Position numbers and translations under genes: made by a program | The notes under the pieces: generated by a model | Seen by the model: the letters and a program-made list of their open reading frames with translations, nothing else | What the model was told of the DNA's origin: nothing | The model's database searches: none | Source of the DNA: Candidatus Heimdallarchaeota archaeon | Lineage (GTDB): Archaea > Asgardarchaeota > Wukongarchaeia > Wukongarchaeales > JBHIFL01 | Direction: 5' to 3' | Length of the DNA: 64,000 nucleotides | NCBI GenBank assembly: GCA_046761065.1 | Contig: JBHIFL010000007.1 | Coordinates: 1 to 64,000, forward strand | Shown here: positions 1 to 64,000 of the stretch, in pieces | How positions within the stretch are numbered: position 1 is the stretch's first letter | Layout of the letters: every line of letters starts with the position of its first letter

Positions 1-66
1 GAGAATTGAATTGAAAATCACACGTAAGCTTAAATATCGCAAATATTGAGACCCAAGAGATATCCC

Positions 67-2184
67 ATGAATCCTTTTACCTTTACTGTGCTGGCTGATT
101 CTCATATTCGATTACAACCGGGTAATGGTTACGACTTTTATCCTTCGAATCAGTTTGCTAATGCTCGTAATCGTTACGTTGTAGATAAAATCAATCAATT
201 CAATCCAGAGTTTGCCATCCATCTTGGGGATGTGGTCTACCCCATCCCAGCACTACCCACTCATGAGACCGCCGTACAGATGGCTTATAACCTGTATCGA
301 CGCCTGAAGAGGAAATTATACGTCGTACCAGGGAACCACGACGTCGGTGACAAGCCGAATGCCTGGGTCCCGGCACCTATGGTTACCGAAGAGAGCCATA
401 GGATTTACGAGAAATTCTGGGGTAGGAGCTATTCATCTTTCAATTATGAGGATTGCCACTTTGTCCTCATCAATTCCCTAATATTGAATTCTGGGCTTCA
501 ACTTGAAAAAAAACAAAAAGTCTGGCTAGAGAAAGAGTTGGATATCGCCCAAACGATGAGGAACCGATTATTCCTGTTTATGCACTACTCCCCCTATTTG
601 AACCATCCCCTAGAAGTAGAACATTATGATAATATTGGCGAGCCAGTGCGATCATGGTTGCTCTCTCTACTCGAGAAGTACAACGTGGAAGCGATCTTCG
701 CAGCACACTCTCATAATTTCTTCTATAATCGTTATTGCAACACCAATATATACGTAGTTCCGTCTGTGACCTTTGTAAGACCGGATTTCAGCGAAATCTT
801 CCCTATTAGGCCAACATTAGAATATGGGCGTAATGATATTGAGAAGTTAGGTTTCTTTATTGTTAAAGTTAACGAGACAGGACATGACATTATATTCGTT
901 CGAACCCGTGGATTGACTGATCAGCAGGAAGAAGCTATCGTAACTCGCCCTCTTTCTCTCTCTGGGGACCCCACGGAGGTGAAGACAGCTCCGGTGGGTG
1001 TTTTCCTGCGCCATGCTTGGGCCACATCCGTTGAGATGCCCTATGATAATCTCGATGAGTTTACACGTAAGTTTGCACGGAATGATTATTTGTTGCCAGC
1101 ATTGTGGGAGCTAGGCATTCAAAAGCTACGTGTGCCCCTCAGTGACTTGGCAAATACAAAAATTCGAAAGAGAATGCGAGCGCTGCATACTTTAGGGCAC
1201 AAATTCACTGTCTTTAGTATAGGTGCGCCGAGTTCTTACATAAGGGAGATGATGATTCGTCATCACAAGCTAGTAGATTTGTGGGAAGTCATAGTGCCTA
1301 GGGATCAGATGTCCGAAGCTATTCACAACATACAGGATGTCAAGCGGAAGGTTGCTGTGCGGACTGCGCTCTCTAAATTGGACACCATAGCAGATCAGCG
1401 CTGTGGCAGCGAGGAGTTCCAGTTCTCGCATTTTCCAAGCCATGGATTTCGAGTGGTGGAGCAGGATTTCCTCTCAACATGTATCACAAAATATGACCTG
1501 ACTAGAGTAATAGATGGTGTTGTATTTCGCCTACCTCCAGAGATGAGTCCTTGGGAGGGCATTCAAGCTGCGAAAAAACTTGCTGCGGAGTTAGGCACGG
1601 TCGCAGTGGTGCATGTTCAGTTACCCAGAGAGAGCGAGGGCGTCATGTACATACAAGACCGTAAAATTTCGAACCGGGTCGCAGAAACACTTGCCACCGC
1701 TTTAGTCGTGAATGATGTAGAAGTGTTACTAGATACCTTTGTTGATCACGACCGAGGGTACTATCCAAGATATGGCCTTCTGGATAGACGATATAACCCG
1801 CGACCGAGTTACTATGTCTTTCGTCACCTGCATCATGCTCTTAGTCAACATGAAATCAAGATGACAAAGATAAAGGCCACTGCAGGCATCCACGTTTTTG
1901 ACTTGGAAGCCTTGCCATATCGTTGTATCCTCTTACTTTTTGAAGAAGAAGAGGCGCACACTGAACTGGATCTTGCTTGGACTCCTAGATTCAACTTCCG
2001 AGAGGGACTGGGAAGATGGATGGATTTACGAACAGGAAAAATGAGAGAAGTTCATTGGAAGCAATCAGATACCCAGGGCAACTGGATCACGATAGATCTT
2101 CCGTCGATAGCCTTAGATCCTGCGCTCTTGATTCTTGAAGCTTCAAAAGGCCAATCGGACGGTACAAGAAATTTTCGCGTATGA
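67..2184 (+). CDS. Calcineurin-like metallophosphoesterase with a long C-terminal domain of unknown function
   Basis: MPE motifs in order: ADSH, GDVV, GNHD, MH, AHSH in the first ~280 aa. ATG at 67 preferred over TTG at 46. About 420 extra C-terminal aa. Confidence 0.8.
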   Translation: MNPFTFTVLADSHIRLQPGNGYDFYPSNQFANARNRYVVDKINQFNPEFAIHLGDVVYPIPALPTHETAVQMAYNLYRRLKRKLYVVPGNHDVGDKPNAWVPAPMVTEESHRIYEKFWGRSYSSFNYEDCHFVLINSLILNSGLQLEKKQKVWLEKELDIAQTMRNRLFLFMHYSPYLNHPLEVEHYDNIGEPVRSWLLSLLEKYNVEAIFAAHSHNFFYNRYCNTNIYVVPSVTFVRPDFSEIFPIRPTLEYGRNDIEKLGFFIVKVNETGHDIIFVRTRGLTDQQEEAIVTRPLSLSGDPTEVKTAPVGVFLRHAWATSVEMPYDNLDEFTRKFARNDYLLPALWELGIQKLRVPLSDLANTKIRKRMRALHTLGHKFTVFSIGAPSSYIREMMIRHHKLVDLWEVIVPRDQMSEAIHNIQDVKRKVAVRTALSKLDTIADQRCGSEEFQFSHFPSHGFRVVEQDFLSTCITKYDLTRVIDGVVFRLPPEMSPWEGIQAAKKLAAELGTVAVVHVQLPRESEGVMYIQDRKISNRVAETLATALVVNDVEVLLDTFVDHDRGYYPRYGLLDRRYNPRPSYYVFRHLHHALSQHEIKMTKIKATAGIHVFDLEALPYRCILLLFEEEEAHTELDLAWTPRFNFREGLGRWMDLRTGKMREVHWKQSDTQGNWITIDLPSIALDPALLILEASKGQSDGTRNFRV

Positions 2185-2219
2185 AACAGCCGCTTAACAC
2201 ACCATTTTCACTGATTTCA

Positions 2220-3098
2220 TTATTCTTCAAGCCTTTGGTGGATAGCTGCTGCCAGTTCTGCTGTCTTTTCCGAATCTGTTAGAATTTCTATTTTGGAGGG
2301 GGAAGACACCCCTAAACCTAATTCAATCGCTCGTGCGATTTGTTCTTGCTCAAAAATTGGACCTTTGCTTACTTCCGGGGTAGTTCCTAAAATTCGGAGA
2401 ATCGCTACCCCCACCGCATCAATAGCCACACGATCCGTCCCGGCGAGTGTTATTTGGGCATCTTTTCTTGTCCCGATATCTGGACCGCCATCTACGAAGG
2501 CGGTGACTCCATCTAAGACGATTAAATCGGGGGTAAAGGCGGTATTGATTTCAGCAATCATTTTTCTAATGTGCAAGGAACTATGGAGTTCTTTCATATA
2601 GTCATACCCCACTCGAGGAACTAGCCCCACTGCATTTTTTAATGACAAAGTGAAGTGTCCACCAAATCGGTGAGTTTTTAGGCAGCAAGTTTCCACAATG
2701 CACTCTGCTTCATGGTAAATCTTAGCGAAAAGAAACCCATTTTTCCAATGACTATCTTCTGGGATGATCTCCACATAATCTGCTGTATCGAGATTAATAA
2801 TCGGAAAATTCAACTCCTCAGCGAGTTTAAAGACCCCCTTTTGCTCCATAACTTCGTGAGTGTCTGGTGGCCCACTTCGCTCGGCAAGAGTAACAGAATT
2901 GGCTCCAAGGGCTCGAAGTTTGGGAATTATGGCGTGTAAGGTCTCAATAGCAGTGGAGCCGGGTGGAAGATCGGCAGTATTGAAGTTTGGTTTCAAAACT
3001 ACATCTTTTCCCTTGACAGGGTTTATTCCCAAACGATCAATTGCTCGAATTGTCCCGCTCTCCCGATCTGCTGAAGAAACGAGTGCGATCTTAGTCAT
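2220..3098 (-). CDS. DUF362 domain protein
   Basis: VVLKPNFN, AERSG, CLKTH..TLSLKNAVG and DRVAID motifs. Start moved to ATG 3098, which follows an SD-like GGAGAGG. Confidence 0.85.
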   Translation of the reverse strand: MTKIALVSSADRESGTIRAIDRLGINPVKGKDVVLKPNFNTADLPPGSTAIETLHAIIPKLRALGANSVTLAERSGPPDTHEVMEQKGVFKLAEELNFPIINLDTADYVEIIPEDSHWKNGFLFAKIYHEAECIVETCCLKTHRFGGHFTLSLKNAVGLVPRVGYDYMKELHSSLHIRKMIAEINTAFTPDLIVLDGVTAFVDGGPDIGTRKDAQITLAGTDRVAIDAVGVAILRILGTTPEVSKGPIFEQEQIARAIELGLGVSSPSKIEILTDSEKTAELAAAIHQRLEE

Positions 3099-3440
3099 GG
3101 GTTCCTCTCCATTGAGGTACTTTAATGGCGCCATAACCTCTTGAATCTTTATTATTTTTCCGAATATGGTAATAAAATGCATAAATGAGCTCATAAAAAC
3201 GCTACTTTTTGTGTTCGTCTACTTTCAGACCGTCTTTTTTAATTTTTAAAATTGAAATAGAATACCTGTGTAAAACGGCACCTTTTTTATTGCTATGGCA
3301 ATAGAAAAACAGGTATTAAATCAGAAATATCCTTAGGATGCTGTGGAAGGTTGATTGTTGCTCATAGATTTTCTTAGACAACATATAGAGCGATGCTTTT
3401 GCACGTGTTTATATGATAATATGTGTATGTGGGATGATTC

Positions 3441-5132
3441 ATGTACAAACACGATATATTGGTTATTGGCGGGGGATTGGCAGGTCTTCGAGCTGCCATT
3501 GAAGCGAGTACCATGAATACGGCGATTATAAGTTTCGTTTACCCGTTCAGGTCGCACTCTGGAGCGGCTCAGGGAGGGATTAATGCTGCCCTAGGGAATG
3601 TGGATCCAAATGATAATTGGGAAAGGCATGCTTTCGATACCATCAAAGGCTCAGATTATCTTGCTGATCAAGATGCTGCTGAAATCTTAACCAAAGAGGC
3701 CCCCAACAGAGTTATTGAATTGGAACATTGGGGTGCTCCTTTCTCACGGTTAGAGAATGGCAAAATTGCTCAGCGACCATTCGGAGGAGCAGGATTTCCC
3801 CGTACATGTTACGCGGCAGATCGCACGGGGCATGTCCTTCTACATTGTCTCTATGAGCAAGCGGTGAACAAACGTGGTATCAAGGTCTATCCAGAATGGT
3901 TTGTCGTCGACCTCGTTGTAAAAAACGAAAAGTGTGAAGGTGTGGTTGCAATGGATCTTTCAACTGGTGATTTGGAAGGATTTCATGCAAAAGCCGTCAT
4001 TTTTGCAACAGGGGGTGCAGGGCGCATCTATTCACGGACGACCAATGCTTTGATTAATTCAGGTGCCGGCATGGGGATTGCCTACGAGGCAGGGATTCCT
4101 CTAAAGGACATGGAGTTTGTGCAATTCCATCCCACAACTCTTGTGGGAACAAATATTCTTGTTACTGAAGGAGCGCGAGGAGAGGGAGGTTATTTATTAA
4201 ATTCAGAAGGCATACGATTCATGAAAAACTATGCTCCTGATTCGATGGAACTCGCCCCTCGAGATATAATAGCCCGAGCAATCGAGACTGAAATAAACGA
4301 AGGACGTGGCGTTAATGGTACTCATATCCTCCTTGATTTACGCCACCTTGGAGCGGATCGCATCTTTGAACGCCTTCCTGGGATTTATGAGTTGGCGATC
4401 AACTTTGCAGGTGTCGACCCAATTAAGGAACCAATCCCTGTCGTGCCGGGTCAACATTACACGATGGGCGGTATCGACTGTACTCCCAACTGCGAAACGA
4501 TCGTGAAAGGGGTCTTTGTGGCAGGCGAATGTTCATGCATTTCGGTTCATGGTGCGAATCGATTAGGAGGAAACTCCTTACTAGAAACTATTGTGTTTGG
4601 AAAAATTGCTGGAGCAAATGCAGTAAAATATGCCAATAGGGTCGAAGAACAAAACGAAGGTGCCGTGCTAGAAGGCTTAACTAAAGTAAAAGAAGACGTC
4701 GACCAATTCCTTGAAAGAAGAACCGGTCAGGAAAACTGTGGCCAGCTGAGGCAAGAGATGCGACAAACAATGATGGACAACGTGGGTATTTTCCGAAGTG
4801 CTGAGCCCATGAAGGCGGCTCTCGAAAAGATCTTGGAACTCAAGGAGCGGTTTGAAACCACTGCACTGAAATATTCTGGACGAAAGTTTAACCTCTCTCT
4901 ATTACGGAAAATTGAACTGAAACATATGTTAAATCTGGCCGAAGTTATTACAAGAGGAGCGATATTGAGAGAGGAAAGTAGAGGCGCCCATTACAGAATA
5001 GACTTTCCTGAACGCGATGATAAGAATTGGTTGAAGCATACTCTGGCGTATTATACCCCTGATGGACCACCACAATTCACCTACAGTGAAGTGACCATAA
5101 CTCGATGGGAACCAGTAGCTAGGAGGTATTAG
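3441..5132 (+). CDS. sdhA: Succinate dehydrogenase/fumarate reductase flavoprotein subunit
   Basis: GGGLAG FAD motif, [10 protein letters not shown] (covalent FAD His), [37 protein letters not shown]. Confidence 0.95.
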
Positions 5133-5137
5133 TTATA

Positions 5138-5851
5138 ATGGTGACGTTTGAAAATTATCGATTTGATCCGGAAACCGATCAGGCTCCCCGATTTGATAAA
5201 TTTCAACTCAAACCTCGAAAAGCAATGAATGTGCTAGAAGCCCTTTTTGAAATCGTAGATACACAGGATGGCTCTCTTGCCTTCCGATATGCCTGCCGTG
5301 GCGCGATTTGCGGTTCTTGCGGAATGATAATTAACGGGGAACCGCGTTTAGCATGTCAAACATTGGTTGAACGCCTAGAGACTGATATCATCAAGTTGGA
5401 ACCATTACCTCATTTGAAAGTCCTCAAAGATCTTGTAGTGGATCTAAACCCATTGTTCGAAAAGTTGAGCGTTGTTATGCCATTTTTTAAATCGGATCAA
5501 TTGGTAAAGCAGGATCGAGAGAGCTCACAGAGTCCTAAACAGCGTATTATGATCGATGATGCCGTTAACTGTATCCTTTGTGAACTCTGTGATGCTGCGT
5601 GTCCAATCGTGAATTTTAACAAAGACTTCCTAGGCCCTGCATCTATCGCAAAAGCGTATCGGTTCATCTTCGACTCTCGCGACGGAGCTATCATAGGACG
5701 GCTTAAGAAGGTGAATACGGAACAGGGAGTTTGGGGATGTCGTGTTATCGCGCGATGCACGGAAGTTTGTCCGAAAGATGTTGGTCCCAGTCGTTGTATC
5801 AGCGCAATCAAGAAAAAACTAGTGATAATCCATGTAAAAAACAAGGACTAG
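5138..5851 (+). CDS. sdhB: Succinate dehydrogenase/fumarate reductase Fe-S subunit
   Basis: CRGAICGSC..C (2Fe-2S), CILCELCDAACP and CRVIARCTEVCP cluster motifs; starts 5 nt after sdhA. Confidence 0.95.
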   Translation: MVTFENYRFDPETDQAPRFDKFQLKPRKAMNVLEALFEIVDTQDGSLAFRYACRGAICGSCGMIINGEPRLACQTLVERLETDIIKLEPLPHLKVLKDLVVDLNPLFEKLSVVMPFFKSDQLVKQDRESSQSPKQRIMIDDAVNCILCELCDAACPIVNFNKDFLGPASIAKAYRFIFDSRDGAIIGRLKKVNTEQGVWGCRVIARCTEVCPKDVGPSRCISAIKKKLVIIHVKNKD

Positions 5852-6216
5852 ACTCATTACCCACTCTAAAAGGGAGGGATAATTGTGTTTTGCCTATACA
5901 AGATGATGAATCGGCTACATTTTTCATATATAAAGTATAACAATCACACCGTAACAACAATTTACCAAAAACATTTAACAAAAGGAACCTGATCGACTTT
6001 TTCGAATCTAAGAAAATAATAATCAAGATTGATTATTTACTGACTTGGATTCGTTCCCCTTTCTCAAAAATATTGAGGCTCAAATGAGTTTACACAATTG
6101 ATGGTTTGATAAAGAGAAAACCAAGCTGACAAATCTTTGACCCGTTTTGAACGAAATGGTTTTAAATAATCGGAAGAGCGGAGTTGTTAATTTCTTCAGT
6201 TTGATGATTTTGATTA

Positions 6217-6966
6217 ATGGTGAAATATACTATGGATGATGAAGCACGAATACCTGCATGGAAGGGGAAAGGAGCAATACTCCTCTGGGTCATTATCTTT
6301 GTAATTACCCTATTTGGATTTAGCTTACTTCAAACCTATTTTAAGAATGCTTTAGGAATTCCCCAGGGCATCTGGTTGGGTATAATTATCACAGAGATGA
6401 GTATCGCACTGATTTGTTTGTTCTTCGCGCTAGTTTCCCGCAAAAGTTCGCTTGAAGAGCTCGGTATCAAACGTCCCCCAATGAAATGGCTTGTACTCGC
6501 AGTAATCTTGGCGCCAGTAATTCTTGTGATTACTGGCTTTGTGATCACCATTCAAACTGCTCTGACAGGCGAAATCCCCGCCGAAATACAAGAAGAGTAT
6601 ATACGTTTGTTGATGCCAACTTCAGCGACTACTCTAATAGTCTGGATCTTGATCTATTTATTGTTTGTTGGACCTGCTGAAGAGCTGTTTGCGCGAGGTA
6701 TTGTCCAAAAAGGGCTTCAAAACTCTTTTCGGGCAAAAAGTCTACCAATTCTGCTCAGTGGCCTGTTGTTTGGGGTGTGGCACATCGATCCGTATCGTAT
6801 TGCCGGCGTCACTGCGGGAGGGATCTGTTTTGCTTACATATACTACAAATCTGGAAATAACTTAATTGTTGTTGCATTGCTTCATGGAATGTATGATGCC
6901 TTTTCTATAACAATAGCCTTTATCGCGCAGCAATATCTCCCGACTGGAGGAATTCCACTAATCTAG
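6217..6966 (+). CDS. CPBP (CAAX/Abi) intramembrane glutamic endopeptidase
   Basis: Multi-TM protein with AEELFARG, FGVWH and HGMYD motifs. Confidence 0.9.
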   Translation: MVKYTMDDEARIPAWKGKGAILLWVIIFVITLFGFSLLQTYFKNALGIPQGIWLGIIITEMSIALICLFFALVSRKSSLEELGIKRPPMKWLVLAVILAPVILVITGFVITIQTALTGEIPAEIQEEYIRLLMPTSATTLIVWILIYLLFVGPAEELFARGIVQKGLQNSFRAKSLPILLSGLLFGVWHIDPYRIAGVTAGGICFAYIYYKSGNNLIVVALLHGMYDAFSITIAFIAQQYLPTGGIPLI

Positions 6967-7201
6967 AAAATTCTCGAAATGGAGACTATCTAATTAACTT
7001 GTACATTTGTTACTTTTCTTATCTTTATGTAAATAATCCTCATCATATCTATCTTTCCTACTGATGTAGGAAGTCGTTCTAGAGGAGAATAGCCCGGATA
7101 ATTGCCATTTCTGTCATTATGAGTAAAAACAACGATTTTTTAGAGGTTCAATATTTATTACAAAGATAGATTTCTGCATCACTGCTAGGTTAGGAACACG
7201 A

Positions 7202-8443
7202 TTGAAGTACGAAGCAATTCGAGCAAAATCGCCCATCTTAAACAAGTATCCTAATCCTGATAGCTGGTTTTGGGTTGAAGCCTCGACAAACCCTTACAGA
7301 GGATGCCAACATAATTGTGCGTATTGTGATGGGAAAGCTGAATATTATCGGATTGATAACTTTGCAAGCCATATCAGAGTAAAAACTAACGCACCTCAAC
7401 TCCTCACAAAGGAACTTACAAACCTCGGCTTTCATGAGATATTTCGGCCCGGTCGAAAATCTCTCCTTGACTACCTTCCAGAAGAGGTGCAGGAAAGGAA
7501 AACTTCGGAGGGATTAAATGGAAAAAACCAACGTAAATTTCTTATCGCAGTTGGGGGAGGGGTTTGCGATGTCTATCAACCTGCGGAAGCGGAATTTAAG
7601 GTAACACGAGGCTTGTTAAAAGTTTGTCGTGATTTTGGGTTTCCGGTTTCCATGTTAACCAAAAATGTCCTTATTCTTCGCGACCTTGATCTCTTGAAAG
7701 AGATTAATGATATTTCCTATGCGAATGTGTCCTTTTCGATCACATTAGCAGATGAAAAGATTAGAAAAATCTTTGAACCGGGGAGTTCTCCGTCGATTGA
7801 CCGATTTGCTGCCTTACAAAAAGTCAGACGCGTAGGATTACCTGGAGGAGTAATGTTCATGCCTATCCTTCCAGGAATTGGGGACACAGAGGAGAATATG
7901 CGTGCCATCATCAGTCGCGCAAAAGAGGTGGGGACAGAGTTTGTGTTACCTGCGGGACTGACCTTAAAGCCGGGTCGAAATAAAGATGCATTTTTACAAG
8001 TAATTGCAGAGCACTTTCCCGAGAAGTTACCACTTTACAAGGATATCTTCCGTCACAATAACAAATATGGGAAAGGGGACGCCTCAAAATGTAAAAACGT
8101 AGCCAGGATAGGACATGAGCTGTGCAAAGAATTTGGCCTTCCGGATAGAATCCCCCGCTACCTTGGTAACGCTCGAACATTTCTAGGTGTCCAGAATAAC
8201 TTACGTGTTTCAGAGGTGCTTCATGAAATTGCCTATTTAATCCAATTTGTCCATGGGCAAGGGTGGAAGATCGCCCAGCCTTACACAAAAGCCGCGCACG
8301 CTGTGGAAGCCTGTGCCCAAGATGTTGGGGCATTATCTGTTGAGGAGATCAAGCGAATTCGAGGAGTAGGAGCAACAATTGCGAAACTAGTTCGAGAGAT
8401 CTTAGATACGGGGACATGCGAGTTGAGGGAACAGCTGTATTGA
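7202..8443 (+). CDS. SPL-like radical SAM protein with C-terminal PolX-type 8-kDa helix-hairpin-helix domain
   Basis: NPYRGCQHNCAYC, DVYQPAE, LTKN..ILRDLDLL, FEPG, PILPG. C-terminal PYTKAA...IRGVGATIAKLVREILDTG matches the PolX N-terminal domain. Confidence 0.85.
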   Translation: MKYEAIRAKSPILNKYPNPDSWFWVEASTNPYRGCQHNCAYCDGKAEYYRIDNFASHIRVKTNAPQLLTKELTNLGFHEIFRPGRKSLLDYLPEEVQERKTSEGLNGKNQRKFLIAVGGGVCDVYQPAEAEFKVTRGLLKVCRDFGFPVSMLTKNVLILRDLDLLKEINDISYANVSFSITLADEKIRKIFEPGSSPSIDRFAALQKVRRVGLPGGVMFMPILPGIGDTEENMRAIISRAKEVGTEFVLPAGLTLKPGRNKDAFLQVIAEHFPEKLPLYKDIFRHNNKYGKGDASKCKNVARIGHELCKEFGLPDRIPRYLGNARTFLGVQNNLRVSEVLHEIAYLIQFVHGQGWKIAQPYTKAAHAVEACAQDVGALSVEEIKRIRGVGATIAKLVREILDTGTCELREQLY

Positions 8444-8645
8444 TAGAGCCCATACAAACCAATTGGTCTTGACTCTTACCTTATTAGATTACATGAGTCT
8501 ATGCATTAATCTCTGTAGGGCTTTAGAGACTTCAAAGTGATTTAAATATAAGTGAATATCCTTAAAGCAGTAAGTTATAGGTAGCCTGTTCAGAGATTAG
8601 TTGTTAATTTCAATCCTCCCAAAATAGTAATCGGAGGGTAACCAC

Positions 8646-9851
8646 ATGACAAGGCCGGAACTGCCATCTGTGGAAGAATATGAAGCGCGTGCAAAACAGT
8701 TGCAAGCAACTATGAAAGAAACCGAACTCGATGGAGCACTCCTTTTCCAGCGTGTGGATGTGTTGTATTTCAGTGGCACCGGGCAGAATGCCGCGTTGTT
8801 TATCCCCTCCACCGGGACCCCCTTATTGATGGTGCGGCAAAGTTACGAACGAGTCCAAAAGGAACGTGTCGCTGGACGAATCACTCGATTTCGTCGGATT
8901 CGGGACCTCTCACGTATTTTAAAGGATTTTGGAATTTGCGATTTAGCTCGAGTTGGTCTAGAACTCGATGTTCTTCCAGTCCTTGAGTATCAGAAGTTGA
9001 AACGCTCTCTTGACGTCCGTGAATTCCTGAATATTTCCCCTTTGGTGCTAAATCTCCGCATGATCAAAAGCCCAACAGAGGTGAAATTAATGAAGCAAGC
9101 TGCGAGGGTGGTCAAAATGGGGCATGAGCGGGCAAGAGAGATTCTAGAAACCGATGGTGTGGGTATTCGAGAAATCGAACTTGCTGCGGAAGTTGAAGCC
9201 GCCATGCGTCGGGAAGGGCATGATGGGCTGATCCATCTGCGTCGCTGGAATCAGGAAAATTTTTATGGGCATATTCTTTCTGGCCCAAACGGTGCCCTAC
9301 CAAGCTATGTCGCTTCACCCACAGGCGGTCAGGGAACTAGCATTGCCGTCCCTCAAGGCGCCGGAAATCGGAAAATTCAGAGGAATGAGCCGATTTTGGT
9401 CGATATTGTAGGTGCATATCAAGGTTACTACACCGATGCTTCACGGACCTATGTTATTGGGCAGCTGCACAACTCGCTACTTAATGCCTATCAACTCACA
9501 TTACAAATCTTAAAACAAGCTATCAAGCATATCCGTATTGGAACTCTATCAAGGGAGGTCTATCAGTTAGCTTTAACTATGGCAAGGGAGGGTGGTTATG
9601 AACAGGGGTTTATGGGCTGTACCAACGATCGAGCCCCTTTCTTAGGACATGGAATCGGGATGGAACTTGATGAACTGCCTGTTTTGTCGAAAAGGAGTGA
9701 TACCCGACTTCAGAAGAACATGACTCTCGCAATCGAACCAAAAATCGCGATTCCGAAAGTCGGGGTTGTCGGGGTAGAAGATGCATACCAGTTAACAGAT
9801 ACGGGCTTGAAATCATTGACGCAATGGGAGAATTTTCTTGATATTGTTTGA
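8646..9851 (+). CDS. Xaa-Pro aminopeptidase/prolidase family (M24) peptidase
   Basis: Creatinase_N-like N-terminus, LRMIKSPTE, metal ligands VD..YYTDASRT, GHGIGMELDE, AIEP, VED. Confidence 0.92.
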   Translation: MTRPELPSVEEYEARAKQLQATMKETELDGALLFQRVDVLYFSGTGQNAALFIPSTGTPLLMVRQSYERVQKERVAGRITRFRRIRDLSRILKDFGICDLARVGLELDVLPVLEYQKLKRSLDVREFLNISPLVLNLRMIKSPTEVKLMKQAARVVKMGHERAREILETDGVGIREIELAAEVEAAMRREGHDGLIHLRRWNQENFYGHILSGPNGALPSYVASPTGGQGTSIAVPQGAGNRKIQRNEPILVDIVGAYQGYYTDASRTYVIGQLHNSLLNAYQLTLQILKQAIKHIRIGTLSREVYQLALTMAREGGYEQGFMGCTNDRAPFLGHGIGMELDELPVLSKRSDTRLQKNMTLAIEPKIAIPKVGVVGVEDAYQLTDTGLKSLTQWENFLDIV

Positions 9852-9876
9852 TATGAACTGTCACTTCGAATGCATA

Positions 9877-11337
9877 TTATTGTAAACGAATACCTATAAT
9901 TTCCTCTGGCAACGCAAATTCTGGTGTCTCTGTAATACCCTCTGTATCAAGAAGCTCCTCTGCCAACTCTTCTAACAATTCTTCTCGTTGTTTTTCCGTG
10001 ATTTTCAACATAAATTTTCGAATTTTCAGATGAAACGCTTCGAGTTCAATTTCAGTGAGATCGGTTAGATTTTTCCATGAGCATGTAGCATTTGCTAGAA
10101 ACTCCTCGATTTCAAGGAACTTTTGAAGCATGAATGCCATAATTTGCTTACGCATCACCAATAAGAACAGAATCACTGTTGTTTGAAGACGAGAATCTTG
10201 CTGGATTTCTTCTGGGTACCCTTTAATCGTACGATAAAACCCTAAACATAAAAAATCACTGCCTGGAATCTCAATTGTTCCCGCATATTGTGTGAGTTTC
10301 TGGTCACGATAATTGATACCAGACATCAAGACGGTGAAACCGCGATATGTGAGATTAAACACTTCTCCTTCGTTTAATAGAGATTTATTAAAAATCGTTG
10401 TCGGTCCTGCGGCTCCTGCATAGGTCGCCACCAAACCGATCTCACCTGCCAACTTCTCATCCAGTAGTTTCCGTAACTCCAAATATTCTTTCGTTCGCAC
10501 AAGTGTATTATGAAGCGTTGCGACTTGTTTCCGCTCAGAAATGTCACGTGTAATGCCTAAAATTCCAAACGGCTGGCCATCGTCCCGGAGAAAAGTCATT
10601 TTAACCTCGGTCCAGATAGTGGAACCATCCTTCCGGTATTGTTCTAACTCTAGCGTTCGTGTTCTCGATATGTCCTTTTGTTTCATGTTTTCTATAGCCA
10701 TTTCTTCTGCAAACGCTTTCTTGGCAATCTTAAGAGATGTTGGAGTCAGAATGTCTTCCAATCTTTGGGCCATGGCTTCTTCCACACTGTACCCACGTAA
10801 CCGTGTGACAGTGGGGCTAATATAGGTATATTGTAAGTTTAAGTCCATAGTCCAGATAATATCGGTCACATTTTCAACAAGAAGTCGGTAGCGAGTCTCA
10901 CTCTCCTGCAATGCTTCCTCCGCCTGTTTATGTTTAGTTATATCATCTATGACCCAGATCAGGCCTGTCACTTTCTCCTCTTCAATTAACGGATGAATTT
11001 CTGTTTCAAAGTACCTCTTCGCCCCTGGCGGGATTTCATACTTGTGATCGAAGGCGCAGGAGCTCCGACTTTCGAGTACCGCTGCCGCTTTTTCTCGAAG
11101 CTCAGCTTCTGATGGAAATCTAAGGATAGTGAATAGGTCTCTTCCTATAATGTCATCTTCCACGATCTTGAAGAGTTTTCGGACGGCTCTATTATAACTG
11201 ATAATGATGTATCGCGTATCAGTGATGATGATGGCATCCGTGATGCTATCTAAGATGGCAGTGTTTAATGATGACAACTGGATTAGTCTTTCTTTGGCTT
11301 CCTCAAACAAATTCTTGTACATATCTCCTGAAATCAT
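9877..11337 (-). CDS. Double PAS domain protein with non-kinase C-terminal domain
   Basis: PAS1 (ILDSITDAIIITD..DDITKHK) and PAS2 (ESETRYRLLVEN..RKDGSTIW..RDISERK). No HisKA/HATPase motifs; acidic tail. Confidence 0.85.
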   Translation of the reverse strand: MISGDMYKNLFEEAKERLIQLSSLNTAILDSITDAIIITDTRYIIISYNRAVRKLFKIVEDDIIGRDLFTILRFPSEAELREKAAAVLESRSSCAFDHKYEIPPGAKRYFETEIHPLIEEEKVTGLIWVIDDITKHKQAEEALQESETRYRLLVENVTDIIWTMDLNLQYTYISPTVTRLRGYSVEEAMAQRLEDILTPTSLKIAKKAFAEEMAIENMKQKDISRTRTLELEQYRKDGSTIWTEVKMTFLRDDGQPFGILGITRDISERKQVATLHNTLVRTKEYLELRKLLDEKLAGEIGLVATYAGAAGPTTIFNKSLLNEGEVFNLTYRGFTVLMSGINYRDQKLTQYAGTIEIPGSDFLCLGFYRTIKGYPEEIQQDSRLQTTVILFLLVMRKQIMAFMLQKFLEIEEFLANATCSWKNLTDLTEIELEAFHLKIRKFMLKITEKQREELLEELAEELLDTEGITETPEFALPEEIIGIRLQ

Positions 11338-11674
11338 TAGATTTTCCTCACCTGCAAGATTCTAGAAACTTATATCCAACCTATCACTTTTCTTTTTAGA
11401 TCATTATATTCTGATAAATTATTCAGCCGAATAAGCACTCATAATTTATGGTTCCCAGATATTTGGTGGTTTTGTCAAAATTGTGCGACAAAAACTGTGC
11501 AATATACATTATGACCCAAATAATCAGGTATCAAAATTTCATTTGCCAACGATGTAAGTTCAACCAATCAGCTAAACAAGTATCTCATATAAACGATTTG
11601 AACCAAAAGAAGGTAAGTGATGAAACCCGATAATAAACAATAAACGATTTGATCCGCCTTATGTAAGGTTGGAG

Positions 11675-13015
11675 ATGTACATGTTACCAGATGACGACAA
11701 TATAAGAAAAGAAGCCACAACAATATTACGTGATCTGATCCAAATAAATACTACGAATCCCCCTGGCAATGAAACTAAAGCAGCTCAATATTTATTTGAT
11801 TTTTTTTCTCAAGAAGATTTCGAACCCGAAATTTTGGAATCTGCTGAAGAACGCGGAAACCTTCTTGTGCGGCTTCCTGGTGAGGACAGTCAATCTCTTC
11901 TCTTCCTCAGCCATCTGGATGTAGTTCCAGCTAGCCTGGAAGGCTGGGATCTTGACCCTTGGAAGGGAGAAATAAAAGACGGGTTCATTTATGGGCGAGG
12001 TGCACTGGATTGTAAGAGCTTAGTCGCAATCGAAGCGTTAACCCTTGTACTTTTAAAACGGGAAGGTTTCCGTCCGAAAGGCGATCTCATCTTCGCCGCC
12101 GTGGCAGATGAAGAGAAAGGTGGAAAATTAGGGGCAGGATGGCTCGTTAAAAATCATCCAGATAAGGTTCGAGCCGCATTTGTGATCAACGAGGGGGGTG
12201 GGATTGGCGTCCCTATGAAAGGAACGAATAAATACCTAATTCAAGTGGCAGAAAAGGGCGTTTATTGGACCAAAATCCGAACAAAAGGAACTCCGGGCCA
12301 TGCCTCCATGCCAACAGTCGGGGAAAATGCATTACTCGCGATGGCGGCAGTGGTTGAAAAATTAGGTAAGCACCGGACTGCTATTGAAATTCAGGAGGTC
12401 GTGAGAGAGATGATTTTCAAATTAGCTGGAAAAGGATTGGGAAGCCGATTACTTTTAATGCCTTTTTTGACTGATCGCCTGTTGAATCGCCTAAAAACGA
12501 CCAAGCCGGAAATGTCTGAACTATTCCGTGCCCTCGTAAGAATTACTATTGCCCCAACAATGTTTCACGCTGGTGTGAAAGAGAATATCATCCCTGATAC
12601 GGCGGAGGCTATTCTCGACTGCAGACTGCTTCCAGGTCAAGACTTTGAGGACCTTAAGGCTGAATTCGTGAAAGCCCTAGGTGACCTGTCCCAACTTGAA
12701 ATTGAACTTATCACACAGGACCCAGGGACGGTTTCCCCACACGACTCCGAGCTTTTCGCCGCGATCGAGCGGCAAATCGCAGCTGCCGATCCAAGCGCAA
12801 CTTGTGTGCCCTTTATGGTTAGTGGGGGGACAGACAGTAGATTCTTCCGGAAAGCCTTTGGGTCGGTGGCCTACGGTTTCCAACCCGTACAACCGGATAT
12901 CCCTTTGTCCGAGCTTATCAAGTTGGCTCATGGACGAAATGAACGAATCAGCCAAGAGAACCTAGTTTTCGGTACGAAAATTTTGTATCACCTGACGAAA
13001 GACCTCCTATCGTGA
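11675..13015 (+). CDS. M20/M25/M40 family metallopeptidase (ArgE/DapE/Acy1-like)
   Basis: TTNPPGNE, SHLDVVP, GRGALDCK, ADEEKGG, NEGG, GHAS, GGTDSR, HGRNERI. ATG at 11675 or 11681. Confidence 0.93.
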   Translation: MYMLPDDDNIRKEATTILRDLIQINTTNPPGNETKAAQYLFDFFSQEDFEPEILESAEERGNLLVRLPGEDSQSLLFLSHLDVVPASLEGWDLDPWKGEIKDGFIYGRGALDCKSLVAIEALTLVLLKREGFRPKGDLIFAAVADEEKGGKLGAGWLVKNHPDKVRAAFVINEGGGIGVPMKGTNKYLIQVAEKGVYWTKIRTKGTPGHASMPTVGENALLAMAAVVEKLGKHRTAIEIQEVVREMIFKLAGKGLGSRLLLMPFLTDRLLNRLKTTKPEMSELFRALVRITIAPTMFHAGVKENIIPDTAEAILDCRLLPGQDFEDLKAEFVKALGDLSQLEIELITQDPGTVSPHDSELFAAIERQIAAADPSATCVPFMVSGGTDSRFFRKAFGSVAYGFQPVQPDIPLSELIKLAHGRNERISQENLVFGTKILYHLTKDLLS

Positions 13016-13074
13016 TGTTATCCTCTGGACTACGTCCTCGAAGGGAAAGAAAAAAGGGGAATTGACCTCCGGCC

Positions 13075-14727
13075 TCAGATGTACTTGAGCAGTGAATCCG
13101 GATGGCTCTTCTTAAGCTTTTCATACCAGTTACATAATCGCCAGAGGATAACTAGTCCGACAACCCAGAAGATCGCAGTCCCCATCAAATTCATCTGGAA
13201 GGTAGTCGGCCGGTTGAACCAGCCAACCCAGAGCCTGTAGAGCCAGATATGTATGCAATAGAAGAAAAGAGGAACCTTCCCGAAGGTGAGGGTGACTCCT
13301 GTGATGCCCCAAGTGAAGTCGGAGCGGTTCTGGAGGATTAGGCCGAGGGCAAGGAAGAAACACATGCCCCCGAGGGTCCATAACAGGAAAGTGATACTAG
13401 GTGGGTATTTTGCCATGAACAACCAGTCCTGAATCGTGTTATCTGTGTTTCCTAGCCGTGGAAGTCTATTCCCATAACCATTTAATAATCGCGTTACAAA
13501 CCAGAGCACTAGAGCGGCTCCTCCGATAGTTGAAATGGGAAGGATCAACCGCTTGATTTGTTCTTTATCGTATGAGGTAAGAAAGATGCCAAAACACCAA
13601 CCAAGCCCCATTACACCTATCCATGGGATGAGTGGATATAGGCCAACATACGGCCACAATTCGAAGTTTGGTTGGTAGAGAATAACCTTGAGGTACCAGC
13701 GAAATTCTGTACTGAGTCTTGTTGGTAAAAGCCAGTTAAGGTCGATGAATGGTTGGCTTATGATGATTAAAATGGAGAACACTAAGATAGCAATGGGAGG
13801 GATGCGGCGGAGGACGCTGAATATGATGAGGGAGATGCCGATACAGGCAAGGACCCCGAAATACAAGTACGGAGTGACGAGGTTGGGAGGCAGGTTATAG
13901 AAGAAGGCGGGGGCGATAACAAAAGCCTCTAGTAAGAGGAGCACCATGCCTCGTTTGACTATCCGAAGGGTGATGTCCCTCTGGGACTCGCCTTGGGCAA
14001 GCCTTCTAACCGTGGAGAGAGCTAATGCGGTTCCTGCAAGGAAGATGAAGGTTGGTGCGCACCAATGTGTAATGAACCGGAGGAGAAACTGGGTGAAATC
14101 GGGAAATTCAGGCCGGTATAATGTTGCGACTCCATTTGGAAACGTCAACAAGCCCTCACTCCCCCGGCGTCCGGGGTTCCAGAAAACGGAAACGTGATCC
14201 CATGCCATGAAAATCATGACGATACCGCGGGCAAAATCGATGAAGGGAAGCCGAGCCTGCGCAGGGTTCTGCATTGAGTTCTGATCGGGTTTGCCGATGG
14301 CTTTGACATTAAAAATTGCTTTGACATGGGACCTGGTTAGATAGAAGATTATTACAATGTAGTTAGCGATATAGGTAATTATAATCAAGATTGCTCCTAA
14401 GAAGCTATCCTCGACTGTTAAATCCAATAATTCGATAATTAGCACTGGGATATTGATCCATAACACAATGATGCCGATTAATGCCAGAATTATGCACAGC
14501 CACCACGCCCAGTTCCTTCTCATCCATAATCCATACGTAAGGAGAAAGCTCCCCACCACGGAGGCAGGAATGATGAGTTGAGTAAAAATTACATTTACAA
14601 AAGAATCCCATGATTGGATCATTACTAATAATAATATTAGAAGCGTCAAAATCCCTGTGAGAAGGTTGTACCCCACTAGGAGAGTTAACCCCAGAGGTCT
14701 TGCTTGTTTTTCTGAAATAATATTCAT
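13075..14727 (-). CDS. DUF1624 (HGSNAT-like acyltransferase) membrane protein with extra N-terminal multi-TM module
   Basis: RLPFIDFARGIVMIFMAWDH, RFITHWCAPTFIFLAG, YPLIPWIGVM, KYPPS, GKVPLFFY..H. The first ~140 aa form a separate hydrophobic module. Confidence 0.8.
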   Translation of the reverse strand: MNIISEKQARPLGLTLLVGYNLLTGILTLLILLLVMIQSWDSFVNVIFTQLIIPASVVGSFLLTYGLWMRRNWAWWLCIILALIGIIVLWINIPVLIIELLDLTVEDSFLGAILIIITYIANYIVIIFYLTRSHVKAIFNVKAIGKPDQNSMQNPAQARLPFIDFARGIVMIFMAWDHVSVFWNPGRRGSEGLLTFPNGVATLYRPEFPDFTQFLLRFITHWCAPTFIFLAGTALALSTVRRLAQGESQRDITLRIVKRGMVLLLLEAFVIAPAFFYNLPPNLVTPYLYFGVLACIGISLIIFSVLRRIPPIAILVFSILIIISQPFIDLNWLLPTRLSTEFRWYLKVILYQPNFELWPYVGLYPLIPWIGVMGLGWCFGIFLTSYDKEQIKRLILPISTIGGAALVLWFVTRLLNGYGNRLPRLGNTDNTIQDWLFMAKYPPSITFLLWTLGGMCFFLALGLILQNRSDFTWGITGVTLTFGKVPLFFYCIHIWLYRLWVGWFNRPTTFQMNLMGTAIFWVVGLVILWRLCNWYEKLKKSHPDSLLKYI

Positions 14728-15144
14728 TATACAACTTCCTTGAGCTAAGTAGCAGAGAGTAGAAAAAATTTAATGTTTTAAACTTTTAAGGCACCAAGAA
14801 TGTTTACGTATTCATCGACAACGATGTTAACCATGATTGCAAATTTTGTATTTAAGATAATCTTAGGGCAAGATTTTCAACCTTGTGCATTTTGTGTGTT
14901 TAATTGGATATTTATTTAGCTTCTGTCTAGCTAAGATATGTGAACAATTTATCTTTTACACTCTATTTAAGTTTTATAATCTTATTTTCAGAAACCAAGG
15001 CATTTTCATGACACATAAAATGATCTGACCATGTAATACTCGATAAGTCACCTAATTAGGATTTTTCTTGGATATCTTAGGAAAAGACGGTACATTTAAA
15101 TAGCAAGATTGAGCTGGCACTCGTTTAGATATTGCTAGGAGAGT

Positions 15145-16092
15145 ATGATTTTGGTGTCGCAGATAATCATTGATGCGTTAATTTATTCGAACTTAATACT
15201 TATACTGTCAATAGGCTTCACATTAACATATATGACTGCGAGAATTCCCAATTTTTCCCACGGGACTCTAGCCGCTGTTGGCTGTTATGTGACCTTCCAT
15301 ATGCGCTATGTCTTGCACTTCAACCCTTATCTCGCAGTACCAGTGGCTACCGGTCTGATTGCCGGTCTCTTGCTTGTATTATACCTGCTTGTTGTTCGCA
15401 ATTTAGTCCGGATGGGCGCAACCGTCATCGCCCTGACAATATCTACTATCGCGCTTGAGATCATCATCTACGCTGTGCTAAACATCTACGTTGAAGACAT
15501 CAGCGAGAGAGCCGATGTATTTGCGAGATACTTCGTCTTAAGGGGAGCCGATTTTTCGTTGATGAACTTGCCAGGAATCTTGATCGTCTCTACATTGCTA
15601 AGCATATTTCTTATCGTTGGGCTTCATCTTCTATTGACCCAGACCAAGTTCGGAATCAGTATGAGAGCAACTGTCGAAAATCCCGAACTTGCTGAAATTA
15701 TGGGTATTAATACTGAATTCATTATAGCGATTTCATGGCTGCTTACGGGAGCACTTGCTGGACTTGCTGGAAGTTTACTGCCTATGTGGTTACAAGCAAC
15801 GCCGCTGACAGGTTTTTATGTATTAATTAGCGTATTCGCAGCTTCCATTTTAGGTGGAATCAGAAATATTTACGGAGCAATAGTCGGTGCTATGATTGTC
15901 GGGTTGACGGAGGTTTTTGGAACGGTTATACTAGGTCGCCTGTTTGGTCCCGCTCTGGCAGCATACCGTTTATTGATCCCCCTCACTATTATGGTAGTCA
16001 TATTAATGTTTATACCCACTGGAATAACTGGATTAATCGAAGAATACCAAAGCGCTAGACTAGCGAGAGAGGTGGATGAAGCCGTTGCCTAA
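15145..16092 (+). CDS. livH: Branched-chain amino acid ABC transporter permease
   Basis: GFTLTY..PNFSHG, TKFGISMRATVENPELAEIMGIN, ILGG..GAIVGA. Confidence 0.92.
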   Translation: MILVSQIIIDALIYSNLILILSIGFTLTYMTARIPNFSHGTLAAVGCYVTFHMRYVLHFNPYLAVPVATGLIAGLLLVLYLLVVRNLVRMGATVIALTISTIALEIIIYAVLNIYVEDISERADVFARYFVLRGADFSLMNLPGILIVSTLLSIFLIVGLHLLLTQTKFGISMRATVENPELAEIMGINTEFIIAISWLLTGALAGLAGSLLPMWLQATPLTGFYVLISVFAASILGGIRNIYGAIVGAMIVGLTEVFGTVILGRLFGPALAAYRLLIPLTIMVVILMFIPTGITGLIEEYQSARLAREVDEAVA

Positions 16093-17323
16093 CATCATAT
16101 CTCATTTATCTGACAGCGTATCTAACTTCATAAAATGGTTAAGAGAGGATAAGCGTAACGTGATCTATGTGATTCTATTGTTGGTGTTAGTTTACTTAAT
16201 GCGTCCATATATTTTTTGTCGACAATGTATTATGGAATTGCTCGCCTTCTTTTCGATCTACTTCATTATATCTGTGAGTTTGAACCTCCAATACGGGTAT
16301 GCTGGTGTCCCAAACTTTGGCATGGTGCTTCCAGTAGCTGGGGGGGCTTATGTGACCGGAGCTATCGCAGGAAGAATTGCGATGTGGTATTATGGCCCTT
16401 TTATAGACCCTGACACCGGAGAACTGGTGGTTGACCCAATTAGCGGGAAGCCATTGGACTTCATTGATAATAATAACCTCGTCACAAGCTTGGTTAACAA
16501 ATCCTTAGCTAATGATCCTATTGGTGGTATTATGATCTTTTTAATAACAATGACCATTGCTATTCTCGTTGCATTCGTTTTAGGGTATGTCGCATCACGT
16601 CCTGCAATAAGATTAAGGGCTGATTATCTTATCATCGTTTTGATCACGATGGGAGAAGCCATACGAATAATTGGAACGAACTATCCCCGACTAGTGGGGG
16701 GGACCCTTTGGGTTAGTGTTCCTGATATCTTCTTGTGGGTGGGAGATCGACGTTCCTATATCTATGTGTTCCTGTTGGTCGGGACCGGGTTACTTGTATG
16801 GATGATGGTCCAAAGAATGATCTCTTCCCCCTATGGAAGAATGTTGAAGGCTGTCAGGGAAAATGAGATGACAGCAGAGACTATGGGCAAGGATGTTGTC
16901 GCAATTAAGACGTTAATACTCGTAGTGGGATCCGGTATCGCTGGCATAGCTGGTGTGCTGTGGAGTTTTTATTCGAAGGTTGTGATTGCCGCAGCGTTTC
17001 TTCGCGCAGATTACACCTTTTGGCCGTGGCTTATGATCATGATCGGAGGATTAGGAAACAATCGCGGGGCGGCAGCAGGAGCTGGTAGTGTTATAGTCTT
17101 CAGGAGGCTCCTTTATTTCTATAAACATAATATTGCTAGGTTCTTCCCGTTCTCAGTTATATATCTTGAGCAATTATTGCTGGGGATTGCCTTGCTCCTC
17201 TTCATAATGTTCAGACCTCAAGGCCTAATCCCTGAAGAGACAATACATATGAGAGGAATAGACCCGAAAGAATATGAGGAGATACATACCCGTGCGAGAA
17301 GCAAGGCCAAAGCTGAGACTTGA
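16076..17323 (+). CDS. livM: Branched-chain amino acid ABC transporter permease
   Basis: SLNLQYGYAG.PNFG, RLRADYL, SPYGRMLKAVRENE, IGGLGN, FRPQGL; overlaps the livH stop. Confidence 0.92.
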   Translation: MKPLPNIISHLSDSVSNFIKWLREDKRNVIYVILLLVLVYLMRPYIFCRQCIMELLAFFSIYFIISVSLNLQYGYAGVPNFGMVLPVAGGAYVTGAIAGRIAMWYYGPFIDPDTGELVVDPISGKPLDFIDNNNLVTSLVNKSLANDPIGGIMIFLITMTIAILVAFVLGYVASRPAIRLRADYLIIVLITMGEAIRIIGTNYPRLVGGTLWVSVPDIFLWVGDRRSYIYVFLLVGTGLLVWMMVQRMISSPYGRMLKAVRENEMTAETMGKDVVAIKTLILVVGSGIAGIAGVLWSFYSKVVIAAAFLRADYTFWPWLMIMIGGLGNNRGAAAGAGSVIVFRRLLYFYKHNIARFFPFSVIYLEQLLLGIALLLFIMFRPQGLIPEETIHMRGIDPKEYEEIHTRARSKAKAET

Positions 17324-17416
17324 TTAAAAAAATGAATAAAAAACCTTCTCCCTATTTAGGGACAAAGGCGCTGTTTTCAGGATCATAACATTAACATCTT
17401 TCTTTGCATAGTTATT

Positions 17417-18130
17417 TTATGTAAGCCCTAAATACATGCGGCTGAACTCCTTATGAGCAAGCAACTCTTGGGCATCCCCCTCAAAAATTGCCCGGCCATT
17501 GGCGAGAAGATATGCTTTTGTTCCAATTTCAAGGGCATGCTTCACCGCTTGCTCTACAACGATAAGTGTAAGACCCAAACTATCTTTGAGTTCAACGATC
17601 TTAGACAGTACTTCGAAGGCTACTTTGGGTGCTAGACTGGCTGTCGGCTCATCAAACAAAATTACCTGGGGTTCTCTCAATAGGGACATCGCCATAGCTA
17701 CCATTTGTCGTTCGCCCCCACTAAGCAGCTTTAGCTTTTGATCATAACATTCTTTAACGATAGGGTATAGCTCAGCTACATAGGCAACCCGGTTCTCAAA
17801 TTCCTCCTTACTAAGGGCATGACCTGACATCACCAAGTTTTCACGGACAGACAAGGTGGAGAACACACTTTCTGTCTGAGGTAAGTAAGCAATTCCTTTA
17901 AGAGATCTTTCATGGGCGGGCAAATTGGTGATGTTTTCTTCTCCATACTTAACGAATCCGGAGTAAACACTTGTCAATCCCATTATAGACTTCAATAAGG
18001 TACTCTTGCCCGAACCATTCGGTCCTACAATTACAGTGATGTCCTTCGTTTTTGCTTCAAAATTGATGTCGTAAAGGACTTGAAATTTTCCATACCCGGC
18101 ATTTAAGTCCTTGGTCTGAATCGATGTCAT
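17417..18130 (-). CDS. livF: Branched-chain amino acid ABC transporter ATPase
   Basis: GPNGSGKST, LSGGERQMVAMA, FDEPTASLAP, VVEQ. Confidence 0.93.
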   Translation of the reverse strand: MTSIQTKDLNAGYGKFQVLYDINFEAKTKDITVIVGPNGSGKSTLLKSIMGLTSVYSGFVKYGEENITNLPAHERSLKGIAYLPQTESVFSTLSVRENLVMSGHALSKEEFENRVAYVAELYPIVKECYDQKLKLLSGGERQMVAMAMSLLREPQVILFDEPTASLAPKVAFEVLSKIVELKDSLGLTLIVVEQAVKHALEIGTKAYLLANGRAIFEGDAQELLAHKEFSRMYLGLT

Positions 18131-18133
18131 GTT

Positions 18134-18919
18134 TCATTCCTCTACAAACATTGGTATTTCCGTGTATGCTTCGATTACCTTTGGATCGTTCACCACTTCC
18201 TTAGGTGTGCCCTCACAAGCGATCTTTCCGTCTTCTAGGCAATATGCGTAATCGGCATATTGCACGGCGAGATCCAGCCGGTGTTCCACCACCACCATAG
18301 TCATTCCCAGCTTGTCTCGTAGATTGATCATGTGCTGGAAAAGGAGGTGTGCAAGCACAGGATTAATTGAGCCCACGGGTTCATCCATCAAAATTGTTGT
18401 TGCTCCAGTCATTAAAGCACGTCCTAGTTCTAAGAGTTTGAGTTGTCCGCCACTTAATTCTGTAGCGGGTTTATCCCAGAGGTGATCCAAATTCAATAAA
18501 GTCATCACGTCAAAAGCCCTTTGTGTTGACTCCAACTCCTTATCTAACCAATTAAACTTTAGAAATGACCGGATAATTTTCTCGCCAGGATTATCTTGTA
18601 TACCCAAACATAAATTTTCGAGGACTGTAAGTCTTGGAAATGGTTGAGGGATCTGGAATGTTCGAGCAAGGTATTTAGCAATCTTATGGGGCGGCCATCC
18701 TGTAATATCCTCTCCATGATACAACACCTGGCCTGTTTCAGGTCGGTATATTCCTGTGAGACAGTTCAAAAGGGTGGTCTTACCGCTACCATTCGGACCA
18801 ATAAGCAAGGTAATCTTCCGTTCTGGGAACATTATATCGATATGGTCCACAGCCCGTAGAGCTCCAAAGTACTTTGCAATCCCCCGACCTTCAAGGATCA
18901 CTTCACCCGTTTTAATCAT
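18134..18919 (-). CDS. livG: Branched-chain amino acid ABC transporter ATPase
   Basis: FGALRAVD, GPNGSGKTT, ARTFQIPQPF, LSGGQLKLLELGRAL, VEH, DPKVIEAY. Confidence 0.93.
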   Translation of the reverse strand: MIKTGEVILEGRGIAKYFGALRAVDHIDIMFPERKITLLIGPNGSGKTTLLNCLTGIYRPETGQVLYHGEDITGWPPHKIAKYLARTFQIPQPFPRLTVLENLCLGIQDNPGEKIIRSFLKFNWLDKELESTQRAFDVMTLLNLDHLWDKPATELSGGQLKLLELGRALMTGATTILMDEPVGSINPVLAHLLFQHMINLRDKLGMTMVVVEHRLDLAVQYADYAYCLEDGKIACEGTPKEVVNDPKVIEAYTEIPMFVEE

Positions 18920-19094
18920 TATACCTCACCAATACGCATTTTCAATATAATTTGAAGTGACTCTCTAAAAATATTTCTCTCAATAATAATTCCTTTTCTA
19001 ATTAAGTGACACTCTAAAATTGTATCTGATAAAAAAAAGGGAGGGATTATATTTGAGATTGGATTATGGTTCTAAGCCAAGGAGTAATTGGATA

Positions 19095-20399
19095 TTAGAT
19101 TTCAATGAACCAAGTGGTTTTGTCTGCCATGACGTCATAAAACCCTACAATCTCCCAGCCAATCTCGTTGGGATCGGGGAAGAGTGCTTCAGGGTCTAGA
19201 CTTTCTTCGGGGGAAACTACGGCCCAGATGTCGAAATTGGCTGCAGCTCGATCCCCAGCTTCGTTAAGTTTAGTCCACCCGCTTGCTCCAAAGTACTGAG
19301 CTGCGACCGTTGGCAATATCTGCCTAATCGTTTCCGTGTTGGTACTACTGGCCTCTAAGATCGCCTTACCAAGAAGCCAAAAGGAGTCATACTGGCACGA
19401 CTCATACGTTCCTGGCGGTGCTCCGTATCGCGGTGTGTATTTCGCTGAGAAATCATAGTATTGATCATGGTTTCTCGCAATGCCCATTAATGTACTTATG
19501 TGCCGTACTTTCACTGCCAAAGGACGAATACCTTCCGCTTGTAAAAATTCTGCTGTGTAGGCATGGCCGTCGCTACCGAACCATGGAGTGTTCATTATTT
19601 CTGGATATTCACCAACAGAAGTTTGAAGTGCTGTCGTGTCCACTGTGAATCCGAGATGGAGAACACCGACCTTGTCCGCTCCGTACTGCGCTTTTGCTTC
19701 CTTTAGGTAGCCATCGAGAAGTTCGGCTTCTGCCCCAAATTCGGTTTTTTCTGGGTCGTATCGAATCCGTTGATAGACTGTGAAGCCAAATTCGCCTACC
19801 CATTTCTCTTCAAAATAGCCATAAAGACCATCAGCCCAAGTGTCAGCCCTCTGGGTGACAACGACTGCCTCGATCCCATAGTCACGAATCATACTCGCGA
19901 TTGCGGGACCCTGGCCTACATCTGTGACTGGCATTCGGAAAACAAAATCGTCGGGGATTGCTAAGTCCATGGCAGTAGAGGCCCCACTAACGATGATGAT
20001 TTTCTGTTCATTTGCCTTTTCTATGATTGCTCTGACACTCGAACTCCACCAGAGACCAATTACAAATTTGACACCTCTAGCCATTAGGGTATCGAATTTC
20101 TCTACGACCAAGGCGGTTCGTCCTTCACTAGCTTCAAAAAGCGGCACAAATGTTACGTTGATACCCAGGGTTTGGGCATATGCATTAACTTCCTCAGCAG
20201 CGATCTCAGTCGCTATTCGTTCGCCTTCTGTAATACTCGAAGCGTGGATTACACCAATCTCAATCGTTTGACCTTCCAATGGGTGTTTTGCTACGACCTC
20301 TTCTTCTTGTCCTATACATCCGGACACGAAAAAGATCCCTAGAACAAAGATGCTTACAAGCAGTATCCCTGGAACCATTTTCTTAAATTTTGAGTGCAT
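19095..20399 (-). CDS. Branched-chain amino acid ABC substrate-binding protein (LivK-like, probable lipoprotein)
   Basis: Signal peptide with VSGCIGQ lipobox-like Cys; type I PBP motifs (STA..L..PDDFVFRM, YDS.WL, GASG...NEAGDR); upstream of livG. Confidence 0.88.
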   Translation of the reverse strand: MHSKFKKMVPGILLVSIFVLGIFFVSGCIGQEEEVVAKHPLEGQTIEIGVIHASSITEGERIATEIAAEEVNAYAQTLGINVTFVPLFEASEGRTALVVEKFDTLMARGVKFVIGLWWSSSVRAIIEKANEQKIIIVSGASTAMDLAIPDDFVFRMPVTDVGQGPAIASMIRDYGIEAVVVTQRADTWADGLYGYFEEKWVGEFGFTVYQRIRYDPEKTEFGAEAELLDGYLKEAKAQYGADKVGVLHLGFTVDTTALQTSVGEYPEIMNTPWFGSDGHAYTAEFLQAEGIRPLAVKVRHISTLMGIARNHDQYYDFSAKYTPRYGAPPGTYESCQYDSFWLLGKAILEASSTNTETIRQILPTVAAQYFGASGWTKLNEAGDRAAANFDIWAVVSPEESLDPEALFPDPNEIGWEIVGFYDVMADKTTWFIEI

Positions 20400-20738
20400 A
20401 GTTTTTCCTCCTTATTTGATTAGTCTGATAATTTGATGGGTTAACTTTAAAAAAATTTCGGGTCTGGCTGTGTTAGATAACGTTTTCTGGAAAAATCCAT
20501 TGTCCTTAAGCTTCAGACCCAATAAGTGCCATTTCGAATCCATTCTTTAAAAATAGGTGTAGTATTTAATATTAGAAGTATATGGGTTATGTCGGATCAT
20601 CGAAGAAGATGATAACCTGATTTTTATCACAATTCCACTTTTCAACGATTTTAAACCTTTTATTAACTTTGTTTCGGCAATAACAGTTAAACTCCACTTC
20701 TCATTAGATTAGAAGAGGTATTCCACAGGTGATGCCGA

Positions 20739-22118
20739 ATGGAAAAAAAGTTTTTAACCCTGCTTTGTCTTATTTTGTTGTTTGGAGCCAGTAGCTTCTC
20801 CAAGGCGACTTATACAGGGAGTGAGAAAGCAGTTACAAAGAGTACCCTTTTGTTACAGAACCTTGAACGCCAACAAGCCAACCCAATGCATACTGTCTCA
20901 GAGGAGACCATTCAGTGGACAAACACCTATGGCGGTACTGAGGATGATACAGCATTGTCAATAATTCAAACGTCCAATGGCGGCTATGTTTTTGCCGGAT
21001 CCACTGGCTCATGGCCTAATGATAATGCTTGGCTTGTAAAGATTGACACTTATGGAAATGTGCAGTGGACCCAAATTTATAACTTCTCTTCTGTAAATGC
21101 AGTTATCCCGACAGCCGATGGTGGCTATGCACTCGCTGGAATCCAGGGTGGGACTCTCGGATCCCCCAGTGACGCGTGGTTAGTGAAAACTGATGATCAC
21201 GGAGTGGTCCAGTGGAATCAGACCTATGATTGGAAGGATCATGATGAAGCAGAGTCATTAATTCAAACGAATGATGAAGGGTTTATACTGGGTGGCTCCA
21301 GTTCTGACTTTGATGGAGATTGGAATGGCTGGCTAGTGAAGATGGATATCAATGGGAAACTCTTGTGGAATCAGACCTACGGAGGATTATCTCACGATTA
21401 TATTCATGTGATCATTCAAACAGTGGATGGAGGGTTTGCTTTTGCTGGAGACACAAGGTCCTACGGGGCGAGTATTATAGATGGCTGGCTAGTGGTAACC
21501 AATGCCCACGGTGAGATGAAGTGGAATCGAACTTATGGTGGTCCAGGTTTCGATAGGGTTTATTCAATGTTACAGATGGTAGATGGGGGTTTTGCACTTG
21601 TGGGGACGACTTCATCCTATGGAGCAGGAGAATATGACGCATGGCTAGTGAAAACCGATAGTAATGGAACCATAGAGTGGATACGGACCTATGGAGGGCC
21701 TTTTCACGATAATGCATACTCAGGAATCATGACAGCCGACAGTGGTTTCGCGCTAGGGGGAGCAACTAACTCATATAGAGTTAACTCAGTAACATTGGAT
21801 TTCTGGTTGGTAAAACTCGATATTAATGGGGTTCTCCAGTGGAATCAGACATACGGCGGCGAGCAAGATGAGGAATGCAAATCCGTTATTCAGACCGCTG
21901 ATGGTGGGTTTATACTCGCCGGACGGACTCGTTCCTTCGGAGCAGGCGGGTGGGATGCCTGGCTAATAAAAACAGACGCTTGGGGGGTCGCGCCGGATAT
22001 ATACATTCCGCAACGCGATTGGTTTGTGATTGGATTACTGGGTAGTCTTGCTCTTGCTGCTATTATGGTGATAGTCCTTTATGTTCGGGGGTATTGGAGA
22101 TTACGAAAATGGCCCTAA
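20739..22118 (+). CDS. Membrane-anchored surface protein with seven ~52-aa repeats (probable beta-propeller)
   Basis: Signal peptide; 7 copies of W..TYGG...D...SIIQT.DGG..LAG...D.WLVKTD..G; C-terminal TM and basic tail. Confidence 0.85.
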   Translation: MEKKFLTLLCLILLFGASSFSKATYTGSEKAVTKSTLLLQNLERQQANPMHTVSEETIQWTNTYGGTEDDTALSIIQTSNGGYVFAGSTGSWPNDNAWLVKIDTYGNVQWTQIYNFSSVNAVIPTADGGYALAGIQGGTLGSPSDAWLVKTDDHGVVQWNQTYDWKDHDEAESLIQTNDEGFILGGSSSDFDGDWNGWLVKMDINGKLLWNQTYGGLSHDYIHVIIQTVDGGFAFAGDTRSYGASIIDGWLVVTNAHGEMKWNRTYGGPGFDRVYSMLQMVDGGFALVGTTSSYGAGEYDAWLVKTDSNGTIEWIRTYGGPFHDNAYSGIMTADSGFALGGATNSYRVNSVTLDFWLVKLDINGVLQWNQTYGGEQDEECKSVIQTADGGFILAGRTRSFGAGGWDAWLIKTDAWGVAPDIYIPQRDWFVIGLLGSLALAAIMVIVLYVRGYWRLRKWP

Positions 22119-22236
22119 TGCCCTATAAGTTTACAAATTTGGCTTTGTTAAAAATCAAGACATTTTACTCATGTATTAATAATTTATATTATTTAACCTG
22201 TACGTAAAACATAAAAAATACTAGAAGGACCTTTTA

Positions 22237-23331
22237 TCAAGTTATTAAACGCCCATATTTGTTCAAAACTTCTCTAAGGCGATTATGAGGAAGGCTGATC
22301 ACTTTGTTACCATCACGACCAATCATGGTTTCTGCCGCACACAATGCATTCACAATCGCTTCTTCAGTAGCCTGAATGGTTGCTTCAAATACAGAATCCA
22401 TTTGTTCGTTCGGAAACATTGTCAGTTGAGCAATTCCCGATGGGTTTGCAGCTCCACGATTGGCAGTGGAAAAGGCAAGAAAAATGTCTCCGGAGAAGTT
22501 ACTGGAAATACTACCAACTTTTCCAAGTCCTAAAGAAGCTCGGTGTGCCAATCGTGTTAATTGATGTGGCAAAAGAGGGGTATCCGTTGCAATGACGATG
22601 ATGATTGAATTTTTGACCTTGGAACGAATTAAATGATTCTGAATTTCAAGCCCTACTGGAACTCCGGCGATTTGAAGGTGATCCCGACGTCCAAAATTCG
22701 CTTGGACAAGTACCCCTAATATAAACTCACCCAGAGTTGTCTGGACTTTTCTGGAAGCCGTTCCAATTCCTCCTTTAAATTCAAAGCAGATCATCCCGGT
22801 CCCACTTCCCACACTCCCTTCGAGCACTGAGCCGGAACTAGCATTCTCGATCGCCTTAAAGACATGCTTTTTCTTGATGTGAAATCCGTTGATGTCATTT
22901 AGGAACCCATCATAAGTTTCTGCGACGACGGGCAACGACCATAATTGGCTCATGGGACCCTGCTTCACGTGCCATTCAATTACACTATCTCGAACGATTC
23001 CGACACTGTGAGTATTAGTCAACATAATTGGACCTTCCAAAAAACCAGACTCTTCAACCCAGGTGGTCCCAGTCATCTCCCCATTCCCGTTCAAAGAGAA
23101 CCACCCAGCAAACACACATTCAGTCGCTTTTTTTCCACGTGGAAAAATTGCTGTGACTCCTGTTCGGATCGGTCCTTTTCCTACGATCAATTTCCCCTCC
23201 CCAGAGATGAGCGTAGTATGACCAACCTCTACTCCTTGGACATCCGTTATGGCATTTAGTGGCCCAGGAGATCCTTCAAAAGGGATGCCTAAATCACGCG
23301 CCCTCGGTTTTTTCATCACATTATTTTGCAT
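22237..23331 (-). CDS. dmpA: DmpA/BapA family (S58/P1) self-processing aminopeptidase
   Basis: RARDLGI, NAITDV.GV.VGH, NGNGEMTG, ETYDGFLNDI, GTGM..FKGGIGTASR, N|SIIIVIATD cleavage site, SGDIFLAFST. Start moved to ATG 23331 (SD GGGGTG). Confidence 0.93.
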   Translation of the reverse strand: MQNNVMKKPRARDLGIPFEGSPGPLNAITDVQGVEVGHTTLISGEGKLIVGKGPIRTGVTAIFPRGKKATECVFAGWFSLNGNGEMTGTTWVEESGFLEGPIMLTNTHSVGIVRDSVIEWHVKQGPMSQLWSLPVVAETYDGFLNDINGFHIKKKHVFKAIENASSGSVLEGSVGSGTGMICFEFKGGIGTASRKVQTTLGEFILGVLVQANFGRRDHLQIAGVPVGLEIQNHLIRSKVKNSIIIVIATDTPLLPHQLTRLAHRASLGLGKVGSISSNFSGDIFLAFSTANRGAANPSGIAQLTMFPNEQMDSVFEATIQATEEAIVNALCAAETMIGRDGNKVISLPHNRLREVLNKYGRLIT

Positions 23332-23610
23332 TTTTACCACCCCAAATTCAAGCTTTTTATCAATTGTACGGTATGTGAAATGACATTTTGATCTGCTATT
23401 AAAATTCGTATTTGTCAAATTATTGCCTTTCTCAATGGATTCCCGTTTCCTTAAAGAAATAGGTTGAGTGTTCAGATAGGGATTCCAGAAAATAGGAAAA
23501 ATAGAGATACAAGTCAAATTCTTGTATAACCATCGAAACCCAAATTAATTTATAATGTCCCATAATGGGAATTATTAGCTGTTAAATTTCCGCGAAAGAA
23601 CCATTGGTGA

Positions 23611-24861
23611 GTGATAATGAAAATCTTGGTACTTGGCGCAGCCGGAAAGATTGGTTCAGCTCTGCTTAAAGATCTGATCCGAAGTGAAGGGGTATCTGAA
23701 ATTGTAGCGGCTGATCTAAAAATTCAAGGATTGGAAAAACTTGTTAGAGATCTAGGAAACGAAAAAGTCCAGACAGCACAGGTGAACGCTGCAAATAAAG
23801 CACAACTGGTTGAATTAATGCGAGATGGCATTGATGTGGTGGCTAGTGCTGTTTTATCATCTTATCAAAACACTGCCACCCGTGCTGCTATTACGGCGGG
23901 TGTTCATTTTTGCGATGTAGGTCAACCATATGAAGTGTTCAAACTTAATGAGGAAGCTACGACAGCTGATGTCACTGTGGTCCCAAGTTGTGGACTAGAT
24001 CCTGGAATTGACCGGGTCTGCCGTGGATACGCTATAGGTCGTCTAGACAAAGTTTTTGGTCTCTATTTATGGTGCGGGGGCATTCCTCCACCAGAACAAA
24101 AGGATGACAACCCGATAAATTATAAAATAAGCTGGGCTTGGTTTAGAGCTGTATCCACCTACCTCGGGGAAGCGGAAATCATTCGAGATGGGAAGGTTGT
24201 TAAAGTTCCCAAACTGGAAAATCCCCAGACCATTATATTTCCGGAACCCATTGGCGAGTGCGAAGCATTTATGTCAAGAGCTCCGTTTGATCTGATTGAG
24301 CAACTTAACTTGACGGACATACGTGAAGCATACGATACCTCTATCAGATGGAAAGGACACTGCGAGATCTGGAAAAAACTCATTGGATTACACCTCACAG
24401 ACTTTGAACCATTGCCAGTTAACATGCGGATACAGCTAGCCCCTCCAGGGTCCCCCCATAAATTCGATACGGAGTATCTCGAACCACCTATCGAAATTAG
24501 CCCATTTGAGTTCTTAAGCGCTTTGGGTGAGAAATATCTTCATTACGATCTTGAGAAGGGAGAAGGTGATCTTGTTTTATTACGGTCAAAGGTTACAGGC
24601 GAGAAAAACGGAGAACCAATGATGATAAGTCATGAACTCATTGAAAACTACGACCCTGAGACTGGCGTAACAGCAATGGGGCGGACCACAGCCTATCCAT
24701 GCTCAATCGTTGCCCAGATGATCGCAAAAGGCGATATAACAGAGCGAGGAGTTGTGCATTGCGGTAAGATTGGTCGGAATCCCAAAACAGCTGAGATCTA
24801 CTTTCAAGAACTAGCCAAGAGGAACATCAATCTCACGGAAACTGTGAGTAGAGCTCTGTAA
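23611..24861 (+). CDS. Saccharopine dehydrogenase / lysine 6-dehydrogenase family
   Basis: VLGAAGKIG Rossmann motif, CGLDPG, WCGGIP, NYKISW, TAMGRTTAYP. Confidence 0.9.
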   Translation: MIMKILVLGAAGKIGSALLKDLIRSEGVSEIVAADLKIQGLEKLVRDLGNEKVQTAQVNAANKAQLVELMRDGIDVVASAVLSSYQNTATRAAITAGVHFCDVGQPYEVFKLNEEATTADVTVVPSCGLDPGIDRVCRGYAIGRLDKVFGLYLWCGGIPPPEQKDDNPINYKISWAWFRAVSTYLGEAEIIRDGKVVKVPKLENPQTIIFPEPIGECEAFMSRAPFDLIEQLNLTDIREAYDTSIRWKGHCEIWKKLIGLHLTDFEPLPVNMRIQLAPPGSPHKFDTEYLEPPIEISPFEFLSALGEKYLHYDLEKGEGDLVLLRSKVTGEKNGEPMMISHELIENYDPETGVTAMGRTTAYPCSIVAQMIAKGDITERGVVHCGKIGRNPKTAEIYFQELAKRNINLTETVSRAL

Positions 24862-25285
24862 TGTGGGGGATCGTGACAATCCGCCACAGCCAACTCTTAC
24901 TTTTTTGGATAACGTGATATCCCATTGAGAGAATAGATAATACCCTTTCTTAAACCTTAAAAGTTGCGGTTTCTTCTTTAAATAATGTTAAGGCAGGATC
25001 AGAGTATATTTTGTATTATGTTGTTTTATTATTTATTTAGCTTGATTTAGAAGCAAGTATCAGTAAAGAATGTTATTTTTAACCAAGATAGAACTTTTAA
25101 TTTGTTATAAAAAATAAGAAAATGTGAAAGACCGTTTAATCATGATTTAGGAGAGTTCATAACACTTTGAGGGCATCTGGGTCTTAAGAAAGCGAAACTA
25201 GGCTTCTGTAATCATATATCAATCCCAAAATATATTTCATGGAAAAATTATTCAGAAATCATAGGACTCCATGTGATGAAAAAAT

Positions 25286-26737
25286 ATGAACAAAAAAGGG
25301 CTGAATCTGCTCTTCTTGGTTCTGCTTCTTGGGGTTATTGGTCTACCCTACACTAATGATGTAGCAATAGATCAGAGAGTCGCTAGAAATGTGATCCTTC
25401 TGCAAAGCCAAGACCAATCACAAATCAGGTCTCAACTAGCTACTGTTGGGGACGATATGCAGTGGAATCGGATTTATGGTGGCGATGATGATGATTGGGC
25501 ATCCTCAGTCATCGAGACGGTGGATGGAGGGTTTATTTTCACAGGAGCCACTGCTTCTTTCGGAAAGGGTATTAACTACGACAGTTGGCTAGTGAAGACG
25601 GATGCATATGGCGTGATCGAATGGAATCAGACCTACGGTAGTTTGGGTGATGATTTAACATACTCAGTCATCCAAACGTCAGATGGCGGATATGCACTTG
25701 CCGGGTGGACTGGTATCCCGATGGCTGGGGGGGACAGTTGGCTAGTAAAGACCGATGCGTATGGTGTAATGGAGTGGGATCAGACATATGGCAATGAATG
25801 GTATACAATTTCAAAATCGATAATCCAAACTGCCGATGGCGGATATATGCTTGCTGGATATATTCTTTCCTTAGAAACAAATAATTATGATGCTTGGCTG
25901 ATGAAGACCGATGCAAACGGCGACATACAATGGAAACTTACTTATGGTGGACCAGGAACCGATAAGTTTTTCTCTGTCATCCAGACGGATGATAGTGGAT
26001 ATGCCTTCGCTGGATACACCACTTCGTTCGGGATGGGTGAAGAGGACTTCTGGTTAGTAAAGACTGATGCTAGAGGAGTGGTAGAGTGGACACAAACCTA
26101 TGGTGATGCCGGAGAGGAACAGGCATATGGAATAACCCAAACAACAGATGGTGGATTTGCAATCATTGGTCATACTACTTCCTTCGATGCGGTTGTTAGT
26201 GATGTGTGGTTGGTAAATACTGATGCACACGGAGTGATGAAGTGGAATAAGCTCTATGGTGATTCTTTACTTGAGTGGGATAAACTCTACGGCGGTTCTT
26301 CGTGGGATGAGGCATATTCAATTATCCAAACAGCAGAAGGCGGGTTTATCCTCGCTGGACAAACTCACTCGTTCGAGGGTCATAAAGATGCTTGGTTGGT
26401 GAAGCTCGACACCTATGGGGTGATGGAGTGGAACAAGGTCGTAGGTGGTTCGGAGGATGATATTGCAAATAAAGTCATTCAAGTAACAGATGGTAGTTAT
26501 GTTCTCGCAGGATCGACCTTTTCATTTGGGGCAGGTGGAAGGGATGCTTGGCTTGTGAAAATAGGCCCACCCAGTATCGCGTCTTCTACTCGTTTTATTT
26601 ATAATATGGCTGTATTCATTCTATTTGCATCTTTTACAATTATAAGACTTTGGAAAAAAGCTCCGTATATATATGGATTAATTATGCTTACAGCTGCAAC
26701 GATAGCCATCTTGAAACTTTGGAAAAAAAGGCTATGA
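25286..26737 (+). CDS. Membrane-anchored seven-repeat surface protein, paralog of 20739..22118
   Basis: Same repeat unit (W..TYG..IQT.DGG..WLVKTD..G) seven times; signal peptide; two C-terminal hydrophobic segments. Confidence 0.85.
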   Translation: MNKKGLNLLFLVLLLGVIGLPYTNDVAIDQRVARNVILLQSQDQSQIRSQLATVGDDMQWNRIYGGDDDDWASSVIETVDGGFIFTGATASFGKGINYDSWLVKTDAYGVIEWNQTYGSLGDDLTYSVIQTSDGGYALAGWTGIPMAGGDSWLVKTDAYGVMEWDQTYGNEWYTISKSIIQTADGGYMLAGYILSLETNNYDAWLMKTDANGDIQWKLTYGGPGTDKFFSVIQTDDSGYAFAGYTTSFGMGEEDFWLVKTDARGVVEWTQTYGDAGEEQAYGITQTTDGGFAIIGHTTSFDAVVSDVWLVNTDAHGVMKWNKLYGDSLLEWDKLYGGSSWDEAYSIIQTAEGGFILAGQTHSFEGHKDAWLVKLDTYGVMEWNKVVGGSEDDIANKVIQVTDGSYVLAGSTFSFGAGGRDAWLVKIGPPSIASSTRFIYNMAVFILFASFTIIRLWKKAPYIYGLIMLTAATIAILKLWKKRL

Positions 26738-26838
26738 AGCCCAAGTTCTCAGATATCCCGTGGTTACTCATTTTTTGACCATTATTTGATTGAAATTTAT
26801 TATAAAATTAATGATCACCAAATAGCAGCTAGAGCTTT

Positions 26839-27822
26839 TTAAGAAGAACTTCCCCATGAGTCCACATAGAGCCAGCAATGCACTATATGATGAGAATTCA
26901 CTTGGATGGGCTCAGGAACTTTCTTCGAGCACACTTCCATTGCACGAGGACAACGTGGGTGAAATCTACAGCCAGAGGGCGGATTGACTAGATCGGGAGG
27001 CGTCCCAGGAATGGACTGAAGATCCATGGATTTAGCTAGAATGTTCGGGATTGAGGTTAAAAGTCCTTGAGTATAGGGATGCAGAGGTTCTCCATATAAA
27101 GTTGTGGCATCGGCCTCTTCTGCGATTTTCCCGGCATACATTACAGCAATTCTGTCAGTCAATTCAGCTACGACGCTTAAATCATGGGTTATCAAAATGA
27201 ATGAAAGATTGAGTTGGTCCTTCAGGTCTCGTAACAAGTCAAGGATGTGTGCTTGGACGATCACATCAAGGGCAGTGGTTGGTTCGTCGGCAATGATTAA
27301 ATCGGGATTTAACACCAAAGCTAAAGCGATCATAATTCGCTGTTTCATGCCCCCACTGAATTGATGTGGGTAATCTGTGAGCCGTTCCTCCGCGATACCA
27401 AGTGTTTCCAAAATTTTTTTGGTCCGATCAAGGGCAACCGCTTCTTGAATCTCTTCATGCGACAAGATTGTTTCGAGGAGGTGTTTGTCTACCCTCATCA
27501 CAGGATTTAGGGATGTCAGAGGGTCTTGGAAAATCATGGCAATACGGGTCCCTCTAATCTTTCTCATGTCTTCTTCACTTTTCTCTAACAGATTTTCACC
27601 ATCTAGAAGGATTTTCCCGCTAACAATCTTCCCCGGATCGGGGACGAGTCGGATAATTGAAAATCCAAGCGTGGATTTACCACAACCGGACTCGCCAACA
27701 AGCCCGAGGGCTTCACCATGGCCCAACTGTAAGCTCACATTATCTACCGCTCTTACCATGTCTCCGCTTGGTAGAAGAAAGAAGGTCTGCAGATTCTTTA
27801 TTTCGAGTAATGGTCTGGGCAT
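26839..27822 (-). CDS. dppD: Dipeptide/oligopeptide ABC transporter ATPase
   Basis: GESGCGKS, FQDPLTSLNP, YPHQFSGGMKQR, ADEPTTALD, HPYT, C-terminal GCRFHPRC..C..C. Confidence 0.95.
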   Translation of the reverse strand: MPRPLLEIKNLQTFFLLPSGDMVRAVDNVSLQLGHGEALGLVGESGCGKSTLGFSIIRLVPDPGKIVSGKILLDGENLLEKSEEDMRKIRGTRIAMIFQDPLTSLNPVMRVDKHLLETILSHEEIQEAVALDRTKKILETLGIAEERLTDYPHQFSGGMKQRIMIALALVLNPDLIIADEPTTALDVIVQAHILDLLRDLKDQLNLSFILITHDLSVVAELTDRIAVMYAGKIAEEADATTLYGEPLHPYTQGLLTSIPNILAKSMDLQSIPGTPPDLVNPPSGCRFHPRCPRAMEVCSKKVPEPIQVNSHHIVHCWLYVDSWGSSS

Positions 27823-27848
27823 TTCTACTACGCATCTCCTTCTGGGAG

Positions 27849-29033
27849 TTAGAAACGGATTTCACCGGCCCTGTGACACGCAATTTTGCGCCCTTGGAAT
27901 TTACGTAATGTGGGAACTTCCTGCGAGCAAATATCTACAACGAAAGGACAACGAGGATGATATCTACAGCCGCTGGGGGGATCTATAGCACTAGGTATTT
28001 CGCCTTTGGGTAATTTTTTCTTTCTTTTTGCGGTTGGATCAGGGACTGGGACTGCGGACAACAACGCAACTGTATAAGGGTGTAGTGGATCCTCGAAGAT
28101 GGTTTTAACCGGACCTTGCTCGACAATATGGCCGAGATACATGATTCCAATCCGGTCACAAACATATTTGGCTGTGGCCAGGTCGTGTGTAATGTAAAGA
28201 TATGTAAGGTCAAACTCGTCTTTCAGGTCGGCCATTAGCCGGAGGATCTCGATGCGAATCGATACATCCAACATCGAGATTGGCTCATCTGCCACGATGA
28301 ATTCTGGCCCTAAGATTAGCGCCCTGGCAATAGCCACTCGCTGCCTTTGCCCCCCACTAAGCTCGTGCGGGTACTTCTCATAAAAGGACTCAGGAGGGGT
28401 TAACCCCACTCGTTCTAGCATGTTGAGTACTCGCTCATTCTTGGGGACTTTCTCTCGCTGTCGGAGAAAGTAACCTAGTGAAATAACGATAAGAAAGAAG
28501 CCAACAATGAATGAATACACGGTATTGGCAAGTCCTAGACCCCCAATTAGACTAAGTAAGGCTGCTGCGAAAGCACACAAAGATAACAACCACACAGACC
28601 GGTCGTATTTTTGAACAATTTCTTTTTCGTGAGCGTTTTTGTATAACTGATGAATCTTGATGGCATGCTCGATGATTTGGCCGATCTTCATGCGTGGGTT
28701 CAACGAAGCATAGGGATCCTGAAAGATAATTTGCATGTATCGCCGGAGCAGGCGGGATTCTTTTTTAGAGAGATGCGTAATATCTGAATTTTTAAATAAA
28801 ACGCGGCCATCCGTCGGTTCATAAAGACCAATGATGAGTTTCCCCGCAGTGGTCTTTCCACACCCACTCTCCCCCGCCAAACCAAAAATTTCCCCCTTTC
28901 TTATTTCTAGGTCGATGCCATCAACTGCTTGAACAAACTCCTTCCTGCCCGTGAAAAGGCGCTCCAGAAAAGATTTCTGAACTAAGAAGTGCTTCTTTAA
29001 CCCCTTGACACTAATAAGTATATCACCATCCAT
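27849..29033 (-). CDS. dppF: Dipeptide/oligopeptide ABC transporter ATPase with internal hydrophobic hairpin insert
   Basis: GESGCGKT, FQDPYASLNPR, YPHELSGGQRQR, ADEPISMLDVSIR, HPYT, GCRYHPRC. About 60 aa inserted, with hydrophobic helices at aa 147-190. Confidence 0.92.
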   Translation of the reverse strand: MDGDILISVKGLKKHFLVQKSFLERLFTGRKEFVQAVDGIDLEIRKGEIFGLAGESGCGKTTAGKLIIGLYEPTDGRVLFKNSDITHLSKKESRLLRRYMQIIFQDPYASLNPRMKIGQIIEHAIKIHQLYKNAHEKEIVQKYDRSVWLLSLCAFAAALLSLIGGLGLANTVYSFIVGFFLIVISLGYFLRQREKVPKNERVLNMLERVGLTPPESFYEKYPHELSGGQRQRVAIARALILGPEFIVADEPISMLDVSIRIEILRLMADLKDEFDLTYLYITHDLATAKYVCDRIGIMYLGHIVEQGPVKTIFEDPLHPYTVALLSAVPVPDPTAKRKKKLPKGEIPSAIDPPSGCRYHPRCPFVVDICSQEVPTLRKFQGRKIACHRAGEIRF

Positions 29034-29101
29034 TTTTTATCCCAAGTCATGATTTTATGGAACAATAATTGTTAACATATTCAATCATGCTCGTTTCCCC
29101 A

Positions 29102-30043
29102 CTATTTCCGTATTTGGGGGCTTAGAATGACACTTAGACCTTCTCCGACCAAACTAAGGCCGATACACAAAATCACTACCATCAACCCCGGAAAGACAAA
29201 GGTCCAGGGATAGCTTGGAAACCAGCGATAGAAGGATTTTTGGAGGTCCCACCCCCAGTCCGGGACATCGGGACCTACACCAAGGCCTAAAAAGGAGAGT
29301 CCTGCCTCCGTAAGAATGGCATCAGCCATGTTGAACGCAAGTACTGCTAGGATTGAAGGAACGATATTGATCGCAACATATCTCACCAGAATTGATGCTT
29401 CACTTGCTCCAATGGCTTTTGCTGCCTCAACATACAGTTCCTCACGCACCTCAAGAGCTTGCCCCCGCATCACCCGGTAGTAGATAGGTATATAGATCAC
29501 GCCGATAGCTACCGCAACATTGCCCGCGCCAGGTCCTAGCACCGCAGTAATTGCTATGGCTAACACGAGTCCAGGAAAGGCATAAAGCGAATCCATAACC
29601 ATAGTAGTCATGCGATCAAAGGTTCCTCCTCGGTATCCAGCGAGAAGACCCAAAGGCACTCCAATTAGGATTGAAAATAGTGATGCTACAAAAGCGACTA
29701 ACAAGGCGATTCGAGCCCCATAGATAACTCGACTCAAGACATCTTGGCCAATATCATCCGTTCCCATAATGTATTCATAGCCTCTAATAGAAGTCTGAAA
29801 TGGAGGCGTAAATCTATCTGCAATTTGCTTCGTACTCTCTATATTAGGGTTATAGGGAGCTAAAAATGGTGCAAAAATTGCAAAAATAAAAAATATCGAA
29901 ACTATAGTTAGACCTAAAATCGTTAATTTCCTTTCCATCCCAGGGGGGAGAGTTCCAAGCAATTGACGGAATATTCCAACCCTTTTCGGTATTTTCTTAA
30001 TTTCAGGGGGGCGATCTTTCTTTAACACAGTCAATCGTTTCAC
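29102..30043 (-). CDS. dppC: Dipeptide/oligopeptide ABC transporter permease
   Basis: APFLAPYNP, MGTDDIGQDVLSRVIYGAR, YVEAAKAIGAS (EAA loop), EAGLSFLGLG..PDWG. Confidence 0.95.
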   Translation of the reverse strand: MKRLTVLKKDRPPEIKKIPKRVGIFRQLLGTLPPGMERKLTILGLTIVSIFFIFAIFAPFLAPYNPNIESTKQIADRFTPPFQTSIRGYEYIMGTDDIGQDVLSRVIYGARIALLVAFVASLFSILIGVPLGLLAGYRGGTFDRMTTMVMDSLYAFPGLVLAIAITAVLGPGAGNVAVAIGVIYIPIYYRVMRGQALEVREELYVEAAKAIGASEASILVRYVAINIVPSILAVLAFNMADAILTEAGLSFLGLGVGPDVPDWGWDLQKSFYRWFPSYPWTFVFPGLMVVILCIGLSLVGEGLSVILSPQIRK

Positions 30044-30052
30044 TTTCCATTA

Positions 30053-31441
30053 TTAATATCTAATTCGTGGATCGAGATATGCATAGAGTAAATCTATGAT
30101 CAAGCTGACTATGGCTACCATAATGGCAAAGAAAGCCGTACCCCCTTGAACTACTGCATAGTCTCGATATTGAATCCCTTCGTAAATATATCTACCTATT
30201 CCAGGCCAATTAAATGTAGTTTCGGTCAGGATAGCCCCTCCCAACAACAAAGCAAATTGCATCCCAGCAACGGTGACAATCGGAATATAGGCGTTCCTCA
30301 ATGCATGACCTCTTACAACCTTCTTCTCGGGGATTCCACGTGCTCTAGCTGCGGTAACAAAATCCATTCGAAGCATCTCCAAAACATTGACACGAGTCAT
30401 TCGACTAAAAAATCCTGACAAGTAAAGCCCCAAGGTAATTGAAGGGAGTGTCAAGTGGGTTAACACGTCTTTGATCCAATATGGATCCCGATTCATCCCT
30501 TCTGGAGGCCATATGATACCTAAAAGGCTATCGAGAAAATATAATCCAGTTCTACGATAGGAGGAAAATTGGTCTTCGGAAGATATGCGGAAGCCCATCG
30601 GAAATTGAACTAGGGGAAAAAGATCTCGCGCCAAGAGCCGTGGATACAGTACTGCCGTGAATAGATATGTCAGGACGATTCCCATCCAAAAATATTTTGA
30701 TGACAACGTATGACCTCGTCGTTCGGCTAGTGCAAAGGCGAGAATAATTCCCAGACAGAATAGAGCTGCTACAAGGTCTAATTTTGCAAGAATTGAAAAT
30801 AAGATATCGTATGCTAACAAAATACCAGTACTTGCAAACGACAACTTCTTTGTGGATCGGTGAAGACCCACTTCTTCGATTAGGGCAAATGACACAATGA
30901 TCCCTAAACAAAAGATAATAGGAGCCGAATTGTATCGAACTGCAAAAGCAAAGATCATCATGATTCCAAACCAGAAGATCGGAATGGAAAAGATCCCGAT
31001 TGCATATACGCGTGCAGCAGCATCCCCGACTGTGTTACGGTGAACTGCCGCAGCCGTTCCCGATCTCACGCCAACTATATAAGCAACGAGCGTTGCGAAA
31101 ATCGCCAATTCCATAGTGGCTGGAAATTTGAAGAAGAGTTCATCCTTAACAAGGAATCCCTTCCTGATCCCCATCGTCTCCCCAAAATCAAACCGTAGCA
31201 TATCATGAATGAACCTAATGTATTGGACCCATATCGGATCATTTAATCCTAGCGCTTCTCTTTCTGCTTGGATTACTTCTTCAGGTGTCCGCAACCCAGC
31301 TAGAGTTCTCACAGGATCCCCAGGGATCACACGAAGAATCAAGAAGACGAATGTGAGAAGAATAAAAATCATGGGAAATACTAAAATCAGCCGGTGGATA
31401 AAATAGGCGCGCAGCGATTTTGTTGATGACAAAATAATCAC
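30053..31441 (-). CDS. dppB: Dipeptide/oligopeptide ABC transporter permease with ~110-aa TM insert
   Basis: IPGDP, LGLNDPIWVQY, FPATMELA, SIPIFW, HLTLP, DFVTAARARG, HALRNA, TETTFNWPGIG, RDY, LDPRIRY. Confidence 0.93.
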   Translation of the reverse strand: MIILSSTKSLRAYFIHRLILVFPMIFILLTFVFLILRVIPGDPVRTLAGLRTPEEVIQAEREALGLNDPIWVQYIRFIHDMLRFDFGETMGIRKGFLVKDELFFKFPATMELAIFATLVAYIVGVRSGTAAAVHRNTVGDAAARVYAIGIFSIPIFWFGIMMIFAFAVRYNSAPIIFCLGIIVSFALIEEVGLHRSTKKLSFASTGILLAYDILFSILAKLDLVAALFCLGIILAFALAERRGHTLSSKYFWMGIVLTYLFTAVLYPRLLARDLFPLVQFPMGFRISSEDQFSSYRRTGLYFLDSLLGIIWPPEGMNRDPYWIKDVLTHLTLPSITLGLYLSGFFSRMTRVNVLEMLRMDFVTAARARGIPEKKVVRGHALRNAYIPIVTVAGMQFALLLGGAILTETTFNWPGIGRYIYEGIQYRDYAVVQGGTAFFAIMVAIVSLIIDLLYAYLDPRIRY

Positions 31442-31487
31442 CTGATCAAAAAAAGAGAGGGGATATGGAGAGTATTTATGCTTTTAC

Positions 31488-33248
31488 TTAGTTTCGCTTT
31501 TTTCTGGAAGCTCTCAGTACAATAGATATACCTAAAGCTCCACCGACAACTAGGATGCAGGAAGCAAATTCAGATACGACTGTAGTGGTCACGAGGGTAG
31601 TAATTGGCATAGTAGTGACAACTGTTTCGACCCCGATAACCGTTTGCCCTATCGTTGGGGGACCGGTTGCAAGATGATAATCAATCTCTGTCGTTCCTTC
31701 CTTATAATCTACCAGTGTGCTCCCGCAATGCCTTGCTAAATTCCAGGAATGATAATCGTACGTGTCCGCGGCATCTAGCGAAATTACCTTATCGACAGTA
31801 CCTACTCTTAGTACACCATCGGTGTTGGGCCCTTTCTGAATATTTTCATAGCGTATGGTCATATCCGGACCGAGCACGACTCCAGTAACGTCCTTCTTGA
31901 AGGCTGCATTTTGGTAACCGTACCACAAGGGAATCACTTTGCACTCCTCAGCCATTATCTCCGCTGCCCTTTCATATAGGGCTTTTCGGATATTTAAATC
32001 GAGCGTTAGTCTAGCATTGTAAAGCAACGAATCTAGTTCGGGATTGAGAGGATCCGGTTTCGGGCCCCAGTTTGCCCCAGAACTGTGGTAAAATGGGTAT
32101 AGGTATGTATCGATATCCAAATAGTCTGGATACCAGCCGAGCAAGAATACTTCCATTTCAGTGGCTTTCCACTTCTGTCTATATTCTGCCCACTCGACGA
32201 ATTGTATAGTAACTTTCATCATTTTTGTTTCTTCGAGAGCAGCCTTAATTATTGCTGCAACAGATGCTTCTTCTGTGCCGTAGTGTGTAGGAGAGTACCA
32301 CAACTCAAATTCGAACGGGTTTGCTTCTGAATAACCTTCAGCAGCTAGTAATTCTCTTGCTTTAGCTAAATCTCTCGTGGGGAATTTTGAGGTAAATTCA
32401 TGGCCCCACATGCCAGGCGCTACCATGGTATAGGCCGGAGTCGTCATACCACTCCACGCTCCCTCGATGATTGCTGCTCTATCCACGGCATAGGCGATAG
32501 CTTGTCTGATGTTCTGGTTGATCCTCGGATACAGGGTTTCATTGGGCAACACAAGGTAACGGACTTGGCTGCTGGGAGGTAGGATGACATCAATATCATC
32601 CGCTTCATTCGCCATCAACTCTGTTATCTTGGTGGCAGTAAGGTGTCTGTGGGCAAGATCAATGTCTCCCGCTTCCAGAGCGGCTGCGAGTAGGGCATTC
32701 GACGCGTAGTATGTGATAATGACTTTAGAGTTCTTCACTGGATTTGGGTAATTATAGTAATTGGGGTTTCGTTCTAATACTACTTCGACGTCCCTCGTCT
32801 CGGATGTCAGTCTGTAGGGGCCTGTGCCCCATGCTATTGCTCCATCTACTCCGTCGGCCTCTCCGGAAACCACGGATACACTATCCTTCTTGAGGACAAT
32901 AGCAATGGAATTCGTCAGTATAATTTCGAAGAATGGAAAATTGTCCTTCAGAATGAATTGGACATGATTATCATCCACTACCTCTATTGAATGGATCATA
33001 TCCGCTAAGAGGAATGCAGCATCTTGACCCATATTAATAGCTCTCTCGAAAGACCATTTCACATCGTGAGCGGTGAGTGTCGTGCCATCTTTAAACTTCG
33101 CATCTGTACGTAGTTCATACGTGAATGTCGGTACTTCTTTCTGTGCAAAGACCGGTGTAGTTGCAGCAGTTCCTAGACCCAGTACGCAAATGAGCAAAAG
33201 TAGTCCATAGAGTCTTCTTGTATTTCTCATTTTGATTTTTCTCTCCAT
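31488..33248 (-). CDS. dppA: Family 5 (Dpp/Opp) substrate-binding protein, circularly permuted, with Thr-rich linker and C-terminal TM anchor
   Basis: TFTYELR..AKFKDG..LTAHDVKWSFER directly after the signal peptide; GTGPY, RQAIAYAVDR, GWYPDY.D.D; the normally N-terminal LRVG..SLD..LV.Y..LA block is at aa 478-528. Alternative start at 33230. Confidence 0.88.
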   Translation of the reverse strand: MERKIKMRNTRRLYGLLLLICVLGLGTAATTPVFAQKEVPTFTYELRTDAKFKDGTTLTAHDVKWSFERAINMGQDAAFLLADMIHSIEVVDDNHVQFILKDNFPFFEIILTNSIAIVLKKDSVSVVSGEADGVDGAIAWGTGPYRLTSETRDVEVVLERNPNYYNYPNPVKNSKVIITYYASNALLAAALEAGDIDLAHRHLTATKITELMANEADDIDVILPPSSQVRYLVLPNETLYPRINQNIRQAIAYAVDRAAIIEGAWSGMTTPAYTMVAPGMWGHEFTSKFPTRDLAKARELLAAEGYSEANPFEFELWYSPTHYGTEEASVAAIIKAALEETKMMKVTIQFVEWAEYRQKWKATEMEVFLLGWYPDYLDIDTYLYPFYHSSGANWGPKPDPLNPELDSLLYNARLTLDLNIRKALYERAAEIMAEECKVIPLWYGYQNAAFKKDVTGVVLGPDMTIRYENIQKGPNTDGVLRVGTVDKVISLDAADTYDYHSWNLARHCGSTLVDYKEGTTEIDYHLATGPPTIGQTVIGVETVVTTMPITTLVTTTVVSEFASCILVVGGALGISIVLRASRKKRN

Positions 33249-33803
33249 TATTCTTTTTTTTTGATTTGCTTATTGGTGCAAATCAAATATTCTTTAGCTT
33301 TGAAATGACCATAAATATTTTTCCCTCTCTTGTGATTAATCCGCTGAGCTAATATACAGCCTTGTGTACTATTGCGCACCAGAAAAATTTGACAGATCAG
33401 ATGAAATCGTAGAAACCTGAAATTTGGGATTCTTCATCATTTAGTACTTGTTTGGCTATCTCAAGTTACTCGATAGAGATCTCACCAGCATATGCCGAAA
33501 ACATCTTGAAGTGTTCCGCTATCTCTGTAGTTACTTATTAGTACTATAAATCGATATCATCACAAATGAATAGATTATCATGTTTGGCACGAATCATCTA
33601 AGGCAATCGGATCTCCTCACTCCCATCTTATCCATAGTCCACTACTCTAATCTTCTTCACCGATTCATATAATTGATATCAGAAAAAGTTAGTCTGTAAG
33701 CTAGTATAACAGTAAATTAGACAACAATATAATATTTTCTTATAAATCAATTTATAAACCCACCATAGCTTCAAGTCCCATGAAGAGTAAACCAAGGTGA
33801 ATT

Positions 33804-35036
33804 TTGATGGATTTGAAAGTTGTGTTCGGAGATTGTTTAATAGATGGCACCGGAAGCGATCCGATCGAAAATGCGGTAATTGTGATTGAAAATGAAAGGA
33901 TCACAGAAGTCGGCCATAAGAACGAGGTGAGCATTCCATCAAATGCTCAAATGATTGAAGGAAAAACCGTTATGCCGGGGTTGATAGAGGCCCATGCTCA
34001 CCTGTTTGGAACTTTATCGATGAACCCACATGACTGGTTACTTGATCCAGTTGGTCTGCGGGCAATCCGAAGTACCGCGGAAGCGCGGAGACTTCTCGAT
34101 GCAGGATACACTGCTATTCGGGACCTGTGTGGCGCCACCATACTTTATCTAAAACATGCAATCAATGAGGGATCCGTTCTAGGCCCTCGAATCTTTGCGG
34201 CGGGTCGTAGTATCTGTCAGACAGCTGGTCATGGCGACGCACACGATCTTCCAATGACATGGCTTCTTGAACATGGGTGGTTTGGACTAATGGCCGATGG
34301 ACCAGACGAATGTCGTAAAGCAGCGAGGATAAACCTCCGGGACGGAGCGGACCTCCTTAAAGTCATGACGACAGGAGGGATTATGAGTGAAAAAGACCAC
34401 CCCATATGGCCACAAATGACCGTGGAAGAGGTGCGTGCGGTTGTGGAGGAAGCTGATAAGGTCAATACGATCGTTGCAAGTCATGCTCAGGCTCCTCAGG
34501 GTATCCAAATCGCCATCAAGGCGGGGGTTAAAACGATCGAACATGGGATCTTCTTGGATGACGAAACTATTGAGATGATGTTGAAAAAGGGAGTCATCTT
34601 AGTTCCCACACTTTCAATTCTAAGCCAAATTGCCTTGATCGGAGACCAGCATGGTGTACCGAAGACATCTTTACATAAAGCAAAAGAGGCGAGAGAAGTC
34701 CATTTAAAAAGTATCAAGAAAGCTGTGGCAGCGGGGGTGATCGTGGCAGCAGGAGCAGACTTTCTCGGGCCAGCGATGTGTCGGCATGGCGATAATGCCA
34801 TGGAATTAGGGTTCTTGGTCGAAGCTGGAATGTCACCCATGGAAGCGATTGTAGCAGGAACTCGAAATAGTGGCCTCGCGTTGGGACCGAGGGGACAAGA
34901 TCTAGGTACTATCGAAGAAGGCAAATTAGCTGACTTAATTGTAATCGATGGCAACCCTTTGGCAGATATCAATGTGTTGAGAGAAACCGCACGTATAAAA
35001 GTGGTCATGAAAGGCGGTGAGGTAGTGAAGCGGTAG
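33804..35036 (+). CDS. Metal-dependent amidohydrolase (Xaa-Pro dipeptidase-like)
   Basis: MPGLIEAHAH, TAGHGD, LKVMTTGG, SHA, TIEHG, GAD, GKLADLI. Confidence 0.92.
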   Translation: MMDLKVVFGDCLIDGTGSDPIENAVIVIENERITEVGHKNEVSIPSNAQMIEGKTVMPGLIEAHAHLFGTLSMNPHDWLLDPVGLRAIRSTAEARRLLDAGYTAIRDLCGATILYLKHAINEGSVLGPRIFAAGRSICQTAGHGDAHDLPMTWLLEHGWFGLMADGPDECRKAARINLRDGADLLKVMTTGGIMSEKDHPIWPQMTVEEVRAVVEEADKVNTIVASHAQAPQGIQIAIKAGVKTIEHGIFLDDETIEMMLKKGVILVPTLSILSQIALIGDQHGVPKTSLHKAKEAREVHLKSIKKAVAAGVIVAAGADFLGPAMCRHGDNAMELGFLVEAGMSPMEAIVAGTRNSGLALGPRGQDLGTIEEGKLADLIVIDGNPLADINVLRETARIKVVMKGGEVVKR

Positions 35037-35236
35037 AAACTTTGAAGCAGGTCTCCCCAGAGCGGACAGATTAAAGTGGACTTTCCCTTAAGTTTTTCAT
35101 ATCGTATATAAAGTGATAAAATTCTGGGTGCTCTTCTATAATAAAGATCTTCTTACCAACGGCTCATAACACCTTTTTTGAATGTTATGAATACATAAGA
35201 AAAGACTTCTCGCGGTCCAGAGAAATTATTTTTATA

Positions 35237-35541
35237 TCATACTTTCTCCGAAACGATATAGTTTCTCAAGATCCCGATTCATTCAATTTCCGCCTTAATT
35301 ATATCATCAGCTATATGAGAGGGATTGGAGGTTTTCGTGCGAATCCAACACCAGCAGGTGTTCCCGTCAAAATCATATCATCTTTTTCTAGGGTCATCCG
35401 CTAGGAGATCCACGAAATGAGATCAGGAATCTTAAAAAATTAGGTTTTGGTTATTTGAGGCTTGCCTTGTTTCTCCATTCACGCAGAAGGAGATTTTCAA
35501 GGAATAAGGATCATTAATATCATCCTTTCGGACTATTTGGA
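35237..35541 (-). pseudogene. Remnant of the C-terminal half of a fumarylacetoacetate hydrolase (FAH) family gene
   Basis: Manual translation: IVRKDDINDPYSLKISFCVNGETRQASNNQNLIF / KIPDLISWIS*RMTLEKDDMILTGTPAGVGFARKPP / DDIIKAEIE*IGILRNYIV. Two frameshifts, internal stops, no 5' half. Confidence 0.85.
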
Positions 35542-35691
35542 TTATTATAATAATTATCGGATATGAAAAATCAGTATATCTTATTTATGATTCTATGAGC
35601 TCTTTGGAGATTTTCAGACGCTTGTAAGATACTCAAGAATTATGTAAACGATTGAATTTGTAATCTCTTCCCGATTATGAAAGTATCGATT

Positions 35692-36699
35692 CTATGACAT
35701 TTGGAAGATATTCTTCTCTAATTGAGCAGTTTGGATTAGTGTATAACCACTTTGGCGATTGCCTACAAGAAGGTTTTCTAATTTCATTTCAGCTATTAAT
35801 TGTTCAAACTCATAAAGCTCCGGAAGCCGCCCATAGTGTTCCATAAAATAGTTATCTAACACCTTAATCAAATTACGCGGCGCCACAGGCTGATCGCGGT
35901 TGCTTAAATAATCAATAATCAGCGATTTGGAGTCAAACTTTTGCATTTCAAAATAACAGTGCTCAGCAATGCGATACAATGCTTCAGCAACTTTTTTCCC
36001 TGCAGAAGTTAGGTTAAAAGTCACGGGTTGCTTTTGACGTCTTATGAGTCCTCGTTCTCTCAAGCGTTTAAGATGTTTGTAGCAAGTTCGTGGTCGTGAT
36101 TGAGCAAGAGCGAACAAATCGGGAACCCGAATTCCTCCATTGTTTTGAATTAAATGGAAGATTTCCCGTCCAGTGGAGGGTATATCACTTAGCAAGTTTC
36201 CATTCTTTCCCTCGTCTGTTACATAATAATAAGTTCTAGGAGGTGCTTTTTGGAGAAACGGATCTATGCGTTTCTCAATTCGGGAAATCGTATGGAAGGG
36301 GACAATTTCGGTCAATTGTTCATACGTGTTCAAACCTAAGGCTAATGAAATTAAGAAAAACTCTTCATAACATTTTCCTTGATTCAATAAATTTAGATAT
36401 GTCTCGATGGGTTTGACTTCTCGTTTGATCTTTTCTCCAAGGTAGGTGATCTTAAACTTTTCTCCCTTTTTCTCAATCAACTTCCCTTTTTGAAGAGGCT
36501 TTACATAATATTCAAGTACAGTACTCCGGCTATGCTGATAACCTCTTTTTCGCAAGTTTCTTGTTATTCGTTTGATGGTAAGCCCGTCGAAGGTACAAAG
36601 GTCGTTTAGGATAGCTCGCCTTCGGGAATTCTTTATCGAAGCAAAAACAGCCCTCAGCAAATGTTTGAAGGTACTGTCTTTGATAGTCTCAGGCTTCAT
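35692..36699 (-). CDS. Tandem winged-helix (about four wHTH) putative DNA-binding protein
   Basis: Repeated wHTH signatures: RRRAILNDL..GKLIEK..FKITYLGEKI; GREIFHLI..HLKRLRERGLI..FNLTSAGKKV. Start moved to ATG 36699. Confidence 0.7.
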   Translation of the reverse strand: MKPETIKDSTFKHLLRAVFASIKNSRRRAILNDLCTFDGLTIKRITRNLRKRGYQHSRSTVLEYYVKPLQKGKLIEKKGEKFKITYLGEKIKREVKPIETYLNLLNQGKCYEEFFLISLALGLNTYEQLTEIVPFHTISRIEKRIDPFLQKAPPRTYYYVTDEGKNGNLLSDIPSTGREIFHLIQNNGGIRVPDLFALAQSRPRTCYKHLKRLRERGLIRRQKQPVTFNLTSAGKKVAEALYRIAEHCYFEMQKFDSKSLIIDYLSNRDQPVAPRNLIKVLDNYFMEHYGRLPELYEFEQLIAEMKLENLLVGNRQSGYTLIQTAQLEKNIFQMS

Positions 36700-36905
36700 A
36701 TCAAACCCTAATATAGTATTGACAGGAATCTTTAAAAGTTTATTTTTTGAACCAATTTGTTTATTTATGGTATTATTCTGAATTATAATTTTTAAAAAAA
36801 ACAAGTTTATCTACAAAAAATACAGAACCTAAAAACCCATTAAAAAAATAAATATTCTATAATCATTTTATAAATTTGTTCAGAAAATAATCGAGGAGAA
36901 AACAA

Positions 36906-37472
36906 TTGGATAATGTGGATCGAGCAATCATTTCATCACTGGTATTAAATGGTCGCACAACGCTTAAACAGTTGAGTGAAAAAATTGGCTTTACTAGCAC
37001 GGGCATCAAAAAACGATTAGCTCGATTATTCAATAAAGGGATTCTAAAAGTATCTGCACTCCTGAACCTTAACGCCCTGAAATTACACGCAGCACTCCTT
37101 TTGCTTGAACTTGAGAGCGGACTTGTATTAGACAACTACATTCAACGGTTTCGAGAATGTCCCCGAATCGTCCAAACATTCCGCCTCCTTGGAGGTTATA
37201 ATTTAGCATTAATCCTGATTGCTGAAAATTCAGATACTCTTGAAAGTATAACAGCTTATTGTCCTTTACGAGCCCAGGAGGTGGTCCGCAGGTCTGAGTT
37301 ATATCTAATAAGTGATCTACCATATTCCGCTTATTTACCAGTTCGCGAACACCTTGTTCGTGGAAAAAACGGAGAAACTCCTTGTAATTGCGATTGTGCT
37401 GGCTGCGGTCGGTATCAAAGTAACAAGTGTGTGGGATGCCCCGCATCTGAAAAATATCGTGGGACCTTATAA
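36906..37472 (+). CDS. Lrp/AsnC family transcriptional regulator with Cys-rich C-terminal tail
   Basis: MDNVDRAII..L..NGR..LSEKIG..IKKRLARL..GIL HTH; RAM domain (GGYNL); tail CNCDCAGC..CVGCP. Confidence 0.9.
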   Translation: MDNVDRAIISSLVLNGRTTLKQLSEKIGFTSTGIKKRLARLFNKGILKVSALLNLNALKLHAALLLLELESGLVLDNYIQRFRECPRIVQTFRLLGGYNLALILIAENSDTLESITAYCPLRAQEVVRRSELYLISDLPYSAYLPVREHLVRGKNGETPCNCDCAGCGRYQSNKCVGCPASEKYRGTL

Positions 37473-37575
37473 GAATAATCTATTACTTAGGGGTGAAATA
37501 GAAGAATCCCCTTTTCAAGAACCAGTAGAAAACTTTATTGATTTGGGAGATTTTTTATTCATTTTGGGGTAAACG

Positions 37576-37830
37576 ATGCAAATCTATGTGAGAAAAATAG
37601 ACTCTCAAGGACGAATATCTCTTCCCAGCGAATGGCGCAAGAAGCTATCTACCAATGAAATTCTAATTTTTTATGATGGGGAGACTTTAATCTTAAAACC
37701 AAAGCAAGACTTTGATCTGACTAAACATTTCGACTCCATTGCCGCTGATATTAATCCTGAAGATTTCGAAGACTATCACCGATTAAAAAGAGTTCTTCTT
37801 TCAAGGGAACAGGATCTTGAAATTCGTTGA
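37576..37830 (+). CDS. AbrB/MazE/SpoVT family antitoxin
   Basis: RKIDSQGRISLPSEWRKKL AbrB motif; overlaps the start of a PIN gene. Confidence 0.88.
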   Translation: MQIYVRKIDSQGRISLPSEWRKKLSTNEILIFYDGETLILKPKQDFDLTKHFDSIAADINPEDFEDYHRLKRVLLSREQDLEIR

Positions 37831-38232
37831 TGCATCAGTGTTTGTCTATGCGTATCTTAAACCCACGAAAACCCTTCCGAACAAGCTTAAGAGAATGAAA
37901 AGCAATGTAAAGGCAATTGTTGCAAGAATTAATGCTGGCGAGTCAACTGTAACAAGTGTTGCTCACTTATCGGAGGTTGCAAATATTCTAGAGGCCAGAA
38001 TTACACGTCCCAAGTGCAAAGCATAATTGAGGCACTAATACTAAAAGAATCCCTAAATGTGCTTGGCGTCACCCAAACTCAATATCAGAATGCTGTAATT
38101 ATCAGTAAAACTCATAACGTGGGAATAAATGACGCTTTGACAAAACTCTTGATGGATGCGGAAACGATTTCTGAAATTTATAGTTACGACAAACACTTTG
38201 ATACCCTTGGTGTGACTCGTATTACGGAATAG
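37817..38232 (+). pseudogene. vapC: Frameshifted VapC/PIN toxin
   Basis: FVDASVF..HLSEVAN in one frame (37817..38026) and VGINDAL..IYSYDKHFD in another (38014..38232); shift near 38005-38025. Confidence 0.82.
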
Positions 38233-38436
38233 AGGCATCAGAGTTCATAGAGGTTTCTAATACGTTTATACCAATTGAAATGGGAGCACAACACATTAAC
38301 CATGTATTTAACGTTTGTGTATCTAATTTTTTAGAACCTAACAATAACCAAGTATACTCCTCATAACAGTAGTTTTTGATTTTCCTTTTAGATCACAACA
38401 ATAAAACCAAGAGTTTTCTCAGTTGTCTTTGTTCTT

Positions 38437-39417
38437 CTATGGAGATAAGGATGCAATCACTGCCGGTTTTTGGGCGTTTTTGGCGCTCTCAATGATAGTT
38501 GCATCCCATGTGGTTAATATTTTAGACGCCATTTTCAGATATTTTTGGGTGGTTGGAGCTCGATTGAGATACTGGCATACAAAAATGTCAAGAAGGGTTG
38601 TATTATGCCCTCCAAAAACTAATCCCAGGGCATCTAGGGTATGGTAGCGGTAGCCAAACATAGAGTGGTACTTCCCATTGGGATGAATAACACAAGCCGT
38701 GTTGACACCTTCAATTATACCCACCACATCAAAGAGTGCGTTATACACTTTATTAACGTCCAGAATACTTTGATCAAGTTCTGAATCGTTGTCTCCATGA
38801 TAACGGCCTCTACTTCCTGCGTAGTGTCCAGGGATGAGGCCAAATATGTTTTTTAGGCACAAACTGAGTCGTTTTAATTTGGCGAAGCTAATTAAGATAG
38901 CCTCCTCTCTCAGGTCGTAGAGCCGTTGTGGGATATATTCGTAGAGTTCCTGTCGAACAACTGGAGGATAGCAGCCTTCAACCTTGGATCTCGTGAGGTC
39001 TGGGGAGGCAGCTCTCCCAGCACAGAGTTCCTCATCTATATTCATATATTCTGCCCGATTCTGTTTCAGACTCTCAGCGATCCCGGTCTTTACAAGAAAT
39101 TCCTTTTCTGTTTGCCTAAGCACTTCTAGGGTGAGTGATGGGAGCGCATCAGGAGTTGAATCGTTACCGATGTTAGGATCGTTCCGAGCAGAGTATGCCT
39201 CCACTACGATCTTCTTTGCCCTTGTAGGAAGACAGGATAGAAGCCAATCCAAGATTTGTGGGTCTGTGAAGTGCCCATATTCGGCATTTATCCAGTTCGG
39301 TTTGATGATAAAACATGCAGAATCGTATTTCGCTCCAAGAAAGTCTTCCAGGAATCGTTGAAACTCTTCTCGTGTGTGAATTGTATCGAAAAAGATTCCC
39401 CACTGCTTCCATTGCAT
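38437..39417 (-). CDS. Divergent DUF362-like protein
   Basis: FIIKPNW, FTDPQILDWLL, ISFAKLK..SLCLKNIFGLIP, GIIEG. Confidence 0.65.
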   Translation of the reverse strand: MQWKQWGIFFDTIHTREEFQRFLEDFLGAKYDSACFIIKPNWINAEYGHFTDPQILDWLLSCLPTRAKKIVVEAYSARNDPNIGNDSTPDALPSLTLEVLRQTEKEFLVKTGIAESLKQNRAEYMNIDEELCAGRAASPDLTRSKVEGCYPPVVRQELYEYIPQRLYDLREEAILISFAKLKRLSLCLKNIFGLIPGHYAGSRGRYHGDNDSELDQSILDVNKVYNALFDVVGIIEGVNTACVIHPNGKYHSMFGYRYHTLDALGLVFGGHNTTLLDIFVCQYLNRAPTTQKYLKMASKILTTWDATIIESAKNAQKPAVIASLSP

Positions 39418-39662
39418 TGTGACTACACCAAATCAGATCTGATCACTTAATTAGATTCAAAAAGAATTGTTTTATCTTTTTGGTATGACTAGTTAAATCA
39501 TATTTTCATAATTTTGCTAGAAACAGCATGCACTTCATGAATCCTATTCAATGGAAACACATTTGTGGCATCGGAAAGCATTTTTTATGAGATCTCATTG
39601 GGTGATTTCAACCAATGCCCAATTAAACTGTTCTTGAGCCTACATATGTGAGGCATTCTACC

Positions 39663-40589
39663 ATGTTCTTATTTGAGAAAGAACAAAAGATTGTGAAAAT
39701 AGCAGGCATCTCTTTGGGAGGCCAACCCGGAGAATACCCCACAGTCCTCATTGGAAGTCTCTTCTATCAAGGACATAAAATCGTGCAAGATTTTAAGAAA
39801 GGTATTTTCGATAAGGCCGCAACAGAAACGTTGCTCAATCAACAAGATAGCCTTTCAGCGAAGACCGGGAACCCATGTTTTGTCGACATCATCGGTGAAA
39901 CTTCCGAAGCCTTGATAACCTTCATTGATTTTGTGGCAGACACTACGGACGCCCCTTTTCTTATAGATAGCACTCGAGCTGAGATCAGGCTCCCTGCAGC
40001 ACATCATGCCGTCGAGATTGGTGTAGGGGATCGAGCTATTTACAACTCCCTCGAATATAGCTCCGGGGATGATGAACTCACGCAACTGAAAGAGATTGGT
40101 TTAAAGAATGCTATTCTACTTGCCTATAATCCAACGAATGTTCGGGAGACTGGACCGTTAGAGATAGTGAAGGGAACTTCCACTCAACAGGGCCTTCTTC
40201 AAAAGAGTCGGGAAGCCCAAATTGAGAATATTCTTGTCGATGCGGCGGTCTTGGACGTCCCAAGCATCGGCCTTTCGGCAAAAGCTATTTACCTAATAAA
40301 ATCTCAATTGGGCTTGCCTTGTGGTTGTGGTCCTTCGAATGCCATCGCCACATGGAAGAAGTTACGAACCACATTTAGTTATGATGCCTATACTGCTTGC
40401 GCGGCAGCTTCAGGGACCGTTCCTGTTACAATGGGGGGGGATTTCATCCTCTATGGTCCAATGGTCTTCGCAGAGCGGGTTTTTCCTGTTTATGCCATGA
40501 TTGATTCGATTATTGCGTATCATGCCCGCCGATTGGGTGTCCATACCAAAACAAAAGCCCACCCGCTATACATGATCTTTCGGGATTAA
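39663..40589 (+). CDS. mtrH: Tetrahydromethanopterin S-methyltransferase subunit H family
   Basis: MFLFEKEQK..GGQPGEYPTVLIGSLFY.GHKIV.D, PFLIDS, IYNS, GCGPSNA..W, GGDFILYGP, HPL. ATG at 39663. Confidence 0.95.
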   Translation: MFLFEKEQKIVKIAGISLGGQPGEYPTVLIGSLFYQGHKIVQDFKKGIFDKAATETLLNQQDSLSAKTGNPCFVDIIGETSEALITFIDFVADTTDAPFLIDSTRAEIRLPAAHHAVEIGVGDRAIYNSLEYSSGDDELTQLKEIGLKNAILLAYNPTNVRETGPLEIVKGTSTQQGLLQKSREAQIENILVDAAVLDVPSIGLSAKAIYLIKSQLGLPCGCGPSNAIATWKKLRTTFSYDAYTACAAASGTVPVTMGGDFILYGPMVFAERVFPVYAMIDSIIAYHARRLGVHTKTKAHPLYMIFRD

Positions 40590-40807
40590 TAACTCTTGTT
40601 CTTTTCGAGTGACATCGGGAATTGGTTATTGACCCATGGTAAACAGCACCAATCTCCTGTTCTTTTATTGTTAGCTTGTTGATCGGATTGCATTCAGAGG
40701 TAGAAAAACGAGAAAGCAGCTTTCTTTCGTAGAGTTACGAAAAAATCGTAAAAACGAGGAGAACTAGAATAACATCGGGACCCAGAGATTTCGTTTGGAG
40801 TATGATT

Positions 40808-41209
40808 TTACCAGAGTTCGATACGTAGTCCTGGAATTCTCCTAAAGTGCTTTTCGTTTCTCGTTACAAGTGTATATTCACTAACTATTGTGATTCCAGC
40901 TATTATTGCATCCCTTAAATCAATGGGTGTTCCTCTATGAAGGAGTTCAGAGAGGATTTCACCGGATCTTCTCGAGCTTTCTAAGGTGAAATCAAGGAGA
41001 TTATTTGAATTAAGTAAGTTTTCAGCTTCCTTAACATTCTGTGCAGTCTTTTCCGATCTAAAGGCGCCTAGGCAGATCTCAAAGGCATTCATTGGTGTGG
41101 TTGTGACTTGCACCCCGATTGAATCGTATTCCTCAGCCCTCTTGATAGCTTCTAGATGATTTCTCAAGATTGCTACTAGAAAGTCAGTGTCCAAGCAAAT
41201 TCTTTTCAT
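40808..41209 (-). CDS. vapC: VapC/PIN toxin
   Basis: ICLDTDFLV, NAFE, DLRDAIIAG, LVTRNEKHFRRIPGL. Start moved to ATG 41209 (SD GGAGG). Confidence 0.92.
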   Translation of the reverse strand: MKRICLDTDFLVAILRNHLEAIKRAEEYDSIGVQVTTTPMNAFEICLGAFRSEKTAQNVKEAENLLNSNNLLDFTLESSRRSGEILSELLHRGTPIDLRDAIIAGITIVSEYTLVTRNEKHFRRIPGLRIELW

Positions 41210-41432
41210 AATTCCTCCACAGCTCCGAAAGCTCACCAAAAATCTTCTTCTCTTCCTCGTCGCTCATTACCCAAGCTCCAGCAAAGCTCGCCAGCGGTTT
41301 CTTAGTAACTTTAGAACAAAGCCGAAGTACCACGTCTGTGAAGGATTCCCCTTCTTTTTTTAAGGACGCAAGCTTATTGTAGGCTTCATCAGATAGATTG
41401 ATCGTTTATACCCTATCCGCACCACTCTTCAT
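41184..41432 (-). pseudogene. vapB: VapB-type (DUF217-like) antitoxin interrupted by an in-frame TAA
   Basis: Manual translation MKSGADRV*TINLSDEAYNKLASLKKEGESFTDVVLRL...FAGAW..SDEEEKKIF..; TAA at 41406-41408; overlaps the vapC start. Missed by the ORF track. Confidence 0.85.
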
Positions 41433-41591
41433 AAAATGAATGGGCTCTCGATTTATTCTGTATTACTATCACATACAGACGATTCTCCTGAGAGGAATTA
41501 TTGCACACGCCAAAGTTGAGACGCATTCACCCTAAGATCTTTCGGGAATGATCAGCTCTTGGTCTTTTCAAAAAGCACTGTCATTTGAACG

Positions 41592-42827
41592 CTACATCCG
41601 TAGCCCACCATCGATTTGGACTGTAACTCCCGTCATGTAATCGGAATCATTGGATGCTAAAAATACTGTCGCCTTGGCTACGTCCTGTGGCAACCCAGTT
41701 CGCATTAATGGGATTTGAGCAATGGTCTGTTCTTTGTAGACAAGTGGCGTATCTGCTGTCATAGCTGTTTCAATAAACCCGGGCATAATCACATTCACAT
41801 TGACTTTGTATCGAGCCAGTTCTCTCGCTGCCGTTTTTGTCAGGGCCACGATTCCCCATTTGGAGGCATTATACGCCGCTTGGCCCACATTACCATATTT
41901 TGCGCTCGTACTTGTAAAATTGATGATTTTTCCTCCAAGTGGTCGTTTCTCCATAAAATGAGGTATAACCGCCCGAATTGTGTTGAAAGTCCCCTTAAGG
42001 TTGATATTAATGACAGAATTCCAGAGGTCATCAGTCATCTTAGCAAGGAGCGAACTTCTCGAAATCCCGGCATTGTTGACCAGGATATCAATCTTCCCAA
42101 ATTGGTCTAAGGTTCCCTTCACTAGGTTTTCCACATGTTTCACCTTAGCGACATCACAAGGGATCGCAAGGGCTTCGCTCCCCAATTCTTGAATTTCACC
42201 CGCCACTGCCTCAATATCTGATATCGTTCGAGCCGCCACCACAACCTTAGCCCCTTCTCGCGCAAATTCCAAGGCAATCTCACGTCCTATCCCTTTCCCT
42301 GCGCCTGTCACGATTGCAACCTTTCCGGCGAGTTTTTTTGCTCGGATTTCGGGTTCTTTAGGTTGCGTGATCGTATCCAAAGGGCTCTCTGCTGCACTAC
42401 CTCTAAGCAGCTTATAGACCACTCGATCGCCTTCAATAACTTCAGGAATGACCCTTACAGGTTCTCCGATCTTAAGGTCTTCTGGATCATCACCCACCCA
42501 AGTTAACAACCGCCCTCCATAAGCACCTGTCCGGTCCTTTAAGTTGACTACACAAACTGTATAAGGCGTATATCGCTCAAATCCTGCAGGTGGGATATGT
42601 ACTTCGGAGAAAGATAAAATCGTACCTTCACCTGACAGTTCTTCCCATTCAATATGCTCATCTGTTAGACATTTTGCAGTACAATACGCCCGTGGCGGAA
42701 AGTAGAGAGTGTTGCATCGAGTGCAACGCGTCCCTTTTAGTTTTCTTTCTTTCAAAGCTTCTAAAAATCGGTTACCAACTTTTGATTGAGCTAAAGAAGT
42801 GTATGTGACATATCCAAATTGCGACAT
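41592..42827 (-). CDS. DUF35 (Zn-ribbon/OB-fold) fused to FabG-like SDR ketoacyl reductase
   Basis: N-terminal CTRC..FPPRAYCTAKC and EGTILSFS..PY.V..V.L; C-terminal TGAGKGIG, NNAGI, YNASK, PGFIETAMT, YMTG..IDGG. ATG 42827 after SD GAGGTGA. Confidence 0.9.
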   Translation of the reverse strand: MSQFGYVTYTSLAQSKVGNRFLEALKERKLKGTRCTRCNTLYFPPRAYCTAKCLTDEHIEWEELSGEGTILSFSEVHIPPAGFERYTPYTVCVVNLKDRTGAYGGRLLTWVGDDPEDLKIGEPVRVIPEVIEGDRVVYKLLRGSAAESPLDTITQPKEPEIRAKKLAGKVAIVTGAGKGIGREIALEFAREGAKVVVAARTISDIEAVAGEIQELGSEALAIPCDVAKVKHVENLVKGTLDQFGKIDILVNNAGISRSSLLAKMTDDLWNSVININLKGTFNTIRAVIPHFMEKRPLGGKIINFTSTSAKYGNVGQAAYNASKWGIVALTKTAARELARYKVNVNVIMPGFIETAMTADTPLVYKEQTIAQIPLMRTGLPQDVAKATVFLASNDSDYMTGVTVQIDGGLRM

Positions 42828-42831
42828 TTTC

Positions 42832-43980
42832 TCACCTCTGGAAGATATGCACGACACAATATTGCCCATGCCCTCCCACGTTGTGTGTTAGCCCAATTTC
42901 TGCTCCATCAACTTGTCGCTTCCCGGCTTCTCCTCGGAGCTGTTTAACAATTTCGACGATTTGCGAACACCCCGTGGCCCCCACCGGATGGCCTTTTGCC
43001 TTAAGTCCCCCATCAACATTCACTGGAATTTTGCCCCCAATGTAGGTTTGCCCTTCTTCCGCTAAGGCACCTCCCTTTCCACGCTCGGTGAAACCTAGAT
43101 CCTCATATGCCATAATTTCTGCAATAGTAAAGCAATCATGAACTTCTGCTACGTCAATATCGTCTGGACCAACCTTTGCTTGAGCATAAGCATTTTTTGA
43201 GGCTTCCACAGCACTAGGCAATGTTGTCAGATCCGGTCTGACTAGTATAGAGAACGGGGCTGATGCAGCCCCTAACCCTTTAATCCAAATCGGTGTATCT
43301 GACAGTTGCTTTGCTTTCTCTTCGTTGGCCACAATAAGGGCTGCAGCCCCATCTGCGTTAGCACAGCAATCAAACAGATGTAAAGGCGAAGCAATAATCC
43401 GAGAGTCTAAAACTTGTTGAATAGAGATTTCTTTTTGGAACATTGCCAAGGGATTCATGGTGCCGTAATAGTGGTTCTTAACTGCGACTGTGGCAAGCTG
43501 TTCTGAAGTTGTCCCGTATCGGGTCATGTGCTGGCGTGCGTAAAGGGCGTAATAATTAGCAAAAGTAGTGCCGTAGGGAGCTTCCCACTGGACGTCTCCA
43601 CTACGCCCCATTATTTTTAAAATTTCGGCAGTATTCTGTTCCAGCATTTTTTGTATGCCTAACACCAAAACAAGGTCGTGCATGCCCGATGCGATCTGTG
43701 CATAGGCAGTCCGGAGTGCTACAGCTGATGATGAACACGCTGCTTCAGTTAACCAAACTGGTTGCGGGTTTAAGCCAAGATACTCGGTAATAGGTCCAGC
43801 TATACTCCGCTGGATCATGTAAACTGGCGATGCTCCGATTATGGTGGCTTCAATATCTTCACGCCCGATCCCTGCATCAGTGAGGGCTTCTACAAAGGGT
43901 TCAAATGCAAGTTCTTGAACGGATACATCGTCCCGTCTTCCAAATTTACCGTGTCCGATTCCAATAATGCCAACTTTCAT
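42832..43980 (-). CDS. Archaeal/SCP2-type acetyl-CoA C-acyltransferase (thiolase)
   Basis: EAACSSS (catalytic Cys), KNH, DGAAALI, AEVHDCFT, GHPVGATG, HNVGG. Confidence 0.93.
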   Translation of the reverse strand: MKVGIIGIGHGKFGRRDDVSVQELAFEPFVEALTDAGIGREDIEATIIGASPVYMIQRSIAGPITEYLGLNPQPVWLTEAACSSSAVALRTAYAQIASGMHDLVLVLGIQKMLEQNTAEILKIMGRSGDVQWEAPYGTTFANYYALYARQHMTRYGTTSEQLATVAVKNHYYGTMNPLAMFQKEISIQQVLDSRIIASPLHLFDCCANADGAAALIVANEEKAKQLSDTPIWIKGLGAASAPFSILVRPDLTTLPSAVEASKNAYAQAKVGPDDIDVAEVHDCFTIAEIMAYEDLGFTERGKGGALAEEGQTYIGGKIPVNVDGGLKAKGHPVGATGCSQIVEIVKQLRGEAGKRQVDGAEIGLTHNVGGHGQYCVVHIFQR

Positions 43981-44304
43981 ACTATGTCATCTCCTTTAGC
44001 CATAGTTCAGGTGGTATTTGGAAGAATGATGAATACCACCGTTCGAGCAAGGAGGTGAAATCTTGTTCGAAGCGATTTGATCATCTAAATATCCACGAGG
44101 TGTCTTTTGAGGATACTTAAGGGATAGAACCCCTCGGGATAATTAAATGACTTTATGGGTTGGATAAAAATTACAAGTATTAGTTTACAGTGGTGAGTGT
44201 CAGCATGCATCCAAAATCAGATTCTTTTTTGTTTTCGGTGAAGCTGAAGCTACTTTCAGTCGTTTCCTATCACTATTTCTTAATGCCAGAAAAGTTTTCT
44301 TGAG

Positions 44305-45015
44305 TTAAAAGATATTTAAATTTTTTAAGGTTTGGATGCAAGCTGTCCGAGCAAGGGGGACTAGCACGCCTCTGAGTGTGTGCATGTGTGTTTGACCCCA
44401 TGTAGTCTGTTTTGATAACGCATCCCGCACACAGTCATAGTGATGAATCCAAGTATTGGAGGGAGGGTGTCCGCTAATTGTTGCAAGTGTATCGATAACT
44501 GCTTTGTAGGATTTCAACGCATCTTCAGCATAATCCCAATGGTAATCGTTGGCATATTGCCACGCATTCCCGATGGAAAGCCATCCCTCTATGGTGTGAT
44601 TTAAAATTCGTATAAATTCGTTCTTAAGCTTATCAAACTTACTGGGAATAATTGGGGTGTCGTTCATAATTTCAGGACTCTGGAGTACACTATGAATAGT
44701 TGTGAACGCAAATTTCACCAATTCTGATCGAATTATGTCGAAGTGTTCGGGAGGAATCTTTTTTTCGGAGATGGCCAGAAAGATAAGTTTATAGAATTCC
44801 TTCCAATATGGCGGTGGGCCCTGGTTGCCTGTCATGATGAGATCTATCACCTTATCATCTGCAAGGTCAAGAAAGTATTCGGCAGCGCCCCAATCATGTT
44901 TTTTTGCTCTACTTCTTATACACTTGATATAACGGATTCCCTCACAGACTGTTTCAATGATAAAGTCAATCTCATCTTTTAAGGTCTCTAATTTTTCGGA
45001 TTTAATTATTTGCAC
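44305..45015 (-). CDS. Hypothetical helical protein made of two ~120-aa internal repeats
   Basis: GTG start with SD AGGAG; both halves share LK.E...I.....EG...I..A..W..AE..L..P..W...Y..A.S..H..R..LV..A.T. Confidence 0.7.
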   Translation of the reverse strand: MQIIKSEKLETLKDEIDFIIETVCEGIRYIKCIRSRAKKHDWGAAEYFLDLADDKVIDLIMTGNQGPPPYWKEFYKLIFLAISEKKIPPEHFDIIRSELVKFAFTTIHSVLQSPEIMNDTPIIPSKFDKLKNEFIRILNHTIEGWLSIGNAWQYANDYHWDYAEDALKSYKAVIDTLATISGHPPSNTWIHHYDCVRDALSKQTTWGQTHMHTLRGVLVPLARTACIQTLKNLNIF

Positions 45016-45573
45016 GAATGTATCTCCTATAATAGCTAGTTATGAATTCTTCTTGATAGGAAGTAATAAACTCTATGGTACTTATTATTGTATTAAGCGA
45101 GATTATGCATTCTGACAGTAGAATGAATATACATCAGTTTATTTGACATAAACAGCGATGAAAAGATTGGGAAGTCTAACGCTAAAGCTTTTTGAAGAAC
45201 ACTTAAAACATGAAATTTAATCACGATTTTGAATGTTTTAACAAGTTTGTATCCCGCTTCTGTTTACATTATTTGTCGAAGCAAAATTTATGTACTCTTT
45301 CAATTTCTGGGTGGACACCCCCAATAATACAGTTTTTTTAGGAACAGAGGGGAGATCCCCATCAAACAGATTCTAGATAATAAGTAAGCTCCAATGTCGA
45401 GAACAGAGTTGCTACCACTTCAATTGACATAGTTAACACAGATTCTTCGATCGATTCCTTCACCCTATGAGAAATCCTTTTTTGATCAAACCTTTAAAAT
45501 AAGAGCCTTATTTTTTATATATATTCAGTTGTATTTTATTTAAGCCTTTATATTATAACTAAATTAAGATTTT

Positions 45574-45646
45574 TTAGTGTAGACCTCTACAGTATTCTAG
45601 ATTTTAGTGTAGACCTTTACAGTAATTAGTGTAGACCTCTACAGTA
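45574..45646. repeat. Three 21-bp direct repeats TTAGTGTAGACCT(C/T)TACAGTA, each internally palindromic
   Basis: Copies start at 45574, 45604 and 45626; core TGTAGA-CC-TCTACA; TATA-like TTTATA at 45547-45552. Confidence 0.92.
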
Positions 45647-45824
45647 TTGTAAATTTGCCAAAAGACTAAAATACCCGTGCTGCGTGATTTTTTTTACCAT
45701 CAACTCAACTAAACTATAACGCAGTTTCATTCCTCGCCCGTTCGCGAACTCCTTTTCGGGGAGTTTTTGTGAAGTGTAATTGGAGGAAATAAAATGTTGT
45801 GGTTCTATCTAGGAGCAGATAAAA

Positions 45825-46034
45825 ATGGTGATTGGGGACTCGACTGATAGCCCTCCGACTTGGGCTAGGGGAAATATTACTCGCTATATAACCAAACGGT
45901 GGAAGACACTGGGAGGGGTGATAGGAAGTCATGGAGTGTTTGGGGCTTTATTTGGCTTGATCTACGGTGGTGAGGTGGGGGAACTGCTGTGTGGCGCTCC
46001 ACTCGCCTATTTAGGAATCACGGTTTTTAATTAA
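45825..46034 (+). CDS. Possible small Gly-rich hydrophobic protein
   Basis: 69-aa ORF with AGGAG upstream and GxxxG-rich C-half; no recognised family. Confidence 0.3.
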   Translation: MVIGDSTDSPPTWARGNITRYITKRWKTLGGVIGSHGVFGALFGLIYGGEVGELLCGAPLAYLGITVFN

Positions 46035-46191
46035 ATGGGTTAAGCATGTTTCATATATGTTTTGATGCAACAAGACGAGAGAATTATTTACACTGTGAAC
46101 AGTTTTATAAACCATTAATCTAAAAGGAAATAATCTCTTAATTTAGAGACAAGAACTCCTCCGCTCCTAAATGTCAATAAAGTGATGATTT

Positions 46192-47292
46192 ATGAATCAA
46201 AATATCTCGTGGCGAAATATCTCGGCTTTTATTATACTTAATTTTGGGCTTACGTGGCTAGTAGCACTTTTAATTTACTTAAAAGGAGGCTTGACTTACG
46301 GTCCATCTATTACCTTATTGCTACAACTTTACATGCTTTTTCCTGCATTCTCCGCTATATTCCTCCAGCTTTTCATGTTTAAAGAGAATCCTATTTATTT
46401 CAAGACATACCGTGAATTACCTCGACTCTTCTATTTGTTCTTTTTAATATATACTGTTCTTTTTGCTTTGTTTACCCTTATAACTTTGGAAGATCTACTA
46501 CCCCTGCAACTTACGAACGTAATCACTTTGAGCTTGTCTATCGGAGGCCTCCTATTTGTAATCGTACTCTACGCAAAAAGTGGAAAGGGTCTTTTTAAAC
46601 GAGTAGGGCTTTCTTTTGGCTCTCCAAAGTACTTCTTGTACTATGGTCTATTAATAGTGGGTATATACTTTGGAATGACCTTGCTCAATATTGCATCCAA
46701 CTTAGGGGACTTTGTGGATGTCGAAGAATTCATGGTTGAGATTAGCGGATCTGATCCTGAAGCAACTGACCAATTAGCTGATATCCCTCCCGCAGTATTT
46801 ATTTTTGCCGTAGGAATTGAATCCCTTCTTCTGGGGCCTTTTATGGGTCTTCTGATCACATTTGGAGAAGAATATGGATGGAGGGGCTATCTACAGAATG
46901 AGTTTACCAAATTGGGGCGGGTTCGGGGCGTAGTGCTCGTGGGCTTAATCTGGGGGCTTTGGCATGCGCCCATCATCGCGATGGGCTATAATTATCCAAA
47001 CCATCCTTTCCTTGGGATCATACTAATGACTCTCTATGCGATTGCATTGGCCTTTATTCTTGGGCTTGCTTATTACCAATCACAAAGCGTCTGGCTTACT
47101 GCTTATCTCCATGGACTAAATAACCAAGTCTTTTCATTCCTAATATTGTTGATTTATACCCCAACTGATATGGCCTTTTCTTTTGGGTTAGGGATTTACG
47201 GACTATTTGTTTTTGCAGCCATTGTGATCCTCCTCTTGCGTCATCCTGCATGGCGGGAACCTCACGTAGGGATACAAGAATCATTTGAGTGA
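46192..47292 (+). CDS. CPBP (CAAX/Abi) intramembrane endopeptidase
   Basis: GEEYGWRGYL, GLIWGLWHAP, HGLNN; multi-TM. Confidence 0.92.
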   Translation: MNQNISWRNISAFIILNFGLTWLVALLIYLKGGLTYGPSITLLLQLYMLFPAFSAIFLQLFMFKENPIYFKTYRELPRLFYLFFLIYTVLFALFTLITLEDLLPLQLTNVITLSLSIGGLLFVIVLYAKSGKGLFKRVGLSFGSPKYFLYYGLLIVGIYFGMTLLNIASNLGDFVDVEEFMVEISGSDPEATDQLADIPPAVFIFAVGIESLLLGPFMGLLITFGEEYGWRGYLQNEFTKLGRVRGVVLVGLIWGLWHAPIIAMGYNYPNHPFLGIILMTLYAIALAFILGLAYYQSQSVWLTAYLHGLNNQVFSFLILLIYTPTDMAFSFGLGIYGLFVFAAIVILLLRHPAWREPHVGIQESFE

Positions 47293-47550
47293 GCTTACTA
47301 AACGGCACTCACATAGTTCAGTTCTATTGAAACGAATGAAATGTATGAATTCGACAACTTGTATTATTTTAAACGAGATGATGCGAAATTTGGAATATAT
47401 TAATACCCTATGAATTCCTGTGGATTTAACGGGATGAGTATCTTCTACTTCAAGTCTTCTTGTAAGTGAACAAACGAAAAATACTTGATCCTTTCAATTA
47501 GGAAATTCTGCTATATGCAATTGAGCATATATTACTAACATATCTGATAT

Positions 47551-48948
47551 TTGAAGGGATACGTCGTGATCGACTTGCTGCAGGAGTTAATAGACTACGA
47601 GGTGCCTCCTGGCGTGACTTACGCCGAATTAAGATATCATAAGCGTGAAAGACTTAGCCTTCACGTTCGAAAGGGGGAACTCGAGGATGCGAACTCTGAT
47701 ATTTTCGCGGGGGTTGGAGTTCGTGTCCTCCAAGATGGGGCATGGGGATTCTCCTCCACCTCAACCTTGGACTTCGCTACCTTGAAAGGCAAATTGAAAG
47801 AAGCACAGAAGATCGCTAAGATTACAGCTACTCAAAAACAAACTCGAGTAGAACTTGCTCCAGTTGATCCCATTGAAGGGGTTTTCCGAGCCAAGGAAAA
47901 GGATCCACTTCGTGATCACTCTATTGAGGAGAAAATCGACCTTGTGCTCTCATCCGATAAGGCAATCTTAGCTGCAAATCAGATTAAGAGCAGTATTGTA
48001 AGCTATACCGAATTTTATGATCACAAAATCTTGATAACAACCGATAACACCGCTGTAGAGCTTTTTGATACCAAACCAGAATTTCGGGTCGGAGCGGTAA
48101 CAAGTAGGAATGGAGATATGATATCCGCTTTCGATGCGAATAGCATCACAGGGGGGTGGGAAATGTTTAAACGAAAAAGTCCAGAAGCTATGATCTCCAA
48201 AGTGACCAAATTAGCCCCACAGCTGCTTTCCGCCAAACATCCAAAAGGAGGAAAATATACAGTGATTCTCAAACCTTCTCTCGTCGGACTCCTTTCCCAT
48301 GAAGCCTTTGGACACACCGTTGAAGCGGATTTTGTCCTAGCGGGGAGTATTGCAAAAGGAAAACTTGGGGAACCGGTTGCGAGTGACTTAGTTACAATGG
48401 TTGATTCCGGTCTAGAAGCATCTACTGCTGGTTGGTTACCTGTCGACGATGAAGGAGTCAAGGCACAGAAAACTGTGATCATCAATCAGGGTATATTAGA
48501 GTCTTATTTACATAACCGCGAGACAGCTGCTATCATGGGAGTACCTCCGACAGGAAATGCCCGCGCGTGGGAATTTGATGACGAACCAATTATTCGAATG
48601 CGAACTACGTACATTGAGCCAAAAGATTGGGAACCAGATGAGATCATCGCTGATACAAAAGAAGGGCTTCTCCTGAGTGAAGCCGGAGGGGGGCAAGCCG
48701 ATTCCAATGCAGAATTTATGTTTCAGGTTCGTGAAGCCTATCTAGTTAAGAATGGAGAACTTGGCGAGTTGCTCCGTGGAGTGTCAATGACTGGCAATGC
48801 TATCGACGTCCTCAAGACGGTAGATGCGGTTGGGAAGGATTTGACGTTCGATATGGGATACGGCCATTGTGGCAAGGGGCAATTGATGAAAGTTGACGGT
48901 GGAGGCGGGACAATCCGCTGCCAAGTCCTGGTAGGAGGGCAAGTCTAG
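47551..48948 (+). CDS. tldD: TldD family metalloprotease
   Basis: GVGVRV..GAWGFS, HEAFGHTVEAD, DDEGV, GNAR, IRM.TTYI, CGKGQ. GTG at 47566 is a possible start. Confidence 0.95.
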   Translation: MKGYVVIDLLQELIDYEVPPGVTYAELRYHKRERLSLHVRKGELEDANSDIFAGVGVRVLQDGAWGFSSTSTLDFATLKGKLKEAQKIAKITATQKQTRVELAPVDPIEGVFRAKEKDPLRDHSIEEKIDLVLSSDKAILAANQIKSSIVSYTEFYDHKILITTDNTAVELFDTKPEFRVGAVTSRNGDMISAFDANSITGGWEMFKRKSPEAMISKVTKLAPQLLSAKHPKGGKYTVILKPSLVGLLSHEAFGHTVEADFVLAGSIAKGKLGEPVASDLVTMVDSGLEASTAGWLPVDDEGVKAQKTVIINQGILESYLHNRETAAIMGVPPTGNARAWEFDDEPIIRMRTTYIEPKDWEPDEIIADTKEGLLLSEAGGGQADSNAEFMFQVREAYLVKNGELGELLRGVSMTGNAIDVLKTVDAVGKDLTFDMGYGHCGKGQLMKVDGGGGTIRCQVLVGGQV

Positions 48949-48962
48949 GAGGAGGAAGTGCG

Positions 48963-50321
48963 ATGTCCGATTTACTTGCCCTTGCCGAACGTGTCACAGC
49001 TAAAGGCCTTGCTGCAGGTGCTGACGAACTAGAAGTTTACATCGAACGAGTCAGACTCATGGCGGTATCCCTCGAAAGGAACGACATGCAGTCTGGTCAA
49101 AGTCAAATTTGGTCGGGGATTGGGATCCGTGCATTAAAGAACCATGGCTTGGCCTTTACTGCAGTAAATCAACTCGACGAGGCGCAAGGCAAAGAGGTGG
49201 CAGTGCGTGCTGTCACTATGGCCAAACTAGCTCCTCCTTGCCCTCACTACACCCTACCTGAGCCCAAGCCACTAACCCCTGTTGAGGGTCTGTATGACCC
49301 GCGAAGTGAAGAGTTTTCCATTGATGATGCCTTAGACTGCACACTCCGACTCCTGCAATCAACCAAGGACTATGATCCACGGATAACCATCGATTCGGGA
49401 GGATTCATGGGAGTGATTGGAGAACGAGCTATTGTTACGTCAAAAGGAATCGAGAGTTCCGAAAACTTCTCGGGTTTCACTTGGTTCCTCATGGGGATGG
49501 CAGTTGAGGGCTCCGAGGTTGGTTCTTGGGATTACGAAATTAATGGCGCTATTCACGTTGCTGATATCGATGTCGAGGCAACGGCAGAGCTTTTTGGTGA
49601 GAAAGTAATAAAAGCGTTGGGAGCTCAAAAGACCAACCCCTTCAAGGGGTCTGTTTTGCTTACCCCGTATGCGGCCGCAGGGCTTGTGCTCCCCCCAGTG
49701 GTGTTTTCCGCCAATGCAGAGAACATTCAAAAGGGCATGTCCCAGTTTGCAGGTAAACAAGGTTCCTCTGTGGCCTCGGAACACCTTACAATTACTGATA
49801 ATGGAACTCTTCGAGACGAACTAGGATCAACCCCGTTTGACCGGGAGGGCCAACCTCCTCAGCCCCTAACACTTCTCGACCGGGGTATCTTGAAGGACAT
49901 TATGTTTCACGCCTTCTCCGCAAACCGTGCAAATACATCCTCGACAGGACATGCTGCCAGCTCTTATCGAGCCCCACCTAGTATCGCCTCAACCAATATC
50001 AAGATCCAACCAGGGAACCTTTCACAAGACGAACTCATTGCTGAAATTAAACGTGGTATCTTAGTAAGCCGGTTGAGTGGGGGACCCCACCCAATTTCGG
50101 GTGATTTTAGCGCTGTGGTCAAAGGCGGCATGTTGATTGAAAACGGCCGCTTAACTCACCCAGTAAAGGAATTGACCGTGCAGGGGAATATCTACGACGC
50201 GTTAACAACCATATCATTGGTAAGTCAGAACACTCGAAAAATTGCGAGCATTGGGGTTAGTGGCGGATCCTCTGTAGAAACTCCTCACCTCGCTCTTGAA
50301 AATATCCACATTTCTTCTTAA
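48963..50321 (+). CDS. pmbA: PmbA/TldE family protein
   Basis: GIGIR, FDREG, STGHA, SGDFS, IENG..PV..GNIYD; no HExxH; directly follows tldD. Confidence 0.93.
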   Translation: MSDLLALAERVTAKGLAAGADELEVYIERVRLMAVSLERNDMQSGQSQIWSGIGIRALKNHGLAFTAVNQLDEAQGKEVAVRAVTMAKLAPPCPHYTLPEPKPLTPVEGLYDPRSEEFSIDDALDCTLRLLQSTKDYDPRITIDSGGFMGVIGERAIVTSKGIESSENFSGFTWFLMGMAVEGSEVGSWDYEINGAIHVADIDVEATAELFGEKVIKALGAQKTNPFKGSVLLTPYAAAGLVLPPVVFSANAENIQKGMSQFAGKQGSSVASEHLTITDNGTLRDELGSTPFDREGQPPQPLTLLDRGILKDIMFHAFSANRANTSSTGHAASSYRAPPSIASTNIKIQPGNLSQDELIAEIKRGILVSRLSGGPHPISGDFSAVVKGGMLIENGRLTHPVKELTVQGNIYDALTTISLVSQNTRKIASIGVSGGSSVETPHLALENIHISS

Positions 50322-50479
50322 GTAGGTAAGTCTTGTTACTTATCTTATTGAAAAAAGGGAGTGTTATGATATAGTTCCATTATAAAAAAGCTATTCCACT
50401 GCGTATAGATGCTAGCACAAATACAAGATCGGGAAAGAAGAGCCCAATAAATAGTGAGGAAGAGCTGTTTACACTCGTC

Positions 50480-53400
50480 TCATTTTTTCTTCTTTCCTTT
50501 ACGTTTTGGTTCCTTTTTTGGCTTCGGCTCTTTCTTCGGCTTTGGTTTTTGTGGTCGTCGGAAAATTCGCTTTAATAAGGGAATACTGACGAATCCAATG
50601 CCAATCCCAATTGCAAACAACTGAACTGGAGGGATCCTCTGCCCAAACACGACAATGCCGCCCGCGCCGTATTCTTCCGGGCTTGTAGGTTCGTTCGGAT
50701 CCGTCCCCGCTTCTAGCTCTTCTAGATCAGTGAACCCATCGCCGTCAGTGTCTTCTTTTGCTGGATCGATTCCTTTGTCGATCTCTACTTTATCTTCTAT
50801 TCCGTCACCATCACTATCCATATTTGTGGGGCCGCCAGGCGTGCCAGTTCCGTTATAACACTCAACACATGCGAAGTACGTCATGTACTTAAAGATCTCA
50901 TCCCCATCGGTGATCCCATCTTCATCATAGTCATGATCATCCCCATCGGGCGTCCCATCCCCATCGGTATCTGGATTTAGGGGATCAACCCCATAAATCA
51001 ACACTTCGGCGCCATCTGGTAATCTATCCCCATCGGTATCTGGATTTGTCGCACTGGTTTGATATTTGGGTTGATAAGCGCGTAAACTTTCCACTGCGGT
51101 TGTTGGCATACTTGGGAGTCCCGTCGTCCACCCTCCTCCCAACGCAGATTGTCTCAACATAAGTGCTGAGGCCTCAGTCAGTTCTTCGTTATCGGCTAGC
51201 CCGTCTCCGTCTGTGTCGTTCGCTGCAGGGTCGGTTCCATGGACGTAGACCTCCGACCAATCGTCAAGGGTGTCCCCATCCGTGTCATTCGAATTTGGAT
51301 TTGTGTGATAATACTCTCCTACGGTTTCATTGTACTCAATAAAGCCTGCTGGAATTCCAAGCACTTCTTCACCATCTAATAGTCCATCCCCATCACCATC
51401 CGGGACACTCGGATGAGTTTCGTAAGGGAACGTGATAGAGAATGAGAAATATGGATATGTTACGATTGTTGTGATGTTTTCCAGCCTTACTTCTCGCCCA
51501 TCAAGTAAGCCATCGTTATCGGTATCAGGATTCAATGGATCAAGTGGAATCGACTCATAAGCTACTGAACCTTTCGTTAGAAATAGTTCAAACCCATCAC
51601 CAAGGGAGTCACCATCACTGTCGGCCACGTTGGGATCGGTTCCATATACGATTTCATCATAATCTGTCCACATAAAAGCGGGTTTACCCGTCTCATCTGG
51701 TTGAGTAACGGAATCATCATCACTGTCCACATCAGTTGGATTGGTATTGAAGAGATACAGTTCTTGATAATCTGTCAAGCCATCGCCATCACTGTCTGCT
51801 AAGCGAGGATTACTGTGGAGGTGTCGCACTTCAATGAAATCGGCTACGCCATCGAAATCTGTATCAGGCTTGGTAGGATCTGAATTTGCCTCGAGCACTT
51901 CTTCTCTATCTGAGAGCCCATCTAAATCCGTATCTTGCACAAATGGGTTACTGAAATACAGGTAAACCTCTTCCCCATCTAAGAGTCCGTCATAGTCCGT
52001 GTCGTTATTAGCCGGATCTGTTCCAAAGACTAGAACTTCCGGCCCATCTAAGACCATATCATCGTCTGTATCAGGATCCCTGGGATTTCCCGTCAGGGAA
52101 TCACGTAAATCGTTCAATCCATCGTTATCCGTGTCTGGATTGTTGGGATCGGTCATATTTGTATCGTAACGATTTAATCCTTCCATGCCGTCTACAATTC
52201 CGTCATCGTCAGTGTCGCCATCCGTGGGATCCGTGGGTTCGGGTAAAGATAGCTCCGCGCCATCACTAGTCACGCGTACAAGGGGGAGGTCGGTTGGTGG
52301 GGGTGGCCCGGAATCGCCATCCGTGTCTGGACAGGTCGGATTGGTGTAGACTCGGACGGTATCTCCAGTCTCATATCCAGGCCAAGGCGCCTCACCCATT
52401 AAGACCTCGATCCCGTTGACCTCTACACTATCAGTCATGTCCATTAAGAAGAGGTTATTTGGGCTTTTCTTCATAGAACCGTCGGCAAAATACTGGAGTT
52501 CATAGCTATCATCGTCTGTGTCTGCATCTAAGGGGTGAGTGTAACCCTCATTGAAAATCACCAGCTCCACACCTTCTGGAGCATTCTCAGGGTCCCCATA
52601 CCACTCCCCAAATGGACCTTCTTCCCCATCGAGGAGACCATCCCCATCGGTGTCCGCATTCAATGGGTCGGTGTGGTCAGTGTAGGAGACACCCCCGATA
52701 CTCACTGAGGCAACAGTTGGGGTAACTTCCGGTGGAATCTCCCAAGCTTCAAATATTTCGTATGCGTCATCTAGAAAGTCCTCATCGGTATCTATTTTCA
52801 AAGGGTTCGTTTCATAGATTTTGACTTCGTCATAATCACTTATCGAGTCGAAATCCGTATCCGGAAGCAAGGGATTCGTTGACCATTCAACTACTTCCTC
52901 TCCGTCGGTTAACAGGTCATCATCTGAATCCTGATCACGTGGGTCTGTCGCCAGATCGTATAATTCCCATTTATCGTTCAGTCCATCCCCATCAGTATCT
53001 ACGTTGTTAGGATCCAAATTAATCCCAGGAAGGGCTTCAAGCGAATCCGAGAGGCCATCCCCATCTTTATCCGGCCCTAACTCGTTTTCCTCAAATTCTT
53101 CGCTTTCAGGTTCGGGAGTAAGCCGGATCCCTTCTTTTCCAAAGGGATACCAATCCCATCCAACTTTAATATCAAAGAACAATAAGTTTACAATGACCTT
53201 AAAACCGAGTTTCAAAATCCAGAAGATTTCAATTGGGGTTATAGAGGCGAGATTTTGGATAAAACGCAGGGTGCTTTCAAGAGTCCCAATGAACTTCACA
53301 ATCCAGAGATTGATGGTGAGTGTCGTGCCTAAGATGAGATCAAATGTTAACTTCGATTCTTCACTTTCACCGGGCGGGGGGAATTGTTTGATAATTTCTA

Positions 53401-55141
53401 AAGCCAGTCCAAGGAATACACGAAGATTGATGGCATCAAGTCCCAGATATTCTTGAACGACGCCCAAGACTCCCCCTCCAGTCGCTCCACCCGTTAGAAA
53501 ATCCAATAACGTGAATTTTTTCCCTAATTCGATGCGAAATTTAAAAGCGAACTTTCCAATCTTGATGAAGTTGATAAACTCTCCTTCTCCTGAGAGGCGG
53601 AAGATCTCTAACACGAGTTCTGCTTCCCCCTTGGCTTTTAGATCAAGGCCATAAGCGGCTAGGAGATATTTTAAGAGGCTCGATTTCCCTGTGTCGAGAC
53701 CTTCAACCTTCGCTTTCATTACAAGTGCCGGAACTAGATCCATGAAGCCTAAAATGTCGAAAAAAACAGTTTTCCAATCGGTTTCGTCCCAATAACTTGT
53801 ATCTAAGAAAACTGTTCTGTTCATGAAATCTATGAATTTGGCTTTATTGAGTCTTGGACCTGCGGTTACTGCGATTTCAAAACCTAACTTAAATAATGAG
53901 AGCCCTCCCAAGCCGACGGGATAGCTTCCTTTCCATTCAAAGATTTTTATTTTCCCTAAAAGATTGTCGATGGCTTTAGCGATATCTTCGATTTTCTTCT
54001 CAACTACTCCAGACAACCAATTTACAAATTCATCCCATTTCCCAAGGCCTCCAATAATTGCAGCGGAGATCCCCCCGATGGCGGCGACGCTTCCGGCGGT
54101 AATTCCAATGACTGCCCACATATTATCTTTAACCCATTTCCAATACTCTTTGAGCTTTGTAACTACGGTTTTCGCCACGTCAGCTCGAAGACCAATATCT
54201 ATACTGCCACCTAACAGATCGCCTAACAGTTTGAGGAGCAAATCGACAATTTTTCCAACAGGTCCCGGTAAACCCGCCTTCTTAGGCAGCTTCTTGATGG
54301 AGACATATTCCTCCTCGTCGAACGGCATGTACGCGCCGGAGAATTTCGCACCGGGGACTACTGGTGGTTTTGTCTGACTGGGAATCAGTGTTAATGGGGG
54401 TTTAAACCCGGCAGGAAACCCTAATTCTTGGAGATCAATACGTTCCAACGTTCGTTCTAATATTGCAGGATTCCAGGTAACCAGATCTTCACCTAGAATA
54501 TCTTGAGGGAAAAAGGTTCGAGAAAGGAGTGTTTCAAGTGAAGTGATATAATAGATGAGAGTATGGGCACGTAACTCAGAACCGATATATTGTTGAGGGA
54601 TGTTTGGAGACTGTTCTAATAGATCGGCAAGCGTCCATAGTGCATGGAAGCTGGCGACATAGGAGTCGATGATTTGATTCTCATCTGCTATAAAAATATT
54701 CATAGAGGGCTTCAAGTGTTCTAAAAGTTGAATACTATTCCCCATGCTTAGGATATGAAATTTTTCTGGGAAATTTTTAAGAGTAGTGGTAAATTGGGGC
54801 CATGATATAGTTTTTTCTCCAATTAGGAGTCCGTGTAACCGTGTTTGAAACACATAAACAAGTGTCCAATAGTCTTGTTTGAGGTAAGAGGTGAGTTCCC
54901 CAAATGTCGCAATATTCTGTATTTCCGTATCTTTGTAGAAATACACAATAGATTGATAGATATAATGAGCAGTAAAGTTTGCAACGACATCTGTTGAGTC
55001 ATAAACAATTAAAATTTTATCCGAGGGTTCCATAATGGTCTCGGCTTGGGAAGAAGACCTCTCAACTGACGCAATTAGACTGAGCATCAAAATGCAAAGT
55101 GCTAATGACCAGGAAAAATTGCGTTTTGTGGTTGGATTCAA
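50480..55141 (-). CDS. Giant (1553 aa) membrane-anchored surface protein with ~26 DTDGDG-type Ca-binding (TSP3-like) repeats
   Basis: Signal peptide; DxDxDGLxDxxE...DP repeats over ~50700-53075; C-terminal TM and Lys-rich tail; TTG start after GGTGA. Confidence 0.85.
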   Translation of the reverse strand: MNPTTKRNFSWSLALCILMLSLIASVERSSSQAETIMEPSDKILIVYDSTDVVANFTAHYIYQSIVYFYKDTEIQNIATFGELTSYLKQDYWTLVYVFQTRLHGLLIGEKTISWPQFTTTLKNFPEKFHILSMGNSIQLLEHLKPSMNIFIADENQIIDSYVASFHALWTLADLLEQSPNIPQQYIGSELRAHTLIYYITSLETLLSRTFFPQDILGEDLVTWNPAILERTLERIDLQELGFPAGFKPPLTLIPSQTKPPVVPGAKFSGAYMPFDEEEYVSIKKLPKKAGLPGPVGKIVDLLLKLLGDLLGGSIDIGLRADVAKTVVTKLKEYWKWVKDNMWAVIGITAGSVAAIGGISAAIIGGLGKWDEFVNWLSGVVEKKIEDIAKAIDNLLGKIKIFEWKGSYPVGLGGLSLFKLGFEIAVTAGPRLNKAKFIDFMNRTVFLDTSYWDETDWKTVFFDILGFMDLVPALVMKAKVEGLDTGKSSLLKYLLAAYGLDLKAKGEAELVLEIFRLSGEGEFINFIKIGKFAFKFRIELGKKFTLLDFLTGGATGGGVLGVVQEYLGLDAINLRVFLGLALEIIKQFPPPGESEESKLTFDLILGTTLTINLWIVKFIGTLESTLRFIQNLASITPIEIFWILKLGFKVIVNLLFFDIKVGWDWYPFGKEGIRLTPEPESEEFEENELGPDKDGDGLSDSLEALPGINLDPNNVDTDGDGLNDKWELYDLATDPRDQDSDDDLLTDGEEVVEWSTNPLLPDTDFDSISDYDEVKIYETNPLKIDTDEDFLDDAYEIFEAWEIPPEVTPTVASVSIGGVSYTDHTDPLNADTDGDGLLDGEEGPFGEWYGDPENAPEGVELVIFNEGYTHPLDADTDDDSYELQYFADGSMKKSPNNLFLMDMTDSVEVNGIEVLMGEAPWPGYETGDTVRVYTNPTCPDTDGDSGPPPPTDLPLVRVTSDGAELSLPEPTDPTDGDTDDDGIVDGMEGLNRYDTNMTDPNNPDTDNDGLNDLRDSLTGNPRDPDTDDDMVLDGPEVLVFGTDPANNDTDYDGLLDGEEVYLYFSNPFVQDTDLDGLSDREEVLEANSDPTKPDTDFDGVADFIEVRHLHSNPRLADSDGDGLTDYQELYLFNTNPTDVDSDDDSVTQPDETGKPAFMWTDYDEIVYGTDPNVADSDGDSLGDGFELFLTKGSVAYESIPLDPLNPDTDNDGLLDGREVRLENITTIVTYPYFSFSITFPYETHPSVPDGDGDGLLDGEEVLGIPAGFIEYNETVGEYYHTNPNSNDTDGDTLDDWSEVYVHGTDPAANDTDGDGLADNEELTEASALMLRQSALGGGWTTGLPSMPTTAVESLRAYQPKYQTSATNPDTDGDRLPDGAEVLIYGVDPLNPDTDGDGTPDGDDHDYDEDGITDGDEIFKYMTYFACVECYNGTGTPGGPTNMDSDGDGIEDKVEIDKGIDPAKEDTDGDGFTDLEELEAGTDPNEPTSPEEYGAGGIVVFGQRIPPVQLFAIGIGIGFVSIPLLKRIFRRPQKPKPKKEPKPKKEPKRKGKKKK

Positions 55142-55322
55142 TTATCTCACCATTTTTAGGTTTATTTTATTTAACTTCGCACTTTCGCGATTGTACCGTT
55201 CAAAGCGGAGCCATGGGAAAGGGAATGGCTTCCATTTGTTGAGCTAGTGATCACCACACAAATTTGTGTAGGTTTTCTTCTTCTGCTTAGCTCAATCCAA
55301 TCTATGGTTCTTTAAGTTCATA

Positions 55323-58300
55323 TCAACCGATAGGATAGAATGGTTGCTGAATGAGGGTGGCGTTATAGAGTGGAACCGTTTCCTCAACTGATTGAAGTTG
55401 TTCCGCCTCTTCTATCATGGTAGCCTCACGGTAGACTGGTGAATAAACGGGATACACATATTGTGCGACCAAGAATATCTCCGTGACCTCAACATCGACT
55501 GCATACTCATATGAGAAGGTGAATCCTCCTGGAGCCGAACAAATGATTTCATCGTATCCATTATTGTTCGTATCGCCGATCGCCATGTCGCCAACGTTTA
55601 CAGGCTCTCGGAAGGCTGTGTTATACACAAGTTCGTATAGAAATGTTGTTCCAGGTTCCAATTCAAGCACTGAGATAATGTTCCTCGGCAAGTTCGGCCC
55701 ACTTTCACTCACATTCGTTGCCGCAACTAGGATTTCCCGTCTATTATCACCATCACTATTGCCCACCCCTAGGGCCCCGACCCAGCCGATTGTATCAGAA
55801 GGCGTCGACTGTTTAAGTACGATTCCATCATCTACTCCCGTGTGCTCAAAGATGGTAATTCCATAGCTTCCACAAATCAGCTCTTTTCGGCCATTACCAT
55901 CTTGATCGTCCACTGCAATTGCTGTGACACCAAAAGGTGGAGTTACTGTCCACTTTTCCCTATAATCATCATTAGCCACTGCTTCTAGACATCGAACGAC
56001 CCCATTAAAGTGAGTCATCATGGCGAGATGATATACTCCTGTTAAAGAGATGCCTGCTAGAATGATCTCGCCACGACCATCCAAATCGAGATCTTCTGTT
56101 ATCATCTGTGTCACTAAAGTATTATCAAAGTCAGGTACATCTAAGACGGATGTGACGATATAGTGGTTGTAGATCAGTTTGAGCTGGGTTGCTGGTTGAA
56201 GTTTTGAAGGTTGAATGATTGGAATCTGTTGTTGGGATTTCTGTTGGAGTTCTGTTTGAATACCCGGACCTGGTTGAGGTTGGACTATTGGTTCGACTGG
56301 TTGAGGGATGATGGGTTGCACTACAATGGGTTGGTCGGGTTGGGTGACAATTGGGGAAACATCAATTGGTTCAGCAAATATGGGACCGAGTTTGGGGTTT
56401 GTAATATTTAAAACGGGTTGGTAAGGTTGGACAAGCTCGGGAGGGACATACAACTCTGCGGATTCAAGGACATACAACTTATTTCCTACAAGGACGATAA
56501 TTTCTGGCGCGCCATCTCCATCTAAGTCATCCCCAAGTGTAAGCGCAGAAATCTCATATTTTGCATCAATTTGGAAGTCACCACGCCAAACCAGCTCGTA
56601 CGAATTGGGGTTTACCGGCGTTGCACGATTCTCAAAGACAAGAATACTACGCGTCGTTGCAATAATAATTTCAGCGGCCTCATCCCCATCGGTATTCCCA
56701 ACAACCATATCAATTGCTTCATCATATTCCCGATATGTAAAGGGTATCCCAGCAGTGGTGCTAATGAAAACGGATTGGCTCCGACTCGGTGCTTGGACAA
56801 ATCCTGAGATGACAAGGGGAGCATATAATGTCAGTTTGCCGGTTTCTACATGAGTTAGGTCGGGGGAACTCCACGCATTATAATACGTGCCATTGTAGAT
56901 ATTCTCAAACAGATAGATGTTGCTATCCCAGCTCCCAGCAACGATTTCATCCTGGTTGTCCCCATCTGGGTCACCAATCTCCACAGCTTCGCCAAATGTC
57001 CAGCCATTTAACCGTTCGAGAGTGTCCCAGGCATTGTTGGCTCGCCAATAGATGGTGCCACCAATATTTTTCTGGAAGATTTCAATCCAATGAATTGCGG
57101 GATAGGTTCCACAGAGGAGGCCTTGTTATGTGGGGGAGTCTGTGATGCTGATAAAGTTCCAGATGCCGGTGCCCAAGCTGAATACAGAGTCTTCATATGT
57201 GTCATAGATTCGAGGAGCTTGTTGTACACCTTGATAGTCGTAAAAGATCAATCGTCCGTCTTGAGTTCCAAGGGTGATAACATCTTGGTCGTCATACTCG
57301 GAGGGGATGATGTCTCCACTGGGACGAGCCAGCTTCATGTTGGTCAGGTGAAGACTCAAGGTTTCGGCGAGTGGGCGGTAGAGGATCCCATAGGCAGTGT
57401 CGACATAAATATTAACATCTCCGGTATTTTTGATATACAGATAGCGGATGGAGTCCCATTGGGTAGCCACTAAAACAGGGTCTATGTCAATGACATAGGA
57501 AGGCAAAACTTCCATCCCTAGTTTTGTAAGGCGTTGAGAGCCAAATGTCCACTCTGCTTCCTTGATAAAGGTAGAGGGGATAATTGTGAAATTTTTGCCA
57601 TCTTGCGAAATGGCAATCTCAACACTCTGCTTTTTTAAGACATCAACGATTGCATCACTTGGCAGAAGTGGTTGGATGGATTTAATTTGGGTAACTGACA
57701 CGGGAGTGGCTTTAGAAATTGAAGGTGAAATGGGTTGAATCGCATCAACGGTACGAATGGGTGAATATGGTGTAAGGAACGGCTGAATTGTTTGGACTGG
57801 CTCAATGGGAGTAGATAACTGGAAAAATATGGGCTGAAAAATGGGTTGATAAATAATCTGATCCGACTGAATTGTTTCCATGGATAGAGCCCGGTTATTT
57901 CCACTAACGACACTATCGGCTTTCGATTGAACTACCTGAGGGATTTCCTCAATCGGTAGGACTTCGCCCCCTACAACCAACTCAGTTGGCTCAATCGGGG
58001 CAATTGTTGCTGTTGGTTCGACCAATTCAAGTGGTTGCATCTGTCCAACCGGGATGATTGACTCAACGGGCTGAAGGGTGCCAACCGCCTGGTAAAGTAG
58101 TTCCGCTGGGCCCATTCCTAGTAGGATGGTTAGATCTGGGGCCGAATTCCCACCTCCTGTGACAGTCTCAAACTGTCCAAAGTCCAAGATGGTGCTTCCT
58201 TCCGTTGGGATGCGGCCTAAGATCCCATCTGGTTTTCGAGTCATCGCGGAGTTCGCTTCTAAGGGATATACCCCTTCGTAAGGGTCTTGGACACCTCCAA

Positions 58301-59732
58301 GGCTACCAGTAGCCCAGTCCGTATAGATATCGATGGGATAGGGAACTGGGGGGCCCCCATATTCCTCCGGCGCTTCCCAGGGTTCCAAAGGCCGGAAGAG
58401 TTTTGTCATGGTCATAGTTCGATCTTTGAGATAGGTAACAGCGAGACCTGGCGCCCCAGTTGGCATTTCCACAAGTTGAATGGGTTGACTAGGTTGGATG
58501 GGTAAAACAGGTTGTATCGGAACGGGTTGAACAACAATGGGTTGGGACTCGATGGGTTGAACAATAGGTTGAACAATGGGTTGAGTAATGGGCTGACTGA
58601 CTTGATTCGGATTAGGCGCTGATCCCCCAAGCGTCTGGCTTGCTGGGCTTAAAAAGGTAGCTTCTACAATAGCAGTTTCTGCGATCAAAAGGGTGGAAAC
58701 CAGTTGAACATCCGCTGCTTTTTCAAACACAAACACACCATGGCCGTAGGCGCTTACAACAATTTCATCCGAAGGCGTAGTAGGATTTAAATCCCCGACC
58801 GCCAGCGCTTGGATAGGCCCAAAGATCTGCCGCCCAGAATCCCATTTCAGCACGTAGGCATTATCTGCGTGTGGAGGATAAGCACTCCATTCATCGAGAG
58901 TGTTCTCAAATATATACACTCGATGATCCTCTGAGCCAGCAATTATTTCTTGGAAGCCATCTCCATCGGTATCCCCCGTAGCCACAGCTCGAACCTGTTT
59001 CACAGTATTTCCATTGCTCCAGACCTCAGTAAATGCCTGGGAATATCCAAGTCGGTTGCGATACCCACTCCGGGTTAAATATTCGAAAACATGAACCCCA
59101 TCGCCCGCGCCGACAATGATTTCCTTAATCAAATCCTCATCAAGGTCACCTATGACAATTGACCAGACTCGATGAGTGATTTCGTTGGAACTCTTCCATA
59201 CGAGCTGATAGACCTCTGCGGCTTTCTGTTCAATATAATCTGGATTTCCAGTTCGGAGGGCATAAACGTAGATTTTGCCCCCCACCGAGCCGGCTACAAC
59301 CTCGAAGAAACCATCACCATCCATATCGTCAATTGCAAGGGCTAAGACGCTCCCTTCGATGATCCCATCGCCCGCTGACCAGATATGGGTCCATTGACCT
59401 GTCCAATAGTACAGGTGGATTTCATTGTCCCCAGATAAGTGCCCCCCACCAATCGCAAGTAGCCGTTTATCTGGACTTAAAGCAACGGCATGATACGCGG
59501 CTTTTGCACGATTTGGTTCCCATAATAACTCATATTCAGCCGGTTCATCCGTTGCGAGCGCCTTGACTCCCCCCAACATCTTGTTGTTCAATTGATATGC
59601 ATTTTGTTCCTCTAAGCTCTTTTCTGAAAACGCAAGCACATGGACTTGGCTGGTATGCAAAATTGGCAGGAGCATGAGAAAAATAAATCCGAGAGTTAAC
59701 AATCGCTTTCGCATTTTATTCCGCCACATCAT
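55323..59732 (-). pseudogene. Single ~1470-codon secreted FG-GAP/VCBS-like repeat protein interrupted by one in-frame TAA
   Basis: ORFs 57126..59732 and 55323..56984 share a frame (2748 nt apart) with only the TAA at 57126-57128 between them. Many GDxDGDG..EIIAG repeats; signal peptide. Confidence 0.75.
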
Positions 59733-60217
59733 TTCTTCTCGACGACGAAATTCGATGGAGGTTTATATTTGGGATACGATAAGGCAAGTTATGTTTCGCT
59801 GTTTGGTTTAAATCCGGTACCTGTTTAATTTGCGTAAATTTTGACAAAAAAGCAATAATAGGGGTTATTAGGCAGCATCTAAAGCAATGGAAGTGATATG
59901 ACATCAATATTGAATATCTTCGGCTTGATCATGCAACCTCTCTAAGAAGTCGTTTTGTACTGGGTTCCGTTTAAAAAGATTGCGCCTCCAAGGACAATAG
60001 AGAACGTATCAATTTTGAGCGATTTCAGATCTTGGATTCCGGATGGAACTCAAGAAATAGTAGAGCACAGTGTCCAATTGCCATTTACACTCTTATGCGT
60101 TTCAATGAATCTTAAGCTCAAGAGGAGCAGAAGTTGGTTTGCATTGTGTGACTGAAGGATAATACCTAAATGGATCATCCTGGCTGTTAATCAAAACATG
60201 AATGAAGTCACAAGAAT

Positions 60218-60859
60218 GTGATGAACAGGGTATGTGTGGGGATTGGGTTGAGAAGAGAGAAGTTGATTGGGACTTACTTGCCTGCGTTGATTATGGTGAT
60301 CTTGTGGATGAATGGGGGGATTTACCCTATCCTCTTACTGCCACTACTCTATGTCAGGTACGTAGAGAAGCGGGGGTTGAACACAATCGGTTTCCGAAGA
60401 ACCGCTATTTCCTGCTCCCTAATTCTTGGATTCGTGGCTAGTGCAATTATTGCTGTTATGGTATTCCCTATCTTTTCTTATTACCAAGAGAATCTAAGAC
60501 AGAGTCCCGCGATCAGCTTGTATGATGTCATTACGGATATTGTATGGTATCCCTTGTACGAAGAGATTAGCTATCGCGGATTTCTCCTTTCCCACCTCAT
60601 AAAAGATCCCGATGTATCCAGGATTAGGTCACCGGTTTCCAAGCGAGAGATGGGGATAAACCTCTTTCAAACCTCAATGTTTCTCTCAATCCATCACCAC
60701 CATGTGACAGCGGGCATGCCCTTAATCCTCCTCCCTGTTTTTCTCCTAGGTTGGGTCACCGGTTTCATCTTTATCAAGACAAGGAACCTAACTGGTTGCC
60801 TAGCTGCCCATGTGTTGACTAACGGCTTTGCCCTTCTCCTCCGCAGCCTCCTCATCTAA
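60218..60859 (+). CDS. CPBP (CAAX/Abi) intramembrane endopeptidase
   Basis: YEEISYRG, FLSIH, AHVLTN; hydrophobic. Confidence 0.85.
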   Translation: MMNRVCVGIGLRREKLIGTYLPALIMVILWMNGGIYPILLLPLLYVRYVEKRGLNTIGFRRTAISCSLILGFVASAIIAVMVFPIFSYYQENLRQSPAISLYDVITDIVWYPLYEEISYRGFLLSHLIKDPDVSRIRSPVSKREMGINLFQTSMFLSIHHHHVTAGMPLILLPVFLLGWVTGFIFIKTRNLTGCLAAHVLTNGFALLLRSLLI

Positions 60860-61060
60860 CCCTCTTCATAATCAGGGTTGAGCAACTTTCCTCAAATGAG
60901 ATGAACTTTTGGCGTTTTAAAGTAAAGAAATTATTGAACATTTGATGGATCTTCGGCTTCTTAATGACGCTCAATAGATAGGGTTGGAAAATATCACATC
61001 GCCATTGGCATCCTGGGTTATTACAAAGAAACTTAAGTTTATATCGAGTAATCTGAAAAG

Positions 61061-61099
61061 TTTTTATATTTGTAATAATTTTATTACATTATTGTAATA
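61061..61099 (+). promoter_or_regulatory. TATA box and overlapping palindromic operator upstream of the TA operon
   Basis: GAAAAG then TTTTTATATT (61061-61070); TGTAATAA-TT-TTATTACA (61071-61088) overlapping TATTACA-TTAT-TGTAATA (61082-61099), typical of antitoxin autoregulation. Confidence 0.65.
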
Positions 61100-61107
61100 C
61101 ATAGTTA

Positions 61108-61359
61108 GTGAACAAAATGCCAACCATGACAACCAGAGTGGATGAAAAAACAAAGAAAAAAGTGGATTCATTACCTCATATCAATTGGAGTGAGGTTATG
61201 CGACAAGCGATTCTTAAAAAATTAGATGAGGAACAAACAAAGCTAAAAACAAAGAATCTTGAACAGATCAGAGAAGCCATCAAACGGATCGATAGTTTGC
61301 AGCGTACTTGTGAAGGTAATACCACGGAGGAACTCCGAAGTTGGCGCCAGAAGAGATAA
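61108..61359 (+). CDS. vapB: Ribbon-helix-helix VapB-type antitoxin
   Basis: MTTRVDEKTKKK..INWSEVMRQAI..TTEELRSWR; overlaps vapC. Confidence 0.85.
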   Translation: MNKMPTMTTRVDEKTKKKVDSLPHINWSEVMRQAILKKLDEEQTKLKTKNLEQIREAIKRIDSLQRTCEGNTTEELRSWRQKR

Positions 61360-61772
61360 TAGTACTAGATGCCTCTGTGATCCTCAAATGGTTCGTAGAG
61401 GAAGAGTGGAGTGAAATTGCCGCAAACATTAAATCTGAGTATTCAAAAGGGAAGTTTACAATTGCAGTACCCTCTCTTGTCTTCTATGAGGTTGCAAATG
61501 TCCTCCGATACAAGACTGAATTTGGATTGAAGGATGTAACTGTAGCACTTACCTCATTATATGCTCTACAGTTTGAAATCTGGGGTTTTGAGAATATTTT
61601 AGCTAGGAAAACAATCGAGTTAGCATACAACTATGGGATCACAATATTTGATGCAGCATATCTAGGACTTGCTGCGTTGAAAGAGTGTCGTATCTATACT
61701 GTGGACGAGGTTCTAGTAAAGAAAACCAAAGATTTCAATTATATGGCTCATATCCGGGAATGGGAGTCCTAA
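61341..61772 (+). CDS. vapC: VapC/PIN toxin
   Basis: VLDASVILKWF..E, YEVANVLR, ITIFDAAYLGLA, YTVD. Confidence 0.92.
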   Translation: MAPEEIIVLDASVILKWFVEEEWSEIAANIKSEYSKGKFTIAVPSLVFYEVANVLRYKTEFGLKDVTVALTSLYALQFEIWGFENILARKTIELAYNYGITIFDAAYLGLAALKECRIYTVDEVLVKKTKDFNYMAHIREWES

Positions 61773-61800
61773 ATTAATAGCCCAGCTTTGAAAATTGACG

Positions 61801-62586
61801 TTACCTATCCTTTTCCAAGACAACATAGTGTATATTATCATCTATCAAGTCCTTAGCAATCTTCCACCCTGCACGCTGAATCACTTCATGGAATTCCTCT
61901 GGAGTGGGCAAGTAAAGCCCAAACCACGCAGATTTATACCTTAGGTAACGAATTCTAATTGTTACTTGCCCAATAGGAAGCCCCATCGCTTGATTTCGTT
62001 TATGATACGCAAGGTGAAACGGGTTCTCGGTAGGAATTGGAGACCGGTAGGACAACAGAATGTTCGCGTCTTGGGTACTAAGGCGATAAAGTGTCTCTAA
62101 CATCTGCATGGTTCCGGCGGGAGACCCACAGATGCCAAAATTATTACACAGGAGAAGAAATGTCGCAAAAGAGTCTTCAAATGAAGGAAGTTTATGAGCA
62201 GACCCCAAGATCGTCCTTTTCACCCCTTGTTGCTTGGCAACAAATAACGCGCCTTTAGAAACGTCTAACGCCACCACATCATGCCCTTGATCTTGTAAAT
62301 AGAGGGAATGACGAGCAGCCCCACAACCAATGTCAAGTATGGGAGATTTTGCGTGTTTAAGAATTTCTAGCTCTTGAGACGGCCATGATGATGGGAGAGA
62401 GAAATAATTATCGGTTCTATTCGCTTCTAAATATCCATCATCTCGCTCAATGTGATGATAAATGGGGTCTTTCGATTCTAATTGGTGTTTTAACGCGAGC
62501 CCAAAGACGTCATAGACTTCTTCTAGAGCCATTTTCATTACATCCTGAACTTCTTTACTTAAGAAGAGTTTCGCACGATATTCCAT
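61801..62586 (-). CDS. Class I SAM-dependent methyltransferase
   Basis: IERDDG, ILDIGCGAARHSL, VVALDVS, LLCNNFGICG. Confidence 0.9.
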   Translation of the reverse strand: MEYRAKLFLSKEVQDVMKMALEEVYDVFGLALKHQLESKDPIYHHIERDDGYLEANRTDNYFSLPSSWPSQELEILKHAKSPILDIGCGAARHSLYLQDQGHDVVALDVSKGALFVAKQQGVKRTILGSAHKLPSFEDSFATFLLLCNNFGICGSPAGTMQMLETLYRLSTQDANILLSYRSPIPTENPFHLAYHKRNQAMGLPIGQVTIRIRYLRYKSAWFGLYLPTPEEFHEVIQRAGWKIAKDLIDDNIHYVVLEKDR

Positions 62587-62703
62587 AAGATTGTGTGGGG
62601 GTGCTGCGAAACTCGTTAAAAAAGAAGGCTTGTATAGTTAATATGATTGGCAAAAATCCTAGGATCATATTGCAAGTAAATAAAAAGAAAGAAGTTGAAG
62701 AGA

Positions 62704-63585
62704 TTAGATTAACTCTTTGAGCGCTTCGGAAATATCGACATCCTGAATGTCGTGTTTCACTAGGGGAATCGTCGCAATGCTGGGAATCCCATCTCTAAAG
62801 GTAGGTCGACTCTCTTTGTAGAAGACTCCAATTGGGATTTTCTCGCCCCATTCGTCTGCTCGCTGAAGAGCTGCCCATTTATCCGAAGGATCATGGTTCG
62901 CGTCTTTCAGTTGATAGATTCGCTCGCGATACCAATCAAATCCTCTACCGGGCTCGCGCCGATGTGGACCGAAGGTCACACAGGGTTGGATGATATCAAG
63001 GACTGCGAACCCTTTGTGGGTGATAGCCTCTTTATAGAGCGTTGTCAAGTGTTTAACATCGCCTGCAAAGCCGCGGGACACCCAGGTAGCCCCTGCGGTA
63101 ATTGCCAATGCAACAGGATTTGCTCGAATCTCTAAGACTCCGGTTGGAGTGGTTTTCGTTTTAAGGCCTTGTTCGCTGGTTGGGGAGGCTTGCCCAGTGG
63201 TTAAACCATAGATCTCATTATTATGTATCACGAAAGTGAGGTCAATATTCCGCCGGCAAGCATGAATAAAGTGGTTCCCGCCTTCATTCAGGGCATCACC
63301 ATCTCCCGCGTGGGCAATGACGGTCAACTCATGGTTGGCGAGTTTGATGGCTTGAGCTGCAGGTAGTGTACGACCATGAATGGCGTGCAAGCCGTACGTA
63401 TTCACCCAGTGGGGCAGTTTCCCATGGCATCCAATGCCGGACAGGATCACCACATTCCAAGGGTCTAGCCCAAGTTCAATAAGTGACTTCTTGACGGATT
63501 GGATAATCCCATAATTCCCACAGCCGGGACACCAACTCCCGGGAGGACGAGGCGCGCCTGTATCGAGATCCCGTAGTGTAACCAT
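62704..63585 (-). CDS. korB: 2-oxoacid:ferredoxin oxidoreductase beta subunit
   Basis: WCPGCGNYG, SGIGC, HGR, GDGDAL.EG (TPP motif), NNEIYGLTTGQASPT, QPCVTF. Start moved to ATG 63585. Substrate specificity not determinable. Confidence 0.92.
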   Translation of the reverse strand: MVTLRDLDTGAPRPPGSWCPGCGNYGIIQSVKKSLIELGLDPWNVVILSGIGCHGKLPHWVNTYGLHAIHGRTLPAAQAIKLANHELTVIAHAGDGDALNEGGNHFIHACRRNIDLTFVIHNNEIYGLTTGQASPTSEQGLKTKTTPTGVLEIRANPVALAITAGATWVSRGFAGDVKHLTTLYKEAITHKGFAVLDIIQPCVTFGPHRREPGRGFDWYRERIYQLKDANHDPSDKWAALQRADEWGEKIPIGVFYKESRPTFRDGIPSIATIPLVKHDIQDVDISEALKELI

Positions 63586-63586
63586 C

Positions 63587-64000
63587 TTAGAGGACTTCCT
63601 TAACCTTTTGAACAATTTCTAGAGGGAGGAAGGGCCTCCCGTTATACTTTAAGAGGATATGATCGAATTGGATCCCTGATTCCTGTCTGACGAGTTTTCC
63701 AAACTGACCGGTCCCATTTTGCTCAACCAAGAGGGTTTTTTGGGTGGCCTGGAGTACTGTTCTAAGGGATTCCTCGGAAAGTGGCCAGATATAGGTGAAA
63801 TGGAGGAGATTGACGTTAATGCCGTCTTCCTGTAAATATTTCATTGCCTCTTGTACTGGGGCTTTAGTGGAACCCCAACAGATAAGGGTCAATGGTGCGT
63901 TTTCTGGGCCATAGCGGTTTGGTCCGGGCATATTTTTCTTGATAGTAGCTAATTTTCGCGCACGCTTGTCCACCATCTTTCGGCGGTTTTCGGGATCCTC
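63587..64000 (-). CDS. korA: 2-oxoacid:ferredoxin oxidoreductase alpha subunit, C-terminal part (truncated by window edge)
   Basis: MVDKRARK, WGST, IWPL, VEQN.TGQ, KYNGRPF; directly upstream of the beta subunit. Confidence 0.9.
   Translation of the reverse strand, partial: EDPENRRKMVDKRARKLATIKKNMPGPNRYGPENAPLTLICWGSTKAPVQEAMKYLQEDGINVNLLHFTYIWPLSEESLRTVLQATQKTLLVEQNGTGQFGKLVRQESGIQFDHILLKYNGRPFLPLEIVQKVKEVL

Follow-up and report, generated by a model that had tools for sequence, protein, structure and literature searches.

A PepT-family importer operon from a Heimdall/Hod-type Asgard archaeon with additions in three subunits that were probably acquired separately

The operon at positions 26839-33248 (minus strand) of the window, by which we mean the whole 64,000-nucleotide stretch of DNA that was analysed, encodes a type I ABC importer of the PepT family (TC 3.A.1.5) from an Asgard archaeon of Heimdall/Hod type. 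Its binding protein is circularly permuted, its B-type permease contains a large insert, and one of its two ATPases contains a hydrophobic hairpin. All catalytic and permease motifs are intact, the three changes are conserved under purifying selection in close relatives, and each of them is found without the others elsewhere. Since each change is found alone in other operons, the three look like separate add-ons and not like one new machine. Thus, the operon appears to be a variant of a known importer family rather than a new kind of transport system, and it is probable that the importer works and that its three subunits acquired their structural additions separately.

The operon consists of five ORFs, all in the same direction, and gene identities assigned with Pfam and NCBIfam gave the order A-B-C-F-D. 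The substrate-binding protein (SBP; family 5, cluster C) is encoded at 31488..33248 (minus strand, like all features below; 586 aa; PF00496). It is followed by an OppB/DppB-type permease (30053..31441; 462 aa; PF19300 and PF00528, with the NCBIfam DppB/NikB-type match in two stretches), an OppC/DppC-type permease (29102..30043; 313 aa; PF12911 and PF00528), an OppF/DppF-type ATPase (27849..29033; 394 aa; a four-Cys C-terminal domain and DppF/OppF as top NCBIfam matches) and an OppD/DppD-type ATPase (26839..27822; 327 aa). OppC and OppD are canonical, as the original prediction had stated. The NCBIfam models Opp1C (4-266 of 267) and DppC (30-299 of 300) were covered over their full length by OppC, and the OppD model was covered over 1-317 of 318. 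In the phylogeny, OppD grouped with OppD (support 100/100) and the OppF-type ATPase with OppF, not with OppD. The OppD gene lies 3' of OppF and the usual D-F order is therefore reversed; relatives have A-B-C-D-F.

The composition of the operon is that of the PepT family. It encodes a family-5 binding protein (PF00496, 243 bits), two unlike BPD_transp_1 permeases (B type, PF19300; C type, PF12911), each with an EAA motif (residues 355-369 in OppB and 201-212 in OppC), and two ABC ATPases with an oligo_HPY C-terminal domain, four Cys and complete catalytic motifs. Walker A and B, Q-loop, signature, D- and H-loops and the four-Cys motifs are all present. The usual architecture of the family, with six-TM permeases, soluble ATPases and SBP blocks in N-to-C order, is not found here. 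Since these departures concern typical rather than defining traits of PepT systems, we filed the operon as a variant of that family. The putative substrates are probably peptides; sugars too are bound by archaeal family-5 binding proteins. As context, the neighbours of the operon include an S58 aminopeptidase and an amidohydrolase, together with an AsnC-type regulator.

The circular permutation of the binding protein, which had been predicted, was found by two approaches. When the SBP was compared with a profile of 21 canonical relatives, its residues 40-472 matched profile positions 100-522 (E 2e-132) and residues 479-527 matched positions 42-90 (E 1.6e-7 at Z=1e6). BLASTP against canonical Asgard relatives returned the same two swapped blocks in 8/8, with SBP residues 478-528 aligned to residues 33-93 of all eight. 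The blocks are in reversed order and the whole canonical profile is covered, which identifies the protein as a permutant. The permuted chain opens at the second strand of a domain-II beta-hairpin, and the protein matched PF00496 with E 5e-72. From the N-terminus, the SBP comprises a new Sec-type signal peptide (33144..33248; residues 1-35), the block corresponding to canonical profile positions ~100-522 (31833..33143), the relocated block corresponding to the canonical N-terminal ~50-60 residues and joined behind the old C-terminus (31629..31832), and a C-terminal tail (31491..31628). The signal peptide has a basic n-region and a hydrophobic core at the hydropathy peak (residues 16-34), followed by the putative cleavage site VFA/QKE. 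The tail consists of a Thr/Val-rich stalk, an SEF motif, one TM helix and the basic end RASRKKRN, and is a putative anchor or sorting signal.

In the AF2 model of the SBP (pLDDT 79.5 overall), the relocated block is folded in, with pLDDT 71-90 over residues 471-540. The model resembled DppA (5f1q/1dpp; TM 0.73) and also matched the structures of GsiB and NikA. As modelled, the permuted protein keeps a DppA-like fold with the relocated block integrated, and this block has a dN/dS of 0.23-0.26. The C-terminal helix has a hydropathy peak at residues 560-578 and is helical at 561-585 in the model. The stalk and anchor tail is kept in P0122-P0126, similar tails occur in 21 ORFs of the genome, and the genome carries one exosortase-family gene (PF09721, 47 bits). 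NCBIfam scans with the tail alone and with the C-terminal block alone gave zero matches, sorting-signal models included. We propose that the chain was cut at the turn of the domain-II beta-hairpin and that the former ends were fused. The new signal peptide would export the protein, the Thr-rich stalk and the C-terminal helix would tether it to the cell surface, and the helix may undergo archaeosortase-type processing. Permutation of family-5 proteins recurs at several break points. Of the eight family-5 copies in this genome, four are permuted, with at least three break points among them, and the break point of the SBP described here is common to the N-terminally anchored archaeal group P0147-P0151.

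The hydrophobic hairpin predicted in the OppF-type ATPase is a 60-residue insert of two helices with Lys/Arg-rich flanks (28443..28622; residues 138-197), located in the helical subdomain between the Q-loop and the signature motif. All OppF relatives match residues 1-137 and 198-394 only, and residues 138-197 are covered by no paralog and no solved relative. Residues 149-167 and 172-190 are strongly hydrophobic (hydropathy peaks), and the AF2 model has helices at 134-165 and 171-195 (pLDDT 80-91). The dN/dS of the insert is 0.13-0.20. The same site is filled in 14 other Asgard genomes, with the insert between the Q-loop helix and the helix preceding the signature motif. A profile search with the hairpin-OppF alignment against 1.84 billion representatives, in which fused double-ATPases dominated the matches, brought up at least three more single-domain hairpin forms (P0241, P0242, P0372). 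In an OppF tree made with the insert columns removed, the hairpin group of the window joined a large hairpin clade (support 79/78). At least two independent gains of a hairpin have occurred at this site, and the AU test rejected a single clade (p 0.0005). On this tree, the SBP permutation and the OppB insert are restricted to the window's own close group. Since the hairpin is present in the wider OppF clade and the other two changes only in this close group, the distribution suggests that the OppF hairpin came first.

The insert in OppB, predicted as about four extra TM segments, consists of two tandem hairpins, that is, four hydrophobic helices (30605..30931; residues 171-279). In the alignment with canonical OppB, these ~109 extra residues sit in the outward TM3-TM4 loop, and the matches to NCBIfam and PDB relatives fall into two parts, on either side of residues ~170-300. 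The TM-like segments are at residues 175-193, 200-218, 221-239 and 253-271, which brings OppB to ~10 TM in all. Because the number of added helices is even, the topology of the OppB core is preserved. The insert contains an internal repeat (z 10.7, reached by 0/2000 shuffles) and arose from a tandemly duplicated hairpin. It was seen only in seven close protein clusters, and its dN/dS is 0.29-0.58 versus 0.05-0.16 in the core. Inserts at the same site are found in the C1 operon of this genome and in L014. The sequence relation to the former is weak (z 2.6) and none was detected to the latter (z 0.6), and these comparisons did not show a common origin.

Taken together, two tandem hairpins would have been placed in an outward-facing loop of OppB, and a membrane-length hairpin with Lys/Arg-rich flanks in a variable region of the helical subdomain of OppF. 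Membrane insertion of both is predicted from hydropathy, charge pattern and single-chain model, and OppF is most likely an integral membrane protein beside OppC. The hairpins might have a role in anchoring or assembly.

The original prediction went further and proposed one co-evolved accessory membrane subdomain, made up of the insert in OppB, the hairpin in OppF and perhaps the relocated anchor of the SBP, and thus a new importer architecture. Every close relative that we recovered has indeed kept the three changes, and purifying selection acts on them. The trio of features and the gene order A-B-C-F-D recur in relatives whose OppF is 87-89% identical and which come from three independent sets of samples. 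In another lineage (G071, L014), a hairpin OppF is likewise combined with a hairpin inserted in this OppB loop. Moreover, the structural work on the E. coli complex (PMC12136057) allows the inference that the interface between B and C is close to the TM3-TM4 loop, from which inserted helices could reach the OppC side. However, the close relatives are one lineage and therefore represent one evolutionary event, and the changes do not travel together. In the survey of hairpin OppF from 14 other Asgard genomes, OppB was readable in 12 operons and the SBP in 8; OppB was canonical in 10 of the 12 (exceptions G071 and G065), and the SBP was canonical in 8/8 readable operons with canonical OppB. Conversely, SBPs permuted at the same or other break points are encoded next to B, C, D and F genes that are all canonical, and some of these operons belong to the window's own genome. 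In the C1 operon, this OppB loop holds an insert of two helices beside a canonical OppF, and the closest orthologs (G005 and G007) are canonical throughout. The original prediction had named beforehand the independent occurrence of the three modifications across homologs as evidence against a joint subdomain, and independent occurrence is what was found.

Other data also speak against one co-evolved unit. The OppF hairpin showed no detectable sequence relation to the OppB insert (z -1.0) and a marginal one to the SBP anchor (z 2.4). The OppF hairpin seems older than the other two changes. In the E. coli complex DppBCDF, the docking partner of DppF is DppC rather than DppB (PMC12136057), and by homology OppF would dock under OppC and OppD under OppB. 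We therefore consider a co-evolved subdomain unlikely. A specific form of it, in which the hairpin of OppF, the four helices inserted in OppB and the C-terminal SBP helix gather at the OppB/OppC interface in a lateral bundle of seven helices and permanently tie ATPase, channel and receptor together, seems doubtful. The inserts may still pack together in the complex of the window, with which their separability elsewhere is compatible. A complex prediction (OppB 8-462, OppC 36-313, OppF 1-265), in which the score with OppF as partner was independent of OppB, speaks neither for nor against such packing.

Alternatively, the inserts might be tolerated passengers in permissive loops, without a role and kept since their removal is now harmful. 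The relaxed constraint on the OppB insert relative to its core would fit, as would the poor conservation of the hairpin sequences from clade to clade and the presence of extra helices at many places in the OppB and OppC of Asgard archaea. The OppF hairpin is harder to reconcile with this explanation: this one site is filled in no fewer than five Asgard families, the length of the helices and their charge pattern are preserved at the low dN/dS given above, and the hairpin was gained there more than once. Passengers without a role are thus improbable. It is very improbable that the features reflect pseudogenes, misassembly or RNA-level introns removed before translation, since, although the genome is reported to have tRNA-type introns in coding genes and the contamination of the bin is estimated at 8.2%, every frame is open, every motif is intact, dN/dS is below 1 in every insert, the same architecture was independently assembled in ENA, Logan, JGI and NCBI data, and the reported introns are ~30-36 bases long and contain stops versus in-frame inserts of 180 and 327 bases. 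On the open frames, motifs and dN/dS we reject the intron and pseudogene readings of the inserts, in agreement with the earlier view that the operon is not decaying.

Separately acquired additions to a working importer thus remain the preferred explanation, and they raise questions about the mechanism. In textbook type I ABC importers the ATPases are soluble and touch the membrane subunits through coupling helices only. An ATPase with its own membrane-spanning hairpin in the catalytic domain raises the questions of how it is inserted, whether the hairpin limits the movements by which the ATPase dimer opens and closes, and whether it acts as a lipid sensor. If the seven-helix bundle were true, this would be a type I importer whose ATPase is an integral membrane protein and whose tethered receptor is kept in register. 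The operon joins a hairpin ATPase to a permease with added helices and to a permuted receptor tethered at its C-terminus, and the canonical close orthologs G005 and G007 are natural controls; thus, it is a compact system for cryo-EM and insert-deletion work. Our data also add evidence that the family-5 binding-protein fold was circularly permuted many times, which is useful for protein-evolution studies and biosensor design.

The five-part composition of the operon is the same as that of E. coli DppABCDF/OppBCDF and M. tuberculosis OppABCD/DppABCD (PDB 8z1v-8z21, 8j5q, 8wd9; PMC12136057). The E. coli and M. tuberculosis systems share its Pfam domains, EAA and ATPase motifs and four-Cys C-terminal domains, the cores of OppB, OppF and SBP align to their chains, and the four-Cys spacing of OppF (6/7/17) is that of E. 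coli DppF. The operon differs from them in the rotated SBP chain, the gene order F-D and the C-terminal SBP anchor, and no solved relative has residues that match OppF 138-197 or OppB 171-279. The architecture had been called unrecognised, and our literature searches agree with this: we found no description of permuted family-5 binding proteins or of membrane helices inside ABC ATPases. The sole permutant found was T. pallidum MglB-2 (Tp0684, PMC4990184), which, like the SBP described here, has a periplasmic-binding-protein fold despite a rotated chain but belongs to a different SBP cluster. In pattern, the Thr/Val-rich stalk, (S/P)EF motif, hydrophobic helix and basic tail of the SBP resemble those of archaeal binding proteins with Ser/Thr-rich stalks and a C-terminal helix and of PGF/PEF-CTERM archaeosortase signals; no NCBIfam sorting-signal model matched the tail. 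The hairpin OppF proteins of other Asgard archaea (14 genomes, 4 GTDB families) are only 42-48% identical to that of the window, have an SGGER signature and are encoded in operons of A-B-C-D-F order with canonical OppB (10/12) and, where readable, canonical SBP, but they carry the insert at exactly the same position.

The three changes that the original prediction had described in the importer operon, namely a circularly permuted substrate-binding protein (SBP), extra transmembrane (TM) segments in OppB and a hydrophobic hairpin in OppF, were confirmed by profile and BLASTP searches, alignment, hydropathy and AF2 models. The operon (26839-33248, minus strand) consists of five co-directional ORFs with intergenic gaps of 9-68 bases, which Pfam and NCBIfam assigned to a family-5 SBP (586 aa), an OppB/DppB-type permease (462 aa), an OppC/DppC-type permease (313 aa), an OppF/DppF-type ATPase (394 aa) and an OppD/DppD-type ATPase (327 aa). 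The ATPase tree placed the 394-aa protein with OppF and the 327-aa one with OppD (support 100/100), which gives the gene order A-B-C-F-D, A being the SBP. The Walker A/B, signature, EAA and C-terminal Cys motifs had been claimed to be intact, and the check indeed found the full set of ATPase motifs intact, as well as both four-Cys and both EAA motifs. The operon is flanked by genes for an S58 (DmpA-type) aminopeptidase (22237-23517), a saccharopine-dehydrogenase-like enzyme (23611-24861), an amidohydrolase (33804-35036) and an AsnC-type regulator (36906-37472). This neighbourhood fits peptide or amino-acid catabolism, and it would fit an importer of peptides or amino-acid derivatives. The genome is an Asgard bin of 4.4 Mb (91% complete, 8% estimated contamination), and close homologs of the window OppB were named Heimdallarchaeota or Hodarchaeota by their sources.

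Against a profile of 21 canonical relatives, the SBP aligned as two blocks in swapped order: residues 40-472 matched profile positions 100-522 (E 2e-132) and residues 479-527 matched positions 42-90 (E 1.6e-7, Z = one million). BLASTP returned the identical two blocks with 8 of 8 canonical Asgard relatives. The cut lies in a beta-hairpin turn immediately ahead of the conserved 'TFTYELR..DG' strand, and a short linker connects the former termini. A Sec-type signal peptide forms the new N-terminus, and the new C-terminus carries a Thr/Val-rich stalk, an SEF motif, one hydrophobic helix and a basic tail. AF2 modelled the relocated block at pLDDT 71-90; against DppA-type structures the complete model reached a TM score of 0.73. 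The relocated block shows dN/dS of 0.23-0.26, close to the core value, and the permuted form is common to six further protein clusters (64-71% identity). With the permutation, the receptor would be tethered through domain II instead of domain I. In this genome, 21 ORFs (window 31491-31580 and 20 others) end in a PGF/PEF/SEF-like motif, hydrophobic helix and basic tail, and there is a single exosortase/archaeosortase-family gene (contig C29, 17142-17828, 47 bits). The SBP anchor is a candidate sorting signal that would be cleaved and joined to lipid. In two assemblies of one close relative (L026 and L027, 3775-5506) the permuted SBP was called at 522 aa, with a separate 53-aa ORF across the rest in L027, while in a third assembly (L028) it is intact at 575 aa; the short form may reflect a strain-level stop codon or a sequencing error just ahead of the stalk and anchor.

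Solved DppB and OppB chains and relatives align to the window OppB as two stretches flanking a gap. By alignment, the outward TM3-TM4 loop is longer by 109 residues (171-279). The insert has four hydrophobic segments, with short Lys/Arg-rich loops after segments one and three, a pattern that would fit two hairpins dipping in from the outside with the core topology kept. The hairpins are a tandem duplication (z 10.7, matched by none of 2000 shuffles). The insert was detected only in seven closely related protein clusters and in none of the 399 other Asgard genomes searched. Its dN/dS (0.29-0.58 vs 0.05-0.16 in the core) indicates purifying but relaxed selection. The extra helices probably contribute bulk at the periphery or contacts with lipid.

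Neither the paralogs in the same genome nor the solved relatives have a counterpart of OppF residues 138-197. These residues are inserted in the variable part of the helical subdomain, between the helix following the Q-loop (FQDP, 104-107) and the one leading to the signature (LSGGQRQR, 225-232). Residues 149-167 and 172-190 are strongly hydrophobic and flanked on each side by five Lys/Arg, and AF2 modelled long antiparallel helices (134-165 and 171-195, pLDDT 80-91). The dN/dS of the insert is 0.13-0.20. The hairpin most likely anchors OppF in the membrane or aids its assembly.

The original prediction also held that the three changes were co-remodelled, but a co-occurrence check among homologs found them separately outside the window's lineage. 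Close relatives (87-89% OppF identity; independent ENA, Logan and JGI assemblies) retain all three changes and the F-D order, and they are a single lineage. The nearest orthologs by identity, in genomes G005 and G007 (OppF core 59-68%, OppD 57-63%), have five canonical genes. An OppF insert of two hydrophobic helices at exactly the same site was found in 14 genomes of four other Asgard families. Among the 12 hairpin-OppF operons with readable OppB (11 from these genomes and one metagenome assembly), OppB is canonical in 10 (333-353 aa), and SBP order is canonical in 8 of 8 checkable. The other two differ. In genome G071, OppB has one hairpin in the TM3-TM4 loop, the loop that carries the window insert. 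In the second operon (G065, contig C1, ~1847354-1853600; locus L016), OppB is 795 aa long and has about 16 hydrophobic segments, including about ten extra helices at the N-terminus; the OppF hairpin was gained independently, since the AU test rejects one clade (p 0.0005). This operon also encodes a 507-aa OppC.

Permuted SBPs likewise occur apart from the other changes. Archaeal SBPs P0147-P0151 (L044 8001-9722, L045 149-1870) share the window break point, and P0183-P0188, also archaeal, have a different one; both groups lie beside canonical B, C, D and F. The former lack a C-terminal anchor; their tether is an RREAL-type (Tat-like) signal or helix at the N-terminus, together with a Thr-rich stalk. 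The window's own genome encodes eight family-5 SBPs, of which four are permuted, with at least three break points. The three besides the window copy (C72:15461-17377, C1:62424-64304 and C10:65603-67465) have break points that differ from that of the window SBP, and two of them likewise end in a Thr-rich stalk and (A/P)E(F/L)-helix-basic tail. Their partner ATPases are canonical in the C1 and C10 operons, the two in which they can be read, the C72 contig stopping after OppC. In the C1 operon, a paralog of the window operon, the TM3-TM4 loop of OppB (C1:64411-65562) likewise carries an insert, of two helices, and the neighbouring genes encode canonical OppF and OppD and a 504-aa OppC (C1:65587-67101).

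In the OppF tree with insert columns removed, a weakly supported branch (79/78) set the window group and the large hairpin clade to one side, and canonical G005 and G007 OppF fell just outside it. Read most simply, this makes the OppF hairpin the older change, with the OppB insert, SBP permutation and D/F swap coming later, in the window's lineage. The order A-B-C-D-F is found in every relative outside the close group; the reversed OppF-then-OppD order (26839-29033) is a fourth rearrangement, and it may record a recombination by which the hairpin OppF was acquired.

E. coli DppBCDF contains the pairs DppB-DppD and DppC-DppF, and the pathway is lined by TM3-TM6 of the two permeases (PMC12136057). 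In the window operon, homology predicts an OppF hairpin that rises beside OppC. The loop from which the OppB insert emerges is close to the central top of the translocator, and the insert could extend to either lateral face. Contact with the OppF hairpin would thus be possible but is not implied.

Extra helices are common in Asgard Opp permeases. OppC proteins of 432 aa (L042 6739-8037) and 550 aa (L043 8809-10461) have several extra N-terminal hydrophobic helices, and the ATPases of their operons are canonical. A 561-aa hairpin OppF (P0242, L049 234-1919) has about 140 extra residues, with a faint PAS_4 match, between Cys residues of the C-terminal cluster domain. No description of permuted family-5 binding proteins or of membrane helices inside an importer ATPase was found in the searchable literature. 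The window operon is notable in that three add-ons, each evolving separately, are combined in it; its best classification is as a variant within the PepT importer family, not a distinct system. MglB-2 of T. pallidum is a permuted binding protein too, but of another cluster (PMC4990184).

Follow-up and report, generated by a model that had tools for sequence, protein, structure and literature searches.

The gene at positions 31488-33248 of the window, by which we mean the whole stretch of 64,000 nucleotides that was analyzed, raises the question of whether a substrate-binding protein of the DppA/OppA type may carry its N-terminal block after its normal C-terminus and still be a complete protein, and what such an arrangement implies for the membrane segment at the end of the chain. 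The earlier note on this DNA had read the gene as a natural circular permutation, and a re-reading of the sequence confirmed its open reading frame, strand, length, and every residue number: the minus strand carries a single uninterrupted frame of 586 codons (Table 1). The motif TFTYELR occupies aa 41-47, KGPNTD aa 472-477, and the segment running from GVLRVGT to HLAT aa 478-528 (31665-31817). The signal peptide is predicted from its sequence to be cleaved at ...PVFAQ/KEV, and P32, V33, A35, Q36, E38, V39, and P40 around this site are invariant in the clade described below.

Table 1. Coordinates of the permuted gene, the parts of its product, the other operon genes, and further permutants of the same genome (positions given without a contig refer to the window)
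Feature	Position	Strand	Description or basis
Whole gene, stop codon included	31488..33248	-	586-aa circularly permuted family-5 (DppA/OppA-type) substrate-binding protein
Predicted Sec-type signal peptide, aa 1-36	33141..33248	-	Basic n-region, LLLLICVLGL core, ...PVFAQ/KEV
Fold body, aa 37-473	31830..33140	-	'TYTF.LR' strand of domain II to the normal C-terminus
Junction KGPNTDG, aa 472-478	31815..31835	-	Old C-terminus to old N-terminus
Relocated N-terminal block, aa 479-528	31665..31814	-	VLRVGTVDK...LVDYKEGTTEIDYHLAT; support from HMM, PDB, and model
New clade-specific C-terminal strand, aa 529-545, GPPTIGQTVIGVETVVT	31614..31664	-	DSSP strands in the model; conserved in the clade
Thr-rich linker ending in VSEF (558-561), aa 546-561	31566..31613	-	Candidate sorting motif
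Hydrophobic membrane segment (562-578) and basic end RASRKKRN (579-586), aa 562-586	31491..31565	-	Sequence; model helix 564-585
DppB-type permease, 462 aa, insert of ~110 aa	30053..31441	-	Pfam BPD_transp_1 and BPD_transp_1_N; E. coli DppB alignment
DppC-type permease, 313 aa	29102..30043	-	Pfam BPD_transp_1 and OppC_N
DppD-type ATPase, 394 aa, insert of ~60 aa	27849..29033	-	Pfam ABC_tran and oligo_HPY; E. coli DppD alignment
DppF-type ATPase, 327 aa	26839..27822	-	Pfam ABC_tran and oligo_HPY
Second permutant, 620 aa	G000:C10:65603-67465 = L009:208-2070	+	Pfam profile 144-363 first, then 1-141
Third permutant, 638 aa	G000:C72:15461-17377 = L008:361-2277	+	Profile 209-366 first, then 2-209
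Probable fourth permutant, ~608 aa	G000:C1:~62478-64301, within L007	+	Front HMM 427-500 weak (i-E 0.015), then 78-348

The order of the chain was established by profile and sequence searches. Pfam SBP_bac_5 (PF00496) gave one match, in which aa 41-393 correspond to profile positions 18-367 of 368 (243.4 bits against a cut-off of 32.4), and the first 17 profile positions are absent from the front of the protein. All matches to PDB and NCBIfam begin at approximately aa 38-41 and finish at approximately aa 470; because they are equivalent to residues 59-504 of the 507 in E. coli DppA, the body extends to the normal C-terminus and is without the first ~58 residues. When a full-length HMM of 513 positions was made from 46 canonical relatives, aa 39-472 matched HMM 91-512 (469.5 bits) and the C-terminal block, aa 479-528, matched HMM 34-83 (41.2 bits, conditional E 3.6e-15, i-E 9.6e-12 against the 2617 ORFs of the genome). 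The canonical order, in which the N-terminal block comes first, is therefore reversed, with HMM 91-512 preceding HMM 34-83, and the seven positions 84-90 are the sole part of the model unaccounted for. These are the two DppA-type profile matches in swapped order that the earlier note had expected. The C-terminal piece of 67 aa, searched alone, matched residues 11-62 of the peptide-binding protein in PDB 8upi_A (E 0.0018 in 177,635 sequences), and the body matched residues 72-360 of the same chain. Significance for the moved block was obtained only with the full-length HMM from canonical relatives and with the PDB sequence search, and scans of the 67-aa piece with Pfam and NCBIfam returned no match. 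Judged from these comparisons of sequence, the match between the block and the canonical N-terminus is far above chance.

Canonical chain order is found in E. coli DppA (PDB 1DPP and 1DPE; 8Z1Y and 8Z1Z in the DppABCDF complex) and in the cluster-C/PF00496 proteins OppA, GbpA, NikA, and AapF. In E. coli DppA (precursor numbering), the cut falls in domain II and opens the hairpin turn 'KWEVSEDGK', which is flanked by strands '...GLAE' and 'TYTFHLR'. The equivalent of DppA residues 1-57 comes after residue 507. The permutant also differs from DppA in that it appears to be held by a C-terminal membrane segment and is not free in the periplasm.

An AlphaFold model based on 53 sequences (pLDDT 83.5, pTM 0.80) has the three-domain bilobed DppA/OppA fold and matches DppA from residue 58 to the end. 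Region 471-540, which includes the junction and the moved block, was modeled at pLDDT 75-95, except for residues 491-500 (pLDDT 47). The order of the elements was set against that in a P0009 model (pLDDT 94.8); P0009, a canonical relative, runs through strand 21-26, helix 41-50, strands 55-57, 64-66, and 69-75, a turn, strand 80-85, and helix 99-112. In the permutant, the end of the chain runs through strand 478-484, helices 493-499 and 502-508, then strands 513-515, 522-524, and 532-545. The start of the chain supplies strand (30-)37-46 and helix 60-73, and the elements of the two models correspond one to one. DSSP assigned strands to 532-545 and 30-46, and the pLDDT of residues 531-540 is ~93. 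In the order of the model, the clade-specific strand 532-545 (TIGQTVIGVETVVT) stands at the position of the canonical 'SWEV' hairpin strand, and we infer that it probably pairs with the new N-terminal strand. Model confidence (pLDDT), element order, and sequence homology together support the placement of the moved block at the canonical N-terminal site. By descent and fold, the protein is a member of family 5/cluster C, and its topology is permuted.

The junction is short, at seven residues, which may suggest a domain-swapped oligomer, in which each chain lends its C-terminal block to the fold of its neighbor. We consider this very unlikely, since both termini of canonical proteins belong to one domain, the monomer model shows, with high confidence, a fold closed by a single chain, and equally short junctions occur in many other permutants of the family.

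Relatives were drawn from a search of 5.8 billion proteins, and the survey that the earlier note had proposed found the permuted order to be common to a clade. P0003-P0008 (65-72% identity, 471-587 aa), which originate from JGI, Logan, and NCBI, plus ENA members in their clusters, align over 81-100% of the query, with 99-100% for the five full-length ones. All have the same chain order and the QKGP.TDG junction, and the new strand and the tail are likewise shared, as is the moved block, in which many residues are invariant; two of these clusters contain members named Candidatus Heimdallarchaeota and Candidatus Hodarchaeota. P0130, a fragment with 61% identity, has the same order, junction, and tail, and QKGP.TDG is kept in all seven of seven clade members.

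These relatives bear directly on the source of the swapped order. The genome is a draft of 234 contigs with an estimated contamination of 8.2%, and a chimeric contig or a frameshift may, in principle, join a 5'-truncated gene to the start of another copy. An assembly or gene-calling artefact of this kind is nevertheless close to inconceivable: the frame is unbroken throughout its length, six to seven distinct protein clusters of different origin (61-72% identity) show the same order, 7-residue junction, and tail, and the signal peptide and C-terminal anchor are placed as a complete exported protein requires. Conservation also argues against the view that the C-terminal block is a leftover partial duplicate on a protein that lacks its N-terminal block and works differently or poorly. 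Although only seven sequences covered the block in the alignment behind the fold prediction, and residues 491-500 are of low confidence, it is conserved like the body (G478, L480-T484, D486, K487, I489, L491, D492, D495, Y497, and D498 are invariant), it is otherwise confidently modeled in the canonical order of elements, and the exact segment missing from the front is present at the back, apart from the seven profile positions noted above. We regard a leftover duplicate as highly improbable. A natural circular permutation, with the N-terminal block after the normal C-terminus, is borne out by the profile matches, the fold, and the relatives alike.

Among 1.84 billion representatives, the cut at HMM 84-90, with ~50 residues moved, was found only in the P0002 cluster and P0130; this hairpin cut point is seen only in the Heimdall/Hod-type clade. 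A FastTree analysis of the best hits only, with sequences restored to the canonical order and a midpoint root, recovered the clade as monophyletic (support 1.0) on a long stem, nested among canonical proteins and adjoining a mainly bacterial group (Bipolaricaulota-like; support 0.99). A search of metagenome and genome contigs returned only distant canonical bacterial proteins with 21-31% identity. A junction query of 400 genomes of the same phylum produced matches in the source genome and in one other, G067, which has a distant permutant of a different type, and nowhere else, and the GTDB class consists of three genomes only, the other two of which are without the family. The G067 protein, encoded in a single-contig 4.9-Mb genome of the same phylum (G067:C1:1908270-1910045, plus strand, = L022:1123-2898), is a family-5 permutant of 592 aa with HMM 349-502 first and 26-348 second, and ends in a helix and a basic tail. 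A link to RNA circularization or BHB splicing was also considered and found no support; the permutation is older than relatives at 61-72% identity.

In our view, the gene product very probably works as the membrane-tethered binding protein of a Dpp/Opp-type ABC importer, with the normal three-domain cluster-C fold and a rotated chain order. After cleavage of the signal peptide, the chain would begin at the 'TYTF.LR' strand of domain II and continue to the normal C-terminus, from which the 7-residue link KGPNTDG would lead to the normal N-terminal block of ~50 residues. Pairing of the new strand at the end of the chain with the new N-terminal strand would then re-close the opened hairpin, and the Thr-rich linker, VSEF, single membrane helix, and basic end would act as a C-terminal tether. 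The gene may have originated from an in-frame fusion of two tandem copies followed by the loss of the outer parts.

The tail had previously been described as resembling a PEF-CTERM sorting signal, and this description holds for its shape. A motif, a membrane helix, and a basic cluster stand at the extreme C-terminus after a Thr-rich linker and are conserved in the clade, with VSEF at the motif position in five relatives and VPEF, which contains a true PEF, in P0005. Archaeosortase C is the enzyme partnered with PEF-CTERM (PMC5244752), and the PEF-CTERM/archaeosortase C system (Haft et al., 2012, cited in PMC5244752) shows the same three-part signal, with a motif ending in EF and a Thr-rich linker. 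The present genome also has an archaeosortase-family gene, the only exosortase/archaeosortase-family gene detected in it (G000:C29:17058-17936, plus strand, = L001:1417-2295), which scored 38 bits against a family-signature cut-off of 23. Against membership stand the predominance of VSEF in the clade, the score of this gene with its best full-length model, ArtC (29.9 bits against a cut-off of 100, and far under every subfamily cut-off), and the result with the PEF-CTERM model: no NCBIfam family matched the last 50 or 70 residues at E <=10, in a search in which HMMER filters may drop short weak matches. The tail is thus best described as PEF-CTERM-like, and not as a member of PEF-CTERM, and the chain is possibly processed by the divergent archaeosortase of this genome. 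The pattern [VIT][SPTAN]E[FLMI], which was chosen post hoc, directly precedes the helix in 12 of the 54 C-terminal helix-plus-basic tails of the genome, while 0.66 would be expected. PGF-like tails were noted in two proteins on another contig, C112. In the window, the ORFs at 25286-26737 (plus strand, 483 aa; no Pfam match) and 20739-22118 (plus strand, 459 aa) also end in a hydrophobic segment and a basic tail.

The protein is a real and conserved DppA/OppA-type permutant, and it occurs in a family and a genome in which permutation is recurrent. By Pfam and the full-length HMM, four of the eight family-5 genes of the genome are permuted, each at a different cut: HMM 84-90 in the present gene (C7), ~218-224 on C10, ~243-283 on C72, and ~348 on C1. 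The C10 protein ends in a Thr/Pro-rich linker, VPEL, a membrane helix, and KRKTK, and its gene is followed by one for a DppB-type permease; the tail of the C1 protein consists of TVTVAEF, a helix, and KRKKK. These two proteins are sisters on the tree (0.99) despite their different cuts. The C72 protein is cut at the domain I/III hinge; it carries an LPGC resembling a lipobox at the N-terminal end along with a Thr-rich linker, and lacks a C-terminal helix. Permutants account for 25 of the best 120 database hits, namely, six of the present type, seven cut near 349, and 12 cut near 255-262, and the 349 and 255-262 groups form sister clades (support 1.0). The junction query of the 1.84 billion representatives returned ~35 further permutant clusters. 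The other family-5 permutants (cuts near 350, 255-283, 218-224, and 120-139) share the family and the same junction of old C-terminus to old N-terminus, and several have PGF- or xEF-type C-terminal tails, whereas their cut points are unlike the 84-90 of the Heimdall/Hod-type clade.

If permutants arise by tandem fusion and the loss of outer parts, two further database proteins are the intermediates expected. P0230 (1202 aa) is a tandem fusion of two canonical family-5 copies, and P0132 (1036 aa) is a nested double form, in which one copy is split into HMM 8-354 and HMM 351-511 and encloses a second, whole copy (HMM 32-512); the nesting site is the loop where many permutants are cut. The searches run found no tandem-fused intermediate near the 84-90-cut clade, and, for this reason, a tandem-fusion origin is only inferred for the present gene.

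The earlier note had further suggested that the permutation moves the membrane tether to a different face of the protein. As geometry, this agrees with our analysis because the exit shifts from domain I to the domain-II hairpin; as the reason for keeping the permutation, it is no more than a possibility, and the same genome contains a canonical-order protein on C63 that has the same kind of tail and the C72 permutant, which has an N-terminal lipobox instead. Of 55 permutants, 22 have C-terminal tails; these 22 span at least four cut types, and some carry PGF motifs. Among 135 canonical proteins, only two have such tails. The sample is confounded by clade and by archaeal versus bacterial origin. 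We lean toward the view that the new tether exit is a tolerated accident and not an adaptation, with a possible link to C-terminal anchoring. A more speculative proposal, which we hold to be rather doubtful, is that family-5 proteins form a natural permutation series, re-cut via tandem-fused intermediates, in which the cut point is co-selected with C-terminal (archaeosortase-type) tethering. It is put forward because a single Asgard genome holds four cuts, the cut differs between sister clades, and tails are distributed as described above, with the same confounding by clade and taxon. If this were true, the position of the tether exit relative to the permease-docking face would matter for transport.

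In the literature searched, no account of a natural permutation in a cluster-C binding protein was found, and the only published natural permutant of an ABC binding protein found there was TpMglB-2 (Tp0684), which Treponema pallidum uses as a sugar binder of cluster B and which is designated 'Type Ic / Cluster Bc' (PMC4990184). Similar to the present protein, TpMglB-2 is a permuted and tethered ABC binding protein with the N-terminal strands of lobe 1 near the C-terminus; it differs in its N-terminal lipid anchor and in the poor conservation of its moved part (PMC4990184), whereas the moved block of the Heimdall/Hod-type clade is clearly homologous. A link between topology and anchoring was proposed by its authors, without proof (PMC4990184). 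Every sequence and fold match of the present protein is to cluster C, with none to the MglB-like cluster B, and the permuted DppA-type protein is an analogue of TpMglB-2 and not a member of 'Type Ic / Cluster Bc'.

Natural circular permutants are rare test cases for the evolution of protein topology, and the present one is a clean permutation in the best-studied peptide-binding class (DppA/OppA), with clear homology on either side of the cut. The four cut points in one genome, together with the tandem-fused forms, represent a ready series for testing the duplication-and-trimming model. The same series may be used to investigate how the positions of the chain ends and tether affect 'Venus flytrap' closure and permease docking, and may show which loops of a widely used biosensor scaffold accept new termini or insertions. 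Pfam annotation displays such permutants as truncated or split matches, and they are easily mis-annotated.

The permuted gene is the first of a complete five-gene operon on the minus strand, in the order binding protein, permease, permease, ATPase, and ATPase. Neighboring genes encode a peptidase S58, an amidohydrolase, and a saccharopine dehydrogenase, which is consistent with the use of peptides or amino acids. In DppA, D436 and R383 (precursor numbering) clamp the dipeptide, and D436 binds the N-terminus of the peptide (PMC12136057). Asp375 of the permutant, which is invariant in 53 sequences, aligns with D436. R383 falls within an insert specific to DppA, and no residue of the permutant aligns with it, and, because of this, the ligand could be a non-peptide; on the sequence evidence, we consider short peptides to be the likely ligand. 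Two of the other operon products have inserts. That of the DppB-type permease, located after the third membrane helix, includes ~4 hydrophobic segments, two of which are repeat-like (IIFCLGIIVSFALIEE and ALFCLGIILAFALAER), and that of the DppD-type ATPase, inside the nucleotide-binding domain, contains two long hydrophobic segments, an unusual feature in a cytoplasmic ATPase subunit.

Follow-up and report, generated by a model that had tools for sequence, protein, structure and literature searches.

We found that a thiolase gene and the DUF35::SDR fusion gene directly downstream of it probably encode a 3-hydroxypimelyl-CoA dehydrogenase tethered to a 3-oxopimelyl-CoA thiolase of the lower benzoyl-CoA pathway. 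Both genes lie in the window, the whole stretch of 64,000 nucleotides of Candidatus Heimdallarchaeota DNA that was analyzed. The fusion is a new variant on the already known DUF35-thiolase scaffolding. The features of the pair are listed here in the direction of reading.

43981-44304, minus strand: upstream intergenic region, 324 nt, with AAAGGAG before the thiolase ATG
42832-43980, minus strand: thiolase gene (P0001), 382 aa, archaeal SCP2-type
42828-42831, minus strand: spacer GAAA, 4 nt, from the thiolase TGA to the fusion ATG, read from the sequence
41592-42827, minus strand: DUF35::SDR fusion gene (P0003), 411 aa plus stop
42657-42761, minus strand: zinc-ribbon of DUF35 (zf-ChsH2), residues 23-57, Pfam 5e-10
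42450-42647, minus strand: OB-fold of DUF35 (OB_ChsH2_C), residues 61-126, Pfam 4e-16; 6ESQ chain E, E = 8e-14
42333-42401, minus strand: variable interdomain linker, about residues 143-165, non-conserved in the alignment
41595-42332, minus strand: FabG-like classical SDR domain, residues 166-411, adh_short at 169-359, 1.7e-62

The thiolase ORF (43980..42832, minus strand) closes with TGA at 42834-42832, and the start codon of the fusion is the ATG at 42827. Thus, as an initial annotation of this DNA had stated, the thiolase stop lies 4 nt before the DUF35-SDR gene. The sequence GGTGA just 5' of the spacer overlaps the thiolase stop and is likely the ribosome-binding site of the fusion gene. 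The longest ORF of the fusion has 425 aa, starts at 42869 and overlaps the thiolase. We preferred the ATG at 42827, which is the start in all relatives and in a database protein of 411 aa (P0003) with the identical sequence. The 324-nt intergenic region is presumably the seat of a putative operon promoter. In this genome the pair is flanked by a PIN toxin gene and an unannotated ORF and is otherwise isolated. Full-length homologues of the fusion (55-86% identity) occur on many independent contigs, so the fusion is not an assembly artefact.

The thiolase matches Thiolase_C_1 (2.3e-49) and Thiolase_N (7.4e-16) in Pfam and PRK06064 in NCBIfam with 506 bits (cutoff 420). Its C82, HDCF motif (residues 281-284) and H331 are invariant in the alignment of relatives, and its closest solved structures are 7YVY and the thiolase of 6ESQ/6ET9. 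In the fusion, the zf-ChsH2 and OB_ChsH2_C matches both exceed their cutoffs. C35, C38 and C49 of the zinc-ribbon are invariant; the fourth Cys varies among relatives. The interdomain linker is predicted to be flexible, with AF2 pLDDT below 50 at residues 151-161 in a monomer model of only moderate overall confidence (pLDDT 73). The Pfam domains agree with the earlier description of a DUF35 N-terminus followed by a complete FabG-like SDR, which begins near nt 42332.

The SDR domain carries TGAGKGIG (174-181), A199-R200-T201 and the catalytic residues N276, S306, Y319 and K323, and this tetrad is invariant across the aligned fusions. K178 and A199-R200-T201, which had been read as suggesting NADPH preference, are indeed present as an NADP-type signature and invariant across 33 aligned fusions. 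The domain is nearest to biosynthetic FabG and groups with bacterial FabG in the tree. It scores below cutoff against the FabG equivalog models TIGR01830 (265.4, cutoff 297.75) and NF004198 (274.6, cutoff 296). As the genome has no ACP / PP-binding match either, an ACP-dependent FabG role was dropped.

The complex of thiolase and fusion was predicted with an ipSAE of 0.81 (0.81-0.82 in three runs), compared with 0.00 for the best control; this mark is attained by 58/80 solved complexes and 2/110 mismatched pairs. At least 96% of the contacts recur from run to run, with a partner pLDDT of 87 or more. Confident contacts are confined to fusion residues 4-137 and thiolase residues 118-154, 194-199 and 245-251. 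The predicted thiolase-binding surface is mostly OB-fold, plus the N-terminal residues 4-15 of the fusion, and many predicted contact residues are invariant alignment columns. The DUF35 part alone docks; there is no SDR-thiolase contact in the predicted complex. The score may partly reflect model memory, since DUF35-thiolase complexes have already been solved (6ET9, 7PXP, 6OK1). The prediction, a check that the initial annotation had itself suggested, thus supports binding of the thiolase by the DUF35 domain but does not show it.

In our model the two genes would form a hard-wired two-enzyme module, the N-terminal DUF35 of the fusion clamping the thiolase. A flexible linker of ~25 residues would keep the NADP-type SDR (3-hydroxyacyl-CoA dehydrogenase / 3-ketoacyl-CoA reductase) beside the thiolase, and the 3-ketoacyl-CoA would pass between the two active sites without build-up. 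The substrates would be those of the lower benzoyl-CoA (alicyclic) pathway, in which Oah ring opening gives 3-hydroxypimelyl-CoA. The SDR would oxidize this to 3-oxopimelyl-CoA, which the thiolase would split into glutaryl-CoA and acetyl-CoA. For Hermodarchaeota, a Bcr/Dch/Had/Oah pathway has been put forward (PMC8163825), and Geobacter metallireducens has a benzoate-induced ech-thiolase-SDR cluster (PMC1924859).

We tie the module to Oah on three grounds: its phyletic pattern, the genes around it in relatives, and the unfused triads seen in other phyla. In a phylum sample of 301 genomes (this genome, the 21 genomes of family f21 and 279 others), the fusion is present in this genome, in 14/21 f21 genomes and in 0/279 others. 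Oah above the curated cutoff is likewise found in this genome and f21 and in 0/279 others; 15/21 f21 genomes have Oah matches, 14 of them above cutoff. The two patterns are nearly identical. None of 14 control genomes matched Oah. The co-occurrence spans just two related lineages, which counts against the benzoyl-CoA reading.

In relatives the genes are also close together. At locus L031, 358 nt separate the thiolase-fusion pair from an upstream Oah (579.6 bits, cutoff 464); at L039 Oah is directly downstream, and in five f21 genomes it is 0.1-2.5 kb downstream. Ahead of the thiolase, 13/14 f21 genomes and also L001, L002 and L029 have a Had-like MDR and a Dch-like ECH. This MDR has catalytic zinc ligands and an NAD-type Asp, and its best matches are alcohol dehydrogenases and Had.

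Orthologous thiolases (60-69% identity) were found in Thermoplasmata, Archaeoglobi and many bacterial phyla (loci L042-L116). Unfused SDR-KT-DUF35 triads are present in 64/75 of these non-Asgard loci. Oah is present in 23/75, and in 17/38 of those loci that are flanked on each side by 5 kb or more. Like the pair described here, these Oah/BamA-linked triads have the orthologous thiolase, a DUF35 directly downstream and an NADP-type SDR in the operon, and Oah and a Dch-like hydratase are their frequent neighbors. Unlike the fused domain, their SDR is encoded separately, upstream of the thiolase, and belongs to a different SDR clade (100/100 support). We suggest that the thiolase and DUF35 of the pair came from this widespread triad, and that in this Asgard clade the SDR of the triad would have been swapped for a FabG-like SDR fused behind DUF35.

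This genome, which is 91.5% complete, has its own Oah (TIGR03200, 522.8 bits, cutoff 464; C83:4683-5843) and a Had-like MDR (278.7 bits) away from the pair. The MDR orthologue on contig C23 has the same zinc ligands and NAD-type Asp as that of the relatives. Matches to the Had model TIGR03201 (220-279 bits, cutoff 339) and the Dch model TIGR03189 (185-197 bits, cutoff 292) are both sub-cutoff, and no benzoyl-CoA reductase (class I Bcr or class II BamB) in this genome reaches a curated cutoff. The class I Bcr candidates, also sub-cutoff, resemble 2-hydroxyacyl-CoA dehydratase and its activase. An AOR gene adjoining Oah was rejected as BamB: Pyrococcus AOR is the closer match, with 377 bits against 209 bits for BamB.

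Both Oah and the Had-like MDR lie on contigs other than that of the pair, which counts against the benzoyl-CoA reading. The sub-cutoff Had and Dch matches, the missing benzoyl-CoA reductase and the missing SDR-thiolase contact in the predicted complex count against it too. The separation of the pair from Oah would fit a unit for the general beta-oxidation or fermentation of short or dicarboxylic acyl-CoAs (e.g. in amino-acid or fatty-acid breakdown) without a special alicyclic tie, Oah being just a frequent neighbor in acyl-CoA gene islands. The loci of relatives also carry ACAD and ETF, HCDH, a CoA transferase and an ordinary thiolase near the pair, and an unfused KT-DUF35-SDR set at L026 adjoins a 2-hydroxyacyl-CoA dehydratase-family gene. 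However, Oah is a narrow marker, missing from all of the control genomes and other genomes above, yet it recurs beside this thiolase family in many phyla. Moreover, a standard, NAD-type HCDH-ECH-KT-DUF35 beta-oxidation cluster is already present on contig C18. We regard a general unit as quite unlikely.

The initial annotation had tentatively assigned the pair to ACP-independent fatty-acid or hydroxybutyrate synthesis. It had mentioned non-fused thiolase/reductase/DUF35 assemblies proposed in Sulfolobales, and one such assembly does exist in Sulfolobus: the 'archaeal fatty acid synthase' of Sulfolobus acidocaldarius comprises KT Saci_1121, DUF35 Saci_1120, SDR reductase Saci_1104 and MaoC Saci_1085 (bioRxiv 10.1101/2024.07.05.601840). 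There the KT/DUF35 binds a FabG-like, NADPH-/(R)-specific reductase, and the cascade yields hexanoyl-CoA (same reference). By analogy with that KT/DUF35/ACR set, our pair would start an ACP-independent, CoA-based synthesis of fatty acids or 3-hydroxyacyl-CoA by catalyzing its first two steps, with the fused NADPH reductase pulling the endergonic Claisen condensation. As in S. acidocaldarius, a thiolase/DUF35 is combined with a FabG-like NADP-type SDR, which here would act on the 3-ketoacyl-CoA of the thiolase, on CoA and not ACP. The invariant NADP signature of the fused SDR, its grouping with bacterial FabG and the genome without detected ACP agree with synthesis, as does the separate cluster on C18, since Sulfolobus also keeps distinct sets for fatty-acid synthesis and degradation. 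An NADP-type, FabG-nearest SDR would suit a reductive role, which counts against the benzoyl-CoA reading.

However, the NADP motif does not decide the direction, because the SDRs of Oah-linked triads are also NADP-type. The distribution of the fusion matches that of Oah and is not broad, and the best 80 loci closest to the thiolase include no Sulfolobales thiolase. An archaeal FAS of the S. acidocaldarius type is defined as KT/DUF35 + ACR + MaoC-HCD + MDR-ECR. In this genome, at the completeness given above, MaoC, FabA/Z and FAS1-DH (PF01575, PF07977, PF13452) had no match and class III PHA synthase was not found; PHB/hydroxybutyrate synthesis was dropped on the latter ground. The f21 relatives do carry MaoC, unlinked to the pair. 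The MDR neighbor was considered as the enoyl-CoA reductase of a four-step FAS operon, but its zinc-ADH/Had-like features and NAD-type Asp do not support this and appear unlike those of an NADPH enoyl reductase. Unlike S. acidocaldarius, where the proteins are separate, DUF35 and SDR form one chain here, no MaoC partner was found in the genome, and the context points to catabolism of a ring-derived C7 dicarboxyl-CoA. We consider fatty-acid or 3-hydroxyacyl-CoA synthesis by the pair unlikely. The architecture, the predicted docking, the NADP signature and the lack of both an adjacent HMG-CoA synthase and an ACP stand from the earlier interpretation; its proposed purpose is not favored.

It is similarly doubtful that the module is condensing/reductive in vivo in any form, be it the start of ACP-free elongation in Asgard archaea or a reverse benzoyl-CoA route, with the fused NADPH reductase pulling the Claisen condensation. 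Such a reverse route operates in Syntrophus, where glutaryl-CoA and acetyl-CoA are converted via 3-hydroxypimelyl-CoA to alicyclic acids. If the reductive reading were true, the fusion would prove, in a naturally encoded form and in an Asgard archaeon, that DUF35 mediates 'pull' channelling.

A picture is emerging of DUF35 as a general clamp by which a thiolase-fold enzyme is joined to the next pathway enzyme; HMG-CoA synthase, steroid hydratases and the reductase and dehydratase of Sulfolobus are the coupled partners known so far. The best solved relatives of our pair are in the thiolase/HMG-CoA synthase/DUF35 complex of Methanothermococcus thermolithotrophicus (6ESQ, 6ET9; DUF35 E = 8e-14, thiolase E = 4e-77). 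There too a DUF35 clamp couples the thiolase to the next enzyme, but the partner is HMG-CoA synthase, held non-covalently, for mevalonate synthesis. No HMG-CoA synthase adjoins our pair, as had been noted earlier; the HMGCS-thiolase-DUF35 trio of this genome is on a separate contig (C1).

Covalent fusion of DUF35 to a pathway enzyme is also seen in the steroid side-chain MaoC-DUF35 proteins (ChsH2 with Ltp2, 6OK1; Shy with Sal, PMC11321319). Their DUF35 docks the fused enzyme onto a thiolase-fold partner that catalyzes the next step of CoA-ester degradation, and the same is predicted here. Unlike our fusion, these bacterial proteins have a hydratase as the fused enzyme and a C-terminal DUF35, and the partner is a thiolase-fold aldolase. 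In anaerobic aromatic catabolism, benzoylsuccinyl-CoA thiolase BbsAB (DUF35 BbsA, thiolase BbsB) acts right after the SDR dehydrogenase BbsCD (7PXP, 7PCS). BbsA, BbsB and BbsCD are detectable homologues of our DUF35, thiolase and SDR, but they are unfused, have other substrates and show far lower similarity (BbsA E = 1e-5).

That DUF35 and an SDR are fused in nature is genetic (Rosetta-stone) evidence, obtained independently, for an SDR as a true partner of a thiolase/DUF35 pair. With its thiolase, the fusion also makes a simpler system, of just two proteins, for structural and kinetic work on channelling. The two genes are also candidates for 3-hydroxypimelyl-CoA dehydrogenase and 3-oxopimelyl-CoA thiolase, whose steps in the anaerobic degradation of aromatics are poorly defined. 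Asgard thiolase/DUF35 pairs are no proof of fatty-acid synthesis unless their context is checked.

In a search for other DUF35-SDR fusions, a single cluster among the best 150 of 1.84 billion representatives matched over the full length. Of the remaining two-stretch matches in this set, those checked in Pfam were all double SDRs. One of the representatives, P0162, has an unassigned 170-aa N-terminus. The genes at L026, in the order KT, a 139-aa DUF35 and an SDR with a 4-nt overlap, and those at L025 were considered as direct ancestors of the fusion. This was dropped because their DUF35s (35-40% identity) are no closer than the C18 paralogue (34%), and we take them as examples of unfused linkage only. 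The L026 SDR joins the fusion clade weakly, on a long branch (86/63). Public databases name proteins such as the fusion 'FabG' or 'glucose 1-dehydrogenase'.

The thiolase and fusion genes lie on the minus strand of the window, arranged as follows.

43980..42832, minus strand: thiolase ORF of 382 aa, TGA stop at 42834-42832
42831-42828, minus strand: spacer GAAA, read from the sequence
42827..41592, minus strand: DUF35-SDR fusion gene, 411 aa

The initial annotation had described a thiolase stop 4 nt before a gene joining DUF35 to a FabG-like SDR with motifs of NADPH preference, and this observation was confirmed in every detail. GAAA separates the TGA from the ATG at 42827. A 425-aa ORF overlapping the thiolase is possible from an upstream ATG; however, the ATG at 42827 is where an identical database protein of 411 aa and every homologue start. 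Pfam found Thiolase_C_1 and Thiolase_N in the thiolase, and zf-ChsH2 (residues 23-57), OB_ChsH2_C (61-126) and adh_short (169-359) in the fusion. NCBIfam assigned the thiolase to PRK06064 with a score over the cutoff, and the SDR part scored slightly under the FabG equivalog cutoffs.

We aligned 33 fusion sequences. All 33 retain the basic residue in TGAG[KR]GIG, and both A199-R200-T201 and the catalytic residues N276, S306, Y319 and K323 are invariant. Residues ~143-165 are variable, with AF2 pLDDT below 50. The DUF35 OB domain of this genome has a 5-residue insertion (window 42510-42530, minus strand, residues ~100-106) that none of the 32 aligned homologues has; the sequence is KDRTGAYGG here and KE-----GG in the others.

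In SDRs, NAD use is usually marked by an acidic residue where beta-2 ends, and NADP use by basic ones. By this rule, the basic residues at that position predict that the fused SDR is of the NADP(H) type. In 4NBU, its nearest single-domain relative with a solved structure, the cofactor-specificity position is occupied by Asp.

The named homologues belong to Asgard archaea, namely Hodarchaeota/Hodarchaeales, Kariarchaeaceae, "Heimdallarchaeota" and "Hermodarchaeota", and also include some MAGs carrying Thor or Odin labels. When the DUF35 part alone was the query of a word-based search among proteins of 226-720 aa, DUF35-SDR fusions of this kind were the sole matches. An exhaustive profile-free scan gave one full-length fusion cluster only among the best 150 of 1.84 billion cluster representatives. 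The remaining long matches were considered as further fusions; those checked in Pfam were double SDRs. Across 301 evenly sampled genomes of the phylum, the complete fusion occurs in the source genome, in 14 of the 21 members of one family (f21) and in none of the 279 others. Thiolase and fusion genes were adjacent in every case. No paper describing a DUF35-SDR fusion was found in our literature searches.

The complex of thiolase and whole fusion was predicted with an ipSAE of 0.81 (0.81-0.82 in three runs; best of three controls 0.00), contact agreement of at least 96% and partner pLDDT of at least 87. For comparison, 58 of 80 solved complexes reach this mark, against 2 of 110 mismatched pairs. 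The confident contacts of the model are confined to the DUF35 part (fusion residues 4-137) and, on the thiolase side, to residues 118-154, 194-199 and 245-251; the SDR domain has no reported contact with the thiolase. In the solved thiolase/HMGCS/DUF35 complex 6ESQ/6ET9, chain E is the best sequence match of the DUF35 part and chain A that of the thiolase, so the docking pass may be partly model memory. What the predicted complex shows is likeness to 6ESQ/6ET9, not a demonstration of binding. DUF35-mediated coupling of a thiolase to a pathway neighbour is a known principle, of which the DUF35-SDR fusion is a new form. In steroid degradation, MaoC-DUF35 fusions dock onto thiolase-fold aldolases (PMC11321319).

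An MDR gene precedes the thiolase in the f21 genomes and at the compared loci L001, L002 and L029, and a 255-aa crotonase is usually present too. The MDR protein carries the zinc ligands of both the catalytic and the structural site, and its NAD-specificity position is Asp; it scores 220-279 bits on the Had model TIGR03201, under the cutoff of 339. The model nearest to the crotonase is dienoyl-CoA hydratase (Dch), again under the cutoff. At another compared locus, L031, a 366-aa crotonase 358 nt upstream of the pair scored 579.6 bits (cutoff 464) on the model for Oah (BamA), the ring-opening hydrolase of the lower benzoyl-CoA pathway. At L029, from a Heimdall-type relative, a gelsolin-domain protein gene (7268-8146, minus strand; weak Pfam match) lies directly 3' of the fusion gene.

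Oah exceeded the cutoff in the source genome (contig C83, 522.8 bits) and in 13 of the 14 f21 genomes that carry the fusion; the copy in the 14th is truncated by a contig end (452 bits). In five f21 genomes, Oah is found downstream of the fusion, 0.1-2.5 kb away. Within the same 301 genomes, Oah is restricted to the source genome and 15 of the 21 f21 genomes; 14 control genomes had none. Fusion and Oah have one common phyletic pattern, which represents two related lineages only and not sixteen independent observations. For Hermodarchaeota, Zhang et al. (PMC8163825) put forward a Bcr/Dch/Had/Oah pathway, mentioning neither DUF35 nor a dedicated thiolase.

On C83 of the source genome (4683-12251), Oah stands beside an amidohydrolase, a 4Fe-4S protein, an AOR-family tungsten-type enzyme, an FAD/NAD oxidoreductase (best match PadH), a cupin and an enoyl-CoA hydratase. 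This AOR is nearer to Pyrococcus AOR than to BamB. Contig C23 (region 2000-13500, local 4532-9896) encodes a 2-hydroxyacyl-CoA dehydratase/BcrB-like protein (best match HadB, under cutoff) together with an activase over cutoff and an acyl-CoA ligase. These genes are ~10 kb from a Had-like MDR and adjoin a Liv-type ABC transporter, and the region may be an organic-acid catabolic island.

A pattern scan built on the thiolase alignment over ~185,000 species genomes returned the 80 closest loci, 5 Asgard, all of the fused form, and 75 non-Asgard, from Thermoplasmata, Archaeoglobi, Methanomassiliicoccales and more than a dozen bacterial phyla. An unfused SDR-thiolase-DUF35 triad was present in 64 of the 75. 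Oah homologues lie within 23 of the 75 loci, and within 17 of the 38 that have at least 5 kb on both flanks. The non-Asgard thiolases are 60-69% identical to the window thiolase; the source genome's own paralogues reach at most 53%. Conservation of the triad at this identity between Asgard archaea, Thermoplasmata, Archaeoglobi and over a dozen bacterial phyla is striking, and implies that a single specialised module has spread widely by horizontal transfer. An ech-thiolase-SDR cluster of Geobacter metallireducens (Gmet_2057-2059) shows 15-32 fold induction on benzoate (PMC1924859).

The triad SDRs group into a single clade (support 100/100) in a maximum-likelihood tree. The fused SDR domains (100/98) fall on the opposite side of that branch with bacterial FabG-like SDRs, so the fused SDR is not an orthologue of the triad SDR. 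In this Asgard clade the SDR has been exchanged and the new one joined to DUF35.

The best-supported reading is that the pair tethers a 3-hydroxyacyl-CoA dehydrogenase to a 3-ketoacyl-CoA thiolase. Thiolysis pulls the unfavourable oxidation of 3-hydroxyacyl-CoA by NAD(P)+, as it does in trifunctional beta-oxidation complexes; tethering is therefore sensible in the oxidative direction as well. This reading is weakened by the lack of linkage of the pair to Oah or the MDR in the source genome, by Had and Dch assignments both under cutoff, and by the failure to confirm any benzoyl-CoA reductase.

Fatty-acid synthesis by the pair would resemble the system that Schmerling et al. (bioRxiv 10.1101/2024.07.05.601840) showed in S. 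acidocaldarius, where the partners bound by KT/DUF35 (KT, thiolase) are a MaoC dehydratase and a FabG-like reductase that is NADPH-dependent and (R)-specific. The same study reported many KT/DUF35 pairs in Asgard genomes, with no mention of a fusion. The triad SDRs have a basic NYR[RK]HD after beta-2 and are thus likewise NADP-type, so the cofactor motif does not discriminate between catabolism and biosynthesis. The source genome (91.5% complete) yielded no ACP, MaoC, FabA/Z, FAS1-DH or class III PHA synthase, and we consider fatty-acid synthesis unlikely.

The source assembly (4.42 Mb, 234 contigs, 8.2% contamination) contains five DUF35 genes and six SCP2-type thiolases. Besides the pair, these include:

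contig C1: HMGCS-thiolase-DUF35 trio
contig C18: HCDH-ECH-thiolase-DUF35 cluster
elsewhere: two more thiolase/DUF35 pairs and one solitary thiolase

The C18 cluster (region 4000-14000, local 2050-6454) is a classical NAD-type 3HCDH-ECH-thiolase-DUF35 arrangement, and its KT/DUF35 pair is thereby associated with standard beta-oxidation enzymes. A generic beta-oxidation role for the fused pair itself seems improbable.

Other genes flank the pair in the window.

40808-41239, minus strand: PIN-domain (VapC-like) gene
about 41240-41400, minus strand: short ORF directly upstream of the PIN gene, product reading like a small antitoxin
44305-45015, minus strand: 236-aa ORF upstream of the thiolase, without Pfam match

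The PIN gene and short ORF (40808-41440), immediately downstream of the fusion gene, are probably a VapBC pair. Beyond the 236-aa ORF is a gene-poor stretch of about 1.2 kb (45016-46191). A stand-alone MtrH-like methyltransferase (39648-40589, plus strand; PF02007, 5.9e-96) has no other mtr genes near it, and this neighbour is also present in a close relative (L028).
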